In this document: piece by piece, positions 1-64,000 of the stretch
How the letters are laid out: each line of letters begins with the position of its first letter
Position numbering within the stretch: the stretch's first letter is position 1
Origin: Planctomycetota bacterium
Lineage (GTDB): Bacteria > Planctomycetota > UBA1135 > GCA-002748355
Direction of reading: 5' to 3'
DNA: 64,000 nucleotides
Assembly: GCA_002748355.1 (NCBI GenBank)
Contig: PDSF01000046.1
Location: forward strand, 204-64,203
Notes under the pieces: model-generated
What the model saw: the letters and a program-made list of their open reading frames with translations, nothing else
What the model was told of the DNA's origin: nothing
Databases searched by the model: none
Program-made: the position numbers and the translations under genes

Positions 1-1041
1 GGCAGCGACCTGAGGCGTATGGGTCTGCGGACCTTTGTCTACTACGTGTCCACCAGCCTCTTAGCCATCCTCCTGGCTCAGTTCCTGGTCAACGTGATTC
101 AGCCCGGCAAGGGCGCAGAGCTGGGCTTGCCGCCAAGCGACGCCTTCGCCCAGAAGCAGAGCGAGAACTTCTTTGACGTCCTGCTGCGAATGGTGCCGGA
201 GAACCTCTTCTCCTCGCTCTCCAGCAACGGGGCGATGCTGCAGATCATCTTCTTTGGGCTCATCTTCGGTATCGCGATCACCCGCACTCCCGAGCCACAC
301 CAGGGACGCATCCACAGCTTCTTCGACTCGGCCTTCGAGGTGATGATGCGCCTGGCCGACATGCTCATGAAGCTGATCCCCTACGGCGTCTTCTGCCTGC
401 TAGTGCGCACCGTCAGCGAGACGGGCTTCGGACTCTTCGTGCCCCTCGGCTGGTACTGCATCACCATCCTGGCGGCGCTCGGCCTGCACTCCCTCATCAC
501 CCTGCCGCTGATCCTGACCTTCATCGCCAAAGTCTCGCCGCTGAACTGGGCCAAGGCGATGGGACCGGCTCTGCTGACGGCGTTTTCCACCTCGTCCTCC
601 TCGATGACGCTGCCCGTCTCCCTGGAGTGCGTCGAGAAACGCGGCGGCGTCAGCAACAAGACCAGCTCCTTCGTCCTGCCGCTGGGCGCGACCATCAACA
701 TGGACGGCACCGCCCTCTACGAGTGCGCAGGTGTGATCTTTCTCGCTCAGTACTACATGAGCACCGGAGACTTCACCCTGAGCTTCTCCGGCCAAGCCCA
801 AGTCGTCCTCCTGGCGCTGCTGGCATCGATCGGCTCCGCCGGAATCCCCAGCGCCGGGCTCGTGATGATGCTCACCATCCTCAGCGCCCTTGGACTACCG
901 CTGGAGGGCGCAGCCCTGCTACTCGCCGTCGACCGCCCGCTCGACATGCTACGGACAGTCACGAACGTCTGGTCCGACAGTGTCGGCTGCGCAGTCCTAG
1001 CCAAGACAGAGGGCGAAGTGCTGGAGGCGCAGCTGCGCTAG
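1..1041 (+). CDS. Sodium:dicarboxylate / amino-acid:cation symporter (DAACS, GltP-like), 5' end cut by window edge
   Basis: The reading frame is open to nt 1. The product is a multi-TM protein with family motifs SSSSMTLP, GATINMDGTALYE, SAGIPSAGLV and DRPLDMLRTVTNVWSD. It is about 80-100 aa shorter than typical family members, so it is N-terminally truncated. Confidence 0.85.
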   Translation, partial: GSDLRRMGLRTFVYYVSTSLLAILLAQFLVNVIQPGKGAELGLPPSDAFAQKQSENFFDVLLRMVPENLFSSLSSNGAMLQIIFFGLIFGIAITRTPEPHQGRIHSFFDSAFEVMMRLADMLMKLIPYGVFCLLVRTVSETGFGLFVPLGWYCITILAALGLHSLITLPLILTFIAKVSPLNWAKAMGPALLTAFSTSSSSMTLPVSLECVEKRGGVSNKTSSFVLPLGATINMDGTALYECAGVIFLAQYYMSTGDFTLSFSGQAQVVLLALLASIGSAGIPSAGLVMMLTILSALGLPLEGAALLLAVDRPLDMLRTVTNVWSDSVGCAVLAKTEGEVLEAQLR

Positions 1042-1058
1042 CTGAGCCCGATATCGAA

Positions 1059-1106
1059 CTCGCGCAATAGCAGAACCCCGAGTCGGTGGCCCTGCTATTG
1101 CGCGAG
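1059..1106. terminator. Hairpin between convergent genes (candidate bidirectional terminator)
   Basis: Perfect 15-bp inverted repeat, ctcgcgcaatagcag (1059-1073) and ctgctattgcgcgag (1092-1106), with an 18-nt loop. It lies in the 96-nt gap between the + gene stop (1041) and the - gene stop (1138). There is no obvious U-tract. Confidence 0.5.
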
Positions 1107-1137
1107 ATTTCTCGACGACCCCTAGAGCGACGGCCCG

Positions 1138-2772
1138 CTAGAGCAGCCCCTCCAGCTTCAGCTTCTGCACAGCCTGCACCGCCGCCTTGCTGTCGGAGTC
1201 GTTTTCGATCAGCCAATGCAAGAGCTCCTGCCCAAAGCGGCGCTCCTTGTTCAGATGCTGGAGGAAGCGTTCACCCAGGTAGAGGAACTGATCGGCGCTG
1301 AGCTGCTTCTCCTGCTTGAGCCGCTTGAGCACATCGTGGTCGGCATCGATCAAGACGCGCAGCAGCCCCACCACGGGATCCCCCTCACGGTGGCTCGGCT
1401 CGGCTTCCCCACGAAGCAACAAGAGCAAGACCGCGCGCTCGTAGTGCAGGTCCGGATCGAGGATCTTCTCGATATCGCCGGGGAGGATCTCTAGGAGAGC
1501 AAAGGCCAAGCGCAGCCGCCCAGCTTCCCGTAGCTTGATCGTCTCCTTAAGCACGACCTTGCAGACCTTGTCGACGGGAGCCGCCGCCAAGACTCGATGG
1601 CAGAGTTCCCGCACCGGATCCTCAGCCTCGAACAAGGCGAGGAAACGCTGGGCCATCTTGCGCAACTGCGCTGGTTTGAGCTCCTCGGCCAGCTGGACCA
1701 AGGCATCGATCGGGCGCGAAGCCTCCTCCAGGTCACGGCCGGCGTAGAACTTCTTGACCAGGGCATCGAGCGCCGCCGGGTTCTTACCCAGCGACTTCGA
1801 GGTCGAGAGGCGCACACGCTCGTCATCATTGTCAAGGAAGGGGAGCAGCAGCTTCGCCGAAGAAGCCGTCGCAAAGTCGCCCAGCTTCTCGATCGCAAAG
1901 AGCCGAACCTCGGGGCGATCGCTTTCGAGCAAGTGACCAAGCACCGTCGCCGCTGGCGACCCGGAAAACTGTACGTCGGCGAGAACCTCAAGCGCGGGCC
2001 CGACCACGTGCAGGAAGTCCGGCTCCTTGAGGTAGCCAAGGATGGTCCGAGTCTCGGCCGGAGCAAGATGAATGCCGCGGGCGAGACCTCGGAGCCCTTC
2101 GCAGCGCACCTCGGGGGCCTTCGACGAACCGCTCGCGCTCAGGAAAACGCTCTTGCAGCTTTCATCGGCAAGCTCAACCAAGAGGCGAAGCAACTGGGCG
2201 CGGATCTCATCACCGGTCTTCTTGCCGAGACCTTTGACGACCTTTAGTAGGTAATCGTGGAGGCGAGCAAACTCCTCCGCGTTCTCTTCGGCGTCCAACT
2301 CTTGAAGCGCAGCAAGCAGCAAACGAGCAGCCGTGCGTCCGGTATGAACCTGCTCCTCGTCCTTGATGCACTGGATCAAGAAGCCCAGCGCCTCCTCGCC
2401 TCGAGTCATTGCGAGGATCCCGAGCAGGACCTCTTGCGTCTCGGGAGCAGCCTTTTCGAACTCTTTGATCAGCAAAGGTTCGATCGAGCTGCCCCGCTTG
2501 GAGAAGGCGCGCACGACCTTGGCGCGCAGCGGCCCTTCAAAATGCAGCCGTGGGATCAGAGCCGAGTGGGCAGCGTTGTTGCCTATCTCGGCAAGCGCTT
2601 CCACTGCGTAGGACTTGAGAAAGCGATCACCGTGCTCAGCAGCATTGGCCAGAGCCTTCACAACGGCAGGAGCCTTCGGCCGCAACCAGGTTAATACCTG
2701 GGCAGCGGCTACACGCTGCTCGGGATTGCCCTCTTCGAGCATCGAAACGATGCCGGAAAGAGTGTCCTTCAT
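1138..2772 (-). CDS. HEAT-repeat protein
   Basis: 544-aa ORF. It shows a repeated helical pattern typical of HEAT/PBS lyase-like repeats (EQRVAAAQVL..., RFLKSYAVEALAEIG, ERVRLSTSKSLG). Confidence 0.7.
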   Translation of the reverse strand: MKDTLSGIVSMLEEGNPEQRVAAAQVLTWLRPKAPAVVKALANAAEHGDRFLKSYAVEALAEIGNNAAHSALIPRLHFEGPLRAKVVRAFSKRGSSIEPLLIKEFEKAAPETQEVLLGILAMTRGEEALGFLIQCIKDEEQVHTGRTAARLLLAALQELDAEENAEEFARLHDYLLKVVKGLGKKTGDEIRAQLLRLLVELADESCKSVFLSASGSSKAPEVRCEGLRGLARGIHLAPAETRTILGYLKEPDFLHVVGPALEVLADVQFSGSPAATVLGHLLESDRPEVRLFAIEKLGDFATASSAKLLLPFLDNDDERVRLSTSKSLGKNPAALDALVKKFYAGRDLEEASRPIDALVQLAEELKPAQLRKMAQRFLALFEAEDPVRELCHRVLAAAPVDKVCKVVLKETIKLREAGRLRLAFALLEILPGDIEKILDPDLHYERAVLLLLLRGEAEPSHREGDPVVGLLRVLIDADHDVLKRLKQEKQLSADQFLYLGERFLQHLNKERRFGQELLHWLIENDSDSKAAVQAVQKLKLEGLL

Positions 2773-3161
2773 AGGGAGTTCCAGCTTGGTGCTGCGCCTG
2801 ATAGGGCAGGGCTTTATCGCTCAGGTCTATACTAGTCAGGGCCGCTGGCCCCCCCATTCCCCCTGGAGCCAGACCAGAACCTAAGTCCTCACTGCGCTCC
2901 CTATCCTGGGACACGGCACTTGCATCAACGTGAGACACAGTGCATTCCATCAGAACACAAGGTGTCGAAAGGACAGGGATTATAGGAGCGTGCTCCACTG
3001 CGAGCAAAACACGGCCATAAGACCAGAAAATCGCCGCAAACGCCTACTAAACCAGAACTTGCGGCAAACCAATCTCTCTCAGTGTCGCTTTTGCCGGACC
3101 TTCCCTAGAGCTTGCTCATGGACTCTCAGAGCCCAACGAACCCCGAAACCCAGAGGATTCG

Positions 3162-3911
3162 ATGACCCTTCGCCCCGCCCTAGCCCTGATCGCATTCTCC
3201 ACGGCTCTCCTAGCCTGCCGCCAAGAAAACACAGAGACGGCCCCACCGAGTTCCACAGCCAAGCCCTCCCCCGGCAAGCAGATCCAGCAAGAAGAGGAAA
3301 CCCCGCGCCAGCGCTCACATCGCCTGCTGCCGGTCCTCGAACGGATGCCCAAGGGGAACCAGGCCGACTCGGCCAGGCTTGCCAAGCCGCTGCTTCGCCC
3401 GGCCCCCGAGCTCCAGGTCCGGGTGCGCTGGATCCTGCGCAAACCCGGCGCTAACAGCATTCCCAGTCAAAAGCAGCTGGCAGAAATGGAAGCTCTCGGC
3501 CACCCGCTATCCGAGCTGGCCGCTCGCAACCTCCGAGATCGATTCCGCCGCTTTGTCAGCGACGGCGGGATCGGCGCCGTCGGCGGCAAGGATGCCGACG
3601 GCAAACGGCAAGTCCTGATGCTCCGCTTCGATCACCAGCCGTTCGGCGTGCATTCTCTCCTGCTGATTGAGGAGTTCTGGCAGCTCTGTGAGCAGCAGCT
3701 GGGAGGCCCCGTCTGGGTCATCGCCCCCGATCGCCAACTCTTACACGTGCTGCCCCGCGCTCCCGAGCAGCAGCTACGAGCAGCCGCCGGCGTCGCAGCC
3801 CACCTTTTTAGCCAGGGCACGGACCCGATCTTCGATCGCGCCATTGGTCGCAAGGGCAAACAGCTGATTGCCGGCCCGAGCTTCGCTGAACTTAGTAAGC
3901 CGTCGAAATAG
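3162..3911 (+). CDS. Hypothetical lipoprotein
   Basis: The N-terminus MTLRPALALIAFSTALLAC has a hydrophobic core plus an LLAC lipobox. No recognisable catalytic motifs. Confidence 0.6.
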   Translation: MTLRPALALIAFSTALLACRQENTETAPPSSTAKPSPGKQIQQEEETPRQRSHRLLPVLERMPKGNQADSARLAKPLLRPAPELQVRVRWILRKPGANSIPSQKQLAEMEALGHPLSELAARNLRDRFRRFVSDGGIGAVGGKDADGKRQVLMLRFDHQPFGVHSLLLIEEFWQLCEQQLGGPVWVIAPDRQLLHVLPRAPEQQLRAAAGVAAHLFSQGTDPIFDRAIGRKGKQLIAGPSFAELSKPSK

Positions 3912-3971
3912 GCGCTCGGCGGCAGAGCACCTGACCCGGTACCCTGCCACTCGCGGGCCTTCTCCAAGCAC

Positions 3972-4811
3972 CTACTGGCGCAAAATCGGCAGGCGAGAAT
4001 CGCTGAGAGAAACCGGCTCAAAAGCCCGCCTGGTCATCCGTCGCAGCCGCATTCCTGTAAAGCGCATGAAAACGTCCATCAGGCGCAGCGCGGTATCGGG
4101 CAAGGCCCGCTTTAGATAATCCATGCCGCCGCGTGGCAGGGCCAATAACTCAGCATCCTCCAGAGCCTCGATATCGAGGTCGTGCGGCAGCCCGGTAAGC
4201 GTCGAAACCTCGCCAAAAATCTGCCCCTGGCCGGCAATCTCCACCGTCTCACTACCGCTGCCTTGCTTGGAGCGACCGAGAAGCTTGACTCGCCCGGAGC
4301 TTACGATAAAGAGGCTCCGCGCTTCATCTCCTTGCCTAAGAAGCACTTGCCCTGCCGAAAGTTTGATTCGATGGCAGACACTGGCGAGGGTAACGAGGTC
4401 GAATTCACTCAGGCTATGAAAAGCAGGGAACTCCTGCATACCCTCAACGATCTGATTGATCAGCCGCATTACGTGCTCGCGCAGCTCGCAACGCATCGGG
4501 TCCCGGAGATCGAGGAAGTTCACCGCCACGAGGTAGCGGGCATCCACGGGGGATTCCGGGTCGCCTCGTAATCTCCGAATCAGCCCGGTGAGCTGCCGCG
4601 GCGCAGGCATCTCTTCGAGCGTCAACTCGATCTTCAAATGCTTACCCGCCATGGGCGCTCGATCCCAGGACAGCAGCATGCCTCCGCTCGACAAATCGCG
4701 AGTCCACGCCTCCTGCCACGACTCCTCGCCTTCGAGCTGAACGCGCACAGGCTCACGAAGCGCGACACGGAGGTTCTTGCGATAGTGAGTACGGTTGTGA
4801 AACAGGTTCAT
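3972..4811 (-). CDS. PilZ domain + cyclic-nucleotide-binding-like domain protein
   Basis: The N-terminal PilZ signature is RKNLR (RxxxR) followed by DLSSGG (D/NxSxxG), at nt 4680-4781. The C-terminal half has a CAP/cNMP beta-barrel pattern (SLFIVSSGRVKLL ... IFGEVSTLTG). The conserved phosphate-binding R-[ST]-A is replaced by HDLD. Confidence 0.75.
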   Translation of the reverse strand: MNLFHNRTHYRKNLRVALREPVRVQLEGEESWQEAWTRDLSSGGMLLSWDRAPMAGKHLKIELTLEEMPAPRQLTGLIRRLRGDPESPVDARYLVAVNFLDLRDPMRCELREHVMRLINQIVEGMQEFPAFHSLSEFDLVTLASVCHRIKLSAGQVLLRQGDEARSLFIVSSGRVKLLGRSKQGSGSETVEIAGQGQIFGEVSTLTGLPHDLDIEALEDAELLALPRGGMDYLKRALPDTALRLMDVFMRFTGMRLRRMTRRAFEPVSLSDSRLPILRQ

Positions 4812-5347
4812 GAGCTAAAGTCGTAGAGATACGCGAGGGCGTTTTTATTGATGATCGCGTAATCCAGGCGATGCAAGTTCGCGAAGTCTGGTGACACCGT
4901 GCTCTCAAGCCCCCGCAAGGTGACGTCATCCATCACAAAAAAACCGGAGGATCCTTCCAGGCCTTCTTTCTCGTAAGCCCCAGGACGGATGCGACCAGCG
5001 ATCTCGAGGTTGGTTGATCCGTGATAAAAAGCACGAATTTTGACCGGCTTCGTCTCTTTAGACTTCCCACTGAGTTTGGCTTGGAAGTAATCGCCAGCAG
5101 GGTCGACGAACTCGTGCGCAATCACGATCTCGCGCATATTGACATGAACGCGCGGCGTCTCAATCACCTCGCCTCGGCGAAGATCCACCATCTTCGCCGA
5201 GGCGACCACGAGGAACTGCTTGGCATATGACTGCAGGACCTTCGAGAGTCGCGCAAACTTGTTCTCGACCGTGCCCTTGATGAGGAACGCGTCGGTCAGG
5301 ATCAGGTCCTCGACCATAACCTGCGTGCCCGAGTCAGCTGCGTCCAT
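4808..5347 (-). CDS. Hypothetical protein (179 aa), translationally coupled to the PilZ gene
   Basis: Long ORF on the same strand. Its stop overlaps the PilZ start by 4 nt. No motif recognised. Confidence 0.6.
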   Translation of the reverse strand: MDAADSGTQVMVEDLILTDAFLIKGTVENKFARLSKVLQSYAKQFLVVASAKMVDLRRGEVIETPRVHVNMREIVIAHEFVDPAGDYFQAKLSGKSKETKPVKIRAFYHGSTNLEIAGRIRPGAYEKEGLEGSSGFFVMDDVTLRGLESTVSPDFANLHRLDYAIINKNALAYLYDFSS

Positions 5348-5396
5348 CGCATCACCGAAACCGAAGTCTCATCCCCGATCCGGCTGCGACTCAGCG

Positions 5397-6689
5397 TCAG
5401 GCCCCCAGGGACGTCAGCGCCTCACCAGCCGCATAGAGCGAACCGGTCACGAGTAACGCCCCTCCTGGATTCTCCGCCTGCGCACAGTCCAGCGCAGAGG
5501 TAATCGAGGGAGCGATCTCACAGTGCACGCCATGGCTCTGACACAGGTCGCGCACGCTTTGACTGGTTTCGCTCGTCTTGCCGACGAGGGGAGCTGCGTA
5601 TGCCCTATCGACCAGACCTAGCAGGCGACCTAAGCCCTGTTCCCATCGCTTCCCCGAGGCCACGCCAAAGACGAGGGCAAAGCGCCGCTCGGGGAAGCTC
5701 GCTTCGAGGTCGCCTGCAAGACAGGCCAAGGAGGCATTGGTATGGGCCCCATCGATCACCAAGGGCCGAGCACTGTCGACGATATGGAAACGCCCCGGCG
5801 GCAGCGCGTCTCTGAGCCAAGAATGGTCCTCCTGCCCCAGCAGCTCCTGCTCTGCTGCTGAATCCAGCTGCAGTAACAACTCGCGCGCGAGGGCAAAGGC
5901 CTGAGCCTGGGCCTGAGCGTGCAAGGGAAGCCGCAAGCAGCGGCTCGGGTGACCCTGACTCCAAAACTCGGCTTCGATCCCGTTCTCGTCGCGAGCACGC
6001 AAATCAAAACCGAAGTGCCTAGCCCCGACCCGCAGCGGCGCTTCCATCTCCTGGCAACGCTCCTCGATGATCGCCAGAGCTTCCCCCTGCGTCATCGTTA
6101 CGCAGGGCACGCCCGGGCGCAGAATGCCGGCCTTCTCACGGGCAATCGACGCAAGGTCGGGACCGAGCACTTGGGTGTGCTCCAGCTCGATCGTCGTGAT
6201 CGCACACAAGCTCTTCGGCACCACCGTGGTCGAATCTAGGCGCCCGCCAAGCCCGACCTCAAGCACGGTCCAATCGGGCTCCATCGTGGCAAAGAAGTCG
6301 AGCGCAGCCGCAGTAAAGACCTCGAACCAGGTCTGTCCCGGCAGCATGGCCTCTACGACACGCTCCAGATGGGGCGCGAAGGACTGCTCCTGAACCGGAC
6401 GTCCACGCCAGAGCACCCGCTCGAGCACGCTCCGCACATGTGGCGAGGTATAAGCGGCGACCCGCTTACCAGCCATCGTCCCCATCCATGCCAGTAGGTG
6501 GGTCGCGGTCCCCTTGCCCTTGCTACCGGCAATCTGGGTGACTTCACCCAAACGACACTGCGGCTTATCGAGCGCGGCGCAGAGGCGCTCCATATTGCAC
6601 AAGTCGAAACGGTAGCTGCTCTGCGGCTGCTGCTTCTCGTAATTGGTCAGCGAGGCCAGGCTCGCGAAAACACGGTCGAAATCGCTCAT
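5397..6689 (-). CDS. folC: Folylpolyglutamate synthase / dihydrofolate synthase
   Basis: Mur-ligase-type P-loop IAGSKGKGT. Length of 430 aa and overall pattern match FolC. Confidence 0.85.
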   Translation of the reverse strand: MSDFDRVFASLASLTNYEKQQPQSSYRFDLCNMERLCAALDKPQCRLGEVTQIAGSKGKGTATHLLAWMGTMAGKRVAAYTSPHVRSVLERVLWRGRPVQEQSFAPHLERVVEAMLPGQTWFEVFTAAALDFFATMEPDWTVLEVGLGGRLDSTTVVPKSLCAITTIELEHTQVLGPDLASIAREKAGILRPGVPCVTMTQGEALAIIEERCQEMEAPLRVGARHFGFDLRARDENGIEAEFWSQGHPSRCLRLPLHAQAQAQAFALARELLLQLDSAAEQELLGQEDHSWLRDALPPGRFHIVDSARPLVIDGAHTNASLACLAGDLEASFPERRFALVFGVASGKRWEQGLGRLLGLVDRAYAAPLVGKTSETSQSVRDLCQSHGVHCEIAPSITSALDCAQAENPGGALLVTGSLYAAGEALTSLGA

Positions 6690-6844
6690 CTATCGCAAGA
6701 TCGGGGCTGGGGAGCAGGACGCGCAAGGCCCGTTCGCATCGAAACTCCGGCTGCAAGGCTTGTCGGATCCAGCGGCCGGAATCAGGGGCGGGCTAGCGCC
6801 CGAAGTGAAACCCGCGAGCCGGCATCCGATAGAAGGGGCTGCAA

Positions 6845-7297
6845 ATGCCGCTGCATCGCCGCGGCTCCGAGGTCGAAACGATGGTTCTACACCACAAGGT
6901 CCGGGTTTTCGTGTTCCGCTACGAGGAGCAACAACCCCACTTCTTACTCCTACGGCATCAGCCACGCCTGGAAAGCCGCTTAGGGCCGGTGCACGGCACG
7001 GTCGGAATGGGTGAGCAGCTCCAAGAAGCGGTGCTACGCGAGGTCACCGAGGAAACCGGACTCCAGCACCCATCCCACCTGATCGACCTAGAGCATTTCG
7101 AGCGCCTCTGCTTCGGGGACGAAGGAGTCGTCGAGTGGGAGTTCGGCTACCAGACACTGGGGCATGGCTCGGTGATCGTGCCGGGGCCGCAGGTCGCCGA
7201 AACCATCTGGGCGAACTTCGACCGGGCCTTCCGGAGCTTGGAGTTCAGCCAAGACAGGGAGGCACTCATACGCCTACAGATGCGGCTCAGAGCATAA
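6845..7297 (+). CDS. NUDIX hydrolase (NudB-like size and layout)
   Basis: Nudix box GTVGMGEQLQEAVLREVTEETGL (GX5EX7REUXEEXGU). Length is 150 aa. An alternative ATG start lies at 6881. The gene is divergent from folC. Confidence 0.75.
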   Translation: MPLHRRGSEVETMVLHHKVRVFVFRYEEQQPHFLLLRHQPRLESRLGPVHGTVGMGEQLQEAVLREVTEETGLQHPSHLIDLEHFERLCFGDEGVVEWEFGYQTLGHGSVIVPGPQVAETIWANFDRAFRSLEFSQDREALIRLQMRLRA

Positions 7298-7375
7298 AGA
7301 GAAACACAGATTTGAGGACTCGTTCTAGCTGAGCAAAGTCGCCCCCCAGCCAAAGAGGCGGCATCCTGTCCGCCT

Positions 7376-8365
7376 ATGGTTCCGTTCCCCCCTGCCCTGC
7401 TCCACTCCCTCCTCGGCCAGATCGTCTTGATCCTCGGTGGGATCCTCGTTCTCTGGTTCGGCGCCGAAAGCACCGTGCGCAGCGCCAGCCGCCTCGCCCT
7501 GCGCCTCGGTATGTCGCCGATGCTCGTCGGCGCCACGGTGGTCGCCTTCGGCACCTCGGCGCCCGAATGGCTAGTGACGGTCTTCGCCCAAACCAACGGC
7601 GCCCCCGACATGGCCTTGACCAATATCCTCGGATCCAACGTCGCCAACCTCTCGCTGGTCCTCGGCCTGACGACACTGATCCTGCCCCTCGCCGTCCGCA
7701 GAAGCGTGCTCATCGCTGAACTCAGCTACGTGCTCATCGCCGAACTCGTCTTCCTTGGCCTGGCCTGGAATCTCGAGCTGACCGCGACCGACGGGCTCCT
7801 GCTCTTCGGTCTCTTTGCCGTTCTCTATTTCTTGATGTTCCGCAGCTCCTTCGCGATGACCGACGTGGAGGACTTGGCGCCCCCCCGACAGCAGCACTCC
7901 GTGCCGGGACAAGTCCTGATCCTGCTGCTTGGAGTCGGGGCGCTCGCAGCCGGAGCAGACGCATTCACGACTGGCGCCCAGGAGCTTGGCCGCGACCTCG
8001 GCGTCAGCGACCGCGTGCTCGGTGCAACCGTAGTGGCCTTCGGAACCAGCCTCCCCGAACTTGTCACCTGCGTTGTCGGGGCGATCCGCGGTCACTCCGA
8101 GATCTCGCTCGGAAATCTCCTAGGGAGCAACCTCTTCAACATCCTCTTCGTCGGCGGCAGCCTCTCGCTGATTGGCGGTGGAGTACAAGTCCCTGAGGGC
8201 ATCCTGAGCTTCGAATGCCTGTGGGTGCTCGGCATAACAGCCGCGCTCTGGCCGCTGACGATCTTGCCACCCAGGCGAATGCAGATCGGCCGTGGCGGCG
8301 GCTTCTTGCTCACCGCCCTTTGGGTGGTCTTTGCCACCTTATCCGTGTTCGGGAGCAAGGCGTGA
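7376..8365 (+). CDS. Ca2+/cation antiporter (CaCA, YrbG-like)
   Basis: Two alpha-repeat signatures, GTSAPEW and GTSLPEL, in a protein of about 10 TM segments and 329 aa. Confidence 0.85.
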   Translation: MVPFPPALLHSLLGQIVLILGGILVLWFGAESTVRSASRLALRLGMSPMLVGATVVAFGTSAPEWLVTVFAQTNGAPDMALTNILGSNVANLSLVLGLTTLILPLAVRRSVLIAELSYVLIAELVFLGLAWNLELTATDGLLLFGLFAVLYFLMFRSSFAMTDVEDLAPPRQQHSVPGQVLILLLGVGALAAGADAFTTGAQELGRDLGVSDRVLGATVVAFGTSLPELVTCVVGAIRGHSEISLGNLLGSNLFNILFVGGSLSLIGGGVQVPEGILSFECLWVLGITAALWPLTILPPRRMQIGRGGGFLLTALWVVFATLSVFGSKA

Positions 8366-9060
8366 CGAAGCCACGTATCGGCATCGACCTCGATTTGGAA
8401 CACGACGGCCGCCGCTGGATCTACAAGCTCTCAACGAGCTACGTCCAAGCCATCCAAAAGCTCGGGGCAGAACCCGTGCTACTGACCCCCGATGACCAGC
8501 GATCACCCCGGGAGATTTTCACCGGCATCGATGGGCTGCTCCTGACCGGAGGAGACGACCCTCATCCAGCCCTCTTCGGCGAACGAGGTACCCGGCTACC
8601 CACCCGTCTGCTCTCCTACCGGCGCGAGAACTTCCTCCTCCAGATCGCACGCGAGTTGCTCCAGAGCGAACTACCCTGCCTAGCGATTTGCCTGGGCTCG
8701 CAAATGCTGCAGGTCGCCGCCGGCGGCACGATGTGGGTCGACCTAGCCAGCCAATGGCAAGGCCCTCTCTGCCAGCACTCCGGCGGCGCTAGCCACCTGG
8801 TCCATCCGGAGCCGGGCAGCCTGCTGGAGCAGCTCTGGGAGCAGCGCTCCGCATCACTCGTTAGCCATCACCACCAGGCCGTCCGCAAGCTCGCCCCGGG
8901 CTTCCAGCTTGAGGCTCGAGCCGAAGATGGCGTCATCGAGGCCTGGCGTTCAGAGACTCACCCCTTCCTGCTCGCGACCCAATGGCACCCCGAAATACAA
9001 AGCGAAGAACTGGGCGGCAAGCGTGTGCTTAGGACCTTCTTGGACGCTTGCCAGAGCTGA
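8362..9060 (+). CDS. Class I glutamine amidotransferase-like / peptidase C26 (PuuD-like gamma-glutamyl hydrolase)
   Basis: The ORF was trimmed to the GTG at 8362, which overlaps the upstream stop (GTGA). The family pattern starts right there (KPRIGIDLD). Nucleophile elbow PCLAICLGSQMLQVAAGG and QWHPE histidine motif are present. Confidence 0.75.
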   Translation: MTKPRIGIDLDLEHDGRRWIYKLSTSYVQAIQKLGAEPVLLTPDDQRSPREIFTGIDGLLLTGGDDPHPALFGERGTRLPTRLLSYRRENFLLQIARELLQSELPCLAICLGSQMLQVAAGGTMWVDLASQWQGPLCQHSGGASHLVHPEPGSLLEQLWEQRSASLVSHHHQAVRKLAPGFQLEARAEDGVIEAWRSETHPFLLATQWHPEIQSEELGGKRVLRTFLDACQS

Positions 9061-9260
9061 ACCGCGACATCACTCGTGCGTAGGGGTAGCGTTCGACACC
9101 CGAACGGTCGACGAGCAAACCGCCAACAAGTCCTTGGCAAGGCCAGCGAGTCGCAGAGGCCAGAATCGGCATTTCCATCAGCGGCCATTGGCGGAGACAG
9201 TGCTCTGCCACCGCAAGGCTTCTTCCACGGCCTGCGAATGGGTGAGAACGAGGCAACGAG

Positions 9261-10640
9261 ATGAGTAAGGCTAGAGAGCGAATCATGGAGAATCGAGGCA
9301 GGGGTCGCGGGATGCTCCGTGGCGGCGACGGCATGCGCATCGCGATCCTGCTTCTAGCTGCACTCACGCTTGGAGCCATCGTCCTGGGTGGCGACATGTT
9401 CTTCGCTCCAATGACCGCGCCGAAGAAACCGGAAACCGCCAAGATTGTGCACCAGGTGCCGATCCCGGACATCAACGGCAAGCTTCTCGAGCAGACAAAG
9501 GACGCCACTGCAGACCAGCGATTCGTGCTCGAGCCGGAGATCTACGAACACCTCCTGGTCCGCTCCACCGATATCGCCCCAGGCAGCCTGCGCGCCCTGG
9601 GCATGAAGGAGAGCAGCTACACCGTCGCCCAGCTCCGCAAGCAGCCAGAACGCTATCGTGGCAAGCCGATTTGGTTCGAGGGCGAGATCGAGCGCCTCGA
9701 ACAAGACACCAAGCGGATCCCAGGATTGCCCAACACCCGGACTCGCGGCCTGCTGCGCACCGATTCCGGTGATCCGGTGTTTTTCACCGTCGTGGGTGAT
9801 GTTTCAAAGCAACTCACCAAAGGTAGCTACGCACGCGTCGAAGGCATCTTCTTCAAACTCCGTGACGAACGCTTTCCCGAGCGAATCGATAAGGCGCCCT
9901 TCATCGTCGGCATGGACCTACGAGCATCCTTCCGGAAATGGGAGCCGGTCAAGACACTCGACCCGAGCATCCTCTCCAAAATCCACGACACTACGCCAGA
10001 AGAGGCCGCAGAGACTGAAGAGATTCCTCTCTACCACCTCATCTCGTATGCCATGAATCAGCCCCGCGAGGGCGAGTGGAAGCAGGCCTATCCTGACCTC
10101 GATGCGAAGGCCTCGCGCGCGATTATGGAGCAAGACGGTAGCGTCAAGCGCGGCGCGCCGTTCCGGCTCAACGCGGCGCTCTTCCAAACCCACACGGTTG
10201 CTGCCGAAGCCAACCCGCTGGGCGTGGATTTCTGGACCAAAGCCTGGATCGAACATCCCGACATCGGAACCGTGCAGATCCAGATGCCTGGCCGCCTCGA
10301 AGGCGAGTGGAACATGGACGACTACGTTGTCGTATACGGCCATTTCTTCAAGCGCACGTACTACGAGACTCTCCCCAAGAACGGCTCACGCCACTTCAAG
10401 ATGGCCCCCTTCTTCGTCGCCGACACCATGCTGCACTGGCGCCTCAAGGAGAACGCCAACGACGCAACGGTCAAACTCATTATGACCGTGGTTACCATCA
10501 TCCTGATCCTGGCCATGGTCATGCTAGTGATCCGTGACAGCCGCTCGAACCATCATGTTCGCGATGCGCTGATCGAACGGCGGCGCCAGCGGCGGCTCGC
10601 GAAGAACAAGAACGAGGAGCAAGGACGAAGGACACAATGA
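9261..10640 (+). CDS. Hypothetical membrane protein (N- and C-terminal TM helices, large middle domain)
   Basis: TM helices at IAILLLAALTLGAIVLGG and LIMTVVTIILILAMVMLVI. The stop overlaps the aroB start (ATGA). The exact start is uncertain. Confidence 0.55.
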   Translation: MSKARERIMENRGRGRGMLRGGDGMRIAILLLAALTLGAIVLGGDMFFAPMTAPKKPETAKIVHQVPIPDINGKLLEQTKDATADQRFVLEPEIYEHLLVRSTDIAPGSLRALGMKESSYTVAQLRKQPERYRGKPIWFEGEIERLEQDTKRIPGLPNTRTRGLLRTDSGDPVFFTVVGDVSKQLTKGSYARVEGIFFKLRDERFPERIDKAPFIVGMDLRASFRKWEPVKTLDPSILSKIHDTTPEEAAETEEIPLYHLISYAMNQPREGEWKQAYPDLDAKASRAIMEQDGSVKRGAPFRLNAALFQTHTVAAEANPLGVDFWTKAWIEHPDIGTVQIQMPGRLEGEWNMDDYVVVYGHFFKRTYYETLPKNGSRHFKMAPFFVADTMLHWRLKENANDATVKLIMTVVTIILILAMVMLVIRDSRSNHHVRDALIERRRQRRLAKNKNEEQGRRTQ

Positions 10641-11782
10641 GCGAGGCTGTGCGGCGTCTTTGGTTCCCCTTCCGCGAAAACACTGCGGTATCGACTGGGA
10701 TCCTGCTCGGCGCCGGCTTGCGCCTCAAACTCGGCGCCTTGCTCGACGAGCACTTCAAAGGCGCCCCCCGGGTCGTCCTTGTCGACCAGGGAGCTTGGAA
10801 GCATTGGGGCGAGCACGTCGCCAGCACGCTCGGCCCCGCAACGAAGCTCATCGAACTGCCCGGTGGCGAAGCCTGTAAAACGCCAGAACAGTGGATCGCG
10901 AGCTGCCGACAGCTCATTCAATTTGGACTCCCTCGAAACGGCTATCTCGTCGCCATCGGCGGCGGCGCCACCTGTGACCTCGCCGGCGCCGTTGCCGCCA
11001 CCCATCTCCGCGGCATCCGTATCGCCCAGGTGCCAACGACACTACTCGCCATGGTCGACGCGGGACTGGGCGGCAAATGCGCCGTCAATCTTCCGGAAGG
11101 CAAAAACCTCCTCGGCGTCTTTCATAACCCAGAACTCCTGATCGTGGACCCGGAGTTCCTGCGAACCCTAAGTAGCGAAGAACTCCGCGCCGGATTCGGC
11201 GAAATATGCAAGTACGCTGTGGGCTTCTCCTCCGACCTCTACGACACCCTCGATAAGCTCCCCACCGACGAAGCGCACAAGCCAACCATCCATTATGACA
11301 ATGTCGCTCCCGAGTTCTGGGATGGTGTGCTCGAATACTGCCTAACCATCAAAGGCAATATCGTGAGCGAGGACCCTCGCGAAGGCGAAGCTGGAAAGCG
11401 CATCCTCCTCAACCTCGGCCACACCTCAGCCCACGCCCTCGAAACCCTGGCGGCTCGCCGGGGAAAGCATCTTCCACACGGAATAGCTGTGGGCCTCGGC
11501 CTCCGCGTAGCCCTCGAACTCGCCGGTTATCTCGGCCGATACCCCAAAAGCGAGCGGCTAATCGCCCATCGCATCCTGAGCCGCTTTGGCCAACTCGAGC
11601 GCCTTCCCTGGACCGAAGCCTTCCCCAGGGACGAACTCCTCGAACTCTTAGCTCACGACAAGAAACGCCGCAACGACTGGCTCCGCATCATCCTCCCCCT
11701 TCCGCGCAACAACTCGATCCGCTACGAGCTAAAAGCGGAAGAGTTCGTCGAGAGGATGCGCCCCCTGTTCGCGGAGAGCTGA
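10637..11782 (+). CDS. aroB: 3-dehydroquinate synthase
   Basis: GGGATCDLAGAVAATHLRGIRIAQVPTTLLAMVDAGLGGKCAVN and LNLGHTSAHALE motifs. Length 381 aa. Confidence 0.85.
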   Translation: MSEAVRRLWFPFRENTAVSTGILLGAGLRLKLGALLDEHFKGAPRVVLVDQGAWKHWGEHVASTLGPATKLIELPGGEACKTPEQWIASCRQLIQFGLPRNGYLVAIGGGATCDLAGAVAATHLRGIRIAQVPTTLLAMVDAGLGGKCAVNLPEGKNLLGVFHNPELLIVDPEFLRTLSSEELRAGFGEICKYAVGFSSDLYDTLDKLPTDEAHKPTIHYDNVAPEFWDGVLEYCLTIKGNIVSEDPREGEAGKRILLNLGHTSAHALETLAARRGKHLPHGIAVGLGLRVALELAGYLGRYPKSERLIAHRILSRFGQLERLPWTEAFPRDELLELLAHDKKRRNDWLRIILPLPRNNSIRYELKAEEFVERMRPLFAES

Positions 11783-11800
11783 GCCGGCAGCAAGCAGCAA

Positions 11801-11819
11801 CGGATCGATCTACGATCCG
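11801..11819. terminator. Short hairpin between convergent aroB and gltX
   Basis: 7-bp stem cggatcg/cgatccg with the 5-nt loop atcta. The stem is short, so this is a weak call. Confidence 0.3.
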
Positions 11820-11860
11820 GGAGACCGGCAAAACCGGCCTGGCCCCTGGCCAAATGCCTT

Positions 11861-13471
11861 TCAGCTCCCTGCTTTGAGCATCTCGATCGCGCGACGTAGA
11901 CGCAGCTCTACTTGCTCATGGCCGAGCAGGTAAACAATATCGAACATCCCCGCACCTTGGGTCGAGAAGCTCAGAGCTGCGCGCAGCGGATGGACCAGCT
12001 GACCAAAGCCAATTCCGAGTTGCTCGGCAACCTCGCGTGCAGCTTGCTCCAACTTCGCCGGTGGCGTGAAGCTGGTGCCGCTTGGGACCGTATCCTCTTT
12101 TTTGGTCGGCAGCTTCAGCTCTCGATCCGCAGCTTCGGGGCGATCCGCACCCGACGGGGGCAATTGCATATCCGGCACGGCCTCAAGATAGGCCTGGAGG
12201 TAGCTCGCAATCTCGGGCTTTTTCTTGAGGCTCTTGAGCGCTTTGGCTTCGTAGTCAAGGTCGTCGCGAACAAAGAAGCTGATCTTCTCGGGCAACTCGC
12301 TGTACAGGTGAATCCTCTCCTGATAGCAGGCAAGCACGGCCTCGAACCAGGCTGCGCGCTGCTCGACCTCCTCCGCGCTCATGAGTCCCGCCCCCGCAAC
12401 GAAGGGCGTAACCTGTTCACGCAGAGCAGACAGCTCCATTTCGCGAATATAGTGCCCACACATCCACAACAACTTGTCCTCGTCGAGCACCGCCCCGCCC
12501 TTTGATACCGCACTCAACTGGAAACGCTCCAAGGCCTCGTCCATCGTGAAGACATCGCGCTCGGCATCGAAGCCCCAGCCCAGACGAGTGAAGAAGTTGA
12601 CCAGCGCCGGAGCCGGATAACCCAGGTCTCGATAATCGAGCAGGTTGGTATTCGCCACGCGCTTACTAAGCTTCTTACCGTCCTTACCGAGAATGAGCGG
12701 TAGGTGCGCAAACTCAGGGCGCTTGGCACCGATGGCATCCCAAATCAGGCACTGCTTGATGGTATTGGTCATGTGGTCGTTGCCGCGAATCACATGAGTG
12801 ATCCGCATGTCCACATCATCAAGTGCACTGCAGAGGTTGTAGAGCGGACTTCCGTCCTGGCGCAGCAGTACAAAATCGTCAATCTCTTCGTGCTGGACCT
12901 CGATATCGCCCTGGATCTGGTCATGCAAGCGGGTGCTGCCTTCGGGGACCTTGATACGCACAGTAAAAGGAATGCCCTCGGCCATGTTCTTGGCTCGCTC
13001 CTCATCGCTCAGATGGCGACAGCGACGATCGTACATGGGGCGGCTGTATTCCTTCTGCATACGCTCACGTCCGGCCTGGACCTCCTCCGGCGAGCAGAAG
13101 CAGGGGTAGGCCTGACCTTTCGCCAGCATGGCGTCGACGCAGGCCCGATAAGCCTCCATGCGCTGGCTCTGGAAGTACGGGCCGTATTCGCCGCCCTTCT
13201 CGGGCCCCTCATCCCAGTCGAAGCCGAGCCAGCGCAAGCTGTCCAAGCAGTTCTGCAGGTAGGCCTCGGTCGAGCGCTCCTGGTCAGTGTCATCGATGCG
13301 CAGGACGAAGCGACCGCCAACACTCCGCACAAAGAGCCAGTTATAGAGAGCCGTTCGCGCCCCCCCGATGTGGAAGGGGCCAGTCGGCGAGGGGGCGAAG
13401 CGGACACGGACGTCGGATGCAGGCACAGAAGAGTTCCCCGGCTTTCGTGGTTTCGAGCGATTCAGGGGCAA
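11861..13471 (-). CDS. gltX: Glutamyl-tRNA synthetase
   Basis: Class I signatures RFAPSPTGPFHIGGARTALYNW (HIGH) and KLSKR (KMSKS). Confidence 0.9.
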   Translation of the reverse strand: MPLNRSKPRKPGNSSVPASDVRVRFAPSPTGPFHIGGARTALYNWLFVRSVGGRFVLRIDDTDQERSTEAYLQNCLDSLRWLGFDWDEGPEKGGEYGPYFQSQRMEAYRACVDAMLAKGQAYPCFCSPEEVQAGRERMQKEYSRPMYDRRCRHLSDEERAKNMAEGIPFTVRIKVPEGSTRLHDQIQGDIEVQHEEIDDFVLLRQDGSPLYNLCSALDDVDMRITHVIRGNDHMTNTIKQCLIWDAIGAKRPEFAHLPLILGKDGKKLSKRVANTNLLDYRDLGYPAPALVNFFTRLGWGFDAERDVFTMDEALERFQLSAVSKGGAVLDEDKLLWMCGHYIREMELSALREQVTPFVAGAGLMSAEEVEQRAAWFEAVLACYQERIHLYSELPEKISFFVRDDLDYEAKALKSLKKKPEIASYLQAYLEAVPDMQLPPSGADRPEAADRELKLPTKKEDTVPSGTSFTPPAKLEQAAREVAEQLGIGFGQLVHPLRAALSFSTQGAGMFDIVYLLGHEQVELRLRRAIEMLKAGS

Positions 13472-13617
13472 AGATCATGCGGAAGTAGCCCGAGATGTCG
13501 ACACACTGGATGGCTCAGCAGCAAGCCCAGAGCAAGACGCAGGCTCAGCAAAGTAGGGCACCCTCCCTGGCCCCCAGCGCCAGAGCAGAGCCCCCCGCGT
13601 AGCCCCAAAAGGGCCGC

Positions 13618-15600
13618 TTAGCCGCCGCGAATCTGCTTCAGGGCCTTGCGTGCGGCCGGGGGGACATAGGCCGATCGATCCTGCCGACTCATGGCCTCGA
13701 CCTTGGCGACGACCTGCCGCAAGTGCTTCCCCAGCTTTTGCCGGGCCCCGATCGAGCCCAGGGCAGTAATGGCCCGCCAACGGATGTGCTCTGCCTCATC
13801 CTGCAAGCACTTCATCAGCGCCGGCACGACAGCCGCGTCTCCGATCGCGCCCAGCGCTTCGAGCGCTGCCCGCCGCACCCGCCCGCTCGGCGCCTCAAGC
13901 AGAGGCAGCAGTTGCAGCGCCAAGTCCGGCCGCGCCACCGCAGCTTTGCCCAGGGCCGCAATCGCCGCGACCTGCACCTCCGGCTCCGACCGCTGCAAGA
14001 GCGCGGCAAAACGCGAGAGCCGCTCCGGGCTCTTGCCTCCGACCTGCATCAGGGTCCGCGTTGCCGCGACACAGAGCTTAGGCTCCAGGCTCGCGAGCAG
14101 CGGCTGCACCCAAGCCCCAGCCTCAGCAGCTGCGCTGCCCATCTGGCCTATGGCTCGCAAGATCTCGACCTTGTGCGCGTAGTTCTCGTCTTCGAGAGCT
14201 GCACGCAAGCGCGGCAGCGTTGCCGGCCCAATCCCCGCGATCGCCTGAATAGCCCAGAAGCGCACCCGCTCGTCCCCATTTCCCAGTGCGCTCAGCAGCT
14301 CATCAAGCACCGGCAGTGCATCCGCGCCGTAGATCCTGAGCGCCTGCGCCACGTGATAACCCTGCTCTTCGTCACCGCTGCGCAGAAGCCTCACCAGCTT
14401 GGGCAGGATGTCCTTACTCTCCTTGCCAATCCGGGCTAGCGCAGTCAGCGCCAGAATCCTCACAGGCGGCAGTTCGTCATCGAGCGCCAAGGAAAGCGCC
14501 TCTACAACCGAGGCATCGCCCTGCCCAATACTCGCGATCGCATGTGCAGCTCCCCAGCGCAAATGCGGGTCAGGGTCCTTGAGCAGCGCAGCGATCTCGG
14601 AACTCAGAGCTTCGACTGGCTTGCCCCCAGCCCCAATGTTCTCGAGCATCTCTTTGGCTAACTGAGGATTCTCCTTGGCTTTGATGAACTCGAGCTGCGC
14701 CAGGGCCCCTGCTCGCCCGCATCGACGCAAGCCTTCGAGCGCGAAACGACGCAAGCTGGGCTCTGCCGCCATCTTCACCAATAGCTTCAATTGCTCAGGA
14801 GCCGGGACCGCCAAGGAAGCAAGACCAATGCAGGCAGCCTCCCGATCCTCGACGCTCTTTGCCGATTTTTCGAACTTGAGCAGCGCCGGCAGAGCCTTGG
14901 GACCGATACGGCCAACGGACTGGGCTGCGGCGGCACGAACCATGCCGTCCGGATCACGCATGCTTGCGATCATCAGATCCAACTGAGTCATCGCCAGCTC
15001 CCCCACCTGAGCCAGGGCCAAGGCTGCACTGCGGCGCAACGGAGCATTCTTGGACCGAAGCTGGGAAGCGAGATCCGCGGCCAGTTCCTGGCTCGGATCG
15101 GCCAGCTTCGCATAGACCACAACAGCCACGCACTGGACCCTGAGAGAAGGATCCCCCCAGAGCTTGCGAATATCCTTGGCTGCTACAGCGGCTGCAGGCA
15201 CTCCAATGCGGCCGAGCACCTCGATCGCATACCCGCGCACTCGTTCAACCTCACTGGACAGCAAGCTGCGCAAGGCAGAGACGGCCGGAGCAGCGTCCGC
15301 ATCCATCCCTCGAAGAGCGCGAAATGCGCAGATCAGGACATCCACGTCCTCGGTCTCTCTCAGCAACTGGGCAAGCATCGGCGCAGCAACAGCACCGAAC
15401 TCACTCAAGCGATGGGCCGCCTCGACCTTCTGCGCAAATGCGCCAGTCTTGAGCGTCTGGATCCATTCCCCGATCTCCGGCCGCTTGTCTTGCGCGGCCG
15501 GAGCCTGAGCTAGAGACCCGAGCTGGGCTTGGGACAAAGCGAAGGGAGAGAGCGGAGCGAAAAGCAGCGCCGCGACAGCAAGAGGCAAGAGAAACGACAT
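13618..15600 (-). CDS. Secreted HEAT-repeat protein
   Basis: Signal peptide MSFLLPLAVAALLFAPLSPFALSQA. It is followed by many repeats of about 30-40 aa of the form xxVRxxAAxALGxIG. Confidence 0.7.
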   Translation of the reverse strand: MSFLLPLAVAALLFAPLSPFALSQAQLGSLAQAPAAQDKRPEIGEWIQTLKTGAFAQKVEAAHRLSEFGAVAAPMLAQLLRETEDVDVLICAFRALRGMDADAAPAVSALRSLLSSEVERVRGYAIEVLGRIGVPAAAVAAKDIRKLWGDPSLRVQCVAVVVYAKLADPSQELAADLASQLRSKNAPLRRSAALALAQVGELAMTQLDLMIASMRDPDGMVRAAAAQSVGRIGPKALPALLKFEKSAKSVEDREAACIGLASLAVPAPEQLKLLVKMAAEPSLRRFALEGLRRCGRAGALAQLEFIKAKENPQLAKEMLENIGAGGKPVEALSSEIAALLKDPDPHLRWGAAHAIASIGQGDASVVEALSLALDDELPPVRILALTALARIGKESKDILPKLVRLLRSGDEEQGYHVAQALRIYGADALPVLDELLSALGNGDERVRFWAIQAIAGIGPATLPRLRAALEDENYAHKVEILRAIGQMGSAAAEAGAWVQPLLASLEPKLCVAATRTLMQVGGKSPERLSRFAALLQRSEPEVQVAAIAALGKAAVARPDLALQLLPLLEAPSGRVRRAALEALGAIGDAAVVPALMKCLQDEAEHIRWRAITALGSIGARQKLGKHLRQVVAKVEAMSRQDRSAYVPPAARKALKQIRGG

Positions 15601-15697
15601 CGCGAGAACGAAGCTAACAGAGTCCCACAGGGATGTCTTGCCGCCTTATTCTGGCGAAACCAAACCTGTCAGCACAAAAACAGCTATTGCTGCAGGC

Positions 15698-16759
15698 TCA
15701 GCCCCGCATCTGATCCACTCTCTTCCACTTCACCGTTGCCCGCGGCGACTCCATGTCCGCCCCCAAGAGAATCCTCCCCATAGGTAGAGTCACGCTGCTT
15801 CCCGGCAGCCGCCGGAAGTCCTCGAACAAGACCCGCATCCGCCGGGCCCCATCTCGGATCTCCAAGAGCAGCGGCAAACCCATTTCGGCCTCTAGATAAA
15901 TATCGAAACGCCGCTCCTTCGGCCTTAGGGCTGGCACCCTAGGCCCAATCAGCCGAGAGATATCCCCACTCCGCTCCCGCAAGCGCAACCGGATATAACT
16001 CCTTCCCAGCAATACGACTCGCTGTTCGCTTTCGAGTTCGAAACGAGTTCGATCGCCAAACACGAAAGGAAAACGCGCGAGAAGCCCCCAGACCTCGAGC
16101 AGCTCCTTCGCTTGCTTCTCTCGATCCGGTCGCTCGAGCCCGGCGCTACGGGCCCAGTTGCGCCTCCCGCTCCGCCCATAACTATCCCCGAGCGTCCACT
16201 CCACCGTATCACTGCGCGCGCGCCGCACGTCCAATACATGATGGAACTGATGCTCGAAGACTCTCTCACCATGTCGATCAATGCCGCGAAAGAGCCGCAG
16301 CACTCGTATCTTACCTAGGGCCTCAAAACGCGAACGCCCACCCATCCGATCCAGCAATCGATCGATAGCGTCACGCTCCCGAATCGCCATGCTCATACCC
16401 AGCGGCTTTTTACGCCGCGCAGCTTCCTGCTCTCCAGCCTCCGTTGAGGGGCGCCCCATCTTCTCCTGCAAATCGGGGACTTTCGGGCTCTGCTGTTTGA
16501 GGCTCTGCTCCTCGAGACTCAACTCCTCCATCGGCGCCTCAAGCCCACCACGCGAGGGTGCCGCAGGCGTAACTTCACCCCGAGGAGGCGACACTGGCGC
16601 CGGAGCCGGCGTCTTGACGGGGAGTTCCCTCACCGGCTCGGCTTGCTTTGTTGGCTTCTTGGTCGCTCTAGCGGGCGGCAGCAGTTCTGGCTCTTGGGCA
16701 AATGCGGAAGTAGCCAGCAGCAGCAGAGTACAGAGACGGAGCGCAGGCATCGTTGGCAT
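15698..16759 (-). CDS. Hypothetical secreted protein with Pro-rich N-terminal region
   Basis: The ORF was trimmed to the ATG at 16759, which gives the signal peptide MPTMPALRLCTLLLLATSAFAQ. No family recognised. Confidence 0.55.
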   Translation of the reverse strand: MPTMPALRLCTLLLLATSAFAQEPELLPPARATKKPTKQAEPVRELPVKTPAPAPVSPPRGEVTPAAPSRGGLEAPMEELSLEEQSLKQQSPKVPDLQEKMGRPSTEAGEQEAARRKKPLGMSMAIRERDAIDRLLDRMGGRSRFEALGKIRVLRLFRGIDRHGERVFEHQFHHVLDVRRARSDTVEWTLGDSYGRSGRRNWARSAGLERPDREKQAKELLEVWGLLARFPFVFGDRTRFELESEQRVVLLGRSYIRLRLRERSGDISRLIGPRVPALRPKERRFDIYLEAEMGLPLLLEIRDGARRMRVLFEDFRRLPGSSVTLPMGRILLGADMESPRATVKWKRVDQMRG

Positions 16760-16819
16760 CGGAGCTTCCTCTGCCTCTGCATCGACACAATGCCCAGGTT
16801 TCCTGTATTCCTGGGCCAC

Positions 16820-18586
16820 ATGAATCGCTGCCAGCTCTCCCTCGCCCTCCCCACCCTCCTCCTATTCCTAGCATCCTGTGCCAGCAATCCGGGGCCGGTG
16901 CCGCCAGAGCCTGGTAGCCAAGCCGGTGCGGCGACGAGAGTATCCAACCCCGCCCTCAAGCTCCCTGCGGGCGCCTGGATCCAGCTCAAGGTCGAGATCG
17001 CCAGCCGCCGGAAGGACTACGCAGCCGCACTGCGCAGCTGGCTGCACGAGGCCCTCGCCCAGAGCCCCCACTTCGACTTCGCCCGCAATGGCACAGGCGA
17101 ATATCAACTGATCCTGCGAGGCAATGAGCCGGGGAGCGACAACGGCCATAGCCGGCTGGTGACGAGCCTGAAGCACGGCGAAGCTGAACTCATCCCGATC
17201 ACCGGTGTCGACTTCGCGCCTGGCAGCGCCATCGCGGCCATCGATCGCTTAGCGCTCGAAACCCGCCGCGCCCTGGGAGAACCGCAAACAACCCTGACTC
17301 GCGAAGCCCGCTCCTGTGGCCTGCTCGTCAGCACGAGCGAAGCCTGTGCCGCCCTTTGCGATCGGGCGATTCTAGAGCTCCAGGGAGGACATCGGATACG
17401 AGCGGCAAGCGAACTAGGGCACGCTCTCCGCATCGACGACCGAAGCCCACTGGCCCTGAGCCTGATGGCCGGCCTGCGCGCAGACCAAGGGCGCAGTCGG
17501 CAAGCAAATGAACTTGCCAGCCGCGTGCTCCAGCTCAGCGATCGAGCATCGCCATCCAGCTTCAGCCGGGCCCTGCGCATTCGCTACATGCAGGAGCGAA
17601 GCTTCGAAGAGCTACTCCTGGTCGCCGAAAAATCTATCGGCCAACGCCCGTACGACGCGGACCTACGCTTCAGCCGCGCTTTCGCACTTTGCATGCTCGG
17701 CCGCTATTCCGACTGCCACCAGGAACTCGTGAGCCTTCGGCGTCGCTTCCCGCACCGTCCGGGCCCACTCTACTGCCTAACCCACGCGCAACTGGCCTTG
17801 GGCCGAGCCAAAAGGGCTCTGGCGGCACGTGCCGACATAGAGAGTATCCTCCCCAAGCTCGTCAGCTTTCGGCTGATCGCCTTCTCACTGCTCCTGGCCA
17901 ATCAATTCGACGAACTCGCAACGCATCTGCGCCTGGGCTCCGAGCGCTTTGCTCGCGACCAAACGATTCCGGCCGAACTCATCAGCGAACTCAACGAGAT
18001 GCGCAGTGCCTTCGCGATCCTGCGCAACGACACTCAGAAGGCGACGGAATGCCTACTGGCAGAACTGGATCGCCTCCGAAGCGATTCTCGGCTGCTGCTA
18101 CGGCGGGCCGAACGACTACCAGCGATCGCTTGGTGCCTCGCTCGCATGGGGAAGGCGGAGGCTTCGCGGAGCTTCCTGACGGCGATGGATAAGCAAGAGC
18201 CGACACGGCAGGTCATCCCGTATCTAGAAACAGCGCGGGCCATTGCTCGAACTTGGTTGGCCAAGGGGCCGACAGATCGTGAACTCGCGGTGGTACGAAA
18301 CTTCGGCTTACTGACCTGGTCGGAACGACTGGCAGCGCAGCGGGCCACCCGCTCGGGTCGCTTCTCAGAGGCTGAAGCGCTGCTGAGAAGCGCAGTGACA
18401 CGGGGCGACTCTCTGGGGGCGGCATTGGAGCAGGCCGAACTGTGGGTGAGCCTAGGGCGCAGAGAGCAGGCCGGACCGCTACTCACAACCCTCCGCCGGG
18501 AACTCTACAAAGCACAGATGTCGGACCCGCGGGGCTTCGTTCTGAGCCGGCCGGAGCATGCCATGGTCGCGCAAGCAGCAAAGTAA
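16820..18586 (+). CDS. TPR-repeat lipoprotein
   Basis: The ORF was trimmed to the ATG at 16820, giving MNRCQLSLALPTLLLFLASC (lipobox). The remainder is helical-repeat and TPR-like. Confidence 0.65.
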   Translation: MNRCQLSLALPTLLLFLASCASNPGPVPPEPGSQAGAATRVSNPALKLPAGAWIQLKVEIASRRKDYAAALRSWLHEALAQSPHFDFARNGTGEYQLILRGNEPGSDNGHSRLVTSLKHGEAELIPITGVDFAPGSAIAAIDRLALETRRALGEPQTTLTREARSCGLLVSTSEACAALCDRAILELQGGHRIRAASELGHALRIDDRSPLALSLMAGLRADQGRSRQANELASRVLQLSDRASPSSFSRALRIRYMQERSFEELLLVAEKSIGQRPYDADLRFSRAFALCMLGRYSDCHQELVSLRRRFPHRPGPLYCLTHAQLALGRAKRALAARADIESILPKLVSFRLIAFSLLLANQFDELATHLRLGSERFARDQTIPAELISELNEMRSAFAILRNDTQKATECLLAELDRLRSDSRLLLRRAERLPAIAWCLARMGKAEASRSFLTAMDKQEPTRQVIPYLETARAIARTWLAKGPTDRELAVVRNFGLLTWSERLAAQRATRSGRFSEAEALLRSAVTRGDSLGAALEQAELWVSLGRREQAGPLLTTLRRELYKAQMSDPRGFVLSRPEHAMVAQAAK

Positions 18587-18680
18587 ACCCCAAGAGCCGG
18601 GGCAGAATGAAACATTGGGCCACAGCCGAGGCCCGTTTCATGCCGATCCAGGGGCAGGGCCCCCGCCCTACCCCCTACCG

Positions 18681-19682
18681 ATGTTGCGCCATCTATTCGA
18701 GACTCAGATCCGGCTGCTGCTCCGAAATCGCTCCATCCTCTGGATCACGGTGCTGTTGCCGCTCCTCCTGCATCCAGTGCTCGCCTTCGGACTGGGTCAG
18801 CTCGCCTGGTTACAAGGCCAAAGCCAGGAATCGGTATCGTCCATCGAGCAACTTCGAGCAGATCCACGCGTCCAGCAAGGTGCTGGCGGCCGACTACTCA
18901 TCGTTGATGCCGGGGAAACCGAAGCAGAAGCGCGTGCCGCCACGACGCTCGCACGCCGGCTACGGGAGAAGAAGCAAAGCGCAGCCCCCGCCAATAGCAC
19001 CGATTCAAGTCATCTCCTGCTGCACGAAATTCATATCCAGACACACCCAGCTCTGGTTCAGCGTCAACTAGTATCGATCGCCGTAATACTGATGCTCGTG
19101 CTCGCGATGTCCTGGCCAGCACTTGAGCTCACTGTCAGCGAAAGAAACCTGGGTCTCTCTGAAACCCTTGCGAGCACACCGCTCAACTCACGCAACCGAT
19201 CTCGCAGCAAAATACTCTGTATTGCTTCGATAGGCCTTATCTCCCTTATCGCTCACGGATCTGGGGTCTCGATCGCCCTGGCAGGCTCGGGTTTGCTTGG
19301 ATCCATTCCGGCTTTGCCCATCGGCGGCATTCTGCTCGCCTCCATAGGAGCAATCTCCTTTGTCACCTTCATGGGCGCACTGTTCTTATGGATAGGAACG
19401 CTCAGCGCTGAACCCGGAGAAGCCCACGCATGGTCGTGGCTGGTATTCGTCGTCCTTGCGGCAAGCATGCTCCCCGTGGTTATCGGAGTCTCGAATCCGG
19501 GGATGATCGCCTGCTTCCCAGGCCCCGGACACGCTTTGTGCCTAGATGCCGGATTATCTGGATCCGGAGTGTCGCCGGCAGTGGTTGCCTGCCTGATCCT
19601 AACGACGCTGCTCACCTCGGTGCTGGTGCAGGCTCTACAAAAACGCCTCGCTTCCTTCGAAACGGAGCTTAGTTACTCATGA
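18681..19682 (+). CDS. ABC-2 type transporter permease (NatB-like)
   Basis: The ORF was trimmed to the ATG at 18681. The N-terminus MLRHLFETQIRLLLRNRSILWITVLLPLL is typical of ABC-2 permeases. There are several C-terminal TM helices. The stop overlaps the ATPase start (ATGA). Confidence 0.65.
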   Translation: MLRHLFETQIRLLLRNRSILWITVLLPLLLHPVLAFGLGQLAWLQGQSQESVSSIEQLRADPRVQQGAGGRLLIVDAGETEAEARAATTLARRLREKKQSAAPANSTDSSHLLLHEIHIQTHPALVQRQLVSIAVILMLVLAMSWPALELTVSERNLGLSETLASTPLNSRNRSRSKILCIASIGLISLIAHGSGVSIALAGSGLLGSIPALPIGGILLASIGAISFVTFMGALFLWIGTLSAEPGEAHAWSWLVFVVLAASMLPVVIGVSNPGMIACFPGPGHALCLDAGLSGSGVSPAVVACLILTTLLTSVLVQALQKRLASFETELSYS

Positions 19683-20464
19683 GCACACTCAGCCCCGCAG
19701 TCAGCTCCAAAGCCACTACCGATAAGCAAACGGTCACGGCCATCGGCTTGACCAAACAGTACGCTGGCAGCCACCACCCGGCTGTCGAAGACATCAGCTT
19801 CTTCGCCAATGCCGGTGAAGTGCTGGTGATGCTCGGACCTAACGGAGCAGGCAAAACAACGACTTTGCGTATGCTCGCGACCATTCTTGAGCCGACACTC
19901 GGGACCGCGGTCATCCTTGGAAACGACGTTCGCCGCGACGCCGTCGAAGTACGCAAACAGCTGGGGTTCCTATCTCCTAATACCCGCCTTCACCCAGATC
20001 TCAGCATCGAGGAGACGCTACGCTTTTTTGGTCGCGTTCACGGACTGAAAGGACTCGATCTTGATGAAGCCATCGAACGATCTCTACGTCACTTCGACCT
20101 CATCGAGGAGCGCGACAAACACATAGGCGCACTGTCGACCGGCATGGCACAGCGAGCCAACCTTGCCCGCACAATGCTGCACGACCCGCAGCTGCTGATC
20201 CTCGACGAGCCAACGTCCGGGCTCGACATCATGGCCTCCTCTGCCGTTCTTGCCTTCATCGAGGATGCACGCGCTCGCGGCAAGACAGTTCTACTATCGA
20301 CCCACTCGATCCTCGAAGCCGAACAACTCGGCGATCGTATCGCCGTAATCTCTCAAGGACGTATCCGCGGCTTCGGTACGCCGGAAGAGATCATGCAGGA
20401 GACGGGCGAGAGCTTGCTTGAGAACAGCTACCTCGAACTACTGCGGAGAGGATTCGATCTCTGA
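19679..20464 (+). CDS. ABC transporter ATP-binding protein
   Basis: Walker A GPNGAGKTT, signature LSTGMAQR, Walker B LLILDEPTSGLD. Confidence 0.9.
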   Translation: MSTLSPAVSSKATTDKQTVTAIGLTKQYAGSHHPAVEDISFFANAGEVLVMLGPNGAGKTTTLRMLATILEPTLGTAVILGNDVRRDAVEVRKQLGFLSPNTRLHPDLSIEETLRFFGRVHGLKGLDLDEAIERSLRHFDLIEERDKHIGALSTGMAQRANLARTMLHDPQLLILDEPTSGLDIMASSAVLAFIEDARARGKTVLLSTHSILEAEQLGDRIAVISQGRIRGFGTPEEIMQETGESLLENSYLELLRRGFDL

Positions 20465-22275
20465 TGCAAGCCGGCAAAAGCAGCTTCATCGTCACGTGGC
20501 TTGGCAACGAGCTCCGGCTTTTTATCCGGCGTCCCCGCTTCGTAATCGCCATCATCGTCCTTCCAGTCCTCGTCCTGCCGCTGCTCCTGCAACTCGCACT
20601 GGCCATGCAGCCCGGCACAAGGCAGCACGAATTCGTCCGCATCGGCACCCATGGTGATGGACCAAGTCTCAACAGAATCACCAAGCATATGCCTTCAACG
20701 CTCTGGACTCAGGCAGGTCACCGCACCGCACTGATCGCAGCAGAAGTCGATGCAACCCTCACTCTCTCCCCCGAAACACAACGATACGATCTGAGCTACG
20801 TGCCCGAACGCCCTCGATCCGTCCGAGCACTCCTAGCGGCCCTGGATGCAACGGACGCCCTCGGCATCCCATGCGAGCAGGCTCTCAACAACCAAAACCA
20901 AGATCAGGTTTTGGTCGTCGTCGACCGTTCGCGACAGATCCCTAGACCGCAGCTAGCACTCTTCGGACTCTTTGCCGCCCTGGCCTCCATCGCAACAATC
21001 GCACTCAGTCTCATCGAAACCCACACGCGCGACCGGCATCTGCGGCTCACCGAAACGATGCAGACTCTGCCCATCAGCGCACGGCAAATGGAACTCGCCC
21101 GAGCAGCAACCCTGGCAGTCATCGGCACATTCGCCGTCCTGGGCTTTTCCGTCTCCGCGAGCATCCTCCAGCAGTTGTTCCATGCCTCTTCTGTTCGGGT
21201 TCCCTGGCCACAGCTCATACGCTCGACCTGGATCGTCTTGCTCATGGCGATCTCGGTACTCTCTCTACTGCACGCGATCGTCTTACGCTTACGTAGCTCA
21301 ATAGCAGCAGAAGCACCCATTCTCTTGCTCGTCCCCCTTTTGATCGGGGCCTTTGCCCTGGGAGCGATAAAGCTTGAGATTTCGCCGTGGGTGGCCGCAC
21401 TCATTCCTTTTCTTGGATCAGGACGACTGCTTGCCCTCGGCTCAGAAATAACGTTACCGATTCTGGCCATGCATCTGCTCCCCACTGCCCTACTCGTAGC
21501 CTTTGCCACGAGGCCCCTTACCAAACGGCAAGCGGGCGGATTCGAAGAGCACAGGGCAAGAAACAGCGACCTCATAGCCCTCTTCACCGTCACCTGGCTG
21601 CTCGGATTTGCCCTTTGCGGCCTTTTTCGTGAACAGGCCCTGCCGTGGAAAGTGAGCGCAGCTCTTGGCATCGGACTGCTGCTTCCGGCGCTGCTCTTCC
21701 TCTGGAGGAATCGGAGGACGCAAAACCCCATTCCCGTTACCGAACGCCGCAACCCTCTCGGTATCTTGCCTAGCCTCGGAGTCAGTATCTGCGCCGCCCT
21801 GCTCCTCACCGGCCTGGCACCGATGCTCCATTCCTGGACGAATGCAGCGATTGGCAGCATCCCCGAAGCCAACGCCACTTTCACCGGAGCGTTGCTGGTG
21901 TTGCTCATCGTTGCACCCGCATTGGTAGAAGAGTTCGTTTTCCGCGGCATTCTGCTGAAGCGCTTGCAGCAGCACGGCCCCTTCGCAGCTCTGATGATCA
22001 GCGCCAGTGTCTTCGCCCTACATCAATACCATGTAGCCAAGCTCCCATTGAGCTTCCTCTCTGGCTTGGTCTTCGGCCTAGTATTCCTCCGAACCCGCTC
22101 CTGGATACACGCAACCCTGTCCCACATGATCTTCAGCGCACTAACGCTCTTGGGAATCTCGGCGAAGCTGGGCTCCATGAGTGGCCTAGCCCTGGTTATC
22201 GCAGCAGCGGCCGCCCTCACCCTCATCAATCAACGTGAACGCGCAAGCCGCCACAGCGCATCTTTGACGACCTGA
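20464..22275 (+). CDS. ABC-2 permease fused to a CPBP (CAAX/Abi) intramembrane protease domain
   Basis: The N-terminal ~400 aa resemble the first permease (IVTWLGNELRLFIRRPRFVIAIIVLPVLV). The C-terminal ~200 aa carry CPBP motifs: VEEFVFRGILL (EExxxR), SVFALHQYH (FxxxH) and a later H in SHMIFS. The start overlaps the ATPase stop (TGATG). Confidence 0.7.
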   Translation: MQAGKSSFIVTWLGNELRLFIRRPRFVIAIIVLPVLVLPLLLQLALAMQPGTRQHEFVRIGTHGDGPSLNRITKHMPSTLWTQAGHRTALIAAEVDATLTLSPETQRYDLSYVPERPRSVRALLAALDATDALGIPCEQALNNQNQDQVLVVVDRSRQIPRPQLALFGLFAALASIATIALSLIETHTRDRHLRLTETMQTLPISARQMELARAATLAVIGTFAVLGFSVSASILQQLFHASSVRVPWPQLIRSTWIVLLMAISVLSLLHAIVLRLRSSIAAEAPILLLVPLLIGAFALGAIKLEISPWVAALIPFLGSGRLLALGSEITLPILAMHLLPTALLVAFATRPLTKRQAGGFEEHRARNSDLIALFTVTWLLGFALCGLFREQALPWKVSAALGIGLLLPALLFLWRNRRTQNPIPVTERRNPLGILPSLGVSICAALLLTGLAPMLHSWTNAAIGSIPEANATFTGALLVLLIVAPALVEEFVFRGILLKRLQQHGPFAALMISASVFALHQYHVAKLPLSFLSGLVFGLVFLRTRSWIHATLSHMIFSALTLLGISAKLGSMSGLALVIAAAAALTLINQRERASRHSASLTT

Positions 22276-22278
22276 TCC

Positions 22279-22908
22279 ATGCTCTTCACCATCCTCCAGA
22301 CCGGACTCGGTCCAATCGACCGCTGGCTGGAGAGGCTGGGTGATAGTGCCCCCATCGACCTCGTCATCACCTTCGCCTACTTCGCTTGCGCTTGGCTTGG
22401 CTGGCGTGCCTCCCGCAGCGAAGACCGCAGTAGCACGGAGAGCGTCGCCCAACTCTTGCGCTGGCTTGCAATCAGCCTCATCGCACTGGGCATCAACAAG
22501 CAGCTCGACCTCCAAATACTGCTGACTCAGTCCGGACGTTGGCTGGCATGGCACCAGGGTTGGTACGGCGAGCGCCGCAGCGTACAGCTCGCCTTCCTGA
22601 TCCTCGTCGCCCTAGCTTCGACCGGGCTGCTCCTATGGGCCTTACTACGCCTGCAGCCCCACCTTCAACGAGGAAAAGGCCTACGCTGGACGCTCACGGG
22701 CTTCGCACTGCTCATCGCCTTCGTCATGATGCGCGCCGCATCTTTCCACCACCTCGACCGCGTCCTTTCCTGGTCTCCGGGAGTATTTGCCCTCCACAAA
22801 TTCCTTGAGCTAGGCGCCACCATCCTCCTCGCTGCCGGACTGTGGCGGCGACTACGCTGGAACCAACAAAGTGCTGCAGGCCGGGTTCAGCAGGGCGCAA
22901 AGCCATAG
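22279..22908 (+). CDS. Hypothetical polytopic membrane protein
   Basis: 209-aa ORF starting 3 nt after the fusion gene. It has about 5 hydrophobic helices and no known motif. Confidence 0.55.
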   Translation: MLFTILQTGLGPIDRWLERLGDSAPIDLVITFAYFACAWLGWRASRSEDRSSTESVAQLLRWLAISLIALGINKQLDLQILLTQSGRWLAWHQGWYGERRSVQLAFLILVALASTGLLLWALLRLQPHLQRGKGLRWTLTGFALLIAFVMMRAASFHHLDRVLSWSPGVFALHKFLELGATILLAAGLWRRLRWNQQSAAGRVQQGAKP

Positions 22909-23010
22909 ACTTAGCACTGCAGCAACAGCTCAGAGACTAAGCTATACCCCCTCGGGTGAACGCGAAGACTTGAGCCCTAGCTCACCAGGCCATAAGAGAG
23001 AGAATTGCTC

Positions 23011-23532
23011 TCAGTTAATCCCAAGCACCACGGCCCGGCTTGAGAGGTGAGCAGCCGAAAAACGAGTATCGGGATCTGCAGGGCTCTGCTTTACGCCATA
23101 GGAATACACAGTGCTCATCTTGACCGTACTCGGGTAGCCCTGCCCAATCTTGACTTCAACGGCATCCGTCAAGACAAACAATGGCCGGATCGGCAAGGCC
23201 GATCGAAGCACAGCAGCTTGAAAGGTAAGCTTGCAACCCACCATCTTGTTATCCGAAGGGATACGGCCGAAGTCGAACGCCACCCGACCCCCCTGGCCAG
23301 CTCCGCTGAACCCCACCAAGATGACATCCGGATTGACATGCAGTAAGCAGAGGTGATCGGACTGCACAATATTTGGATTACGCGACCCCAAAAACCCAAG
23401 AACCGGCACCTTCGGTTCACCAGTATCGCAGTAGAAGTAGGCATCAGCACCAGGCCATAGCAGGGTCGCAACAGGAGGCTTCGAGCGCATCGAGCAGGCA
23501 CCACCGAGAGGCTCAGTCCACCCCCCATCCAA
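23011..23532 (-). CDS. Hypothetical protein (start uncertain)
   Basis: The only long ORF in this interval. No signal peptide and no motif recognised. Composition looks somewhat AT-richer than the core genes. Confidence 0.4.
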   Translation of the reverse strand: MDGGWTEPLGGACSMRSKPPVATLLWPGADAYFYCDTGEPKVPVLGFLGSRNPNIVQSDHLCLLHVNPDVILVGFSGAGQGGRVAFDFGRIPSDNKMVGCKLTFQAAVLRSALPIRPLFVLTDAVEVKIGQGYPSTVKMSTVYSYGVKQSPADPDTRFSAAHLSSRAVVLGIN

Positions 23533-23812
23533 AACTCCCTCCTGATACTCGGCGTCGACATACCACAGCCCGTCTTGGCGCGCACGAAAAACAAAAGGCC
23601 CCCTCGGAACGGGTAAGGAGTGGCGGGGGAGGAACTCGTCGTTTCGATCCCTACGCCCCCAGACTCGGACCTAGCCTGCCGAAGCCCAGGGATCCCTATC
23701 TACTATGGTTTGAACAAGAAATCGCCAGATCTCGAGGGGACACATGGGAAGCCCAAGGCACAAGCAATCGGAGAAGCGGGTCCCCATACCGGCTGCAGCC
23801 GCCTTCCGAGGG

Positions 23813-24682
23813 CTACCAGCGCAAGCAAGCGAGCCTCAGATCAGCCACCTCACGAAAACCAGCAGCTTTGTAGGCGCTCAGAGCTGGGCCATTGCTCCGG
23901 CTGCAGTGCAGGCCGATGCACTGATGCGCAGGGATGCCATAAGCGCAAACCTGCATGAGAAGACTCTGAGCAAAGCCCCGGCCCCGAAAGCCGCGATCGG
24001 TAAACACCCCTTCGACCAAGATCCCCGCAGGACCACAGCTACCAAGCTCTAGCTTGGACACTGGCTTTCCAGCAAAGTCGAGCACCCAGCTCTGCCCCGC
24101 AGCGATACGATCCTCGACTCGCCGCCGGAGCAAGCCCCGATGCACAGTAGCCGACTGGATATCGAGGTCCTCCTCGTTGAGTTCGAGGTTGGCGAGACTG
24201 AGCCAAGCGGCGTCCTTCTGACACGCCGGACGCACTCGGGCATCTAAGGATGGCGTTCGCGCCGGAGCGTCATAAACCAGGAAGGGCTGAGAACGATTCA
24301 TCGTCACCGTGCTGCGGCTGGCAAGGCGAGCCAAGAGCGCGACGCCAAGCTCGCGCTCGGCAATCACTAGCCGAAAGCTTCCGACCGCCCCCAGAGCGAA
24401 GCGGGCCAGCTCGGCGGCGTCGTCGGCACAGCCGCCACCGACAACAAGCACGCCAAGCCGAGAAAAGAGAGCCAGCGCTCGGAGCCCATTCTCGACGAAG
24501 ACCCCAAGGTAGTCTCCGGTATACGGCGCCTCATCGTCTCCTGCTAATCGCCGCAGCTCGACCGCCATCTGGTTACGCAAGTAAAGGTTCTGAGCTGGCG
24601 CCAGCAGGGGATCGGCAAAGGCCTCTTGCAGCTCATCCGAACTCAACATCCGTGCATGCGGGACAGGACTCGACGCACTCAC
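23813..24682 (-). CDS. GNAT family N-acetyltransferase with N-terminal extension
   Basis: The C-terminal acetyl-CoA motif RGFRGRGFAQSLL (R/Q-x-x-G-x-G/A) sits in a GNAT-like context. The start overlaps the methyltransferase stop by 4 nt. Confidence 0.7.
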   Translation of the reverse strand: MSASSPVPHARMLSSDELQEAFADPLLAPAQNLYLRNQMAVELRRLAGDDEAPYTGDYLGVFVENGLRALALFSRLGVLVVGGGCADDAAELARFALGAVGSFRLVIAERELGVALLARLASRSTVTMNRSQPFLVYDAPARTPSLDARVRPACQKDAAWLSLANLELNEEDLDIQSATVHRGLLRRRVEDRIAAGQSWVLDFAGKPVSKLELGSCGPAGILVEGVFTDRGFRGRGFAQSLLMQVCAYGIPAHQCIGLHCSRSNGPALSAYKAAGFREVADLRLACLRW

Positions 24683-25920
24683 GATTCATCCTTGTGTAGG
24701 ACGATCATCCGTTGGGTATTGGTCCCCTTGTTGTTGTTATCTACTCCCCAGCAATTAGCGGTTTTAGTGAAATCCTGAACCTGAATAGCAACACAAATCG
24801 GATCGAACCCAGCAACGATCGCGACAGGCAAGGCATACTCTTCGAGTCGCACGGTCCCGCGCTTGACCTCTCCAACCTCGAAGACCACGTGCCCTCCAGG
24901 CCGAGTCACCCGGTAGAGTTCCTCAAAGACCTGCCCCATCACCGCAGACCAGGCCTCAACGCTACGTAGCGCTTTGATCTTGGCGGCCACGCGTTCGGGG
25001 TCGATGCCGTTGAACCAACAACGCAGCCAGTTGTCACCGGCATAGTTGATAACGTCTAGAAATGGGGGCGACGTAATCGTGCAGTCGACGCTCCCGTCCT
25101 CGAAGGGCAATACCTCGGAGGCATCTCCAACCTCAAGCCTGGAAAGAGGCTGTACCTGCTCAAGGCGGCGACGCTGCTCTAGATCGAGGCTGCGTAGCAG
25201 GCTGCGTGTTTTTTTTTGGATTATCTCCGGCAGCTTACGCCGCGGTGGCTTTTCGCCGTTTCGTTCGTTGAGCTTACGTTGCGTCTCAATACTGACCGCC
25301 TGGTTCGGCGGCATCGTCCGACCCGAGAAAAAGCCAGACGAATGCCCGGTCAATCGGTTGGTCGCAACCATACGTAGCCAACGGTCGACGTGATCCGTAT
25401 CGTCGGCCCGCTCCTGGAACCAATGGCGCAGTCGCCGCAGCTCCGAGAGAGTTTTCTCTTCATAAAAGGGACTCAGGTCCGGCTCCCCCTGCACCTTCTC
25501 AGTGATGACCGGCTCCCGCTCGATACGTCGAAGCCGATCCTCGACCTCATGAAGCACAGGTGGGGCGAGCCTCGGAGCCACTAAAACCTGCGATAGCGGA
25601 TTGAGGTCGAGACCCCAAGGAACACGGCCGCGGAGCGCAGCTTCGACAAGTGTCGTGCCTCGCCCCATGAACGGATCAAGCACGACATCCTGCGGCTTAC
25701 TCAGGCGCGAAAGCCAGAAAGCCGGGAGTTCTCCCTTAAAGCAAGCCCGATAACTGATCTCATGCAGTGAGTGCCCCTGCCGTTGCTGCGCACCCCACCA
25801 TTCGTTGGAAATACGAGGAACCCGATATCCACCTATTTCGATTTCCTCGACCTGTGCTTCTGGCGCGAAAAGAGAGCTGCGACACCCCATCAAGTCCGCG
25901 AGCAATTCGCCTGCCTTCAC
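24679..25920 (-). CDS. DNA methyltransferase (N4-cytosine/N6-adenine type)
   Basis: AdoMet motif VVLDPFMGRGTT (nt 25651-25677) and catalytic TSPPF (nt 25060-25071). The motif order is I then IV, with about 190 aa between them. There are 4-nt overlaps with both neighbouring genes. Confidence 0.8.
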   Translation of the reverse strand: MKAGELLADLMGCRSSLFAPEAQVEEIEIGGYRVPRISNEWWGAQQRQGHSLHEISYRACFKGELPAFWLSRLSKPQDVVLDPFMGRGTTLVEAALRGRVPWGLDLNPLSQVLVAPRLAPPVLHEVEDRLRRIEREPVITEKVQGEPDLSPFYEEKTLSELRRLRHWFQERADDTDHVDRWLRMVATNRLTGHSSGFFSGRTMPPNQAVSIETQRKLNERNGEKPPRRKLPEIIQKKTRSLLRSLDLEQRRRLEQVQPLSRLEVGDASEVLPFEDGSVDCTITSPPFLDVINYAGDNWLRCWFNGIDPERVAAKIKALRSVEAWSAVMGQVFEELYRVTRPGGHVVFEVGEVKRGTVRLEEYALPVAIVAGFDPICVAIQVQDFTKTANCWGVDNNNKGTNTQRMIVLHKDES

Positions 25921-26888
25921 CGAGCGAGCTCCGTCGACGCGAAAACGGGCCCTTCACAACAGGTCTTGACGTAACGCTTACCGGCAAAACGGCCCTCTCC
26001 CTTTACCTCCACTGAGCAGCCATTACAGACCCCATAGCCACAGGCCATGTAAGTCTCAAGGCTGACGTAACAAGGCACAGCACGCTCGGCGCAATCCCGG
26101 GCGACCGCTTGCATCATCGCATCTGGGCCGCAGCAGTAGACAGGGGCCTGGCCATCGATAAGGCCATCGCGGGCAAGGCAGCGGTAGAGGTCAAGAACGT
26201 TGCCATGGAAGCCGAGGCTGCCGTCATCGGTCGAAAGGTGGAAGGATTGAGCCGCCTCCTCGAAGTAATCATGGCCAACCACGGCCTCTGCTGTCGCTCC
26301 GCCGTAGAGCATGGGCACGGGAGCACGGCCCTCAGCCTGCCGCTCCCTGCACCAAAGCAAAAACGGCGCGAGCCCAACACCACCCGCGATACATACCGGC
26401 TCTCGCACAGCGGACTCGTTACCGGGAATATCCTGCGGCTGCGGGAAGCCGCTACCCAACGGGCCCGTGACCTTAATCTCGGCCCCAACCCCAGCCTCGA
26501 CCAGAGCCTGGGTTCCCGGCCCCAGCACCTTGAGGAAGAAGCTGGCCCAAGACTCCTGGATATCGAAGTAGCTGAAGGGGCGCGGCAACTGCACCGGCCA
26601 GCCCGTCGGCAAGGAAAGCATCACGAACTGCCCAGGCCTTACGCCTTCAAAGGCGCCCTCGAGGTGCAGCACGTAGTTGTTCGCGCCGAGCGCGTCGATC
26701 TGAGTCGTGGTATGGAGCCGGCTTTGCAAAATGCCTCCTGCGAATCCCGGTGTCGGCCGGAAGGATAGCGCCGAGCCTTGGCGCAGCGAGAACTTGCAGC
26801 GATCTCGCCCCGTCGGCGGACCCGCCTGTGCTCCCCAGCGCCCATGGAGCAGCGATTCAGCCCTCAAACAATCGCGTGACTTTTTCAA
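25917..26888 (-). CDS. PyrK-like FAD/NAD(P)-binding 2Fe-2S oxidoreductase (dihydroorotate dehydrogenase electron-transfer subunit family)
   Basis: RPFS FAD motif, GGVGLAP NAD-binding motif and a C-terminal cluster CGYGVCNGCSV...CCEGPVF. The true start may lie downstream of the first ATG, because the first ~60 aa are not family-like. Confidence 0.75.
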   Translation of the reverse strand: MKKSRDCLRAESLLHGRWGAQAGPPTGRDRCKFSLRQGSALSFRPTPGFAGGILQSRLHTTTQIDALGANNYVLHLEGAFEGVRPGQFVMLSLPTGWPVQLPRPFSYFDIQESWASFFLKVLGPGTQALVEAGVGAEIKVTGPLGSGFPQPQDIPGNESAVREPVCIAGGVGLAPFLLWCRERQAEGRAPVPMLYGGATAEAVVGHDYFEEAAQSFHLSTDDGSLGFHGNVLDLYRCLARDGLIDGQAPVYCCGPDAMMQAVARDCAERAVPCYVSLETYMACGYGVCNGCSVEVKGEGRFAGKRYVKTCCEGPVFASTELAR

Positions 26889-26951
26889 CAGCCAGGCAGG
26901 TCTGATAGAACCTCGCGCCCGTTTTCCTATCGCTCCAACTCGTAGCTCTCC

Positions 26952-27557
26952 ATGTCGGCACTCCTCTGGATCAGTTCACCGCTCGTAGGCGCGGCCATCG
27001 GCTACGTCACGAACACGCTCGCAGTCACGATGCTCTTCCGGCCGCATGAGCCAAAGCGCTTCCTGTTCTTCACCGCGCACGGACTCATCCCAAAGCGCCA
27101 AGGCGACCTCGCCAAAAAGATCGGCGAACTCGTAGGGCAACACCTAGTCGGGCACGAGGACCTGATTCGGGCTTTCGACGCGATCGATCTCGAGGCCGCG
27201 CTCGGACGACTGCTAGATAAGGCGTTGGAACAGAAGCTCGGGGAACTACGCGCGATGCCACTGATCGGCAGCTTCCTGAGCCCTGAGCGGATCGGAGGCT
27301 TGCGAGATGGGCTGGTGAAGGCCGTACTCGAGCACCGCGAGGAGCTACTCGCAGAAATCGAAAAGGCTCTCGAAGAGAAGCTCGACGTCAGCAGCGTGGT
27401 CCAGCAAAAGGTGCAGGAGTTCTCAACACGAGAACTCGAGGCGATGATCTTGTCGGTCGCACGAAGCGAACTCCGTGCGATCGAGATTTGGGGGGCGATC
27501 CTCGGAGCAGTGATCGGGCTCCTGCAAGCTGTGCTGGCAACGACCCTCCTGGCTTGA
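26952..27557 (+). CDS. DUF445-like membrane protein
   Basis: The N-terminal GYVTNTLAVTMLFRP motif and a C-terminal TM helix are recalled as typical of DUF445/YheB-type proteins. Confidence 0.6.
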   Translation: MSALLWISSPLVGAAIGYVTNTLAVTMLFRPHEPKRFLFFTAHGLIPKRQGDLAKKIGELVGQHLVGHEDLIRAFDAIDLEAALGRLLDKALEQKLGELRAMPLIGSFLSPERIGGLRDGLVKAVLEHREELLAEIEKALEEKLDVSSVVQQKVQEFSTRELEAMILSVARSELRAIEIWGAILGAVIGLLQAVLATTLLA

Positions 27558-27760
27558 CAGCAGGGCTCGCCCCAAGCGAGCTCCCCGCCACCCTTTCGGT
27601 TAGCAGCCGCAGCCACCCGGAAGAAGGCCTTGGGATCCTCACCACCCGGCGGCGCTCTGCCTCCCATGCAAAGGCAGCCTGAGGCCAGCATCAAGCCTGC
27701 CATCAGCGCATTTCGATCCAAAGGCTCGGAGAACTCCCGGCAACCCGGGAGAGCACGTCG

Positions 27761-29260
27761 ATGCCGAGCCGCCATCCTATACTCGCCCTGCTGGTCGGCT
27801 CCTGCCTCTGGCTCGTGGGGTGCGCGAACGAGGGGCTGGAGCCCGGCCCCAGCTACGCTCTAAGCAAGGAACTGGCACTCACTGCCCAAGAAGCTGCTAC
27901 CTTGCTTGCCGAACTCACCGCACGAGAGTTCGATCAGTTCCGCAGCGATGAAGTGACCCCTCTCAGTCGCGCCGAACGGGAGAGCAGCGAGTCCTACCGG
28001 ATCTACTACCAAAGCGGTAACGGTGGCGGGTTCGAAGCTTTGGCCAACGTGGAGCTCGCACGCCAACGCTTCCTCTCCGCAGGCTCTGCACCACTGCTCA
28101 AACCACTCGCGAGTTCTCCGCTGGGAAAGATCCGCGAGCGCCCCCTGCATCGAGCGATTGCCCCGCACGGAGGCTCTAGATTCGTGATCGACGCTCGAAT
28201 CAAAGGGATAGGGCACGGCCACTGCAGAGTAGATCTACGGTGCACCGGCTCCGTGCTAGGCACATCCAAGGACCGCAGCCAGCGATGGATCGACACCCTG
28301 CAGCTCTGCGCAGGGATTCGCAGCGCCATACTCGACCTGCACCGAGGTGAGAGAAATCGATCCCAAAGCCGGCTAGAGCGAGCCCTGCAACGCCATCGCC
28401 TTACTCGCGGCAGTATCGCTCTCGATCTAGAAGCGATCGCTTTCGGGCTGCTGGCGCGCATCCAGGCGGAACAAGGCGAGTGGAATGCCGCCGAAACGGC
28501 ATGTAGCCACGCACAACTCCTGGCGCCGTGGTCGGCCGAACTCCACGAACTCCGATCTCGGATTGCAGGACGCCTCGGAGATCGAAAGGAGCTGGCCCGT
28601 TCGACCTGGCGGGCACAAGTATTCAAGGGGCCAGAAAACATCCAAATCCGGACACGCCTGGCAAAAACCGACTCGTGGTATGGCACGTGTTTGCAGGAGT
28701 CGCACGCCGCTCTCGCACAAAGAGATTACATCTCGGCGCGATCCTGGGCTGAACGCGCCCAAAACGAGTGCCCCGACCAACAAGAGGCTCCATTGCTTCT
28801 CGCCCGGATCGAGGCCCATAAAGGCCATTTCGAAGCGGCCCGTAACCTGCTCCTCTCCCAGATCCAAAGACAAGGCCCCGAAGAAGAACTGCTGCTCGAT
28901 CTATCCCAGTTCGAGGGCCAACTCGGCAATGAGGAAACCGCCATCCGCATCCTCCTGCGATATAGCAAGCGTTTCCCTGGACTCCTCACCCGTGCCAGAC
29001 TTCGCAGCCCCCAGGGCGCCGAGTCGATCCTGCGATACGCCCAGATGCTCCGATCCGAAAGCCTCACGAGCGACAGCCAGTTGTGGCTCTCTGAATGGAA
29101 GCACATTGTCGAAAACGCCAAGGACAGGCCGCTGTCCAAGCTCATTGGGCTCGAAGGAAAGAATAAGAGCACGAAAGACCGAAGAGCACGCGAGCCCTAT
29201 CACCGGAACACGGGCCCAGGAATTCACCCATCAGAGTCATGGGCTAGCCCAAGTCGCTAA
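27761..29260 (+). CDS. TPR-like lipoprotein
   Basis: MPSRHPILALLVGSCLWLVGC lipobox. The remainder is helical-repeat rich. Confidence 0.6.
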   Translation: MPSRHPILALLVGSCLWLVGCANEGLEPGPSYALSKELALTAQEAATLLAELTAREFDQFRSDEVTPLSRAERESSESYRIYYQSGNGGGFEALANVELARQRFLSAGSAPLLKPLASSPLGKIRERPLHRAIAPHGGSRFVIDARIKGIGHGHCRVDLRCTGSVLGTSKDRSQRWIDTLQLCAGIRSAILDLHRGERNRSQSRLERALQRHRLTRGSIALDLEAIAFGLLARIQAEQGEWNAAETACSHAQLLAPWSAELHELRSRIAGRLGDRKELARSTWRAQVFKGPENIQIRTRLAKTDSWYGTCLQESHAALAQRDYISARSWAERAQNECPDQQEAPLLLARIEAHKGHFEAARNLLLSQIQRQGPEEELLLDLSQFEGQLGNEETAIRILLRYSKRFPGLLTRARLRSPQGAESILRYAQMLRSESLTSDSQLWLSEWKHIVENAKDRPLSKLIGLEGKNKSTKDRRAREPYHRNTGPGIHPSESWASPSR

Positions 29261-29480
29261 AAAAGCCTCCCGCCCTCGCTTTACCCTCGAAAGCACCCTC
29301 CGATGGGCTCTTCCCTCGATCAGTTCACAGCCAAACACTTAGCATCCGGCATCTCATTCACTTGTTTCCCGAACAGTCAAAATTGACCAGCTGCTCAGCC
29401 TGCTCTACTTTACTTTTTGGATCCAAAGCGCATAGTGTGCCGCCCTCTCGCCATGGCGCTGTGCCAAACCCCGAGCTTCG

Positions 29481-32400
29481 ATGAGCCACCGAAGAAGCGG
29501 TACCATGCCAGAGCCCCTCAGCCTCCCCGATGACACACCGGAGGAATGCATCGCCATCGTCGGCATCGGACTGCGAGTTCCGGATGCCCGAAGCGCTGAG
29601 TCCTTCTGGCAGAACCTGGTCCGGGGCCACGAGTCACTCAGGCAGTTCAGCGAAGAAGAGCTCACCCAAGCCGGGGTAAAAGCAACAGAACTAGGAGATC
29701 CCCGCTACGTCCGTGCGGGCATGGTCCTCGACGGCTTCGACGAGTTTGACGCGGAATTCTTCGGACTCGGCCCGAAGGACGCCGCCATCATGGACCCCCA
29801 GCACCGCCAATTTTTATCTTGCTGCTGGGAAGCCATCGAAGACGCGGGGCACCCACCCTCGCGATTCCACGGAGAAATCGGAGTATTCGCCGGCTGCGGC
29901 ATGAGCTCCTACTTCATTTTCAATGTCCTCTCGCACAAGGAACTGCTTAACTCCGTCGGGCTCTTCCTGCTCCGGCACACGGGTAATGACAAAGATTTCC
30001 TTGCCACCCGCGCCAGCTACCAGTTCGACCTAAAAGGGCCCGCTATCAGCATCCAAACCGCTTGCTCAACCTCGCTGGTCGCGGTGCACATGGGGGCCCA
30101 AAGCCTCCTCGCCGGGGAGTGCGACATGGCGCTGGCGGGAGGCTGCACGATCGATATTCCCCACGGTCGAGGCTATCTCAGCAAAGAAGGAGAAATCCTC
30201 TCGCCCGACGGGCATTGTCGAGCTTTCGACGCTTCTTCTGCCGGCACGGTCTTCGGCAGCGGTAGCGCAGTCGTAGTATTGCGTCGCCTCGACGATGCTA
30301 TGCGGGACGGCGACCACATCTATGCCGTTCTGCATGGATCATCTGTCAACAATGATGGCTCGGGCAAGGTCGGCTATTTGGCCCCCAGCGTCGACGGACA
30401 AGCGGCTGCGATCGCCGAAGCCATCTCAATCTCAGGCCTGAACGCCTCCCAAATCGGCTACGTGGAATGCCACGGAACCGGCACCACAATCGGGGATCCC
30501 ATCGAGGTGGCAGCGCTCACCCAGGCGTTTCGCGAGTCCAGCAAGGGCATAGGTAACTGCCGCATCGGCTCGGTAAAAACCAATATCGGCCACCTCGACA
30601 CTGCGGCAGGAGGCGTGGGGCTCATCAAAGCTGCTTTATGCCTGAAACGTGGGGCAATACCTCCAAGCCTCCATTTCGAACGCCCCAATCCCAAGCTCGA
30701 AATAGAGTCCAGCCCCTTCGTCGTGGCGAAGGAGCTCACCGAGTGGCCCAGAGGCCCAGAGCCCCGCTTTGCTGGAGTAAATAGTCTCGGCGTAGGCGGT
30801 ACCAATGCCTTCGCTGTGCTCGGGGAGCCCCCCGTGAGCGAAGCACAAGCCCCTGCTTCTCCTGGCCCCCATGCCATTTGCCTCTCCGCCCGTAACGACG
30901 CCGCTCTTGATGCAGCCTGCAGTCGCCTTGCCTCCCACTTACAGGCCCACCCCGAACAGGCGTTAGAGGATATCGCCTTCACCCTGCTTCATGGCCGGCA
31001 CGCCTTCGATCGTCGACGCAGCTTCGCTTGCCGAGATCGCGCAGATGCGATCCAAGTCCTTGAAACTCGTGATCCGATCAGGATCGCAACCCGCAACCGA
31101 AACTCAAATCGCGAAAACCCGATCTTCCTCCTTCCCGGCGGCGGGTCGCAATACCCGGCGATGGGACGCGGCCTCTACGACACCGAGCCGATCTACCGCC
31201 AGCACATCGACAAGGGGCGTAAACTCCTTCGAGAGGAACACGGTATCGACCTGGACCCCCTGCTGTTTCCAAACACAGACGGTTTCGCCAAAGCCGAATC
31301 CGAGTTCCTCCGCCCATCGCTGCAACTCCCTGCCCTGTTCTTGGCCGAATACGCCTTAGCCCAACTTTGGGGTGAACGTGGGGTCCAACCGGCCGCCCTA
31401 CTTGGGCACAGCATGGGCGAGAACACAGCAGCATGTATCGCCGGAGTCATAGACTTCCAAGCTGCACTGGGTCTCGTGGTCCTGAGAGGCCGACTATTTG
31501 AAGAGATTCCTCCCGGAGGGATGGCGAGCGTCTCTCTCGACGAGCCCAGCCTGCTCAAACTCTTGCCCGACACTCTCGATCTCGCCGTCGTAAACGGCCC
31601 CCAAAACTGCGTGGTCTCGGGCGAGACCAACGCCTTACAGGCATTTATCTCAAAACTTGAAGGGCGTGATATCGAGGTTCGGCGCATCCGCATCTCGATT
31701 GCAGCACACTCCCGGATGCTAGATCCGATCCTGGACGAGTTCGGCGCCTACCTACAGAAACAGGAGCTCCGAAAACCGACAATCCCGTTGCTTTCAAATC
31801 TAACGGGTACCTGGCTCAGCGATGAGGAAGCGACATCTCCTGATTACTGGGTCCATCATCTTCGGGAAACGGTCCTCTTCGGCAGCTGCGTCACAACGGC
31901 TCTTGAAGGAAACGAGTCGCCCTTGCTCGAAGTCGGCCCCGGACGCAGCCTCAGCTCGCTCTCGCGCATCAACCCGGCCTTCGGCGGCCGCCGTGATGCC
32001 ATAGCCACCTTCCGACACCCCGATGAGAAGACTCCAGACGACATTCATTTCCTAAACGCATTCGCCCGGCTATGGGCCAATGGCTTGGCTGTCGACGAGG
32101 CGCGCCTGGTCCCAACAGAGAATCGTCGGCGGGTGTCCTTGCCAACATACGCTTTTCAGGAGCAGCGTTACTGGATCGAAGCCCTCGAAACCCAAGCGAA
32201 CAGGGAACAAGAGATCTCCATCGAGCGCATTGAGCGTATCGAGGAATGGCCTCTCGTACCAAAATGGCAGGCTTCTTCTCTGGCTGGGAGCAGCAATCAA
32301 AACCAAAGATGGCTGGTCCTCGCTGACAAATCTGGCGTGGGCGAGGCATTAGCGCATCACATTCGTCAATCGGGGGCGGATCTAATCCTCGCTCGTGAGG

Positions 32401-35400
32401 GTGATCGCAATACCCGTCAGACGGACGACGAGTTCCTCATCGCCCCCGAAATCGCGACCGAAGGCTTCGACGAGCTTTTCTCCGTGCTCGCGAACGAGGA
32501 CCGCCTCCCCGATCGAATCGTTCTGTGCTGGCCTATCACTCACTCAAACGATATTCGACCTGGGTCCAGCGCCCTACACCACCACAAGGAGCGAGGCTTC
32601 CTTGCAGTTTTAGAATTGGCGCGAGCACTGGCCAGTGTAGGCAGTGATGGCAAGGTTCACATCACGGTTGCCAGCAATGGGATGCAATCCGTATGCGGGG
32701 AGAAACTCAACTCCCCCGAGAAGGCCTTGCTCTTAGGCGCTTGCCGAGTCTTGCCACGAGAATTGCCCAACGTGCACTGCAGCACGATCGACGTACAGCT
32801 CCGCGAAAAGAAGAGTTTCCTCCTTGGACATGTCAGCTTCTCGCATCGCTCCATCCAAGCTGCCGCTACTGCCATCTATCGGGAAGCCTGCTCCTATCCC
32901 GAGGCGACTTGTACCGTAGCTGCCGTTCGCGGTGACAAGCGTTATGTCGAAGCTCTTGAGCCCACAAAGTGGGACGCATTCCCCGCACGTAATCAGCCCT
33001 ATCTCAGACCCGGAGGCCTGTACCTCCTAACAGGAGGGCTGGGCGGCCTCGGGCTTCTTGCCGCCGAGGAACTCGCAAGCCAGGAAAAGGTCAAGCTATT
33101 ACTCGTCAGCCGAAGCCATCTCCCCGACCGCAGCGAGTGGCCAGGGTGGTTACGTCAGCCGGACAGCGCCGACGAAACGACAAGCATTATTCGTCGCATC
33201 CTGGCGATAGAGGAGAGTGGCTCGGAAGTCATCGTAGAGCAAGCCGATATCACAGATGTAGAAGCCATGCGAAGCTTGCTCCACAAAGGGGAGAAAGCTC
33301 ACGGACCATTACGCGGAATCCTGCACACAGCCGGCGTTCTGGATGAAGGCCCGATCCCCACGCGGGATGCGGGGAAAATTGATCGAGTCCTAGCCGCCAA
33401 GGTCTCGGGCACTCTCGTCCTAGACCAGTTTCTCGAAGAATCCCCCAAGAAGGATGACCTCGATTTCTTCTTGCTGTATTCATCGACTAGCGCACGAATC
33501 GGCCCTCCGGGCCAGATCGACTACGCAGCAGCAAACGCTTTCCTGGACGCCTTTGCGACCAGTGCTCGCTCCAAATATCCCATCTGCTCAGTGGCCTGGG
33601 GCATCTGGAACGAAACAGGGATGGCCGCCCGATCGCTTGTTGAAAACAAAGCAGAGCCATCTCCCGTCCAAGCCAAACAGAAAGCGCAGCATGCCCCCTT
33701 CATCGAGTACTCTCAAAATGCTAACGGTTCCGGTTTTGTCATGGCGGAGCTGGACGACGAGCGCGACTGGATCCTCGATGAGCACCGACTACGCTCGGGA
33801 CGATCGATCCTTCCTGGATCTGGCTTCGTCGACCTGGCTCTTGGCGCCGCGCGTGAACTCGGACATGACGGCAAGGTCACGCTAAAAGACCTCGTTTTCC
33901 TCCGCCCTCTCTTCGCCGATCACCGCCCCCTTTCGCTCCGCTTCATGTTTACTCCCAGCATGTCTGGGTTACGGCTGGATATCGAAAGCAAGGTCGAGCT
34001 TCCAGATGGCCAAAGCGGTTGGCTTCGCCACGCACAAGCCACTCTCGTGCCCGACTCAGAAGAGCTAGCTCCTGCGGCATTGGACATAAGCGATCTCAAG
34101 CATCGCTTTCCCGACCGCAAAAAAAGCAAGAAGGGAGAAGCCATCCCCGTGGACCAAGCCGATCGATTGCGCTTTGGGGCCCGCTGGGAATGCCTCCGAG
34201 AGATATCCTTCACCTCAGATGAGGCTCTCGCCCTCCTGGAGTTATCACCCAGCTTTACTTCCGACCTGGAGCTGAGCCGCGCTCATGCTGCCATGCTCGA
34301 CATGGCGACCGGCTACGCCTTGCGCCTGGATCAAGGCTTTGGTGAGGACGGCGGGCTCTGGGTTCCGCTTACCTACGAATCTCTCACTCTCCACCATTCC
34401 CTACCGGCTCGCTTCCGAAGCCACGTAAGAAAACAGGGGCAAGCAGGGGCAGAGAACTCGGAACTGGCTCGTTTCGACATCGATCTATTCACGCCGGATG
34501 GCACGCTGCTCTGCGAAATCCGCGGCTACACGATGCGAAAGGTTGTGGTCACGGAGTTCCAGCTCGCCAATACGAAGACCCCTTCTGCTCGCGACCTTCG
34601 ATTACAGGCTTCGGGGCAAACAACCAAGAGTTCAAGCCCGGGCACCGCGAGCAAGCTCCACGAACATCTGCGCTTCGGCATCCGTCCTGAAGAAGGACAG
34701 CGCTGCATCAGTGAACTCATTAGGAAACAACTGCCCCCCCAAGTCGTTCTCAGCTCAATCTCATTACCGAGCCTCGCCAAACAGCTCGATCTCACCTCCG
34801 CAGACGCTGACAACGGCGAAACCCGCTTTTCTCGGCCCGTGCTCAGCAGTGACTTCGAGGAACCTGCCGACGACGTCGAACGGACACTACGGGACTACTG
34901 GGAGGAACTCCTGGGAATCGAAGGCATCGGCGTCGAGGACAACTTCTTCGATCTCGGCGGACACTCCCTAATCGCGGTCCGTTTGTTTGCCCGCATACGC
35001 CAAGCCTTCGGCGTGGATTTTCCGATTTCGGTCCTATTCGAAGCGCCCTCGATCCGTTCCTGCGCAGCTCTATTGCGAAAGCGTGCCACTCAGCCAGTCA
35101 ACGAGGATGCACAGCCCAGCGCGACTCAAGTGCGGCATGTCGTCCCGATGAGTAAGAGGATACAGAACGGCTCGCGCCCCCTGTTCCTTGCTGCGGGGAT
35201 GTTTGGGAACATCCTTAACCTGCGCCACCTAGCGGCTCTTCTAAGCAAAGACCGTCAAATCTTTGGCCTACAGGCCCAAGGCCTGTTTGGCGATTTGCCT
35301 CCACACGAGTCCTTCGAAGAAGCGGCGAGGGAGCATCTCAAAGAGATCCGAGCCCTACAAGCAACAGGCCCCTACCTCATCGGCGGCTTTTCCGGTGGCG

Positions 35401-35966
35401 GCCTGGTGGCATACGAAATGGCACAACAGCTCCTGGCCAGCGGTGAAGAGCTTGGAGCCTTGGTCATGCTGGACACCCCGCTTCCAATTCGGCCACAGCT
35501 GTGCCGCCGAGACAAGGTCCAGATTCACCTGCAACGCCTCAAGCAAGACAAGCACCGCTATTTCCTAGAGTGGCTTCGCAACCGCACACGTTGGGAGCTT
35601 GCGAAAATGGCCAAGGTCTTCCGCTCCGACAGCCGCTCCGAAAACGAAAGTAGCTACCATTCGGCCGCCATCGAAGCAGCTTTTCGGCGATGCCTTGAAC
35701 GGTACGAGATTCAGAAGATCGACATCCCAATACACCTCTTCCGCCCTCCGCTCGACCTCGCCCATCCCATAGGGCCGAACCGCTTCGCCAACGCCGCTCG
35801 CGAAATCGTCATTTCCGACAATGGTTGGTCGGAGTACTCTCCCGATGTCCATGTAATCGAGGTGCCCGGAGACCACGACTCCATGGTGCTTGACCCCAAT
35901 GTCAGAGTGCTGGCAGGGCACCTCCGGAAGCTTCTGCAGCGCGCTGATCAGGCCCATTATGAGTGA
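29481..35966 (+). CDS. Type I polyketide synthase, single module: KS-AT-KR(structural+catalytic)-DH-carrier-TE
   Basis: KS: TACSTS Cys codon at 30063, ECHGTGT His at 30471, NIGHLD His at 30591. AT: GGGSQ and GHSMGE, with the Ser codon at 31410. KR: YLLTGGLGGLGL at ~33021 and YAAANAFLDAF with Tyr at 33522, preceded by a ~240-aa pseudo-KR region. DH after KR: LDEHRLRSGRSILPGSGF with His at 33783, and HAAMLDMATG with Asp at 34309. Carrier: NFFDLGGHSLIAV with Ser at 34965. TE: GGFSGGG with Ser at 35391 and GDHDS with His at 35873. No loading domain precedes the KS. The start could instead be the ATG at 29505. Confidence 0.95.
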   Translation: MSHRRSGTMPEPLSLPDDTPEECIAIVGIGLRVPDARSAESFWQNLVRGHESLRQFSEEELTQAGVKATELGDPRYVRAGMVLDGFDEFDAEFFGLGPKDAAIMDPQHRQFLSCCWEAIEDAGHPPSRFHGEIGVFAGCGMSSYFIFNVLSHKELLNSVGLFLLRHTGNDKDFLATRASYQFDLKGPAISIQTACSTSLVAVHMGAQSLLAGECDMALAGGCTIDIPHGRGYLSKEGEILSPDGHCRAFDASSAGTVFGSGSAVVVLRRLDDAMRDGDHIYAVLHGSSVNNDGSGKVGYLAPSVDGQAAAIAEAISISGLNASQIGYVECHGTGTTIGDPIEVAALTQAFRESSKGIGNCRIGSVKTNIGHLDTAAGGVGLIKAALCLKRGAIPPSLHFERPNPKLEIESSPFVVAKELTEWPRGPEPRFAGVNSLGVGGTNAFAVLGEPPVSEAQAPASPGPHAICLSARNDAALDAACSRLASHLQAHPEQALEDIAFTLLHGRHAFDRRRSFACRDRADAIQVLETRDPIRIATRNRNSNRENPIFLLPGGGSQYPAMGRGLYDTEPIYRQHIDKGRKLLREEHGIDLDPLLFPNTDGFAKAESEFLRPSLQLPALFLAEYALAQLWGERGVQPAALLGHSMGENTAACIAGVIDFQAALGLVVLRGRLFEEIPPGGMASVSLDEPSLLKLLPDTLDLAVVNGPQNCVVSGETNALQAFISKLEGRDIEVRRIRISIAAHSRMLDPILDEFGAYLQKQELRKPTIPLLSNLTGTWLSDEEATSPDYWVHHLRETVLFGSCVTTALEGNESPLLEVGPGRSLSSLSRINPAFGGRRDAIATFRHPDEKTPDDIHFLNAFARLWANGLAVDEARLVPTENRRRVSLPTYAFQEQRYWIEALETQANREQEISIERIERIEEWPLVPKWQASSLAGSSNQNQRWLVLADKSGVGEALAHHIRQSGADLILAREGDRNTRQTDDEFLIAPEIATEGFDELFSVLANEDRLPDRIVLCWPITHSNDIRPGSSALHHHKERGFLAVLELARALASVGSDGKVHITVASNGMQSVCGEKLNSPEKALLLGACRVLPRELPNVHCSTIDVQLREKKSFLLGHVSFSHRSIQAAATAIYREACSYPEATCTVAAVRGDKRYVEALEPTKWDAFPARNQPYLRPGGLYLLTGGLGGLGLLAAEELASQEKVKLLLVSRSHLPDRSEWPGWLRQPDSADETTSIIRRILAIEESGSEVIVEQADITDVEAMRSLLHKGEKAHGPLRGILHTAGVLDEGPIPTRDAGKIDRVLAAKVSGTLVLDQFLEESPKKDDLDFFLLYSSTSARIGPPGQIDYAAANAFLDAFATSARSKYPICSVAWGIWNETGMAARSLVENKAEPSPVQAKQKAQHAPFIEYSQNANGSGFVMAELDDERDWILDEHRLRSGRSILPGSGFVDLALGAARELGHDGKVTLKDLVFLRPLFADHRPLSLRFMFTPSMSGLRLDIESKVELPDGQSGWLRHAQATLVPDSEELAPAALDISDLKHRFPDRKKSKKGEAIPVDQADRLRFGARWECLREISFTSDEALALLELSPSFTSDLELSRAHAAMLDMATGYALRLDQGFGEDGGLWVPLTYESLTLHHSLPARFRSHVRKQGQAGAENSELARFDIDLFTPDGTLLCEIRGYTMRKVVVTEFQLANTKTPSARDLRLQASGQTTKSSSPGTASKLHEHLRFGIRPEEGQRCISELIRKQLPPQVVLSSISLPSLAKQLDLTSADADNGETRFSRPVLSSDFEEPADDVERTLRDYWEELLGIEGIGVEDNFFDLGGHSLIAVRLFARIRQAFGVDFPISVLFEAPSIRSCAALLRKRATQPVNEDAQPSATQVRHVVPMSKRIQNGSRPLFLAAGMFGNILNLRHLAALLSKDRQIFGLQAQGLFGDLPPHESFEEAAREHLKEIRALQATGPYLIGGFSGGGLVAYEMAQQLLASGEELGALVMLDTPLPIRPQLCRRDKVQIHLQRLKQDKHRYFLEWLRNRTRWELAKMAKVFRSDSRSENESSYHSAAIEAAFRRCLERYEIQKIDIPIHLFRPPLDLAHPIGPNRFANAAREIVISDNGWSEYSPDVHVIEVPGDHDSMVLDPNVRVLAGHLRKLLQRADQAHYE

Positions 35967-36993
35967 AACAGCCATCGTGGTCATTGGCCGCAATGAAGGA
36001 CAGCGCCTCATTGCCTGCTTTGACTCTCTCCGTGGTCGAGAGCCCTACCTGGTCTACGTAGATTCCGGTTCCTCTGATGGAAGCATCGACGCCGCACTGA
36101 GCCGCGGCATCGATGTCATCACTCTGGATACCGATTCGCCCTTCACTGCCGCTCGAGCACGAAATTCCGGCTGGCGGCGCTCTGTAGAGCGCCATCCTGA
36201 ACTCAAATATGTCCAGTTTGTCGACGGGGATTGCTGCGTAGACCCTGACTGGATTTCCTTTGCCCACAACCACCTGAAAAATCACCCTAAGCTCGCTGCC
36301 GTTGCGGGCAGACGCAGAGAACGCCACCCAGAAGCAAGTCGCTACAACCTACTCTGCGACATGGAGTGGGACACTCCCATCGGAGAAGCGGCAGCCGTCG
36401 GGGGTGATGCCATGTTTCGCATCGCAGCTCTTCAGGAAGCTGATGGGTTTAATGACCAGCTGATCTGCGGAGAAGAGCCTGAACTCTGCTTCCGATTGAG
36501 ACAACGTGGCTGGAGCATGGAGCGACTCGACCACGAAATGACCCTGCACGATGCCGATATGCATCGATTTGGTCAGTGGTGGAATCGATCCAAACGTGGC
36601 GGCTGGGCTTTCGCAGAAGGAGCCGCAATGTATGGCGACAGCGAAGAGCGCTACAATGTCCAGCAATACCGAAGCATCTGGATCTGGGCAGCCCTTCTAC
36701 CGTCCACCCTTTTGATTCTGGGAGGGCTCGTCACAGGCTTCGTGTTCCAGAGCTTCTTCGCTGCAGCCATCGGAGCAGTGCTAAGCCCCTTACTCCTTAT
36801 GCCACTGGCCTTGTGGCTCAACTCTTGGCGAGTTGCCCGGAATCGCGTCCAACGTCACGGCGACTCGTGGCGAAGCGCAAAGACCTATGCCTTCTGGGCG
36901 CTGCTCTGGAAGTACCCTGCGTTCCTAGGACTGCTGTCTTTTGCCCAGCACAGGCGTAGCAATCGCAAAGCTTCACTGATCGAGTACAAGTAA
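35959..36993 (+). CDS. Family 2 glycosyltransferase with C-terminal TM helices
   Basis: The ORF was trimmed to the ATG at 35959, which overlaps the PKS stop (ATGAGTGA). It has the GT-A pattern AIVVIGRNEG, YVDSGSSDGS, DGD (DxD) and GEEPEL. Two or three hydrophobic helices lie near the C-terminus. Confidence 0.8.
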   Translation: MSETAIVVIGRNEGQRLIACFDSLRGREPYLVYVDSGSSDGSIDAALSRGIDVITLDTDSPFTAARARNSGWRRSVERHPELKYVQFVDGDCCVDPDWISFAHNHLKNHPKLAAVAGRRRERHPEASRYNLLCDMEWDTPIGEAAAVGGDAMFRIAALQEADGFNDQLICGEEPELCFRLRQRGWSMERLDHEMTLHDADMHRFGQWWNRSKRGGWAFAEGAAMYGDSEERYNVQQYRSIWIWAALLPSTLLILGGLVTGFVFQSFFAAAIGAVLSPLLLMPLALWLNSWRVARNRVQRHGDSWRSAKTYAFWALLWKYPAFLGLLSFAQHRRSNRKASLIEYK

Positions 36994-37000
36994 CCTAGCC

Positions 37001-38104
37001 ATGCATACAGCAAATAACGCATCTAGGGCTAGCTCCGCAATCGCTCCGGAGATGCGTGAGGTCTTGGTCATCATCGTCAACTATCGTTCGGCCACCTTAA
37101 CCTTGCCCTCACTGGAATCGGTCAATGAGGAACGAAGACTACTGGCAACGGAATCCCCGCCAATCAATCTTCGAGCCGTAGTGGTCGAGAACGACTCGGG
37201 AGATGAAGAAGAGCTACGCACTGGTATCGACGACCTGAATTACGGCGACTGGGTCACCCTCATCGCCTCTGACCGCAATGGCGGCTATGCCGATGGCAAT
37301 AATCTGGGAATCGCTCACGGGTTTGCGAGCCAAGCGGCACCAGACTTCATTCACTTCCTGAATCCGGACACCAAGATCCGCCCCGGAGCGATACAGGAGC
37401 TAATCAGATTTCTGGACGAGCACCCAAAGGCTGGACTCGTAGGGAGCGCCTTCTTCAATGGTGACGGTAGCCCTTGGCCGATGGCGTTTCGCTTTCCTAC
37501 TATATGGAGTGAAATCGAGTCGGGTATCGGCTGGGGCCTCATCTCAAAGCTTATGCGGCGCTGGATCGTCGCCCAGGAGATGCCCCCACATCCAGTAAAA
37601 ACCGACTGGGGCCCTGGGGCCTCGATTATCGTGCGCCGAGCTGTCATCGATCGACTCGGCGGTATAGATGCCGGATACTTTCTTTATTTTGAAGAAACCG
37701 ATTACTGCCTTGCCGCCCAAAAAGCGGGATTCGAATTTTGGCGAGTCCCCGCCAGCGAGGTCGTTCATTACTCCGGGGCAAGCACCGGTGTCACAACGAA
37801 GCGCGATCGCCCTATAAGGCTACCAAACTACTGGTTCGAATCGCGGCGACGCTACTTTTTAAAGAACCACGGATTATTCTACGCAATCGCCTGTGACCTT
37901 TGCGCCGTGGCTTCTCGGCTCATAGGTATGGTAAAGGCAACGATCCTGGGAAGAAGACGCAGCTTGGTGCCCTTTTACATAAGGGATCTACTGCGGCACA
38001 GCCCTCTCCTACGACGGAACCGTAAGTGCGAACCCGGCATGCGATATAGCCGCGAGCATCCCAGCGAATATGAGCAGCGGGCATGCGGAAGGGGCGTGAC
38101 CTAA
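37001..38104 (+). CDS. Family 2 glycosyltransferase (WbbL/rhamnosyltransferase-like layout)
   Basis: VLVIIVNYRS, VVVENDSGD, NGGYADGNN, FLNPDT and YFEETDYC motifs. It starts 7 nt after the preceding GT2. Confidence 0.8.
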   Translation: MHTANNASRASSAIAPEMREVLVIIVNYRSATLTLPSLESVNEERRLLATESPPINLRAVVVENDSGDEEELRTGIDDLNYGDWVTLIASDRNGGYADGNNLGIAHGFASQAAPDFIHFLNPDTKIRPGAIQELIRFLDEHPKAGLVGSAFFNGDGSPWPMAFRFPTIWSEIESGIGWGLISKLMRRWIVAQEMPPHPVKTDWGPGASIIVRRAVIDRLGGIDAGYFLYFEETDYCLAAQKAGFEFWRVPASEVVHYSGASTGVTTKRDRPIRLPNYWFESRRRYFLKNHGLFYAIACDLCAVASRLIGMVKATILGRRRSLVPFYIRDLLRHSPLLRRNRKCEPGMRYSREHPSEYEQRACGRGVT

Positions 38105-38167
38105 GCTCACCAATAGCCTAACAGAGCCCGTATAAGGTCTCGCCAGGGCAGAGTCATACCAAATCAA

Positions 38168-39199
38168 ATGACCCCAGAGACCCTCATCACTGGCGCCACA
38201 GGCTTCCTCGGCGCTTCCCTCGCCCGCGCCCTACTGCTGCGCGGGGAGAGCTTACGCCTGCTCATGCGGCCGGAGAGTAACCGTGTCAACCTGCTGGGGC
38301 TGGTGAAGCATGGAGCGGAATTGTGTGAGGGGTCTATCGAGGATGAGGGAGTGCTTCGCCAAGCACTAAGCGGTGTGCGGCGGGTTTACCACTGCGCGGC
38401 AAAGCTCTCCTTCCGAAAGCAGGACCGCAGGGAAATCTGGCGCAGCAATCATCAAGGCACGGCAGGGCTGGCCAAACTCGCCCGCGAGGCCGGAGTCGAA
38501 CGATTGCTCCACGTTTCCTCACTCGTGGCGGTCGGCGCATGCAAAGCAGGTGCGCCGCCACTAACCGAAGAGTCCCCCTACAACCTGGCGTCCTTGCGCA
38601 TCCCCTACTGCGAGAGCAAACATGCGGCAGAACAAGCCGTGCTTATGGAGCATGCTCGCGGCCTGGATGTGGTCATCGTCAACCCTTCGCTCATCATTGG
38701 GCCAGGCGATCTGCGCGGGCCTGGTGACTCGATCCTGCTAGCAATCGCTGAGGGCAAGGCCCCTTTTCTCCCTCCCGGCGGCATCAACGTCGTCGATGTG
38801 CGTGACGTAGTTGCTGGCAGCATCGCCGCAATGGAAAGCGGCCGTAGCGGTGAGAGGTATCTCCTTGGTGGTCAAAACCTCAGCCATGTCGAACTCGCTC
38901 GGATCACCCTGCGCATTCTCGGCCGGCAGCAGAGACTCCGAAGACTCGCTCCAGCCCTCTACTCCCCACTAGCCCGCATAGCGGGGCTCGCAGAAAGCTT
39001 TGGACTTGTACGCCAGCCGCTGACCGGCGCGCTACTGCGCCTGGCTGCCAAGCACATCTACTGCGACTGCAGCAAGGCGGAAAAGGAACTCGGCTATGCC
39101 GCCTACCCGATCGAGATGGCCATAAAGGCCTCCTTCGATCAATGGCTCGACCGCGACCAGGTCTCCCCCTGTATCGTCGCCGGCCTAGGCCGGCTCTGA
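38168..39199 (+). CDS. Extended short-chain dehydrogenase/reductase (NAD-dependent epimerase/dehydratase, HpnA / 3beta-HSD-like)
   Basis: ITGATGFLGASLARAL Rossmann motif and YCESK (YxxxK). Length 343 aa. Confidence 0.8.
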   Translation: MTPETLITGATGFLGASLARALLLRGESLRLLMRPESNRVNLLGLVKHGAELCEGSIEDEGVLRQALSGVRRVYHCAAKLSFRKQDRREIWRSNHQGTAGLAKLAREAGVERLLHVSSLVAVGACKAGAPPLTEESPYNLASLRIPYCESKHAAEQAVLMEHARGLDVVIVNPSLIIGPGDLRGPGDSILLAIAEGKAPFLPPGGINVVDVRDVVAGSIAAMESGRSGERYLLGGQNLSHVELARITLRILGRQQRLRRLAPALYSPLARIAGLAESFGLVRQPLTGALLRLAAKHIYCDCSKAEKELGYAAYPIEMAIKASFDQWLDRDQVSPCIVAGLGRL

Positions 39200-39249
39200 T
39201 GCCTGGTGAAGGCTGGATATCGCCAGCTGAGGACTAAGAAGTCGCCGGC

Positions 39250-40833
39250 TCAAAGCTCGCAGCCTAGCTCCTGCTCGACCCGCCGCAGCAGCTCTCCACT
39301 CCGCACGATCTCCTCGGCAACCGCTAAGTCTGGCGCAAGATAACGATCTTCACCGAGAGGCGGAATATGCTCACGCACCACTGCGAAGGCAGCCTCTACG
39401 CCCCTGCCAGCCTTAATCGAATGATCAAAATGGAGCCCCTGCGCTCCACTGATCAGCTCGATGCCTAAGACCTTTGCCGTGTTATTCACAATGTCACGGG
39501 CATGGCGGGCTGCGGTAACGCCCATCGAAACATGATCTTCGCGATTGGCCGAAGTAGGTATCGTGTCGACCGAAGCCGGATGCGCGAGGCTCTTGTTCTC
39601 ACTCGCCAGGCTCGCGGCAACCACCTGCGGAATCATGAGCCCGGAGTTAAGACCTGGGTTCGGCGCAAGGAAGGGCGACAGCCCAGAGAGGTCGGGATTG
39701 ACCAGGTTTTCGATACGACGCTCAGAGATATTGGCCAGGGTGGCGATCGAAATACCGAGGAAGTCGAGGGCCTGGCTGACCGGCTGCCCATGGAAGTTCC
39801 CCGCCGAGATCACATCGCCATCGGCAAAGACCAAGGGATTGTCGGTCGCAGCGTTGATCTCGCGCTCGAGTACGCCCTGGACAAAAGCAAAGGCATCCCG
39901 TGCCGCTCCGTGCACCTGCGGCACGCAACGCAGACTGTAAGCGTCCTGAACCTTTCCGCAGTCCTTATGCGAAGGAATCACCTCGCTGTCCTCAAGGAGG
40001 GCCAAGAGATTCCTCGCAACAAGCGCCTGCCCTAACTGACCTCGCGCCTGATGCACCTTGGGCTGATAGGGCTGACAGCTTCCTCGCAGAGCTTCGAGCG
40101 AAAGCGCGCAGGCGATATCTGCACTTTTGAGTACGCGTCCGCCGATCAGCAGGGCATGCACGCCGATAGCGGTCATGCACTGGGTACCGTTGATCAGCGC
40201 CAAGCCCTCCTTCGCAGACAACTCAAAGGGCTTGAGTCCCAGCGCAGCGAAGCGTTCAGCGGTGGGGACGGGTCGCCCTTCGAACCAAACATCGCCCTCG
40301 CCCAGCAGCGTCAGCGCCACGTGTGCGAGAGGTGCAAGGTCGCCCGAGGCACCGACACTGCCCTGCTCGGGGATCACCGGGATCAAGCCTTCATTGAAGT
40401 GCAGCAGCAGTCGCTCAAGGAGTTCTCGGCGAACGCCCGAATGCCCCTTCGCCAGCGCCTGCACGCGGAGGAGGATCATCAGACGCGAGATCTCCACCGG
40501 GAGGGGACACCCAACGCCGGTTGCGTGACTCAGGATCAGGTTACGCTGCAGCTGCCCGAGCTTGTCGGCTTCGATCGCAACTCCAGCGAGCTTGCCAAAG
40601 CCGGTATTGACGCCATAGACCGTGCGGCCGGTGCGAACCACTTCCTCCACGACCTCTCGAGACGCGGCGCAGCGGGACCATGCATCCTCACTGAGATCAA
40701 GGCGCGGGACAGGGCCCTCGAGAACGGGCTGGAGATCGGAAAGAGTGAGACCCTCGCCGGAAAGGCGAAGGACTTGAGCATCGGCGTTCGGAGTCATCAA
40801 AAGGGATATATCAGCCAGGCCCGGTCGACGCAC
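39250..40833 (-). CDS. hutH: Histidine ammonia-lyase (MIO enzyme)
   Basis: GSVGASGDLAPLAH (the ASG triad that forms MIO). The selectivity region LILSHATGVG carries the Ser-His pair that I recall as HAL-type rather than TAL (His-Leu) or PAL (Phe-Leu). Confidence 0.85.
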   Translation of the reverse strand: MRRPGLADISLLMTPNADAQVLRLSGEGLTLSDLQPVLEGPVPRLDLSEDAWSRCAASREVVEEVVRTGRTVYGVNTGFGKLAGVAIEADKLGQLQRNLILSHATGVGCPLPVEISRLMILLRVQALAKGHSGVRRELLERLLLHFNEGLIPVIPEQGSVGASGDLAPLAHVALTLLGEGDVWFEGRPVPTAERFAALGLKPFELSAKEGLALINGTQCMTAIGVHALLIGGRVLKSADIACALSLEALRGSCQPYQPKVHQARGQLGQALVARNLLALLEDSEVIPSHKDCGKVQDAYSLRCVPQVHGAARDAFAFVQGVLEREINAATDNPLVFADGDVISAGNFHGQPVSQALDFLGISIATLANISERRIENLVNPDLSGLSPFLAPNPGLNSGLMIPQVVAASLASENKSLAHPASVDTIPTSANREDHVSMGVTAARHARDIVNNTAKVLGIELISGAQGLHFDHSIKAGRGVEAAFAVVREHIPPLGEDRYLAPDLAVAEEIVRSGELLRRVEQELGCEL

Positions 40834-40933
40834 TGTTTAGAGTGCGCCGAGAGCTAGACTCCTGACAACAGCCCTCCGTAAGCGACTGCCCAGCAACCAC
40901 TTCTACGCAAATGCTGCCCAAAAGCCCTTGCCC

Positions 40934-41959
40934 TTAGTTAACGATGAGCTTGGTCGCATTGCTGAAGCTAAGGCCAAGCAGGTTCGCTTTCGCGTCCAAG
41001 GCGCAGCACTGAAAGTAGAGCTTCAATCCACTCAGCTTGGGGTCATTGGGCACAGGGATGGCCTGGGACAGAGCCCCCTGCTTGTCCGCAGCGAGAGCGA
41101 CCAAGGCCAGCAGCTCCACATAGAGCTTGCAGCCTTGAGCCCCCATGACCCCAAGGTCGAAAGGCAGGCTAAGTCCGCCAAATCGCTTATCTCCCCCACC
41201 CCAAAGCAAGAGCACGGGCGCCTTCGCCAGCGCATCCCGCAACTGCACCCGAAAGGCATTGCCCAGCCGCGGCGTCGCCGAAACCGCCAACTGCAAAGGC
41301 TTCCGATTCGACCCTTGGCAGCCTTTGCCAAAATAGACGACACCAGCACTCTTGAATCGGAGCGCGATCTTTGGTCCCGAGGCATAGGGACCAAAGCCGC
41401 TGGCCTTGGGGCTGGAGAGCCGATAATCGAGGGCAAAGAGCTTGCGTGGCTCACTGTCCCCGCGCCGCGAACCGGGGCTAGCTCCCGAAAAGAACGCACC
41501 TTGGATCACGATATCGATCACCAAGTCCCGTTTGCCGTCGTGCACGAACTTCGCCCCAAGCCCGAGCCACGCCCAACTGTCCTTTTTGGCGAAGCCGTAG
41601 CTATGACTGCCCTTATCGAGCACAAGCACAGCCCCCGCGAGATTATCGGCAAAGCGCTTTTTTACCGTTGTGCCTTTGAGGTGGGCGAGCCGGATTTGGA
41701 GTTTCGAGTAACGATAGGACCCGACATTCGCAGCGGCGAAGGCCAGATCTTGGAGTTCCCCGCCCCCTGAAGGCAGCAACTTGGCCGGCACAAACAGCTG
41801 CGTCCGCATATTCTGGAACGAGCCCGTCGGGCCCTTGCCCCCCAGCGGCACGATGTTGACCTTGCCCGCAATGGCACTGGCATCCGGCACAAACACCTGA
41901 TGCTGAGCAAAAAGCACCTGCCCAAGCAGAAGGCAGGCCATGAGCGCGAATTGCAGCAT
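40934..41959 (-). CDS. Hypothetical secreted protein
   Basis: The ATG at 41959 gives the signal peptide MLQFALMACLLLGQVLFAQ. The listed ORF starts 27 nt upstream at a GTG. The sequence is beta-rich and no family was recognised. Confidence 0.55.
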   Translation of the reverse strand: MLQFALMACLLLGQVLFAQHQVFVPDASAIAGKVNIVPLGGKGPTGSFQNMRTQLFVPAKLLPSGGGELQDLAFAAANVGSYRYSKLQIRLAHLKGTTVKKRFADNLAGAVLVLDKGSHSYGFAKKDSWAWLGLGAKFVHDGKRDLVIDIVIQGAFFSGASPGSRRGDSEPRKLFALDYRLSSPKASGFGPYASGPKIALRFKSAGVVYFGKGCQGSNRKPLQLAVSATPRLGNAFRVQLRDALAKAPVLLLWGGGDKRFGGLSLPFDLGVMGAQGCKLYVELLALVALAADKQGALSQAIPVPNDPKLSGLKLYFQCCALDAKANLLGLSFSNATKLIVN

Positions 41960-42093
41960 CCTTATCCCCTTTTCCAGAGCTATCACCCCAGTGCTATCGA
42001 CGGATCAGCCTCAGCACCTGAGCCGACAAGAAGCATCAAAGATTAGGGCCTTGTCAGGTTTCCCCACACGCCCGCCCGTATACCGTGGAGCGC

Positions 42094-42288
42094 ATGAAGA
42101 AACCTAAGAAGCAGAAAAGCGGTAGCTCCAGTCAGCGCAGTCCAAAGAAGCCGGATGAGGCAGGGAAGCCACTCACAAGGCAGAAGAAAAAGCACGCAGG
42201 GCCGCCAACCCCCGAGTCGATCAAGCCGCCCAAGGAAGGTGGCATCGTCTGCGACTGGTGGCACGAGATCATGGGCAGCCTGGTCTGA
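42094..42288 (+). CDS. Possible small lysine-rich protein (64 aa)
   Basis: ATG-initiated ORF in an otherwise empty 340-nt gap. It encodes MKKPKKQKSG...RQKKKH... and ends in the hydrophobic GGIVCDWWHEIMGSLV. No homology is recognisable, so it could be spurious. Confidence 0.25.
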   Translation: MKKPKKQKSGSSSQRSPKKPDEAGKPLTRQKKKHAGPPTPESIKPPKEGGIVCDWWHEIMGSLV

Positions 42289-42307
42289 GACCGGCCCATC
42301 CGGAGAG

Positions 42308-42323
42308 GGGGGCGCGCGCCCCC
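42308..42323. terminator. GC palindrome between convergent genes
   Basis: gggggcgcgcgccccc is a perfect 16-nt palindrome. It lies between the small ORF stop (42288) and the dehydrogenase stop (42328). Confidence 0.35.
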
Positions 42324-42327
42324 GGGC

Positions 42328-43395
42328 TCAAGCCTCTACGAGAGTCCGCATCTTGGCGACGAGGATGTCTCCGATTTCGTCGCAGCCATGCACGCCCGCC
42401 GACAGCGACTTGATCTCACCGTCGACGAGGCTCTGCCGCACGGCCTCTTCGACTGCCGCCGCCGCCCTGTGCTCCTCAAGGAAGTCCAGCATCATCGCGA
42501 CGGCCATGACCGTCGCGATCGGGTTGGCCTTGTTTTGACCGCGATACTTAGGCGCCGAGCCGTGGATGGGCTCGAACATGGATGTCTGCCCAGGGTGGAT
42601 ATTGCCCGAGGCCGCGACGCCCATACCGCCCTGCAGCATCGCACCGAGGTCGGTAATGATGTCGCCAAAGAGGTTGGGGCAGACCGCGACATCGAACCAC
42701 TCCGGGTTCTTGACCATCCACATGCACGCCGCATCGATGTAGGCGTGGTCCGTCTCGACGGTGGGAAAATCCCTCGCAACCTCGGCGAAGATCCGCGTCC
42801 AAATATCCTGACTACGCAGAGCGTTCGCCTTGTCAATCAGCGTGACCTTCTTGCGCGGCCGCTCGACTGCCCGCTCGAAGGCGTAACGCACAATGCGCTC
42901 CACGCCCTTGTGCGTGTAGACCATGGTCTGGGTCGCGACTTCGTCGGGCGTGTCTTTCTTTAGGTAACCGTAGATCCCCGAATACGCACCCTCGGTGTTC
43001 TCCCGACAGATCAGCATGTCCACGTCCTCGACACTCTTATCCTTGAGCGGGCAAAAGCGCGGGTCGTAGAGCTTGATCGGGCGGAGATTGACGAAGAGGT
43101 CGAGCTTGAAGCGAAGCCCGGCGATGATCGCGAACTCAAGCTTGCCGACCTCAATGCGCGGATCACCAATCGCCCCAAGCAAAACCGCATGCATGTCGCG
43201 CACGCGATCGAAAGCTTCATCCGGCATGGTCTCGCCGGTCTTGAGAAAGTGGTCCGCGCCGTAGGGCATTTCCTCGCGCTTGGTCTGGAAGCCGAAAATC
43301 TCCTCGGCAGCAGTCAGGACCTTCAGCCCTTCGCGCACCACTTCTTCACCGATGCCGTCCCCGGGAAGGGTGGCGATGTCGTAGACCTTGGTCAT
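42328..43395 (-). CDS. Isopropylmalate/tartrate/D-malate dehydrogenase family enzyme (DmlA/TtuC-like)
   Basis: [14 protein letters not shown]-terminus, [35 protein letters not shown] and [17 protein letters not shown]. By recollection it tracks E. coli DmlA more closely than classical LeuB. Confidence 0.85.
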
Positions 43396-43450
43396 CGTGT
43401 TCTGCTCCGTCTCATCAGGGAGGAAACTAAGTATGTCGAAACGCTAAGCC

Positions 43451-45433
43451 TCAAAAGGCCGCCGGGCAGCTGTCGAGTACCTCGTCCGGAGAGACGATCC
43501 GGCCAAAGAAGGCCGACGCCGCTACGACGAGTGGACTCGCAAGATAGACCTGACCCGGACCAGAGCGCCCAGGGAAGTTGCGGTTGATCGCCGAAACTGT
43601 GACTTGATCCGGCGAATCGCTGACGCCCGGCCCGGCCTTGATACAGGCACCGCAGGAAGGGTCGATCAACTCGACACCCGCCTGCTCAAAAAGCTTCACG
43701 TGTCCTTTCTCGATCGCATAGTCACGGATCTCCTGCGAGCCGAATTGGATGTAGAGCTTGACGCCCGGCGCGATCGCCATGCCGCGCTCAAGCGCCGCAG
43801 CGACGACAGCGGCATACATGTCCATATCGGCCTTCTTGCCGCCAGTGCAACTGCCGCCATAGGCGATGTCGATGTTGACCTCTTCGCCGAGCCCGCTGAT
43901 CGGCACCCCGTTACGCGGATCTCCCGGTGTCGCGACCATCGGCTCGATCGCGCTCAGGTCGACATCGAAGCTCGCGTAGTACTCCGCGCCTTCGTCAGCC
44001 GTAATGATCCGCGCCCGCAGCTCGTCGACACTCTCGCGTCGGCGCGACGCTAGATACTCGACCGTCGTCATATCCGCGGCAACAACACCGGTCGTGCCCC
44101 CGGCCTCCACCGCCATATTGGTAAGCGTCGCCCGCTCATCCATACTCATCGCCCGGACAGCGGGGCCATCGAACTCAAGCACCTTGGCGATGCCTTCACC
44201 GCTCTTAAAGAAGTCCATCGACAGCAGGTGCAGCATCACGTCCTTGGCGACAATGCCGGGCTTCGGCGTGCCATGCAGGGTAAAGCGCGCGGTCTCCGGC
44301 ACGCGCACCCGGACGTCGCGTGTGAACCAAGAGTTCGCCATATCCGTGCTACCGACCCCAAAGGCGAAGGCTCCGAGCACCCCTCCCATACAAGTATGCG
44401 AGTCGGTGCCGACGATCAGCTCCCCGATATTGCCAAGCTCCTCAATAACCTTGTTATGGCATATCGCTTCACTGCCAACCGTTTGGCCATCCCGCTCGAC
44501 TTCGCCGAAGAGCCGGATGCCCTGCTCCTCGCAGAAGGCTTCCTGGACACCCTTCAGCGTCGCCGCCTGCTCACGCAAACCGAGATCTATATGCGCCTGC
44601 GGCATAACGCGGTCGAGGAAGGTCAAATGATCGCGAAAGGCAAAAACCGACTCCGGCTCTTGCACGCGAGCATCCTCGCCAAGCCCCTGCTTGAAGAGGC
44701 TGCGCGCCATCGGTGTCACATATTCATGGCTGAAGCGCACGCCAGCGCGCACAAAGAGAGCATCCCCCGGCTTCACTGCGGGAATACCGAGTTGCCCGGT
44801 CTTGGCATCGGCAATCGCATGCTTGGCGATAATCTTCTCGACAAGGGTCATCGGACGCGCTGGCGTCGAAATGGTCGGCGGCTGGACCTCCCCAGCGAGA
44901 CGCGCCTTATTGTAGGCAAAGAGTCCACCATGCCGCACAATGTCGGCAGCGATCGGATCGAGCCCCTTAGTAAACTCGTCGATCGGAATCTCCTCTCCGG
45001 ACCGAACGCGGTCGAGAATCCCAAAATCGCTCGTCGTCAGCAGGCCGATGTTCTGGCAGTTCTGCCCGTAGATCTTCTCGATGCTCTTCGCGACCACCAG
45101 CTGTACACCGCAGGCAAGCTCACTGAACGGGGCCGTCTCGCGGGAGCTGCCGCAACCCTTCGACAAACCCGAAACGATGGTCCCGAAGCCGCCCCCCTTG
45201 ATGTCGTCCTTCTTGACGACGGCGCCCCGCAACCCAACCAGACAGTACTCGGCGAGGGTCTCGTCGTAGTAGTAACAGACCCAACCAGGGGTCAGCTCGT
45301 CGGTCGAAATATTGTCAATCAGCTCGATGGACGGATCCCAAGCGATGTCCTCCCCATCGAGCTGCCGGCGCAGTAGCTCGGGGTCACGGGTGAGGTAGAG
45401 GATCCGGCCTTCGATCTTGACGGAATGACGCAT
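43451..45433 (-). CDS. Aconitase-family dehydratase, single polypeptide with N-terminal swivel (LeuD-like) domain followed by LeuC-like domains
   Basis: The N-terminus has DNISTDELTPG and SKGCGSSRETAP (small-subunit pattern). Then come MTLVEKIIAKH, GTDSHTCMGG, GGSCTGGK and CGACIKAG (large-subunit and Fe-S ligand patterns). Length 660 aa. Confidence 0.85.
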   Translation of the reverse strand: MRHSVKIEGRILYLTRDPELLRRQLDGEDIAWDPSIELIDNISTDELTPGWVCYYYDETLAEYCLVGLRGAVVKKDDIKGGGFGTIVSGLSKGCGSSRETAPFSELACGVQLVVAKSIEKIYGQNCQNIGLLTTSDFGILDRVRSGEEIPIDEFTKGLDPIAADIVRHGGLFAYNKARLAGEVQPPTISTPARPMTLVEKIIAKHAIADAKTGQLGIPAVKPGDALFVRAGVRFSHEYVTPMARSLFKQGLGEDARVQEPESVFAFRDHLTFLDRVMPQAHIDLGLREQAATLKGVQEAFCEEQGIRLFGEVERDGQTVGSEAICHNKVIEELGNIGELIVGTDSHTCMGGVLGAFAFGVGSTDMANSWFTRDVRVRVPETARFTLHGTPKPGIVAKDVMLHLLSMDFFKSGEGIAKVLEFDGPAVRAMSMDERATLTNMAVEAGGTTGVVAADMTTVEYLASRRRESVDELRARIITADEGAEYYASFDVDLSAIEPMVATPGDPRNGVPISGLGEEVNIDIAYGGSCTGGKKADMDMYAAVVAAALERGMAIAPGVKLYIQFGSQEIRDYAIEKGHVKLFEQAGVELIDPSCGACIKAGPGVSDSPDQVTVSAINRNFPGRSGPGQVYLASPLVVAASAFFGRIVSPDEVLDSCPAAF

Positions 45434-45789
45434 GGCAGTGGTTCCAGCAGCGCGGAGTCGGGCAAACAGCGCAGGCGCATAGAAAACTCGCCGCGCAAGC
45501 TCTTCAACGCCCCGCGAGAGACTGGCAAGAGGATCAACAGCCCGAAAGACGGAGCCAGTCTAGCGCAGAGTCATGCTCCATCCCAAGGACGAGGCGCCTG
45601 CCGCCAGCCTGGCTCGACCCGAGATCTGGAACGACAACCTCAAAAAATCAGCGGAGAAGCCAGCTCGAAGCAACGTGATTCACAGGACAAGGCTTGGCCC
45701 CAGTGCCCATGTCTGCTTTCGTCCAAGCTATCTATCTCCCCTGGCACCCACCCCGCCGGCGCACCCGGCCTCTCAAGGAGTCACTCCAG

Positions 45790-46932
45790 ATGCAAGTGAA
45801 TGTCCAAGGACGCAAGCTGACCCTGCCGATCCCGATTCTGCTCGCCGGGTTCTTCGTCCTTATCTTTCTATTCCTCTCCATGCGGATCGGCCGCGTCAGC
45901 GCCAGCGACATCGGCATCCTGATCAACAACATGACCGGCAAAGTCACGGTCAGGATGGAACCGGGCTCGTTCTTCTACAACGACCTGATCTCCGACCTGC
46001 ACACGATCAATAAGACGCTTCGCACGATGCGCATGAACAAATCGGATAATGATCATGTGCGGATCAAAACGCGAGATGGTTCCGACGTCGAAATGGACGT
46101 GGAAATCAACTACAGGCTTCTTCTCGACGAAAAGACCATCCGCGAGGCCGTGCTCTCCGAGTCCGGTGTGAAAGCGACCGGCGAGCTGAGACGGCGATTC
46201 GGCATGGACGAGGTCGAAGGCGGCGAAGCCTACGAACGTAAGTGGGTCCGAGACTTTGCCCGCTCCGTCGTGCGCGAGGTCTTCGGTGAACTCGCCACCG
46301 GCGAGTTCTACAACGCCGAGCTACGTAACTCGAAGGCCCGCGAAACCGAGGTGCGCCTCAATAAACTGCTCGAACCGCACGGCCTCGTAGTCACCAAGGT
46401 AGTTCCCGACACCTTTAGCTTTTACGAAGACTACGAAAAGCTGATTCGACTCAAAAAGGCCAAGGAACAAGAAGTCCAGCAGCAAAAACAGGGCAAAAAA
46501 ACGGCCCTCACCGACCAGGACAAGCAGGTCGCCGAGGCGGATGCAAAGTTCAAGGTCGAGATCGCAGTGATCAAGGGGCAGCTCAAGAAGGCCATCATCG
46601 CTGCGGAAGCGGAAGCAGTGCGGATCAAGAAAGAGTCCGAAGCCAACGCCTACACCACCAAAATCGGTGCAGACGCGGAGTTCTATCAGATGGAACGCGA
46701 AGCCAAAGCCCTGCTGGCCCAAGCGAACGCCGAAGTCGAAGCACTCAAGAACCTCGTCGCGGCCTTGGAGGGCCAGGGCGGCCTCAACCTCGTAATGCGC
46801 CAAGTAGCAGAGGCCCTCAAGAGGGCCCGCATCCAGGGCAAGCCCTACTCAACAAGCAATACCATTCAGAAGGTCAGCGTCGATCGCGCCGCGACCAACG
46901 CAGCCGGTGCCACGCGCCGAGGAGACATGTGA
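45790..46932 (+). CDS. SPFH/Band-7 domain membrane protein (HflK/HflC-like)
   Basis: The ORF was trimmed to the ATG at 45790, preceded by AAGGAG. It has an N-terminal TM helix (LPIPILLAGFFVLIFLFL), an SPFH-like core and a long Ala/Glu/Lys coiled-coil tail. Confidence 0.75.
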   Translation: MQVNVQGRKLTLPIPILLAGFFVLIFLFLSMRIGRVSASDIGILINNMTGKVTVRMEPGSFFYNDLISDLHTINKTLRTMRMNKSDNDHVRIKTRDGSDVEMDVEINYRLLLDEKTIREAVLSESGVKATGELRRRFGMDEVEGGEAYERKWVRDFARSVVREVFGELATGEFYNAELRNSKARETEVRLNKLLEPHGLVVTKVVPDTFSFYEDYEKLIRLKKAKEQEVQQQKQGKKTALTDQDKQVAEADAKFKVEIAVIKGQLKKAIIAAEAEAVRIKKESEANAYTTKIGADAEFYQMEREAKALLAQANAEVEALKNLVAALEGQGGLNLVMRQVAEALKRARIQGKPYSTSNTIQKVSVDRAATNAAGATRRGDM

Positions 46933-46933
46933 G

Positions 46934-48010
46934 ATGAAGATTATCAATCATCTATCCTGGGGCATCCTGGCCCTGATCGTCCTCGCCCTCCTCGCCCGCA
47001 TGATGGTGGTCAAGGTCGAGATTGGAACGACCGGTGTCCTCACCAAGGAATGGGGAGGCGGTCTGGTGCAACAGGATTTCGGTCCTGGATTTCACTGGGA
47101 CTTTGGCCCGCTGCATACATGGGCTCTCTTCGACACGACGGTGCAAAGCCTGCACTTCAACAGTAATAACTCAAAGGGGCGATCACGTCACGATAACGGC
47201 GAGGGCCCCCTCCAGGTCAAGTCGGCAGAAGGCTCTACCGTTACCCTTGATGTCACGGTCAAGTTCAGGGTCGAACCTGGTAAGACCTGGCAGCTTCGTC
47301 GCGACATGGGCGTCGGCGACAGCTACAAGGTCAAGGTGCGAAACGAAGCTATCGATGCCCTCCGACCGGTCTTCGGCCGGATGGACAACGAGGAGTTCTA
47401 TGAGGTCCAATCACGCGAGCTACGAACCCTTGAGGCCGAGAAGATCCTCACCGAACGCTTAAAGAAGCTCCATGTCTCGCTTATCGCCATCCTTATCCGC
47501 GATGTTTCCTTCGATGAAGCCTACGAAAAGCGCATTCGGGATAAAACCGAACTCCAACAGCAAGAGCTGCTCAACAAATCGGAAACCGATCTCCGTAAGT
47601 TCGAGGGCGAAACCAACGAGGTGAAGGCGCAGACCACGGCAATGGTCAACGTGATCAACCAAAACCTCGAGCGCCAACGTCGCGAGCTCACCGCTGATAA
47701 CTTCAAGACGATCGCGAAGATCCGCGCCGACGCCGAGAGATACGCATTGGAGCAGCAGGCCGACGCCAACCTCTACGCGACCGAGAAGAAGGCAAAAGGG
47801 CAGCTCCTTATCGAAAACGCCAAGGCCGAGGGCCAGCGCATGCGTCAAAGTGCACTGCAGGGCAGCGGCGCCTCCAACCTGATCGCCCTCGAGGCGGCCC
47901 GCAACCTCCACATTGGAACCCTGGAGGTCTCCACCCTGCAGACCAACTTCCTCAACCTGATGGAGCTCGCCAAGCGCCTCGGAGCACAAAGCCAGCCGCG
48001 CAAGGACTAG
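46934..48010 (+). CDS. SPFH/Band-7 domain membrane protein (HflK/HflC-like), second of pair
   Basis: The ATG at 46934 lies 1 nt after the upstream stop. It has an N-terminal TM helix (GILALIVLALLA), the pattern VKVEIGTTGVL...GPGFHW typical of HflC/K, and a coiled-coil tail. Confidence 0.75.
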   Translation: MKIINHLSWGILALIVLALLARMMVVKVEIGTTGVLTKEWGGGLVQQDFGPGFHWDFGPLHTWALFDTTVQSLHFNSNNSKGRSRHDNGEGPLQVKSAEGSTVTLDVTVKFRVEPGKTWQLRRDMGVGDSYKVKVRNEAIDALRPVFGRMDNEEFYEVQSRELRTLEAEKILTERLKKLHVSLIAILIRDVSFDEAYEKRIRDKTELQQQELLNKSETDLRKFEGETNEVKAQTTAMVNVINQNLERQRRELTADNFKTIAKIRADAERYALEQQADANLYATEKKAKGQLLIENAKAEGQRMRQSALQGSGASNLIALEAARNLHIGTLEVSTLQTNFLNLMELAKRLGAQSQPRKD

Positions 48011-48042
48011 CAGGAGGCTTATAAGACACTGCAACAGCAAAT

Positions 48043-48078
48043 CACCTTTCTCAGCTCGAGGGAAGGCTGAGAAAGGTG
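48043..48078 (+). terminator. Hairpin downstream of the SPFH pair
   Basis: 13-bp perfect stem, cacctttctcagc (48043-48055) and gctgagaaaggtg (48066-48078), with a 10-nt loop. No clear U-tract. Confidence 0.5.
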
Positions 48079-48203
48079 TAGCTCCCGATGGGGGGTAAGC
48101 GCTTCCATTAGAAGGCCGCTCCAGGTGAAGCTTCCCTCCCTGAGAACTAGCCCAACGCCACCAGCAGAGATCCTATCTGCCCCTCACCGAAGGCCACGCC
48201 ACC

Positions 48204-51200
48204 ATGCCTCGACAGTCTTTCCTTCTCCTAGGACAAGAGTCACTCCTTGTTCGCTGTGGCTTAGCCCTCCTCGAACGGGGACACGAGATCGTGGGGATTG
48301 TCGCCCCCGAAGGCCCCGGGGCGTCATTCGCACGGGAATACAAGCTCGCGCATTATTCGGAGATCCCCGAGCTAGAGCCCGGCAGCTATGACTGGATGCT
48401 CTCCATTACTTGGCTGCAAATCATCAAAGAGCAGCATTTGGCTATCCCGCGTCGAGGAGCCATCAACTTCCACGATGGACCGCTTCCGCGGCACGCGGGA
48501 CTCCTGGCGCCGACATGGGCCATCCTGCAGGGCGAAACCGAGCACGCCATTTGCTGGCACCAGATGGAGCCGCAAGTAGACGCAGGCGCCATCCATATTG
48601 AACGCCGGTTCGAAATCGTCGATACCGACACGACACTGACCCTGAATGCGAAGTGCTTCGAGCACGGTTTCGACGCCTTCGAGCAGCTCCTTTCCGATAT
48701 CGAGTCGGAGAGCCTCAGCTCGCAGCCACAGGCAGCTGAGCCCCGACAACTGCACCAGCGCTGGGATCGGCCACCTGCAGCAGGCCAAATCGACTGGAGC
48801 CAGAGCGCTGTCGAATGCGAACGGCGCTTCCGAGCCCTGGACTTCGGCCAGGCAGCCAACGACTTTGGACGTGCTTGGTTCCGGATCGGCGAGCGCGTGA
48901 TTCAGCCGTTGCACATGGAGCTGGTCGCAGGATCGAGTTCCGGGACAGCAGGTGAGATCCTACTCATAGAGGACGCCTGCATGGTCGTCGCATGCGGCAG
49001 CGGCGCGATCCGGCTCAGTGGATTCGAAAGCCCCGAAGGCAAAGCACTCGCAGCCAACAAAGACGGCCCATACCTGACCCTGAAGGCCGGAGACAAGCTA
49101 AAGGGACCCTCGACCGAGGAGGCCTTCCGACTCGAAGAGCTCGCCAAAAAACTCGCCAAGCACGAACCCTTCTGGCGCAGCAAACTCTCCGGCATCGAAC
49201 CCCTGACAGCCCCCTGGCTGCCCCATCAAGAAAACCCTGCCCAGGAGCACCAGCTGCCCGGGAAAAGGAGCCCCGAAGCTTGGATCGCAGCGCTAAGTAT
49301 CAGCCTAGGTCGATTGGCTTCCCGTCGCTCCTTCCACTGCGGACTCGAAATCGTCAGCACAAATGACCAAGCGGGGCTGCTATCAAAGCTCGCCCCTTTC
49401 GCGGTCCATTGGAGCCCCGAGCAGAGCTGCAAGGATCATGTATCGCGAATAACGGCCGAACTCGAATCCCTCTCGAACAAGGGGAGCTTCCTCCGCAACC
49501 TATTCTCTCGCCACTCAGAACTAAGGGCCCTCGGCGCACAGAATCAGTCCTTCTTGCCGGTTCGCATCGGTTCCACTGCTGGCATCGGTTCCGCTGCCAT
49601 CTATCTCAACTTGGAGGAAGACGGTGGTGCCAGACTGCACTGCGCCGAAGCTGTCGCCAGCGAAGCAGAGTTCAAAAGCCTAACAAGTCTCTGCGAGCGG
49701 TATCTCGAAACCATAGCCACAAGCCCAGACACACCGCTTCTGGAGGTTCCTCTCCTGGACGAAGAGCAAGTTCGGCAGATGCACGAACAAGCACTCCAGA
49801 GCTTCGCCCCGATCGAAGGGCCACGCGAGATCGTCACCCAGTTCAAACACACAGCAAGCCTGCACCCTGAGCGCGTGGCATTACGTTGCCACTACGGGGA
49901 GCTGAGTTTTGGCGAACTCGATCAAGAGATAGAAAAGCTGGCGAAAGCCATTGCCGGCCTCGGAATCGGCTCCGGGGAACTCGTCGCAGTGCACCTCCCG
50001 CGTTCGCTTGAGATGCTCATCGCAGTGCATGCCATTCAGCGCGCCGGGGCCGCCTACGTACCTCTCGACCCCGAGTATCCACGCGAACGCCTCGCCTTCA
50101 TGCTGAGCAACTCCAAGAGCAAGCTAGTCCTAACGACCAGCAGTAGGCGACGAGACCTATCAGCGGGGGAGGATGTCCAGTTCCTTGAGCTAGACAGGGA
50201 CCAAAAGAGGATTCTCTCTCTGGCATCAACAAGCGACCTGCCCCCTCCCCCGGCACCAGAAGACCTCGCCTACGTGATCTACACCTCGGGATCGACAGGC
50301 CGCCCTAAGGGTGTCGAAATCGAGCATCGCTCGGTTGCAAACTTCTTTGCCGGGATGGACGAGATTATCGGCCCCCCAAAAAACGACGAAAACAAGGTCT
50401 GGCTCGCAGTCACGAGCCTCTCCTTCGACATTTCGGTATTGGAGCTTTTCTGGACGTTAACCCGAGGCTTCACCGTCATCTTGTATGGCGCTACCGAGAT
50501 CACCGCCGCCGCGCGAACAGTAAGCATGAGCTTGGCCTACTTCGCCAGCGACTCCGGCGAGAACCCCGGCGACCGCTACCGCCTGTTACGCGAAGGCGCT
50601 CGCTTTGCAGATGCGCACGGCTTCGAAGCCGTCTGGACCCCGGAGCGACACTTCCACGAGTTCGGAGGACTTTATCCAAACCCCTCGGTAACCAGCGCAG
50701 CGCTGGCAACGTGGACCGAACGAGTGCAGCTGCGCGCAGGCAGCGTAGTAACCGGGCTGCACCATCCCATCCGCATTGCGGAAGAGTGGTCGGTCATCGA
50801 CAACATCTCCGGTGGCAGAGTGGGTGTAGCCTTGGCTTCTGGTTGGCACCCGAACGATTTTGTCCTCGCGCCCCATCGCTACGAGGGGCGGAAGGAGCGG
50901 ATGCTGGAAGATCTCCAGACGATCCGCCGCCTCTGGGCTAAGGAAGAAGTCATCTTCGAAAACCCCATCGAAGAGAAATTCTCCGTGAGGATCCTCCCAG
51001 AACCTCTGAGCCCAGAGCTGCCCATTTGGATTACTGCAGCCGGCAACCCCGAAACCTTCCGGATTGCCGGGGAGCAAGGCTGCAACCTGCTCACCCACCT
51101 ACTCGGCCAAAACGTAGAAGAGCTCGCAAGCAAAGTCCGGATCTACCGCGAAGCGTATTCGAACTCTCCCTACGCCATCGAACGCGGCGGCGAGGGCAAG

Positions 51201-52904
51201 GTAACCCTCTTACTCCACACCTACGTCTGCGGCGATGAGCAGGAAGCCCTGCAGAAAGCCCGCGAGCCGATGCAGCGTTATCTCGGCACCGCTGCTGACC
51301 TGATCAAGAAGCACGTGAGTTCGTGGTCTGCGGTCAGAACCTCGCTGCAAGCTAGCGAGGACGACGAAGAACTGGATCTCGATAAGCTGCCCCCCGAAGA
51401 CGTGCAAGCCCTGCTTGACTACGCCTTCGAACGCTACGCCCAGGGAAGCGCCCTCTTCGGCTCCCCGGACAGCTGCCTAGCGATGGTGGAGCGCCTTCGC
51501 AAAATCGGCGTAGACGAGATTGCCTGCCTCATCGACTTCGGCGTCCCCACCCAAGAGGCTCTCGACGCCCTGCCCCACCTCGACCAACTGCGGCAAAAGA
51601 TCAAACTCAGCACAGCAGAGCCTCAGCTCCGAGAGAGCATCGAAGAGCTCATCGAGCAACACGGCGTGACGCACTTCCAGTGCACCCCATCGATGGCCAC
51701 CATGCTCGCCGCCGACGAGACGACCTGGCCGGCGCTCGCCAAACTTGAGTGCATGCTTGTGGGCGGCGAAGCCGTGAGCCCCGAGCTTGCCCGGCAGCTA
51801 GTCTCCCGACTTGACGGAGCGAAGTTGCTCGATGTCTACGGCCCAACCGAAACGACAATCTGGTCGTCCTCAGCCCCGCTGAACAAGGACTTGAAGCTCG
51901 TCCCCATTGGGCGCCCCATCCGAAACAACAGCTTTTGGATTCTCGACCCTTTGTCCCTTGAGAGAGGGCAGCTTGCCCCCATGCCCAAGGGCGTAGTCGG
52001 GGAGCTATGGATTGGTGGCGAGGGCTTAGCCCGTGGCTATCTCGGGCAACCTGAGCTAACGCAGGAGCGATTCTGGCCTGACCGACTATCCAAGGCCCAG
52101 CCTGAAGCGCCCGAGCGGCTCTATCGAACTGGCGACCTCGCACGCCAGCTACCCGACGGCCAATACAGCTATGTGGGCCGGCTAGACCAACAAGTGAAGA
52201 TCCGCGGCTACCGCGTCGAGATCGGAGAAATCGAAAGCGCCCTCAATGAAAACGAAGCCGTGGGGCTAGCGGCGGTCATCGTCGAGGAACTTGGCCTTGC
52301 CGATATCCGGCTGGTGGCCTTCGTCAGCCCCAGAAGTGGCGAGGCCCCTCAGGCCGAGCACCTGCGCGAGCACCTGCGTCGCCGCCTACCCGAATACATG
52401 GTGCCCAACGATTTCGTCGTCTTGCCAGAGCTGCCCCAGACCCCGAACGGCAAAGTGGATCGAAGGCGGCTCCAAGAAGAGCGCGCACAGTGGCACTCCC
52501 CCTCCGACTCCAAGACTGAAAGAGCCACTCTCCCACAAATGGCCGCCGACCATGCAGCCAGTACCGGAGGAGCGTCTCACTCCGCGGAGGACCTGCGCAA
52601 AATGCTGCAAGCCCTCTGGAGCGAGCTGCTGGGTAAAGCCGTCACGGATCTCGAAGCCAACTTCTTCGACCTCGGTGGACACTCGCTCCTGACCATCAAA
52701 GTCCAGAGCCGACTGAGCAAGGAGATCGGTCGGCGCGTCCCCCTTGTCGACCTCTTCCGCTTCCCCACAATCCACGGACTTACGGAACATCTCTGCGCCT
52801 TGCACTCATCTAGCCCAAGTGCCACTGACACCGGAGAAACAGAGAAGTCTCGCGGCGCCAAACGTGCGGCGAAACGACGTGCACGCCGCCGCCGGAAGAA
52901 CTGA
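48204..52904 (+). CDS. Stand-alone NRPS-like protein: formyltransferase - degenerate C-like region - adenylation domain interrupted by luciferase-like monooxygenase - PCP
   Basis: F domain: INFHDGPLPRHAG (N/H, His codon at 48471) and QVDAGAI (Asp), plus a Fmt C-terminal-like barrel. A C-domain-like segment of ~240 aa (FWRSKLSG...) has no HHxxxDG. A domain: YVPLDPEYP, YTSGSTGRPKG (~50279) and FDIS (~50424). A ~360-aa LLM insert follows (~50525-51610; FADAHGFEAVWTPERHF, GRVGVALASGWHPNDF). The A domain resumes with YGPTETT (~51836), GELWIGGEGLARGY, YRTGDLAR, KIRGYRVEIGEIE and PNGKVDR. PCP: NFFDLGGHSLL with Ser at 52683. The C-terminus is an Arg/Lys-rich tail, with no C, TE or R domain after the PCP. 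Confidence 0.9.
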   Translation: MPRQSFLLLGQESLLVRCGLALLERGHEIVGIVAPEGPGASFAREYKLAHYSEIPELEPGSYDWMLSITWLQIIKEQHLAIPRRGAINFHDGPLPRHAGLLAPTWAILQGETEHAICWHQMEPQVDAGAIHIERRFEIVDTDTTLTLNAKCFEHGFDAFEQLLSDIESESLSSQPQAAEPRQLHQRWDRPPAAGQIDWSQSAVECERRFRALDFGQAANDFGRAWFRIGERVIQPLHMELVAGSSSGTAGEILLIEDACMVVACGSGAIRLSGFESPEGKALAANKDGPYLTLKAGDKLKGPSTEEAFRLEELAKKLAKHEPFWRSKLSGIEPLTAPWLPHQENPAQEHQLPGKRSPEAWIAALSISLGRLASRRSFHCGLEIVSTNDQAGLLSKLAPFAVHWSPEQSCKDHVSRITAELESLSNKGSFLRNLFSRHSELRALGAQNQSFLPVRIGSTAGIGSAAIYLNLEEDGGARLHCAEAVASEAEFKSLTSLCERYLETIATSPDTPLLEVPLLDEEQVRQMHEQALQSFAPIEGPREIVTQFKHTASLHPERVALRCHYGELSFGELDQEIEKLAKAIAGLGIGSGELVAVHLPRSLEMLIAVHAIQRAGAAYVPLDPEYPRERLAFMLSNSKSKLVLTTSSRRRDLSAGEDVQFLELDRDQKRILSLASTSDLPPPPAPEDLAYVIYTSGSTGRPKGVEIEHRSVANFFAGMDEIIGPPKNDENKVWLAVTSLSFDISVLELFWTLTRGFTVILYGATEITAAARTVSMSLAYFASDSGENPGDRYRLLREGARFADAHGFEAVWTPERHFHEFGGLYPNPSVTSAALATWTERVQLRAGSVVTGLHHPIRIAEEWSVIDNISGGRVGVALASGWHPNDFVLAPHRYEGRKERMLEDLQTIRRLWAKEEVIFENPIEEKFSVRILPEPLSPELPIWITAAGNPETFRIAGEQGCNLLTHLLGQNVEELASKVRIYREAYSNSPYAIERGGEGKVTLLLHTYVCGDEQEALQKAREPMQRYLGTAADLIKKHVSSWSAVRTSLQASEDDEELDLDKLPPEDVQALLDYAFERYAQGSALFGSPDSCLAMVERLRKIGVDEIACLIDFGVPTQEALDALPHLDQLRQKIKLSTAEPQLRESIEELIEQHGVTHFQCTPSMATMLAADETTWPALAKLECMLVGGEAVSPELARQLVSRLDGAKLLDVYGPTETTIWSSSAPLNKDLKLVPIGRPIRNNSFWILDPLSLERGQLAPMPKGVVGELWIGGEGLARGYLGQPELTQERFWPDRLSKAQPEAPERLYRTGDLARQLPDGQYSYVGRLDQQVKIRGYRVEIGEIESALNENEAVGLAAVIVEELGLADIRLVAFVSPRSGEAPQAEHLREHLRRRLPEYMVPNDFVVLPELPQTPNGKVDRRRLQEERAQWHSPSDSKTERATLPQMAADHAASTGGASHSAEDLRKMLQALWSELLGKAVTDLEANFFDLGGHSLLTIKVQSRLSKEIGRRVPLVDLFRFPTIHGLTEHLCALHSSSPSATDTGETEKSRGAKRAAKRRARRRRKN

Positions 52905-53078
52905 TTCCGGCCCGAACCCTCACCAAGAACGTAGAAGAACTGGCGAGTCGATATTTTCCGTCACGATAGCAGCAGTAAATTCCGATCGACTCCGAGACGC
53001 GCATCCCACACGGCGCCCTCCCGATGAGCCGTGCTGCTTCGCGCCGAGAACTTCCCTAATCGCTAGCAAGCTTGGCCA

Positions 53079-53672
53079 ATGAAGCCTCCAGGACTCTTTT
53101 CCCTGCTCCGTGAAGACCTACGGGCCCATCACGGGGCTTGGCTCAGACCGGGCTTCCAAGCCTTGGCCGTCTATCGATTCGGGTTCTGGAAGCAGCGCAT
53201 TCGCTGGCGCCTCCTGCGCATCCCCTTCAGCTTGCTCCACCATTGCGGAAGCATCTTCTGCCGCAATTTCTACGGTATCGAGCTGCCCTGCACCGTGAAG
53301 ATCGGAAGGCGCCTAGTCCTCGAACACCAGCACGGGATCACGATCCACGGCAACGTGGTGATTGGCGATGATTGCGTGATCCGGCAAGGAGTCACCATCG
53401 GCAACCGCCATCTCAACGACCCCTTCGGCGCCCCAGTGCTCGGCAACCACGTCAACATCGGAGCCGGAGCCAAGGTCCTGGGCCGAATCCATCTGGGGGA
53501 CCACGTCAATGTCGGGGCGAACGCTGTCGTTCTCTCCTCGGTCCCAGCTCACACAACCGTTGCCGGAATCCCAGCCAAACCCGTCAAGCGGCGCAAAGAG
53601 GCCGAGGCCACAAGCCCGAACGGCAAAACCGAGGCTCCCGTCGCCGAACCTAGCTCCGAAGCGCTGCCGTAA
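53079..53672 (+). CDS. Hexapeptide-repeat acetyltransferase (short CysE/EpsC-like serine O-acetyltransferase family)
   Basis: Left-handed beta-helix repeats: [36 protein letters not shown] and [14 protein letters not shown]. The N-terminus (AVYRFGFW) is typical of this family. Confidence 0.8.
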
Positions 53673-54522
53673 GCGTGTTCTTCATCAGCATCGCGATCGT
53701 CATCGGGCCCACCCCCCCTGGCACCGGAGTGATTGCTGACGCGACCTCACTGACCCCGGCGAACTCGCAATCCCCGACCAGGCGATAGCCACTCTGGCGC
53801 GAGCTGTCATCGACACGATTGACCCCAACGTCGATCACCACGGCGCCCGGCTTGACCATGTCCGCGGTTACGAACTTGGCGCGCCCGATCGCGGCAACCA
53901 ACACATCGGCCTCGCGCGTGACGGCGGCAAGATCCTGGGTTCGCGAATGACAAAGAGTAACTGTCGCATTCTCCCGCAGTAGCAGCATGGCAGCCGGTAA
54001 GCCTACGATGCGGCTACGCCCCAGCACTACGGCACGCGCCCCGCTAAGCCGGCAATCGATGCGCCTCAGCATTTCCAGCACACCCGCTGGCGTGCAGGGC
54101 GCGAAACACGCATTTCCGTCCTTCAGTCCAAGCTGACCGAGATTGGCTGGGTGGAAGCCGTCCACATCTTTGGCCGGGGGAATCGCATCAATAACCCTGC
54201 GCTCGTCGATGTGCCCAGGAAGAGGCAACTGGACCAGGATGCCGTGCACCGCCGTATCCGCTGCCAGCTCACCGATCAAAGCCAGAAGCTGCTCTTCGCT
54301 CGTCTCGGCAGGGAGTTCGTGATGGAAAGAGGCAATGCCATCGCGCTCGCACGCCTTGCGCTTCGCCCGAACATAGGAATGCGAAGCCGGATCCTCTCCA
54401 ACGAGCAGCGTCGCCAGTCCCGGCTGAATCCCCTTCTCCTGGTACAGCCGTTCCGCCTCAACACGAATTTCTGCGTGCAGGGCCGCAGCGATCTCCTTGC
54501 CATCAATACGTCGTGCAGTCAT
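53650..54522 (-). CDS. folD: Bifunctional methylenetetrahydrofolate dehydrogenase / methenyl-THF cyclohydrolase
   Basis: The ORF was trimmed to the ATG at 54522 ([13 protein letters not shown]). It carries [29 protein letters not shown] and [10 protein letters not shown] motifs. Its 3' end overlaps the convergent acetyltransferase gene by 23 nt. Confidence 0.88.
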
Positions 54523-54705
54523 CCCTCCATTGTGACGAGGTGACCCAGCGCCTCCAGCCTGATCTCGCCATACTCTGCCCTCAGCCGAACGCCGCTTCGC
54601 GCTTTCGCCCACCCCAACGCTCGGCTAGGCTCGCTCCTGAATATCGAATCAATAAACCAGGCCCATATTCACTGAAACAGGCCCCAGCCCAAACGGAGCA
54701 GGCAC

Positions 54706-55455
54706 ATGGATATCCTCGTTTGCGTAAAGCGGGTGCCGGCGACCGACAGCACGATCAAGGTCGGTTCGGACGGCAAGAGTATTGACCCTTCTGGGGTCGA
54801 GTTCGTCCCCAACCCCTATGACGAGTTCGCGGTCGAAGAAGGCATCAAGACCAAGGAGGCCCACGGCGGCGAGGTCACCCTGCTGAGCATCGGCCCGGCA
54901 GAGGCCAAGAAGGACTTGCAGAAGTGCCTGGCCATGGGCGCCGACAAGGCCGTCCTTCTCACAGCGACCGAAGGCAGCACGGACGCCAAGGGCGTCGCCG
55001 AAGCCCTGGCCGCCAAGGCCAAGGAGCTGAATCCGCAGGTGATCTTCGTCGGCAAGCAGTCTGTCGACAACGACGACGCTCAGACCGGCCCCCGCATGGC
55101 GGCGCTTCTCGGCTGGGCCTGCGCCAGCGACGTCACCAAGCTCGAAATCGAAGGCGACACCTTCAAGGGCGAGCGTGACATCGAAGGCGGTAAGGAAGCC
55201 TTCGAAGGGAAGCTCCCCGTCGTAATCACCTGCAACAAGGGCCTCAATGAGCCTCGCTTCGCCAACCTCAAGGGGATCATGCAGGCGAAGAAGAAGCCCT
55301 TCGAAAGCAGCGCCGCCGAGCTCGCGCCCCCAGCCGCTCAGCTCATCGAACTCAGCCCGCCGCCAGCCCGCCCCGAGCCGACCATCCTTGGCGAAGGTGC
55401 CGAAGCCGTCGCCGCACTGATCGACAAGCTCCAAAACGAAGCCAAGGTCCTCTGA
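54706..55455 (+). CDS. etfB: Electron transfer flavoprotein beta subunit
   Basis: MDILVCVKRVPATDSTIKV N-terminus. Length of 249 aa and pairing with etfA support the call. Confidence 0.9.
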   Translation: MDILVCVKRVPATDSTIKVGSDGKSIDPSGVEFVPNPYDEFAVEEGIKTKEAHGGEVTLLSIGPAEAKKDLQKCLAMGADKAVLLTATEGSTDAKGVAEALAAKAKELNPQVIFVGKQSVDNDDAQTGPRMAALLGWACASDVTKLEIEGDTFKGERDIEGGKEAFEGKLPVVITCNKGLNEPRFANLKGIMQAKKKPFESSAAELAPPAAQLIELSPPPARPEPTILGEGAEAVAALIDKLQNEAKVL

Positions 55456-55472
55456 GGGAATAGGAGAATACG

Positions 55473-56450
55473 ATGAGCAACATCCTCGTCTTCGTCGAGG
55501 CGCGTGACGGCGCGCTCAAGAAGCCGTCCTTGGAAGCCCTCAGCCTCGGCCGAGAACTCGCGAGCGCCGCTGGCGGTGAAGTGCACGCGCTGCTGATCGG
55601 TAGCGGCGTCGAGGCCCTGACCCCCGAACTCGCCAAGTACGGCGCCACCAAGGTCCACCTGATCGACAGCCCCGAACTCGCCCTCTACAGCGGCGACGGC
55701 TACGCCGCCGCGATGGACGGCGTGCTCAGCGGTTGCTGCTCCAAGTTCGTGCTCGCCGCACACAGCGCCATGGGTAAGGACCTCCTGCCCCGCGTCGCCG
55801 CGAAGCAAGGCGCCGGCATGGTCTCGGACGCCACCAGCGTCACCTTCGCTGACGGCGAGCTGGAGATCATCAAGCCGGTCTACGCCGGCAAGGCCTTCAA
55901 GAAGCTCAGGTCGAGCGGCGAGCGCTTCTTCGTCAGCATCCGACCGAACAGCTACCCAGCCAGCGAGTCCGCAGCCGCGGGCAGCATCAAGAAGGGCGAA
56001 GTTCCGACCGGCCCCTTCCAGGCCATCGTCAAGGAGGTCCTCGCGGCCTCTGGCGACAAGGTCCCCCTCGCCGAAGCCCAGGTCGTCATCGCTGGCGGCC
56101 GTGGCCTGAAGGGCCCCGAGCACTGGGAACTCATCGAGAACCTGGCAGCAGCCTTTGGCCCGGGCGTAGCCGCAGTCGGCGCCTCCCGAGCCGTCTGCGA
56201 CGCCGGCTGGCGGCCTCACATCGAGCAGATCGGCCAGACCGGCAAGGTCGTAGCCCCGACGCTCTACATCGCCCTGGGCATCTCCGGTGCCATCCAGCAC
56301 CTCGCCGGCATGGGCACCTCGAAGTTCATTGTCGCGGTCAACAAGGACCCCGAGGCACCGATCTTCAAGGTCGCGAACTACGGTATCGTCGGCGACGTCT
56401 TCGAAGTCGCACCTGCTCTGACCGAGGCTATCCGGAACTCGAAGGCTTGA
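55473..56450 (+). CDS. etfA: Electron transfer flavoprotein alpha subunit
   Basis: [11 protein letters not shown]-terminus. The C-terminal FAD-binding pattern is [11 protein letters not shown]...[28 protein letters not shown]. Confidence 0.9.
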
Positions 56451-56557
56451 GCCCTGCAGCTTGAAGCAGGCAGGACGGAAACCGGCATGGGCCGGGCTTT
56501 CGTCCTGCCTCACAGGCCAACTCAGGTTCGCCCTTGGCTGAAGACGAAGGGGGGTTC

Positions 56558-57766
56558 ATGGCCAAAAAGATCGCCTACTTCATCAATCAGTACCCGAAGG
56601 TCAGCCACAGCTTCATTCGTCGCGAAATCCTCGCTCTTGAGGAACTAGGCTTCTCCGTCGCCCGCTTTGCGCTGCGCGGCTGGGACGCCGAACTCGTAGA
56701 CGAGTGCGACAAGAAAGAGCAGGAGCGCACGAAGTATGTCCTCAAGCGGGGGGCCATGGGGCTCCTGCTGCCGACCCTTCGCCTTGCCCTCAGCCGCCCG
56801 GCAGCCTTCTGGCGTGGCCTCCGTTACGCCCTCAGGCTGACCCGCCTCCGGCCCTATTCACTTCTGCGCCGCCTCGTTATCGCAGGAGAGGCGGCCCAGC
56901 TGTTTTTCTGGTTACGTCAGGCCGGGGCCCAGCATGTCCACGCGCATTTCGGCACCAACTCCACGGATGTGGTGGCCGTGAGCAGAGCCATGGGCGGCCC
57001 CAGTTTCAGCTTCACCGTTCATGGCCCGGACGAATACGACCGGCCGGTGGAGTACGCTCTCGGAGAGAAGGTGGCAACGTCGAGCTTTGCCGTCACCATC
57101 AGCTCCTTTGGCCGGAGCCAGCTCTACCGATGGACAGCAGTAGATCACTGGCCCCGAATCCATATCGTCCACTGCGGCCTGGGCAAGGACTTCCTTGACG
57201 CCCCGACGCCTCCCCTTCCCGAGGGAAACAGCCTCGTTTGTGTCGGGCGCCTCTGCGAACAAAAGGGCCAATTGCTCCTCATCGAAGCCCTTTCGGGCAT
57301 TAGGGATCAACTGCCTGCAGACTTCCGCCTGATACTGGCTGGCGACGGTGAAATGCGAAGCCAGATAGAGGAAAGCCTGGCCAAACATAAGCTCCAGGAC
57401 ATGGTCGAGATCACCGGATGGATCGACAGCAAAACGGTGCAGAGCCTGCTGATCCGATCCCGAGCCCTGATTCTCCCCAGCTTCGCCGAGGGACTTCCAG
57501 TCGTCATTATGGAGGCCATGGCCTCCTGTCGCCCGGCCCTGACGACTTCCATCGCCGGCATCCCCGAACTGGTCGAACACGGAAGCAACGGCTGGCTCTT
57601 GACCGCTGGGGACCAAGCCGCATTGGCGCAAGCGATCCTGGACCTGCTCCAAACCCCAGCCAGCGAAACCCAGAAGATGGGCGAACGTGCACGGGAAGAG
57701 GTCAGAGCGAAGCACTCCGCCGAACTCGAAGCCAAAAAGCTCGCAGAGCTGATCCTAGCAGCCTGA
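56558..57766 (+). CDS. GT4-family (GT-B) glycosyltransferase, WcaL-like
   Basis: The ATG at 56558 is preceded by a GAAGGGGGG purine tract. Motifs FINQYPKVSHSFIRREI, VGRLCEQKG and PSFAEGLPVVIMEAMA (the EX7E region) are present. Confidence 0.8.
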   Translation: MAKKIAYFINQYPKVSHSFIRREILALEELGFSVARFALRGWDAELVDECDKKEQERTKYVLKRGAMGLLLPTLRLALSRPAAFWRGLRYALRLTRLRPYSLLRRLVIAGEAAQLFFWLRQAGAQHVHAHFGTNSTDVVAVSRAMGGPSFSFTVHGPDEYDRPVEYALGEKVATSSFAVTISSFGRSQLYRWTAVDHWPRIHIVHCGLGKDFLDAPTPPLPEGNSLVCVGRLCEQKGQLLLIEALSGIRDQLPADFRLILAGDGEMRSQIEESLAKHKLQDMVEITGWIDSKTVQSLLIRSRALILPSFAEGLPVVIMEAMASCRPALTTSIAGIPELVEHGSNGWLLTAGDQAALAQAILDLLQTPASETQKMGERAREEVRAKHSAELEAKKLAELILAA

Positions 57767-57786
57767 GTCAGATCGAGCCTGCGAGC

Positions 57787-57827
57787 AGTCCCTGGGCCCA
57801 GGGACTCACAGGGGCGGCTTAAGCCGC
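57787..57827. terminator. Two tandem palindromic hairpins between convergent genes
   Basis: gtccctgggcccagggac (57787-57804) and ggcggcttaagccgcc (57812-57827). They lie in the 115-nt gap between the GT4 and ppgK stops. Confidence 0.45.
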
Positions 57828-57881
57828 CTGCTCGAAGGCTCTGAGAGCCCCCTGCCAGCAAGCCCCAGCGCGTATGACGAT

Positions 57882-58589
57882 TCACGCCCAGAGTCGTGCC
57901 GCCCCAGTAATCCCAGCCCGATTGCGGACACAGCGCACACCTGGCGGCAGTTGATCGCGCTTTTCCAGAATGCGGGCGTTACCGCCACCGAGATAAAGCT
58001 GGTCGAAAGCCGTGCCCTCCCGCAGCAGCTCGATTGCCTCCAAGATCTCGGCGCACCAATCGTCCTTTCCCCGCGCCAGGAGAGCTGCTTCGCCCAGCCG
58101 CTTCTCGAAGCTCTGGCCTTTCTTAAAGGGCAAGTGCCCTAGCTCGGTATTGGGCAACAAAACGCCATCACGGAAGAGTGCGCTGCCAATACCGGTGCCG
58201 AGGGTGAGAACCAATTCGGTGCCTTGCCCCTCAATTACAGCGAGGCCTTGGACATCCGCATCGTTATTGGCGCGGCAAGGTGTGCCAAAGAGCTTTTCGA
58301 GCCGGTCCGCAAGCGGATAACCCTTCCAACCCTTTCCCAGGTTGGGGGCGTTAAGAGTCACGCCATCCCGGACGACTCCGGGAAAGCCCACCCCTACCCT
58401 CGCAAAAGGCATATCCAACAAGGCTCCGAGTTCACGGAGCACGGGCAGCAGATCTTTCGGGGTCGCGAGCTTCGGCGTGGGCAGGCGTTCGCGCTCGCTG
58501 TGCCAAGTTCCATTCGAATCAACAATCGCAGCCTTCGACTTCGAGCCGCCAATATCGATCGCAAGAACCTGCAGAGGGGAAGGACTCAT
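57882..58589 (-). CDS. ppgK: ROK-family polyphosphate glucokinase
   Basis: The ORF was trimmed to the ATG at 58589. Motifs LAIDIGGSKSK, NDADVQGLA, LTLGTGIGSALF and PNTELGHL closely follow the PpgK pattern. Confidence 0.8.
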   Translation of the reverse strand: MSPSPLQVLAIDIGGSKSKAAIVDSNGTWHSERERLPTPKLATPKDLLPVLRELGALLDMPFARVGVGFPGVVRDGVTLNAPNLGKGWKGYPLADRLEKLFGTPCRANNDADVQGLAVIEGQGTELVLTLGTGIGSALFRDGVLLPNTELGHLPFKKGQSFEKRLGEAALLARGKDDWCAEILEAIELLREGTAFDQLYLGGGNARILEKRDQLPPGVRCVRNRAGITGAARLWA

Positions 58590-58659
58590 CTCAAGAAGCG
58601 TAGCGGTAGAGATGCGCCACGCGACGGCTAAGCTCCGCAGCCTGAGAAAGGAGCCGTCG

Positions 58660-59520
58660 ATGTCCCCACTGGAATTCTCTCTCCCGCAAGTCGAGACATT
58701 CGTCCCCGACGGTCTCGCCCTCGAAGCTGCGCTCGCGCGCACGACTCACCTGGCCATCGGTGCCCACCAGGACGACCTGGAGTTCATGGCCTTTCACGGG
58801 ATTGCCGAGTGCTTTGGACGTACAGATCGCTGGTTCACTGGGGTCTGTATGACCAATGGCGCCGGCAGTGCAAGGACTGGGCCCTACGCCTACTGCACGG
58901 ACGAAGCCATGCAGGGGATCCGCGTGCGCGAGCAGCGCAAAGCGGCCTTCGTCGGGGAATACAGCGTCATGCTGCAGCTGATGGCGCCAAGCTCCTTGGT
59001 GAAGAACGCCTCCGATCCCCGGCTCGTCGAAGACCTCGTGCAGATCCTCAGCTTGGCACAGCCGGAATTCGTCTACCTCCACAACCCCTGCGATAAGCAC
59101 GACACGCACGTGGCCAGCTGTCTACGCGCAGTGGAAGCGCTCAGACGCCTCCCCGCGCAGGCGCGGCCGAACTGCGTCTACGGCTGTGAAATCTGGCGGG
59201 ACCTCGATTGGCTACCTGACGAACGCAAGCAAGTCCTCAGCTGCGATGCCCACCCCAATCTCGCAGCGGCACTCAACGGCGTATTCGACTCCCAAATCGT
59301 TGGCGGCAAGCGCTACGACCTGGCAATCCAAGGGCGGCGCGCCGCCCATGCGACGTTTTTCGAATCACACGAGGTGGATTCACACACGGCCCTGTCTTTC
59401 GCCATGGACCTCTCTCCCCTCCTGGAGCAGCCAGAGCTAGCGGTCGGCGACTTTGCTCGCGGGCTGGTCGAGGAGCTGGCGACGGACGTGCAGGCACGCC
59501 TCTCGCGATGTAGCAAATAG
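58660..59520 (+). CDS. PIG-L / LmbE-family deacetylase
   Basis: The ORF was trimmed to the ATG at 58660. AHQDDLEF (AHPDDxE-type) and a later HDTH metal-ligand region are present. Confidence 0.75.
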   Translation: MSPLEFSLPQVETFVPDGLALEAALARTTHLAIGAHQDDLEFMAFHGIAECFGRTDRWFTGVCMTNGAGSARTGPYAYCTDEAMQGIRVREQRKAAFVGEYSVMLQLMAPSSLVKNASDPRLVEDLVQILSLAQPEFVYLHNPCDKHDTHVASCLRAVEALRRLPAQARPNCVYGCEIWRDLDWLPDERKQVLSCDAHPNLAAALNGVFDSQIVGGKRYDLAIQGRRAAHATFFESHEVDSHTALSFAMDLSPLLEQPELAVGDFARGLVEELATDVQARLSRCSK

Positions 59521-59546
59521 TCCCGGAGCATCCTCTCTCACAGTAG

Positions 59547-59951
59547 CTAGCAGGGCTCTCCCAAGGCCTCGCGCAGCTCCTGGGGAACCGGAATCTTCCC
59601 GCCGCCAGTAAGGGTAATCACCCATACCCGCCGACCGCTCGCGGCCTTGGCTCCGTCGCTGACTCGCACGATTTCGTAGCCAAGGGACATGCTGGTATTG
59701 CCATAGCTCTCGGGCCAGCCACGCACTTCGACCACATCTCCCGGAAGCAGCTCCACATGGAAGTCGAGCGCCGCATGAACCACGACCGGCCACCAGCCGA
59801 GCTGGGCAAAGCCCCGAAAAGGCAGACCTCGATCGGCCAGCGCTTGCCAGGTCGCTTCTTCCAGATAGCTAAAGAACACAGCGTTGTTCAGATGCCCCAG
59901 GCTGTCGAGTTCATAACTCCTCACCTGGAACTCTTTGGCAAAACCTGCCAT
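59547..59951 (-). CDS. Hotdog-fold acyl-CoA thioesterase (4HBT/YbgC-like)
   Basis: The ATG at 59951 is preceded by AAGGAGG. The motif VRSYELDSLGHLNNAVFFSYLEEA is typical of 4HBT thioesterases. Confidence 0.7.
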   Translation of the reverse strand: MAGFAKEFQVRSYELDSLGHLNNAVFFSYLEEATWQALADRGLPFRGFAQLGWWPVVVHAALDFHVELLPGDVVEVRGWPESYGNTSMSLGYEIVRVSDGAKAASGRRVWVITLTGGGKIPVPQELREALGEPC

Positions 59952-59965
59952 TCGCCCCCCTCCTT

Positions 59966-60718
59966 TCAACTCCGCTCAAGCAGACACAGCCCAAGGAAAG
60001 AGCGCCCATGACTGGCAAGGACTGCGATGCTCTTGGGCGCATGGGGTAGCCGCAAGCGTTTCATCGGGATCTCACCCTGAAGCACCGCCAGCGCGATTCC
60101 GAGCCCACAGACAACATGGGCCTCGTGAGTCCCTGACCACGGCAGGTAGCTATGCAGGGCGGAAGGCACCGCCCCCACCAGATCCCGGCGAGCTCGGCTC
60201 TGCACCGGCAGTCCCACCAGGGTCAGGTCCGGCACCGAGCCTCCCAAGCCTTCACCCAGTAAATCGCCGATGTTCTTGGCATCTCCGCATCGAACCCTGC
60301 GCAGCTGGACAGCTCCTGGGTCCCAGTCCACCAGCACGCCGCCTCCGCCAAACTCAGCGCTCTGAAACGGCTCGGCCACGTCCATGCCATCGGCCGCACA
60401 AGCGATGCCGATCGGAGTTCTTTCGTCTCGCTCCGGCAAGCGCTCGAGTGCCAAAAAGAACTCGCGAACGTTGCTGCACTCCTCCGCGACAGGCCAGTCA
60501 TGGGCAGCAAAACGCTCCCGAAGCGCTGCCAGAACCGCAGCCGGGCCCCTGTTCTGGCCCAGGTCCAGTCGTCGCTCCTCGGGCAAAGGCCCTTCGTCGC
60601 GACAGGTTGCCAAGGCGGAGCGGAGCGTCAGAGGAGTGCGCATGGGGGGAGGAGTCTGCCCTCCGGCCATTGCCATTGCGAGCCTTGCCAGGATGGCTGG
60701 CGTGCGAAAGCGAGGCAT
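59966..60718 (-). CDS. Hypothetical protein (250 aa)
   Basis: ATG-initiated ORF ending 14 nt upstream of the thioesterase start. No motif recognised. Antisense ORFs of similar length exist in this region, so the coding strand is not certain. Confidence 0.45.
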
Positions 60719-60779
60719 TCCCCGTAGATTCTGCCGCCTGCTTCAGCACAGCCGGGCAACGCCCGCTCCAGGAGACCAC

Positions 60780-62786
60780 ATGCGACGTATTCTCGTGACC
60801 GCAGCCCTGCCCTACGCCAACGGTCACATCCACATGGGGCACCTTGTCGAATACATCCAAGCCGATATCTGGGCACGCTTTCAGCGCCTGATCGGCAACG
60901 ACTGCGCCTACATCTGCGCCGACGACACACACGGCACGCCCATCATGATCCGGGCTAGGAATGAAGGCATAAGCCCCGAGAAACTCGTGCAAGAGATGCA
61001 AATTGCGCACGAGGCGGACTTCGCAAAGTTCCACATCCACTTCGACCAGTACCACTCGACCCACTCCGAGGAAAACCGGCGTCTGGCCGAGGAGGTTTAT
61101 CTCCAGAACAAAGAGGCTGGGCACGTAACCCAGGGCGATGTCGAACAAGCATATTGCCCCAAGGACGAGATGTTTCTGCCGGACCGCTTCATCCGCGGAA
61201 CCTGCCCAAGCTGTGCCAGCGAGGACCAGTACGGAGACGCATGCGAGAAATGTGGCGGCACGCACTCGCCCACCGATCTCGTCGATGCCCGCTGCGCCGT
61301 GTGCGGCACCCCACCCGAGCGCCGGAGCAGCAAGCATCTCTTCTTCAAACTCGGAGACTTCAGCGAGTTCCTTCAGAGCTGGACGAGAAGCGGCAGCCTA
61401 CAAGACGAGGTCGCCAACAAGCTCGATGAGTGGCTCAAGGGTGGCCTCCGCGACTGGGATATCTCCCGAGATGCCCCCTACTTCGGCTTCGAAATACCCG
61501 GCGAGCCAGGGAAGTTCTTCTATGTCTGGCTTGACGCTCCAATCGGCTACATGGCATCGACAGCAAAGTATTGCGAAAGCCATGGCTTTGACTTCGATGA
61601 TTACTGGCGAAGCAACCAGACGGAGGTCCACCACTTCATCGGTAAGGACATCGTCTATTTCCATTCGCTGTTCTGGCCGGCCATGCTCCACGGAGCCGGC
61701 TTCCGCACCCCAACGGCAGTCTGGGTCCACGGCCACCTGACCGTCGACGGCAAAAAAATGTCTAAGTCGCGCGGCACCTTTATTAACGCTTCGACATTTG
61801 CTAAGCACCTCGATCCGGAGCAGCTACGCTACTACTATGCCTACAAGCTCAATGGTCGCGTCGAGGACATAGATCTCAGCATCGATGATTTCGTCGCACG
61901 GGTGAATAGCGACCTGGTCGGCAAAGTCGTCAACCTCGCCGCACGCACAGCCAAGTTCGTGACGAAACAACTCGGCGGCCGCCTTGCAGAGCAATACCCA
62001 GACGACGGCGGGCTTTTCGCCGAGTACGCTGCTGCAGCAGATTCGATCGCAGAGTGCTACGAGGACCGCGATTATGCGCGGGCCATGCGAACGGTCATGG
62101 CGCTAGCGGAGAAGGGGAATCAGTTCGTCGAGTCCAATGCCCCGTGGACCCTAGCCAAGGACCCAGCCAAGATCGAAGAGCTGCGTGAGGTCTGCACGAT
62201 CGCTCTCAACCTCTTCCGCTCCCTGGTGATCTATCTCAAGCCCGTGCTGCCGCAGCTCGCATCAAAGGTCGAGAGCTTCCTCCAGATCGACCCGTTGCAG
62301 TGGAAGGATTCGGCAGCCCCCTTACTCGCCCACGAAATCGGGAAGTTCAAACACATGATGCAGCGGGCCGAGTCCGAGAAGGCCGCAAAGATGATCGAAG
62401 AATCCAAGCAGGGGCAGGCACAAGCCAAAGAAAAAAGCAGCAAGGCCCAGGGGGACACCCAAATCGCCATCGAGGACTTCCTCAAGGTCGACCTTCGTGC
62501 GGCTCAAATCACCAAGGCCGAACGCGTAGAAGGCGCTGATAAGCTTCTCCGCCTAGAGCTCGATCTCGGCGAACTCGGTCAACGCCAGGTCTTCGCCGGC
62601 ATCAAGAGCGCATACGACTGCGAGCAGCTCAAAGGTCGCCTTGTCGTTTGCATCGCCAACCTGAAGCCACGCAAGATGAAATTCGGCCTGAGCGAGGGGA
62701 TGGTCTTGGCCGCTGGCCTGGGTGGGAAGGATATCCACCTCCTCAGCGTGGACGCTGGGGCGAAGCCTGGCGACAAGATCAAGTAG
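60780..62786 (+). CDS. metG: Methionyl-tRNA synthetase with C-terminal tRNA-binding domain
   Basis: The ORF was trimmed to the ATG at 60780. It has [11 protein letters not shown] (HIGH), a zinc knuckle [18 protein letters not shown] and KMSKSRG. The C-terminal Trbp111/EMAP-like segment is [28 protein letters not shown]. Confidence 0.92.
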
Positions 62787-62918
62787 CCTGGCTCCTCTTG
62801 GTCTACCCCATAATGTCCGATGTAAAGGGAGATTCGCGGCTCGCTGTGGCAGGGACTCGTCTTTCTTCGCCAGTGGGCTGCTTCGCCTGATAGAATCCTG
62901 CATCGAATCTCCGCGAAC

Positions 62919-63962
62919 GTGCGAATGAAAGCCAGCCTCGCTCTTCAGCGTCTTTCCTGGACTCTACCCCTGCTCCTGCTCGCCGCATGCGGTTCGGGCT
63001 CAGGCGGTAGCGGTACGGCATCGGCAACCGTCTCGTTCCAAGTCGGCCCGACAGGAGCCGTAATCGATGGCAACGCTGGCACGCCACTCCAAGGGCTACG
63101 GGTGACAGTGCCAAAAAATGCACTCCGCGGCCTGGTGCAGCTCGTCATCGAGCCGGCAGACCCCATTCAGCACCCTGGAAGCAAAGCGGTAGGCAACGCG
63201 TTTCGTATCCGCATGGATCCCGATCCCGGGCGCCTCGATAAACCCATCAAGATGCGAAGCTTGGTGCAGGCGCCTCCCTTCCGATCCCCGAGCGACTTCG
63301 TACTCCTTCGTGAATACGAGTGGTTCGATTGGAAGCATCGAACTCTCGGAAAATCACTGTCCGCAGCCCGCACAGACGAAGGCCTCAGCAGCGATCGAAG
63401 GTTTTTTTCTGCGACATCACGACGACCTGGTCACTTTCAAGTTTTCGTCTCCCGTTCGCCGCGTGCCATCGAAGATGCCGCCCTTCTCCTGACCAAGGGG
63501 ATCGAGGAGCTGAAGACCTTTAATACTCGCGCCTTCGAACGGACTCGACGTTTCTGCAAGGAAGCTCTTCAAGCCGACCCCTATCAGGACGAGGCTCGCT
63601 TCTACTGGGCGATTGCCCGCTTGGCTCTGCTTCTCGATGACCGCAGCGACACAACGGCTGGCATCGACTCCTTTGGAGAACTCCTCGCCGGCTACGGGCT
63701 GCGCCTGGGCTCGAAGAACATGCTCGCACGGATTTGGAGCGAAGAGTGGCCGATCTTTGGCGGAATCCCCCAAAACGCACCCGGGCAGGCAGCGATGCTC
63801 GGTTTCTATGGGGTTTCGTTAAGACCGCAGCTGCTCACAATTCGAGACGAGCTACTGAAGGTCAGCGACGACTTCGATTCCAAGCTCACTCCCCCAGACT
63901 TCCTCCGGACAGGGAAACAGCTCCAGCGCGAACTCGACTTTGGCGACCTAGCCCTGAAATAA
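62919..63962 (+). CDS. Hypothetical lipoprotein
   Basis: MRMKASLALQRLSWTLPLLLLAAC lipobox followed by a GSGSGGSG linker. No family recognised. Confidence 0.55.
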   Translation: MRMKASLALQRLSWTLPLLLLAACGSGSGGSGTASATVSFQVGPTGAVIDGNAGTPLQGLRVTVPKNALRGLVQLVIEPADPIQHPGSKAVGNAFRIRMDPDPGRLDKPIKMRSLVQAPPFRSPSDFVLLREYEWFDWKHRTLGKSLSAARTDEGLSSDRRFFSATSRRPGHFQVFVSRSPRAIEDAALLLTKGIEELKTFNTRAFERTRRFCKEALQADPYQDEARFYWAIARLALLLDDRSDTTAGIDSFGELLAGYGLRLGSKNMLARIWSEEWPIFGGIPQNAPGQAAMLGFYGVSLRPQLLTIRDELLKVSDDFDSKLTPPDFLRTGKQLQRELDFGDLALK

Positions 63963-64000
63963 GCGCAAAAAAGCACTGAGGCCCGCACTCGCTGCGCTAT

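Follow-up and report, generated by a model that had tools for sequence, protein, structure and literature searches.

What primes a PKS that carries no loading domain of its own, and where does its product go? The window (the whole 64-kb stretch of Planctomycetota DNA analysed here) encodes a one-module type I PKS at 29481..35966 (+ strand; PIE22426.1), which an initial annotation had described as loader-less, similar in domain order to PUFA (PfaA), enediyne (PKSE) and hgl synthases, and part of an operon for a glycosylated polyketide or fatty lipid. Comparison with 83 related loci leads us to favour another reading: the PKS is probably the half of a two-protein hybrid NRPS–PKS that extends and terminates the chain, with the NRPS encoded at 48204..52904 of the same window as its loader.

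Domain order and conservation of the PKS

The reading frame gives 2161 aa from 29481 and 2153 aa, the database form, from the ATG at 29505. The Pfam domains, numbered from 29481 and all on the + strand, are KS at residues 23–400 (29547..30680), AT at 549–820 (31125..31940, with the motifs GHSMGE and IAAHS and the conserved Arg), psiKR (Beta-ketacyl_N) at 945–1111 and the catalytic KR at 1179–1378 (32313..33614 for the two, with VLDE in place of the B-type LDD motif), DH (PKS_DH_N and PS-DH) at 1421–1689 (33741..34547, with His in HRLRSGRSILP and Asp in HAAMLD), a sole PP-binding domain at 1802–1865 (34884..35075), C-terminal to the DH and bearing the NRPS-type motif FFDLGGHSL, and a type I thioesterase at 1900–2097 (35178..35771, with Ser in GFSGGG, Asp and His). 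The KR therefore does precede the DH, and the proposed order KS-AT-psiKR-KR-DH-T(PCP-like)-TE holds at the HMM boundaries.

Catalytic residues were invariant across 25 orthologues (numbering from 29505): C187, H323 and H363 of the KS, S636, R661 and H735 of the AT, K1299, S1326, Y1340 and N1344 of the KR, H1427 and D1599 of the DH, S1821 of the carrier, and S1963, D1990 and H2124 of the TE. An AlphaFold model of the DH (pLDDT 81.7) was a double hotdog, with modular PKS dehydratases as its top structural matches (target-normalised TM ~0.8).

In a KS-only ranking against PDB structures, KSs of hybrid NRPS/PKS systems scored 350–560 bits, compared with at most 306 bits for ordinary cis-AT and FAS KSs. 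By sequence, the window KS groups with those of the hybrid systems, and its closest relatives are KSs to which NRPS carriers pass aminoacyl or peptidyl units. The second-best solved match was 4oqj, whose chain length points to OzmQ, a formylglycyl-accepting KS. PDB entries 8XJY and 8XJZ were identified against E. coli CFT073 as ClbI and ClbH of the colibactin line, in which the ClbH carrier passes an aminoacyl unit in trans to the KS-AT-T protein ClbI; the window KS-AT shares 42% identity with ClbI over 883 aa. ClbI has neither reducing domains nor a TE, unlike the window PKS, and the colibactin starters differ from the one predicted here. The window carrier resembles a PCP (GGHSL), and the TE that follows it belongs to the NRPS/Pks13 type (Pks13 TE model 62 bits, EntF 61 bits). 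Together with glycine as the predicted starter (below), these features argue against the fatty or hgl-like lipid first suggested as the product.

A candidate loading module 12 kb downstream

The label ‘loader-less’ is right for the PKS polypeptide itself but not for the locus. A 1566-aa NRPS loading module, F-A(MOx)-T (48204..52904, + strand; PIE22437.1), lies 12 kb downstream of the PKS, with housekeeping-type genes between. Its formyltransferase (F) domain has an intact N-H-D triad, its A domain carries the glycine specificity code DILQLGVIWK and is interrupted by a luciferase-like monooxygenase, and its C-terminus is a carrier domain followed by a basic tail. The architecture is shared by 61 aligned orthologues, and the code DILQxG[MV][IV]WK, the N-H-D triad of the F domain and the Ser of the carrier are found in 62/62 proteins when the window NRPS is included. 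LgrA is the top solved relative of the NRPS, and the monooxygenase matched the PuwE structure 6ket with an E-value of 3e-104.

In 73 of the 83 related loci an orthologue of this NRPS lies no more than 10 kb from the PKS orthologue, and in most cases right beside it; these NRPS–PKS loci span Rhodobacteraceae, Planctomycetota, Myxococcota, Acidimicrobiia, Gammaproteobacteria, Chloroflexota and Acidobacteriota; in the other ten no complete NRPS lay within 10 kb, some of these being short contigs. The termini of the two proteins carry opposite charges (means over 60 NRPS/PKS pairs of +5 for the NRPS tail and −2.65 for the PKS head), and the window pair, at +10 and −3, was the strongest of all. For a PKS that seems to be without a loader, the rest of the window is thus the first place to check for a partner gene. 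Co-expression of the two genes stays presumptive because of their spacing, the housekeeping-type genes between them and the lack of a PPTase HMM match anywhere in the 64-kb window; a PPTase may be encoded elsewhere in the genome.

The NRPS resembles known formylglycine-primed lines. In the oxazolomycin (OzmO/OzmQ), conglobatin (CongA) and rhizopodin lines, an F-A(Gly)-carrier loader feeds a KS on a separate protein, with formylglycine priming described for OzmO and CongA (PMC4504003, PMC9057759), and the window NRPS likewise has the F triad, a Gly A domain and a carrier on one loading protein. These lines continue with the OzmP/CongE cyclodehydratase and then with long oxazole-terminated polyketides, whereas the window line is predicted to have one module only, in which the beta-keto group is reduced and dehydrated; no candidate for an OzmP/CongE-type enzyme was seen among the annotated conserved neighbour families, as judged by annotation.

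The monooxygenase insert in the A domain is an addition relative to the formylglycine-primed lines. Further luciferase-like monooxygenase domains of assembly lines occur in MtaG, where the domain likewise interrupts a glycine A domain, and in MelG. That of the window, with its predicted activity, sits in a loading module beside an F domain, unlike those of PuwE, MtaG and MelG. For PuwE, 2-hydroxylation of an acyl chain held on a carrier has been proposed (PMC4219810).

Relation to a roseobacter orphan cluster

Marine roseobacters carry a conserved PKS/glycosyltransferase/NRPS/PPTase cluster of unknown product (PMC4337385, PMC5014874), which passages in these two papers trace, as a hybrid PKS/NRPS cluster, to Martens et al. 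in 2007; it is present in 28/57 roseobacter genomes, with its product uncharacterised (PMC4337385). We found no published product for it in a search that was thin on subscription journals, where a published solution could exist. The roseobacter PKS is orthologous to the window PKS over its full length (42–46% identity, identical domain order), an orthologous F-A(MOx)-T NRPS is present, and a GT2 orthologue of the GT2b family (below) follows immediately after the PKS.

Features of the roseobacter cluster recur in the window as a PKS of ~2100–2200 aa with the order KS-AT-KR-DH-carrier-TE, a partner NRPS of ~1500–1600 aa, though 12 kb downstream rather than adjacent, and glycosyltransferases directly beside the PKS (GT2a and GT2b). 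The PPTase of the roseobacter cluster has no counterpart within the 64-kb window; the window genes, from a Planctomycetota MAG, are spread over 28 kb where roseobacters have a compact four-gene unit; and the window has an additional GT2, GT2a, between the PKS and GT2b. On homology we regard the window cluster as the Planctomycetota version of the roseobacter orphan cluster, and the system as a new member of a family that is known but uncharacterised, with GT2b corresponding by orthology to the ‘glycosyltransferase’ of the four-gene roseobacter core.

The family extends far beyond roseobacters: at least 594 species genomes, from several phyla, contain it. Full-length PKS orthologues were present in 78 loci, and ~100 database proteins matched the PKS at 45–50% identity and 99% coverage. 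PPTase HMM matches were found in 50/56 alphaproteobacterial loci and 6/28 others. Module variants were also seen by Pfam: relatives that share this DH occur within longer assembly lines, and in P0232 the same DH-last module lies upstream of a C-A-T module. By predicted chemistry, the invariant core pairs a formyl-glycine loading module that contains its own monooxygenase with a ClbB-like DH-after-KR module (ClbB is compared below); particular GT2 and GT4 enzymes go with it, often next to polysaccharide-assembly genes.

Glycosyltransferases and other genes of the window

The gene arrangement first noted downstream of the PKS is borne out by coordinates. The PKS stop TGA (35964–35966) shares ATGAGTGA with the ATG (35959) of GT2a, a GT2 glycosyltransferase by Pfam (35959..36993, + strand) that starts inside the PKS end; a second Pfam GT2, GT2b (37001..38104, +), follows after a 7-nt gap, and an extended SDR (38168..39199, +) after 63 nt. 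The overlap and the 7-nt gap tightly couple PKS, GT2a and GT2b. The membrane-type C-terminus noted for GT2a corresponds to a hydrophobic stretch at residues 239–289, and, also as noted, no ER, PPTase or exporter adjoins the PKS. A GT4 glycosyltransferase at 56534..57766 (+) is orthologous to the GT4 of related loci in several phyla (HMM E-value 1e-162).

Gene order in the related loci preserves the link to glycosyltransferases: GT2b orthologues were present in 61/83 loci, mostly immediately 3' of the PKS, GT2a orthologues in 28/83, and tblastn matches to GT4 in 25/83. Polysaccharide-assembly genes were frequent neighbours when neighbours were counted on all six-frame ORFs. The conserved set in the window, judged by orthology, comprises PKS, GT2a, GT2b, NRPS and GT4.

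The SDR, which had been counted as part of the system, does not belong to this set. It is HpnA/SdmB-like but scores under both family cut-offs; tblastn found no orthologue in the 83 related loci, and blastp found distant extended-SDR domains alone, in nine loci, at 27–30% identity over the Rossmann half and within ~700-aa fusion proteins. It may be a local sugar-nucleotide enzyme or an unrelated gene. No related locus held a homologue of the next gene, an aromatic amino-acid lyase convergent with the SDR (39250..40833), or of FolD, the two SPFH proteins, the TPR protein, PIG-L, ROK or the unnamed window ORFs; FolD, a tempting candidate for supplying formyl-tetrahydrofolate beside the F-domain NRPS, was rejected on this ground. 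A search for riboswitches and other RNAs upstream of the two synthetase genes returned no Rfam family or tRNA in the window, and promoter and terminator scans of the window did no better than on shuffled sequence.

The low GC reported for the second GT2 gene is a real but modest dip, limited to GT2a (0.566) and GT2b (0.553), the lowest values of the window (0.606, s.d. 0.023 in 1-kb windows); PKS, SDR and NRPS are at 0.588, 0.625 and 0.605. There is weak indication of an accessory origin.

Predicted pathway and fate of the product

Which substrates are used, how often the chain is extended and what becomes of the product we infer as follows. The A domain would activate glycine, according to its specificity code, and load it onto its own carrier, where the F domain, with its intact triad and the precedent of LgrA, OzmO and CongA, would N-formylate it with formyl-tetrahydrofolate. 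The luciferase-like monooxygenase probably hydroxylates the alpha-carbon, by analogy with PuwE and MtaG. The basic NRPS tail would then dock on the acidic PKS N-terminus and the KS accept the (hydroxy)formylglycyl unit. With the AT loading an extender that we assume to be malonyl-type, one condensation, ketoreduction and dehydration would give a C4 vinylogous amino-acyl thioester of the 4-formamido-but-2-enoyl type, possibly 4-hydroxylated. The TE would free this product by hydrolysis, lactonisation or transfer to a sugar, and GT2a, GT2b and GT4 may glycosylate the formamido-butenoyl unit or assemble a glycan to which it is attached. Each predicted intermediate has a definite mass that can be sought directly.

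Two fates were weighed. In the first, the product is a small molecule released in free, diffusible form, for instance a signal, a toxin or something resembling a butenolide or pyrrolinone, and the glycosyltransferases and polysaccharide genes nearby decorate it or are neighbours by ancestry alone. Hydrolysis or cyclisation is the usual outcome with TEs of this kind; in ~10 of 28 non-alphaproteobacterial loci the NRPS–PKS pair lacks any gene for glycan assembly within 10 kb; and the shared synteny of Rhodobacteraceae is not independent evidence, because that family is monophyletic in the PKS tree. Against this, the pair is accompanied by specific orthologues of GT2 and GT4 (HMM E-values 1e-100 to 1e-160) in Gammaproteobacteria, Planctomycetota, Myxococcota and Acidimicrobiia. 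In the window, translation of GT2a and GT2b is coupled to that of the PKS, and genes for Wzx, Wzy, Wzz and priming transferases are found repeatedly in related loci, two of them of Planctomycetota type. We consider a free product possible but somewhat unlikely.

In the second, the TE would act with the conserved GT2 and GT4 glycosyltransferases to put the N-formyl-(alpha-hydroxy)glycine-primed unit on a cell-surface glycan or glycolipid, a proposal that we make tentatively and hold to be unlikely as it stands. The TE of Pks13 moves its product onto a sugar. The window TE resembles it weakly, no more closely than it does EntF. Polysaccharide loci also contain single-module PKSs, namely WcbR and RkpA (PMC3908369); these two and Pks13 are otherwise unrelated to the window PKS in architecture and starter, and we regard all three, by analogy, as leads on the mode of release rather than as tests of it. 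If the surface-glycan proposal were true, it would define an undescribed class of NRPS–PKS-tailored polysaccharide in hundreds of marine and soil species from at least seven phyla.

Less likely readings: iterative synthesis and cluster decay

The KR-then-DH order, which is common to PfaA and PKSE, had been taken as a trait of iterative PUFA, enediyne and hgl synthases, and would suit a self-priming, iterative PKS whose long polyene or fatty chain becomes a GT2-made membrane glycolipid. Synthases of the PfaA, PKSE and HglE types resemble the window PKS in having the KS first and the KR before a PS-DH-type DH; the window enzyme has one module, which includes KR, DH and TE, GT2a has a membrane-type C-terminus, and iteration is compatible with the PKS sequence. 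The order is not diagnostic, however, because E. coli ClbB, a characterised, non-iterative, single-round module fed by an NRPS, has it too (KS-AT-KR-DH-ER-T by Pfam). The window PKS has a ClbB-like colinear KR-DH didomain, with 24% identity over 587 aa (E 3e-30) in an alignment that covers the KR-DH junction and both DH motifs. ClbB differs in its ER after the DH and its fused NRPS module, and no glycosyltransferase is among the clb genes examined (clbA–clbJ).

Other features also separate the window PKS from the iterative types. Their carriers lie before the KR, between AT and KR, whereas the single PCP-like carrier of the window PKS follows the DH and is joined to an NRPS-type TE. The PfaA model TIGR02813 scored 298 bits against a cut-off of 1010, with 43 bits for the KR fragment and no match for the DH; affinity of the KS, KR and DH to PfaA, PKSE or HglE was at general PKS level at most; and PfaA and PKSE structures were absent from the best KS matches, which were NRPS-fed. 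ER, CLF and PPTase partners were not found, and a conserved glycine-loading NRPS is present instead. On the NCBIfam scores, the KS ranking and the ClbB comparison we reject the proposed affinity, and an iterative glycolipid synthase is improbable.

That the cluster is broken up in this genome, leaving the PKS to work with another acyl donor or to decay, would fit the 12-kb separation with unrelated genes between, the absence of a PPTase from the window and the differing GC of GT2a/GT2b and NRPS, but is very improbable, as all catalytic residues of PKS and NRPS are intact, the basic-tail/acidic-head pair is kept, a GT4 orthologue is kept nearby, and split PKS/NRPS arrangements occur in other loci too (for example L012 and L069).

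An NRPS partner for the PKS

The PKS is encoded at 29481..35966 on the forward strand (an alternative ATG at 29505 gives the 2,153-aa database form, PIE22426.1, from a Planctomycetota MAG). A database search with this protein returned a large family of 2,100–2,200 aa with the same Pfam set, 45–50% identity and 99% coverage, and relatives were found in at least 594 species when one genome was scanned for each. Two PKS relatives that we examined were adjoined by a protein of about 1,570 aa in which Pfam recognized Formyl_trans_N/C, an AMP-binding domain split by Bac_luciferase, and PP-binding. An ORF matching it in size and architecture is present in the window (48204..52904), where it lies 12 kb 3′ of the PKS. 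We refer to this 1,566-aa protein, with its formyltransferase (F), monooxygenase-interrupted adenylation domain (A(MOx)) and carrier (T), as the NRPS. Of 83 fetched loci surrounding PKS relatives, 73 had a tblastn match to more than half of the window NRPS no farther than 10 kb from the PKS. The initial description of the PKS as ‘loader-less’ therefore does not hold, given this F-A(MOx)-T partner. In Planctomycetota, Myxococcota and Gammaproteobacteria loci, the NRPS gene directly preceded the PKS gene and was co-oriented with it; gene order in Rhodobacteraceae was PKS–GT2b–NRPS, GT2b being the second of two GT2 genes that follow the PKS in the window.

The specificity positions of the window A domain read DILQLGVIWK, a glycine code, and DILQxG[MV][IV]WK was found in all 62 aligned NRPS orthologues, which without exception retained the N-H-D triad of the formyltransferase as well as the carrier serine. 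Among solved relatives, LgrA, the formylating gramicidin initiation module, ranked first overall. The monooxygenase is inserted between the FDxS motif and the remainder of the A domain, and matched the solved PuwE monooxygenase (E = 3e-104), for which 2-hydroxylation of a carrier-bound chain has been proposed (PMC4219810). In oxazolomycin and conglobatin biosynthesis, F-A(Gly)-carrier proteins pass N-formylglycine to a KS on a separate protein (PMC9057759, PMC4504003). A ~240-aa region separating the F domain from the A domain (residues ~300–540) had no Pfam match and averaged only 18% identity among orthologues, compared with 36–47% in the other domains; it represents a long linker or an unrecognized domain. 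FolD (methylene-THF dehydrogenase/cyclohydrolase), which makes formyl-THF as donor, is encoded on the reverse strand 746 nt past the NRPS gene (53650..54612, −); this is probably coincidence, since no FolD homologue was found near the cluster in any other related locus.

The ends of the two proteins carry opposite charge. Over 60 NRPS/PKS pairs, the basic C-terminal tail of the NRPS, often ending ...AM(A/S)(R/K)RRAMRARR, had a mean charge of +5 and the acidic stretch ahead of the KS a mean of −2.65; in the window, the NRPS tail (52850–52901, GAKRAAKRRARRRRKN) carries +10 and the PKS head (29505–29560) −3. We infer that tail and head form what looks like an electrostatic docking pair. The pair of charged ends persists even at loci where the genes are separated.

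Domain order and relatives of the PKS

Pfam placed KS at residues 23–400, AT at 549–820, a ψKR at 945–1111, KR at 1179–1378, DH at 1421–1689, PP-binding at 1802–1865 and thioesterase (TE) at 1900–2097, establishing that the unusual KR-before-DH order is real. The catalytic residues of all six PKS domains were unchanged in 25 of 25 aligned full-length orthologues. AlphaFold modelled the DH fragment as a double hotdog (pLDDT 81.7) with ordinary modular PKS dehydratases as its top structural matches, and VLDE occupies the B-type position of the KR. The carrier motif is of NRPS type (FFDLGGHSL), and the carrier–TE part scored highest with Pks13, EntF and other NRPS models.

Among solved structures, the KS alone scored best with 7zma (564 bits), 4oqj (493), 4wky (466) and 8xjy (461); scores of 350–400 bits were obtained with ClbC, ClbK and chains named as hybrid NRPS/PKS, and at most 306 bits with CurL, DEBS, MAS, Pks13 and FAS. 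The window KS-AT was 42% identical over 883 aa to ClbI, a colibactin enzyme from the pks island of E. coli CFT073, with alignment coordinates on the window KS-AT identical to those of the 8xjy match; these shared coordinates indicate that 8xjy is ClbI and 8xjz the ClbH–ClbI complex. An NRPS carrier supplies ClbI in trans with an aminoacyl unit. 4oqj, a chain of 845 aa, is presumably OzmQ. OzmQ, of 842 aa, is the KS-ACP that receives formylglycine in the oxazolomycin pathway (PMC9057759).

The KR-then-DH order had initially been read as a signature of iterative PUFA (PfaA), enediyne (PKSE) and heterocyst-glycolipid synthases. The PfaA model, however, scored 298 bits on the PKS against a cut-off of 1,010 and 43 bits on the KR fragment, with no match on the DH fragment. 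Pfam resolved the colibactin enzyme ClbB as C-A-T-KS-AT followed by KR (340–511), DH (547–799), ER (850–1142) and T; this is a well-studied, single-round, NRPS-fed module, and the KR-then-DH order is therefore not confined to those iterative synthases. Window and ClbB sequences were colinear from the KR into the DH, and the alignment takes in both DH motifs (24% identity over 587 aa, E = 3e-30). Queried against 1.84 billion representative proteins, the DH fragment had 125 relatives with E-values of 1e-30 or below. Those checked by Pfam, which include the database proteins P0236, P0232, P0195 and P0198, were KS-AT-KR-DH-T without TE, KS-AT-KR-DH-T-C-A-T, or KS-AT-ER-KR-DH-T-TE, and ‘DH after KR’ is thus a wider module type inside assembly lines. 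Together with ClbB (KR-DH-ER), these modules suggest a distinct, little-discussed reducing-region layout of hybrid assembly lines. The ER-containing variant, in full KS-AT-ER-ψKR-KR-DH-T-TE, has its ER ahead of the KR and its DH last.

A conserved gene set shared with roseobacters

On the forward strand, the PKS is followed by GT2a (35959..36993), whose start overlaps the PKS stop within ATGAGTGA, by GT2b (37001..38104) after a 7-nt gap, and by an extended SDR gene (38168..39199) after 63 nt. The ORF map bore out these reading frames, overlap and gaps as initially annotated, and showed the gene 3′ of the SDR to be convergent. The window genes with counterparts in the related loci were the PKS, the NRPS, GT2a (28/83), GT2b (61/83) and a GT4 gene at 56534..57766 (25/83 by tblastn; HMM E-value 1e-162) only. 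The SDR, previously counted as a member of the system, had no counterpart in the 83 loci, nine of which held just distant extended-SDR domains. A TPR protein gene ending 220 nt 5′ of the PKS is not conserved alongside it.

A cluster of PKS, glycosyltransferase, NRPS and PPTase genes, with an unknown product, is conserved among roseobacters (28 of 57 genomes; PMC4337385, PMC5014874), and a 2023 survey found an NRPS-like/T1PKS hybrid of very low MIBiG similarity to be the commonest orphan cluster among Roseibaca relatives (PMC10584327). Gene sizes and order of the roseobacter cluster agree with the Rhodobacteraceae loci compared here, and the window PKS, NRPS and GT2b are orthologues of its genes. 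The locus belongs, as a Planctomycetota member with dispersed genes, to a known NRPS–PKS family that is widespread and still orphan, and the PKS does not represent a new type of synthase; what the initial annotation observed stands, but most of its interpretation is overturned. The NRPS–PKS locus is a target for product discovery.

Additional genes in the Rhodobacteraceae loci encode Wzy-like, Wzz, Wzx, WecG-type, Bac_transf, P-loop kinase and PPTase proteins. Of 28 loci from outside the Alphaproteobacteria, 18 had at least one polysaccharide-type gene (a GT2/GT4 orthologue or a polysaccharide-assembly gene), and the other 10 had the NRPS–PKS pair with no such gene nearby. Two Planctomycetota-type loci had Poly_export, Bac_transf and flippase genes; within the 64-kb window we found neither the polysaccharide-assembly genes of other loci nor a PPTase. 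An 851-aa protein without a Pfam match (L040:23670-26225) and a 325-aa relative of it, weakly similar to DUF4886 (L053:22695-23672), each located here in one of the related loci, are conserved next to the NRPS–PKS genes. Their counterparts occurred in about 40 loci, from Rhodobacteraceae and some delta- and gammaproteobacteria, with none in the window; enzymatic roles in glycan modification or acyl transfer are possible.

Proposed mechanism

Domain content, residue conservation, gene association and the homologies are observed directly; the substrates, a single round of extension and the product fate we infer as follows. Glycine would be loaded, N-formylated and probably α-hydroxylated on the NRPS carrier, then passed to the KS for one extension with a malonyl-type unit. 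Ketoreduction by the KR would be followed by dehydration and TE release, giving as minimal product a 4-formamido-but-2-enoyl unit, possibly 4-hydroxylated. Hydrolysis, lactonization and transfer to a sugar are all conceivable fates of this unit. The glycosyltransferases conserved alongside favour a glycoside or glycan-bound end product, the least secure step of the scheme.

Phylogeny, composition and other window genes

In a neighbour-joining tree of the PKS, Rhodobacteraceae formed one clade and Planctomycetota were dispersed on long branches, with the window PKS ~46% identical to all other sequences, a pattern consistent with an ancient family that has moved between phyla. The lower GC initially noted in GT2b was upheld and holds for GT2a too; the two genes form the lowest-GC stretch of the window (0.55–0.57 versus 0.606). 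GC of the NRPS equals the window mean, and that of the SDR is higher.

Just after the GT4 gene, ORFs for a ROK-family protein (57882..58742, −) and a PIG-L-type deacetylase (58342..59520, +) overlap in antisense orientation, and one of the two may therefore be miscalled; the related loci held no homologue of either. HEAT-/TPR-repeat proteins are encoded at 1138..2772 (−), 13618..15600 (−), 16643..18586 (+) and 27761..29260 (+). An isocitrate/isopropylmalate dehydrogenase-family gene (42328..43395, −) adjoins an aconitase-family gene (43451..45433, −), whose 660-aa product has a permuted domain order, with an Aconitase_C match (87–133) ahead of the main Aconitase domain (226–515).

Follow-up and report, generated by a model that had tools for sequence, protein, structure and literature searches.

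The 1566-aa open reading frame at 48204-52904 of the window (the whole stretch of 64,000 nucleotides analysed here, from a Planctomycetota metagenome-assembled genome) probably encodes the initiation, or loading, subunit of a two-protein NRPS-PKS assembly line conserved over many bacterial phyla; we place the probability of this reading at roughly 0.6. The gene encodes a genuine four-part enzyme; judging from its sequence, we predict that it attaches glycine, formylates it and hydroxylates it. The pathway to which it belongs is widespread, and this instance is an ordinary one with nothing special about it.

Domain architecture of the NRPS protein

The gene and the parts of its product are as follows.

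48204..52904, + strand: NRPS open reading frame, one unbroken frame of 1566 aa
48204..49073, + strand: formyltransferase (F) domain, residues 1-290, with an Fmt/ArnA-like catalytic subdomain and an Fmt C-terminal-like subdomain
49101..49823, + strand: condensation (C) domain remnant, residues ~300-540, C-terminal lobe only, no HHxxxDG
49836..50513, + strand: N-terminal part (A1-A4) of the adenylation (A) domain, residues ~545-770; Pfam AMP-binding at 547-764 covers profile positions 1-240
50526..51593, + strand: luciferase-like FMN-dependent monooxygenase (LLM), residues 775-1130; TIGR04020 and Bac_luciferase
51621..52523, + strand: C-terminal part (A5-A10) of the A domain, residues ~1140-1440; TIGR01733 at 1142-1358 and AMP-binding_C at 1342-1417
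52596..52808, + strand: PCP, residues ~1465-1535; Pfam PP-binding at 1468-1530, attachment serine S1494
52821..52901, + strand: basic C-terminal tail (GAKRAAKRRARRRRKN) with the conserved motif RAxxRRxxxxRRR, a putative docking element for an acidic PKS N-terminus

Pfam and NCBIfam profile searches placed these parts in the order F, half-C, A(LLM), PCP and basic tail within one protein, as the original prediction had read them from the letters. The Pfam Thioesterase profile had no match in it. The 120 best database homologues, drawn from isolates as well as MAGs, are 1496-1826 aa long; Formyl_trans_N, AMP-binding, AMP-binding_C, Bac_luciferase and PP-binding were detected in all 120 and Formyl_trans_C in most, and a few of them bear a TE. 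That the long frame is an assembly or annotation artefact joining separate genes, or a decaying pseudogene, might be asked of any contig from a metagenome-assembled genome, but nothing was found in favour of this explanation. The frame is uninterrupted, the catalytic motifs are all intact, GC content is even over the whole window, and an identical single-protein architecture recurs in at least 120 independent homologues. Because the best homologues share this build, the open reading frame is not a fusion artefact, and the explanation is effectively refuted. A scan for promoters and terminators around the gene returned nothing exceeding chance.

Two marks of an initiation module are present in the protein: the F domain is an Fmt-like N-terminal domain with an Asn-His-Asp triad and a folate-binding loop, and an A domain and a PCP with its attachment serine occur without a functional upstream C domain. 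Formyl_trans_N matched residues 57-155 and Formyl_trans_C residues 192-285. The catalytic residues that had been called readable, N88, H90 and D126, are intact and line up with the N-x-H...D residues found in ArnA and in Fmt; like the motif NFHDGPLP, they are invariant in an alignment of 18 sequences, by which invariance in the family was judged throughout. The best PDB matches of the domain were Fmt (E 7e-15) and ArnA (3e-14), with the LgrA F domain reaching only ~1e-3. This head of F plus half-C is found as well at the start of ordinary multimodular NRPSs (F-C*-A-PCP-C-A-PCP...) and on LLM-less F-C*-A-PCP proteins of ~1200 aa. By analogy, and from the presence of the head on multimodular NRPSs, the F domain is predicted to formylate the PCP-bound amino acid with formyl-THF.

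The segment between the F and A domains (residues 300-540) had no Pfam match of its own. The equivalent segment of homologues matched Condensation profile positions 188-455 of 456. In addition, the AlphaFold model of residues 286-549 (pLDDT 88.9) retrieved NRPS C domains as all 50 of the PDB matches listed by Foldseek (E ~2e-10), with a TM score of ~0.6 on the query and ~0.4 on whole C domains. Together, the profile matches of the homologues and the model matches identify the segment as a C domain reduced to its C-terminal lobe, the lobe that carries HHxxxDG being absent, in line with the failure to see that motif by eye. The half C is probably a structural adaptor joining F to A.

A glycine-type adenylation domain interrupted by a monooxygenase

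The AMP-binding domain was split in two pieces, at 547-764 and ~1142-1358. The A4 motif FDISVLE lies at residues 741-747 and the A5 motif YGPTE at residues 1212-1216, and the monooxygenase sits between them in the MtaG/MelG fashion, where it had been predicted. The insert scored 479.1 bits against the NCBIfam model TIGR04020 (MupA/Atu3671 LLM; cut-off 244.45) over residues 775-1130 and matched Pfam Bac_luciferase at 783-1105. Its best PDB match was 6KET, 'PuwE' (E 6.6e-104 over 358 residues).

Anchored by its motifs to the numbering of a GrsA fragment, the specificity code over both halves of the A domain reads DILQLGVIWK, which completes the glycine-type start noted originally. By comparison with reference codes, we take it to be of the glycine type. 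The codes of the family are mostly DILQMGMIWK or DILQLGMIWK, following the pattern DILQ[ML]GM[IV]WK. LgrA was the top PDB match of the A domain with the insert removed (579 bits), and we dropped it as support for glycine: the score sums two A domains (272 + 305 bits), and the residues of LgrA module 2 differ at the code positions.

The carrier domain, the basic tail and the probable partner PKS

The PCP attachment serine, S1494, lies within an invariant GGHS in the 18-sequence alignment. Behind it, the Arg/Lys-rich tail that was also part of the original reading is kept across the NRPS family. Four further genes of the window bear on the pathway.

29481..35966, + strand: probable partner type I PKS of 2161 aa, KS-AT-KR-DH-ACP-TE, from Pfam domains and catalytic motifs
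35959..36993, + strand: GT2 glycosyltransferase directly after the PKS (Pfam Glycos_transf_2); start uncertain, 35890 TTG or 35959 ATG
37001..38104, + strand: cassette-type GT2 glycosyltransferase (Pfam Glycos_transf_2)
53079..53672, + strand: hexapeptide-repeat acetyltransferase, CysE/EpsC/WcaB-like (Pfam Hexapep), 175 nt 3' of the NRPS gene

The claim that the enzyme lacks any release or condensation partner is contradicted by the first of these, a PKS with a competent KS and a C-terminal TE, and by the related loci. A PKS of ~2100 aa with the same KS-AT-KR-DH-ACP-TE order, its full-length orthologue, adjoins the NRPS gene in about 60 of 82 related loci; it lies directly downstream in 36 of the 82 and upstream, with a GT2 gene between, in about 19. 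The window PKS carries the KS residues C193, H331 and H368, the ACP serine and a GxSxG motif in its TE. Its AT motif, [IV]AAH, is no textbook malonyl or methylmalonyl signature. The nearest match of its KS-AT region is a PKS whose structure was determined together with a bound peptide synthetase (8XJY/8XJZ), and the window PKS shares 35-48% identity with the full-length orthologues that flank the NRPS gene.

The pairing of a basic NRPS tail with an acidic PKS N-terminus is a feature of the cassette defined in the present analysis. Every one of 57 PKS-associated loci has a tail with at least five K/R, and all four PglD-type loci, in which a PglD-like acyltransferase replaces the PKS, have 0-1 K/R; in the single locus followed by NRPS modules (L057), the tail is acidic. 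The PKS N-termini of the family are acidic, with a median net charge of -3, and in the window the net charges are +9 for the NRPS tail and -3 for the PKS N-terminus. These results indicate that the basic tail tracks the presence of a PKS partner and marks the PKS-partnered members of the family.

In the window, the PKS lies 12 kb upstream of the NRPS gene, with hutH, leuB, leuCD-like genes and two SPFH genes between them. A role of the aconitase-like, IPMDH-like and ammonia-lyase genes as a precursor pathway for a homo-amino acid or cinnamate was rejected; these genes are regarded as housekeeping on the basis of NCBIfam, in which leuB and hutH scored above cut-off, and of a leuD-leuC-like fusion. 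The cassette-type GT2 at 37001-38104 is 36-48% identical to the GT2 of 18 of 51 NRPS+PKS loci; in 14 of those 18, that GT2 gene directly adjoins the gene for the PKS or for the NRPS. The window GT2 directly after the PKS has orthologues in 9 related loci. The nearest relative on a long contig (L083) was expected to hold the closest PKS, but did not: its NRPS is 58% identical to that of the window and its PKS only 37%, compared with 46-47% for the PKSs of other lineages to which the window PKS is closest. Since the histories of the two proteins are not congruent, the window PKS is put forward as the working partner by inference. Comparison with the closest relative (P0002, L084) revealed no synteny upstream and an IS fragment downstream.

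No Sfp-type PPTase was detected in the window, where tblastn gave no match better than E 0.09; a PPTase occurs in 19 of 51 related loci and is accordingly not universal in the cassette. Downstream of the NRPS gene, the EpsC, cysE and WcaB matches of the hexapeptide transferase all fell under the NCBIfam cut-offs, and its orthologues were found in only 4 related loci, away from the NRPS gene; whether it belongs to the system is uncertain. A GT4 glycosyltransferase and a PIG-L deacetylase are also encoded near the NRPS gene. The adjoining FolD gene (53650-54612) was rejected as a supplier of 10-formyl-THF, and its proximity was treated as coincidence because it has a counterpart in 0 of 82 related loci.

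Distribution of the family

A rarity implied by the original prediction was not borne out. The search with the F plus half-C head returned 1126 representative clusters at E<=1e-30, and the LLM-interrupted A domain followed by a PCP is present in each of the 120 best full-length homologues. The NRPS family occurs in at least 10 phyla, under the sole database name 'MupA/Atu3671 family LLM', and includes members from Alpha-, Beta- and Gammaproteobacteria, Myxococcota, Planctomycetota, Gemmatimonadota, Acidobacteriota, Actinomycetota, Chloroflexota, Cyanobacteria and Rhodothermota. It is among the most widely distributed orphan NRPS-PKS cassettes. Of the possibility that the architecture belongs to a common, functionally assigned family, the first half therefore stands and the second does not. 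In the four PKS-less loci (L021, L041, L056 and L081), the flanks of the gene encode PglD/NeuD-like hexapeptide acyltransferases together with a DegT sugar aminotransferase and nucleotidyltransferases. Nine further related loci have no PKS inside the flank.

Our literature search, which covered freely readable papers, found no paper on the F, half-C, A(LLM), PCP architecture or on the product of the cassette. It also found no characterised enzyme that combines an F domain with an embedded monooxygenase, in agreement with the original prediction.

Proposed assembly line and alternative explanations

In the proposed line, the split A domain would activate glycine and load it onto the PCP at S1494. 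The Fmt/ArnA-like N-terminal domain would N-formylate the tethered glycine with formyl-tetrahydrofolate, and the embedded FMN-dependent monooxygenase would then hydroxylate the alpha-carbon of the N-formylglycyl thioester, an order of steps that we infer. The half C would act as a non-catalytic scaffold from F to A. The basic tail may dock on the acidic N-terminus of the PKS at 29481-35966, whose KS would accept the starter and add a malonyl-type unit; KR and DH would process the chain, and the TE would free or transfer it, probably onto or near a glycan from the adjacent GT2 enzymes. As a hemiaminal, N-formyl-alpha-hydroxyglycine could break down, and the starter actually used may therefore be a different one. 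Other points against the proposed line are the non-adjacent position of the PKS in the window, the lack of a PPTase there, the incongruent histories of PKS and NRPS, the atypical AT motif, and an F domain whose close relatives are Fmt, ArnA and the sugar formyltransferases, with that of LgrA much further away.

One alternative keeps the same line with an MtaG-like cleavage: formylation would serve only to make glycine an N-acyl substrate, the N-formyl-alpha-hydroxyglycyl thioester would break down to formamide and a glyoxylyl thioester, and the PKS would receive a two-carbon oxo-acid as its primer in place of a starter that contains nitrogen. There is a precedent in MtaG/MelG, where hydroxylated N-acyl glycine decays to an amide and an alpha-keto acid (PMC11411415), and the half C points to an origin in a C-A(MOX)-PCP module like theirs. 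We nevertheless consider this course unlikely, as the collapse in MtaG/MelG is proposed around TE release and not ahead of transfer to a KS, the existence of the LLM-less F-C*-A-PCP relatives implies that formylation has a role without hydroxylation, and the closest solved LLM, PuwE, is tied to a hydroxyl that stays in the product. We would be rather more surprised if the enzyme acted alone, with a trans-acting acyltransferase, for which the hexapeptide transferase at 53079-53672 is the candidate, moving the N-formyl-(hydroxy)glycyl unit from the PCP to a sugar amino or hydroxyl group and no PKS involved. Such an arrangement would fit the PKS-less subtype, the nine loci without a PKS in the flank, and a window in which the NRPS gene stands apart from the PKS and beside the hexapeptide transferase, GT4 and PIG-L deacetylase genes. 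However, the PKS-less subtype is without the basic tail, and that of the window is strongly basic as in the PKS-associated loci; the hexapeptide transferase here is CysE/EpsC/WcaB-like, not PglD-like, and its orthologues elsewhere do not adjoin the NRPS gene; and a cassette-type PKS and GT2 are present in the same window.

It is very improbable that the N-terminal domain is a sugar-nucleotide N-formyltransferase of the ArnA, WlaRD or perosamine type, fused to an unrelated carrier module and acting on an amino sugar of a neighbouring polysaccharide pathway. Its best solved relatives, Fmt, ArnA and GDP-perosamine formyltransferase (E 1e-13 to 1e-15, with the LgrA F domain barely detected), are what this explanation would lead one to expect, and many of the related loci in Alphaproteobacteria are polysaccharide loci. 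Yet the F plus half-C head stands at the N-terminus of multimodular NRPSs and LLM-less loaders, which is the position of an initiation formyltransferase, and the fusion is retained in more than 1000 representative clusters. The CongA F domain, too, is only 23% identical to that of LgrA and has been proposed, by analogy, to act on PCP-tethered glycine (PMC4504003).

A broader generalization is possible, which we offer tentatively. The F, half-C, A(LLM), PCP protein may be a portable generator of an N-formyl-alpha-hydroxyglycyl (or derived) unit, with the tail encoding the receiver: the KS of a PKS where it is basic, the C domain of an NRPS where it is acidic, and a PglD-like sugar N-acyltransferase where there is none. 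The main NRPS-PKS-GT2 form might then attach a short N- and O-rich polyketide to a cell-surface glycan or lipid. A link to cell-surface glycans is likely and, if it holds, is relevant to the decoration of the envelope in many environmental bacteria. Should the portable-generator reading be true, it would represent an undescribed class of envelope modification in more than 1000 lineages of at least 10 phyla.

Comparison with known systems

Among described loaders, the F-A(Gly)-PCP proteins of conglobatin, oxazolomycin and rhizopodin biosynthesis pass formylglycine to a KS (PMC4504003). Compared by description, the CongA, OzmO and rhizopodin loaders resemble the window protein in that they start with an F domain, contain an A domain specific for glycine as well as a PCP, and pass the unit to a PKS KS. 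Unlike it, they have no monooxygenase inside the A domain, and no half C has been reported in them. They give rise to oxazoles or N-vinylformamides, formed via extra enzymes such as the CongE/OzmP cyclodehydratase.

LgrA (F-A-PCP, linear gramicidin), which activates valine, likewise begins with a formyltransferase carrying the N/H/D triad. The relationship between the two F domains is only a distant one. LgrA contains no LLM, and downstream it is partnered by a C domain in place of a KS. Since the LgrA A domain begins at about residue 209, its F domain joins the A domain without a C remnant. With formyl-THF, the F domain of LgrA acts on the amino acid while this is bound to the PCP (PMC4504003).

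The same A-MOX-A split is found in MtaG and MelG, in which carrier-bound glycine is hydroxylated (PMC11411415). These modules of myxothiazol and melithiazol synthesis (C-A-MOX-A-T-TE) share with the window protein an A domain split by an LLM-type monooxygenase, glycine as substrate and the proposed alpha-hydroxylation of an N-acyl glycine. They differ in being termination modules with a working upstream C domain and a TE in cis, whereas the window module is an initiation module with only the C-terminal lobe of a C domain, formyl as the predicted N-acyl group and no cis TE. Because it has neither the HHxxxDG lobe nor a Thioesterase match, we do not file it with MtaG/MelG and regard it as sharing only the A-MOX-A device. 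PuwE of the puwainaphycin synthetase, the closest solved structure to the insert, likewise belongs to a PKS/NRPS line and is assigned to the alpha-hydroxylation of a carrier-bound acyl chain, its Ox domain being held responsible for a 2-hydroxy acyl chain (PMC4219810). In contrast to the window LLM, it stands between a PKS module and an NRPS module, beside an aminotransferase and not inside an A domain, and it acts on a long beta-amino fatty acyl chain.

The closest system as a whole is the hybrid PKS/NRPS cassette of the Roseobacter group, described as a PKS, a glycosyltransferase, an NRPS and a PPTase conserved in roseobacters (Martens 2007); its product is called uncharacterised in papers from 2015-2016, and our search turned up no later account of it. 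The window NRPS is a full-length orthologue, 37-40% identical to proteins of Rhodobacteraceae (Leisingera L073, Cypionkella and Phaeobacter), and an orthologous PKS with the KS-AT-KR-DH-ACP-TE order and a GT2 are also encoded in the window. By these sequence relationships, the window genes correspond to the conserved 'Roseobacter' cassette. The differences are that the window cassette is split, with the PKS and two GT2 genes at 29.5-38.1 kb and the NRPS gene at 48.2 kb, that a PPTase is missing from the window, and that the host is a Planctomycetota MAG. What has been known since 2007 is the cassette in roseobacters; what is seen here is its wider spread, with the NRPS family reaching far beyond them into at least 10 phyla.

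Domain architecture and conserved residues

The NRPS gene (48204-52904, + strand) is a single unbroken reading frame of 1566 codons, and its product is identical to a database entry annotated as hypothetical in a Planctomycetota MAG. Profile searches placed the following domains in the protein.

Residues 57-155: Formyl_trans_N
Residues 192-285: Formyl_trans_C
Residues 547-764: AMP-binding, first piece (profile positions 1-240)
Residues 775-1130: TIGR04020, 'MupA/Atu3671 family FMN-dependent LLM' (479 bits, cut-off 244)
Residues 783-1105: Bac_luciferase
Residues about 1142-1358: AMP-binding, second piece (remainder of the profile)
Residues 1342-1417: AMP-binding_C
Residues 1468-1530: PP-binding

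The luciferase-like monooxygenase (LLM) is inserted after FDISVLE (A4) and before YGPTE (A5). In an alignment of 18 sequences with homologues 41-66% identical, the PCP serine S1494, the A-domain core motifs and many LLM residues were invariant, as were N88, H90 and D126 of the formyltransferase (F) domain (motif NFHDGPLP). The last three align with the catalytic Asn/His/Asp of ArnA/Fmt, so that the catalytic residues originally read by eye are retained. The sequences closest to this F domain were Fmt (7e-15), the ArnA formyltransferase domain (3e-14) and GDP-perosamine formyltransferase, and the LgrA F domain was barely detectable (about 1e-3). This remoteness is not unusual, since the F domains of CongA and LgrA share only 23% identity (PMC4504003). 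Among solved structures, the LLM insert was closest to 6KET, 'PuwE' (E 6.6e-104, 358 residues), whose monooxygenase domain has been assigned the 2-hydroxy group of the carrier-bound 3-amino-2-hydroxy acyl chain of puwainaphycin (PMC4219810).

Residues 300-540 gave no Pfam match, permissive thresholds included. In homologues, the same segment matched positions 188 to 455 of the 456 in the Condensation profile, and that of homologue P0019 scored 44.7 bits, over the gathering score. An AlphaFold2 model of residues 286-549, with 32 homologues as input, reached a pLDDT of 88.9 and a pTM of 0.85, and all 50 Foldseek matches listed from the PDB were NRPS condensation-family domains (E about 2e-10), including Txo1, LgrA, DhbF, EntF and the RzmA starter C domain. 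The TM-score was about 0.6 on query length and only about 0.4 on isolated C domains. Given the profile range and these structural matches, the spacer is the C-terminal lobe of a C domain from which the HHxxxDG-bearing lobe is missing; the by-eye call of such a half C domain is borne out. The order of F, half C, A with LLM, and PCP given in the original prediction is confirmed.

Specificity positions of the A domain were anchored to GrsA numbering using a GrsA fragment whose numbering reproduced all ten published positions. The code of the window protein is DILQLGVIWK, extending the glycine-type start noted in the original prediction; among 50 parseable family members, DILQMGMIWK occurred in 31 and DILQLGMIWK in 5, the rest being close variants. 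As we take DILQLGLIWK and its relatives to be glycine-type codes, the A domain is predicted to carry a glycine-type code. LgrA was the best PDB match of the insert-free A domain (579 bits), but this score sums over two A domains and is therefore uninformative on glycine, and we dropped it as support.

Distribution of the architecture

Of the candidates scored in a search with the full-length protein, 742 database clusters reached E<=1e-20. The 120 best of these 742 all contained Formyl_trans_N, AMP-binding, AMP-binding_C, Bac_luciferase and PP-binding, most had Formyl_trans_C, and their lengths were 1496-1826 aa, which together with the unbroken frame upholds the single-protein call. Searched against a library of 1.84 billion representatives, the F + half-C head (residues 1-545) had E<=1e-30 matches to 1126 representative clusters. 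A species scan with one genome each, counting up to two pattern-matching stretches per gene, confirmed at least 594 stretches among the 600 matches listed; among these, confirmed stretches were found in Alpha-, Beta- and Gammaproteobacteria, Myxococcota, Planctomycetota, Gemmatimonadota, Acidobacteriota, Actinomycetota, Chloroflexota, Cyanobacteria and Rhodothermota. The suspected rarity of the combination was therefore not confirmed: the architecture is abundant. Such names as the 120 best homologues carry are 'MupA/Atu3671 family LLM' and 'natural product biosynthesis LLM protein'.

The head also occurs in other builds: in LLM-less relatives of about 1200 aa, whose A domain is uninterrupted, and at the start of multimodular NRPSs. 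Homologues P0133, P0156 and P0239 (about 1200 aa), P0237 (3233 aa) and P0175 (2477 aa) share the head in this way. From these counts and relatives, F, half C, A(LLM) and PCP as one protein is a real and common architecture. Because LLM-less and multimodular relatives keep the head, the LLM insert is an optional addition to the initiation design; the head is a general initiation device, of which the insert defines one large subtype.

Probable partner PKS and gene cassette

The original prediction had described the protein as lacking any release or condensation partner; the window, however, encodes a PKS with a TE. Features noted in the window are as follows.

18558-22275, +: block of genes for an ABC-2 permease, an ABC ATPase and a 603-aa protein that has a CAAX (Rce1-like) protease domain
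29481-35966, +: PKS of 2161 aa, KS-AT-KR-DH-ACP-TE
35890-38104: two lower-GC3 GT2 glycosyltransferase genes directly after the PKS
39250-45433, -: hutH, a 350-aa gene, leuB and a leuD-leuC-like fusion gene, separating the PKS/GT2 block from the NRPS gene
45694-48010, +: tandem SPFH/Band-7 pair with a mutual overlap of 26 nt, immediately upstream of the NRPS gene
53650-54612, -: FolD, convergent with the hexapeptide transferase gene found downstream of the NRPS gene, 3' ends overlapping by 23 nt

Readable PKS motifs were C193/H331/H368 (KS), GHSMGE and an unusual IAAH (AT), an NADPH motif and Y1348 (KR), H1435 (DH), S1829 (ACP) and GFSGG (TE). The KS-AT was most similar to 8XJY/8XJZ (700 bits), a PKS whose structure was determined as a complex with a peptide synthetase. 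The domain order, with KR ahead of DH, is unusual in the window PKS and its orthologues, which also share the AT motif [IV]AAH; the usual AT motifs are HAFH or YASH.

When all window proteins were compared by tblastn with 82 related loci, the PKS was by far the most frequent co-occurring protein, matched in 68 loci (57 as one long HSP); the runner-up, a GT4, was matched in 14. The PKS lay directly downstream of the NRPS gene in 36 loci and upstream in about 19, mostly Rhodobacteraceae and usually with a GT2 gene between, and several additional PKS-bearing loci were on cut contigs. In Sphingomonas and Methylobacterium, a PKS of 2077-2160 aa starts 5 to 35 nt past the NRPS gene, and in L083, which of the relatives on long contigs is nearest (NRPS 58% identical), it overlaps the NRPS stop codon. 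The first window GT2 overlaps the PKS stop codon if, as is probable, it starts at 35959, and the second (37001-38104) is an orthologue of the cassette GT2 (36-48% identity), which was found in 18 of 51 loci and adjoins the PKS or NRPS gene in 14 of the 18.

The order in Rhodobacteraceae loci is PKS, GT2, NRPS, PPTase. This cassette is conserved in 28 of 57 roseobacter genomes, its product being uncharacterised (PMC4337385, PMC5014874); one of our loci (L073) is from Leisingera sp. JC11, of the same genus as the strain JC1 studied in PMC5014874. The NRPS gene belongs to a widespread orphan cassette known since 2007.

A PKS with a downstream NRPS module was noted in several of L012 (20276-23554), L004, L010, L020, L050 and L071; in L012, L010, L050 and L071 among others, the PKS match ends short of the TE and a C-A-PCP module follows. 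This module (cluster c13, 7 loci) implies that the line can be extended by another amino acid.

C-terminal tail and receiver

The basic tail of the NRPS protein is conserved (motif RAxxRRxxxxRRR), and its charge sorted cleanly by the neighbour of the NRPS gene.

Charged residues in the post-PCP tail, by neighbour of the NRPS gene
PKS in locus: 57 loci; K/R at least 5 in all, median 8
PglD/NeuD-like hexapeptide acyltransferase, PKS-less: 4 loci; K/R 0-1
C-A-PCP NRPS modules after the NRPS gene: 1 locus; 0 K/R, 9 D/E
Partner not seen within flank: 9 loci; K/R 6-11

PKS orthologues have an acidic stretch of 30 residues ahead of the KS (median net charge -3; window PKS -3). With a net tail charge of +9, the window protein falls in the putative PKS-docking subtype; although 12 kb separate the two genes, this supports the PKS at 29481-35966 as its partner. 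The PKS-less subtype, from cyanobacteria and Acidobacteria, has no basic tail; its neighbours (L021 7773-8474, L041 14515-15201, L056 6346-7703 and 12460-14790, L081 615-1271) are PglD/NeuD-like hexapeptide acyltransferases, a DegT sugar aminotransferase, a PLP decarboxylase and a PylC-like ATP-grasp protein, which points to an amino sugar being N-acylated directly from the PCP. The three receiver types (KS, C domain and LbH acyltransferase) suggest that the NRPS protein makes a self-contained building block.

We consider it quite likely that the NRPS gene and the PKS of the window work together. Within the 12-kb gap lie hutH and leuB (each above its NCBIfam cut-off), the leuD-leuC-like fusion, the 350-aa gene (no family match), an SDR and the two SPFH genes, so the cassette is split by housekeeping genes; no PPTase was found across the window. 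The PKS of the window shares only 37% identity with that of L083 (14806-21186), against 58% for the NRPS pair; PKSs from Phycisphaeraceae, Sterolibacteriaceae and Planctomycetaceae loci come closer to it (46-47%). These discordant identities indicate no simple shared history of the two genes, and suggest that the partner may have been replaced or that the two were transferred separately. In L084, whose NRPS is the closest relative of all (66% identity), an IS3-type transposase fragment lies downstream of the NRPS gene (6193-6815) and the upstream region has no synteny with the window, hinting that the NRPS gene moves.

FolD makes 10-formyl-THF, the predicted formyl donor; its placement is probably chance, as no counterpart occurred in the 82 related loci. 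The SPFH/Band-7 pair was likewise not found in related loci.

Proposed mechanism and comparison with known systems

We propose, at a probability of roughly 0.6 for the scheme as a whole, that glycine would be activated and loaded, N-formylated on the PCP by the F domain and hydroxylated at its alpha-carbon by the LLM. The unit would be handed to the KS, extended once (or iteratively), reduced, dehydrated and released by the TE, and the GT2 enzymes would tie this chemistry to a sugar. Every chemical step in this scheme is inferred.

The proposed role of MtaG and MelG, both organised as C-A-MOX-A-T-TE, is to act on carrier-bound N-acyl glycine and hydroxylate its alpha-carbon (PMC11411415). The window protein has their A-MOX-A device in common, and a serious variant of our scheme is that, as in MtaG, the hemiaminal would collapse to formamide and a glyoxylyl starter. 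The window protein is nevertheless not a member of the MtaG/MelG type, because it has neither a working C domain nor a cis TE. In the proposed scheme, it would work like a formylglycine loader of the CongA/OzmO type to which the A-MOX-A device of MtaG/MelG has been added. The half C domain and the LLM set it apart from LgrA and are its extras relative to CongA as reported; the NRPS gene is a member of a known, uncharacterised cassette family.
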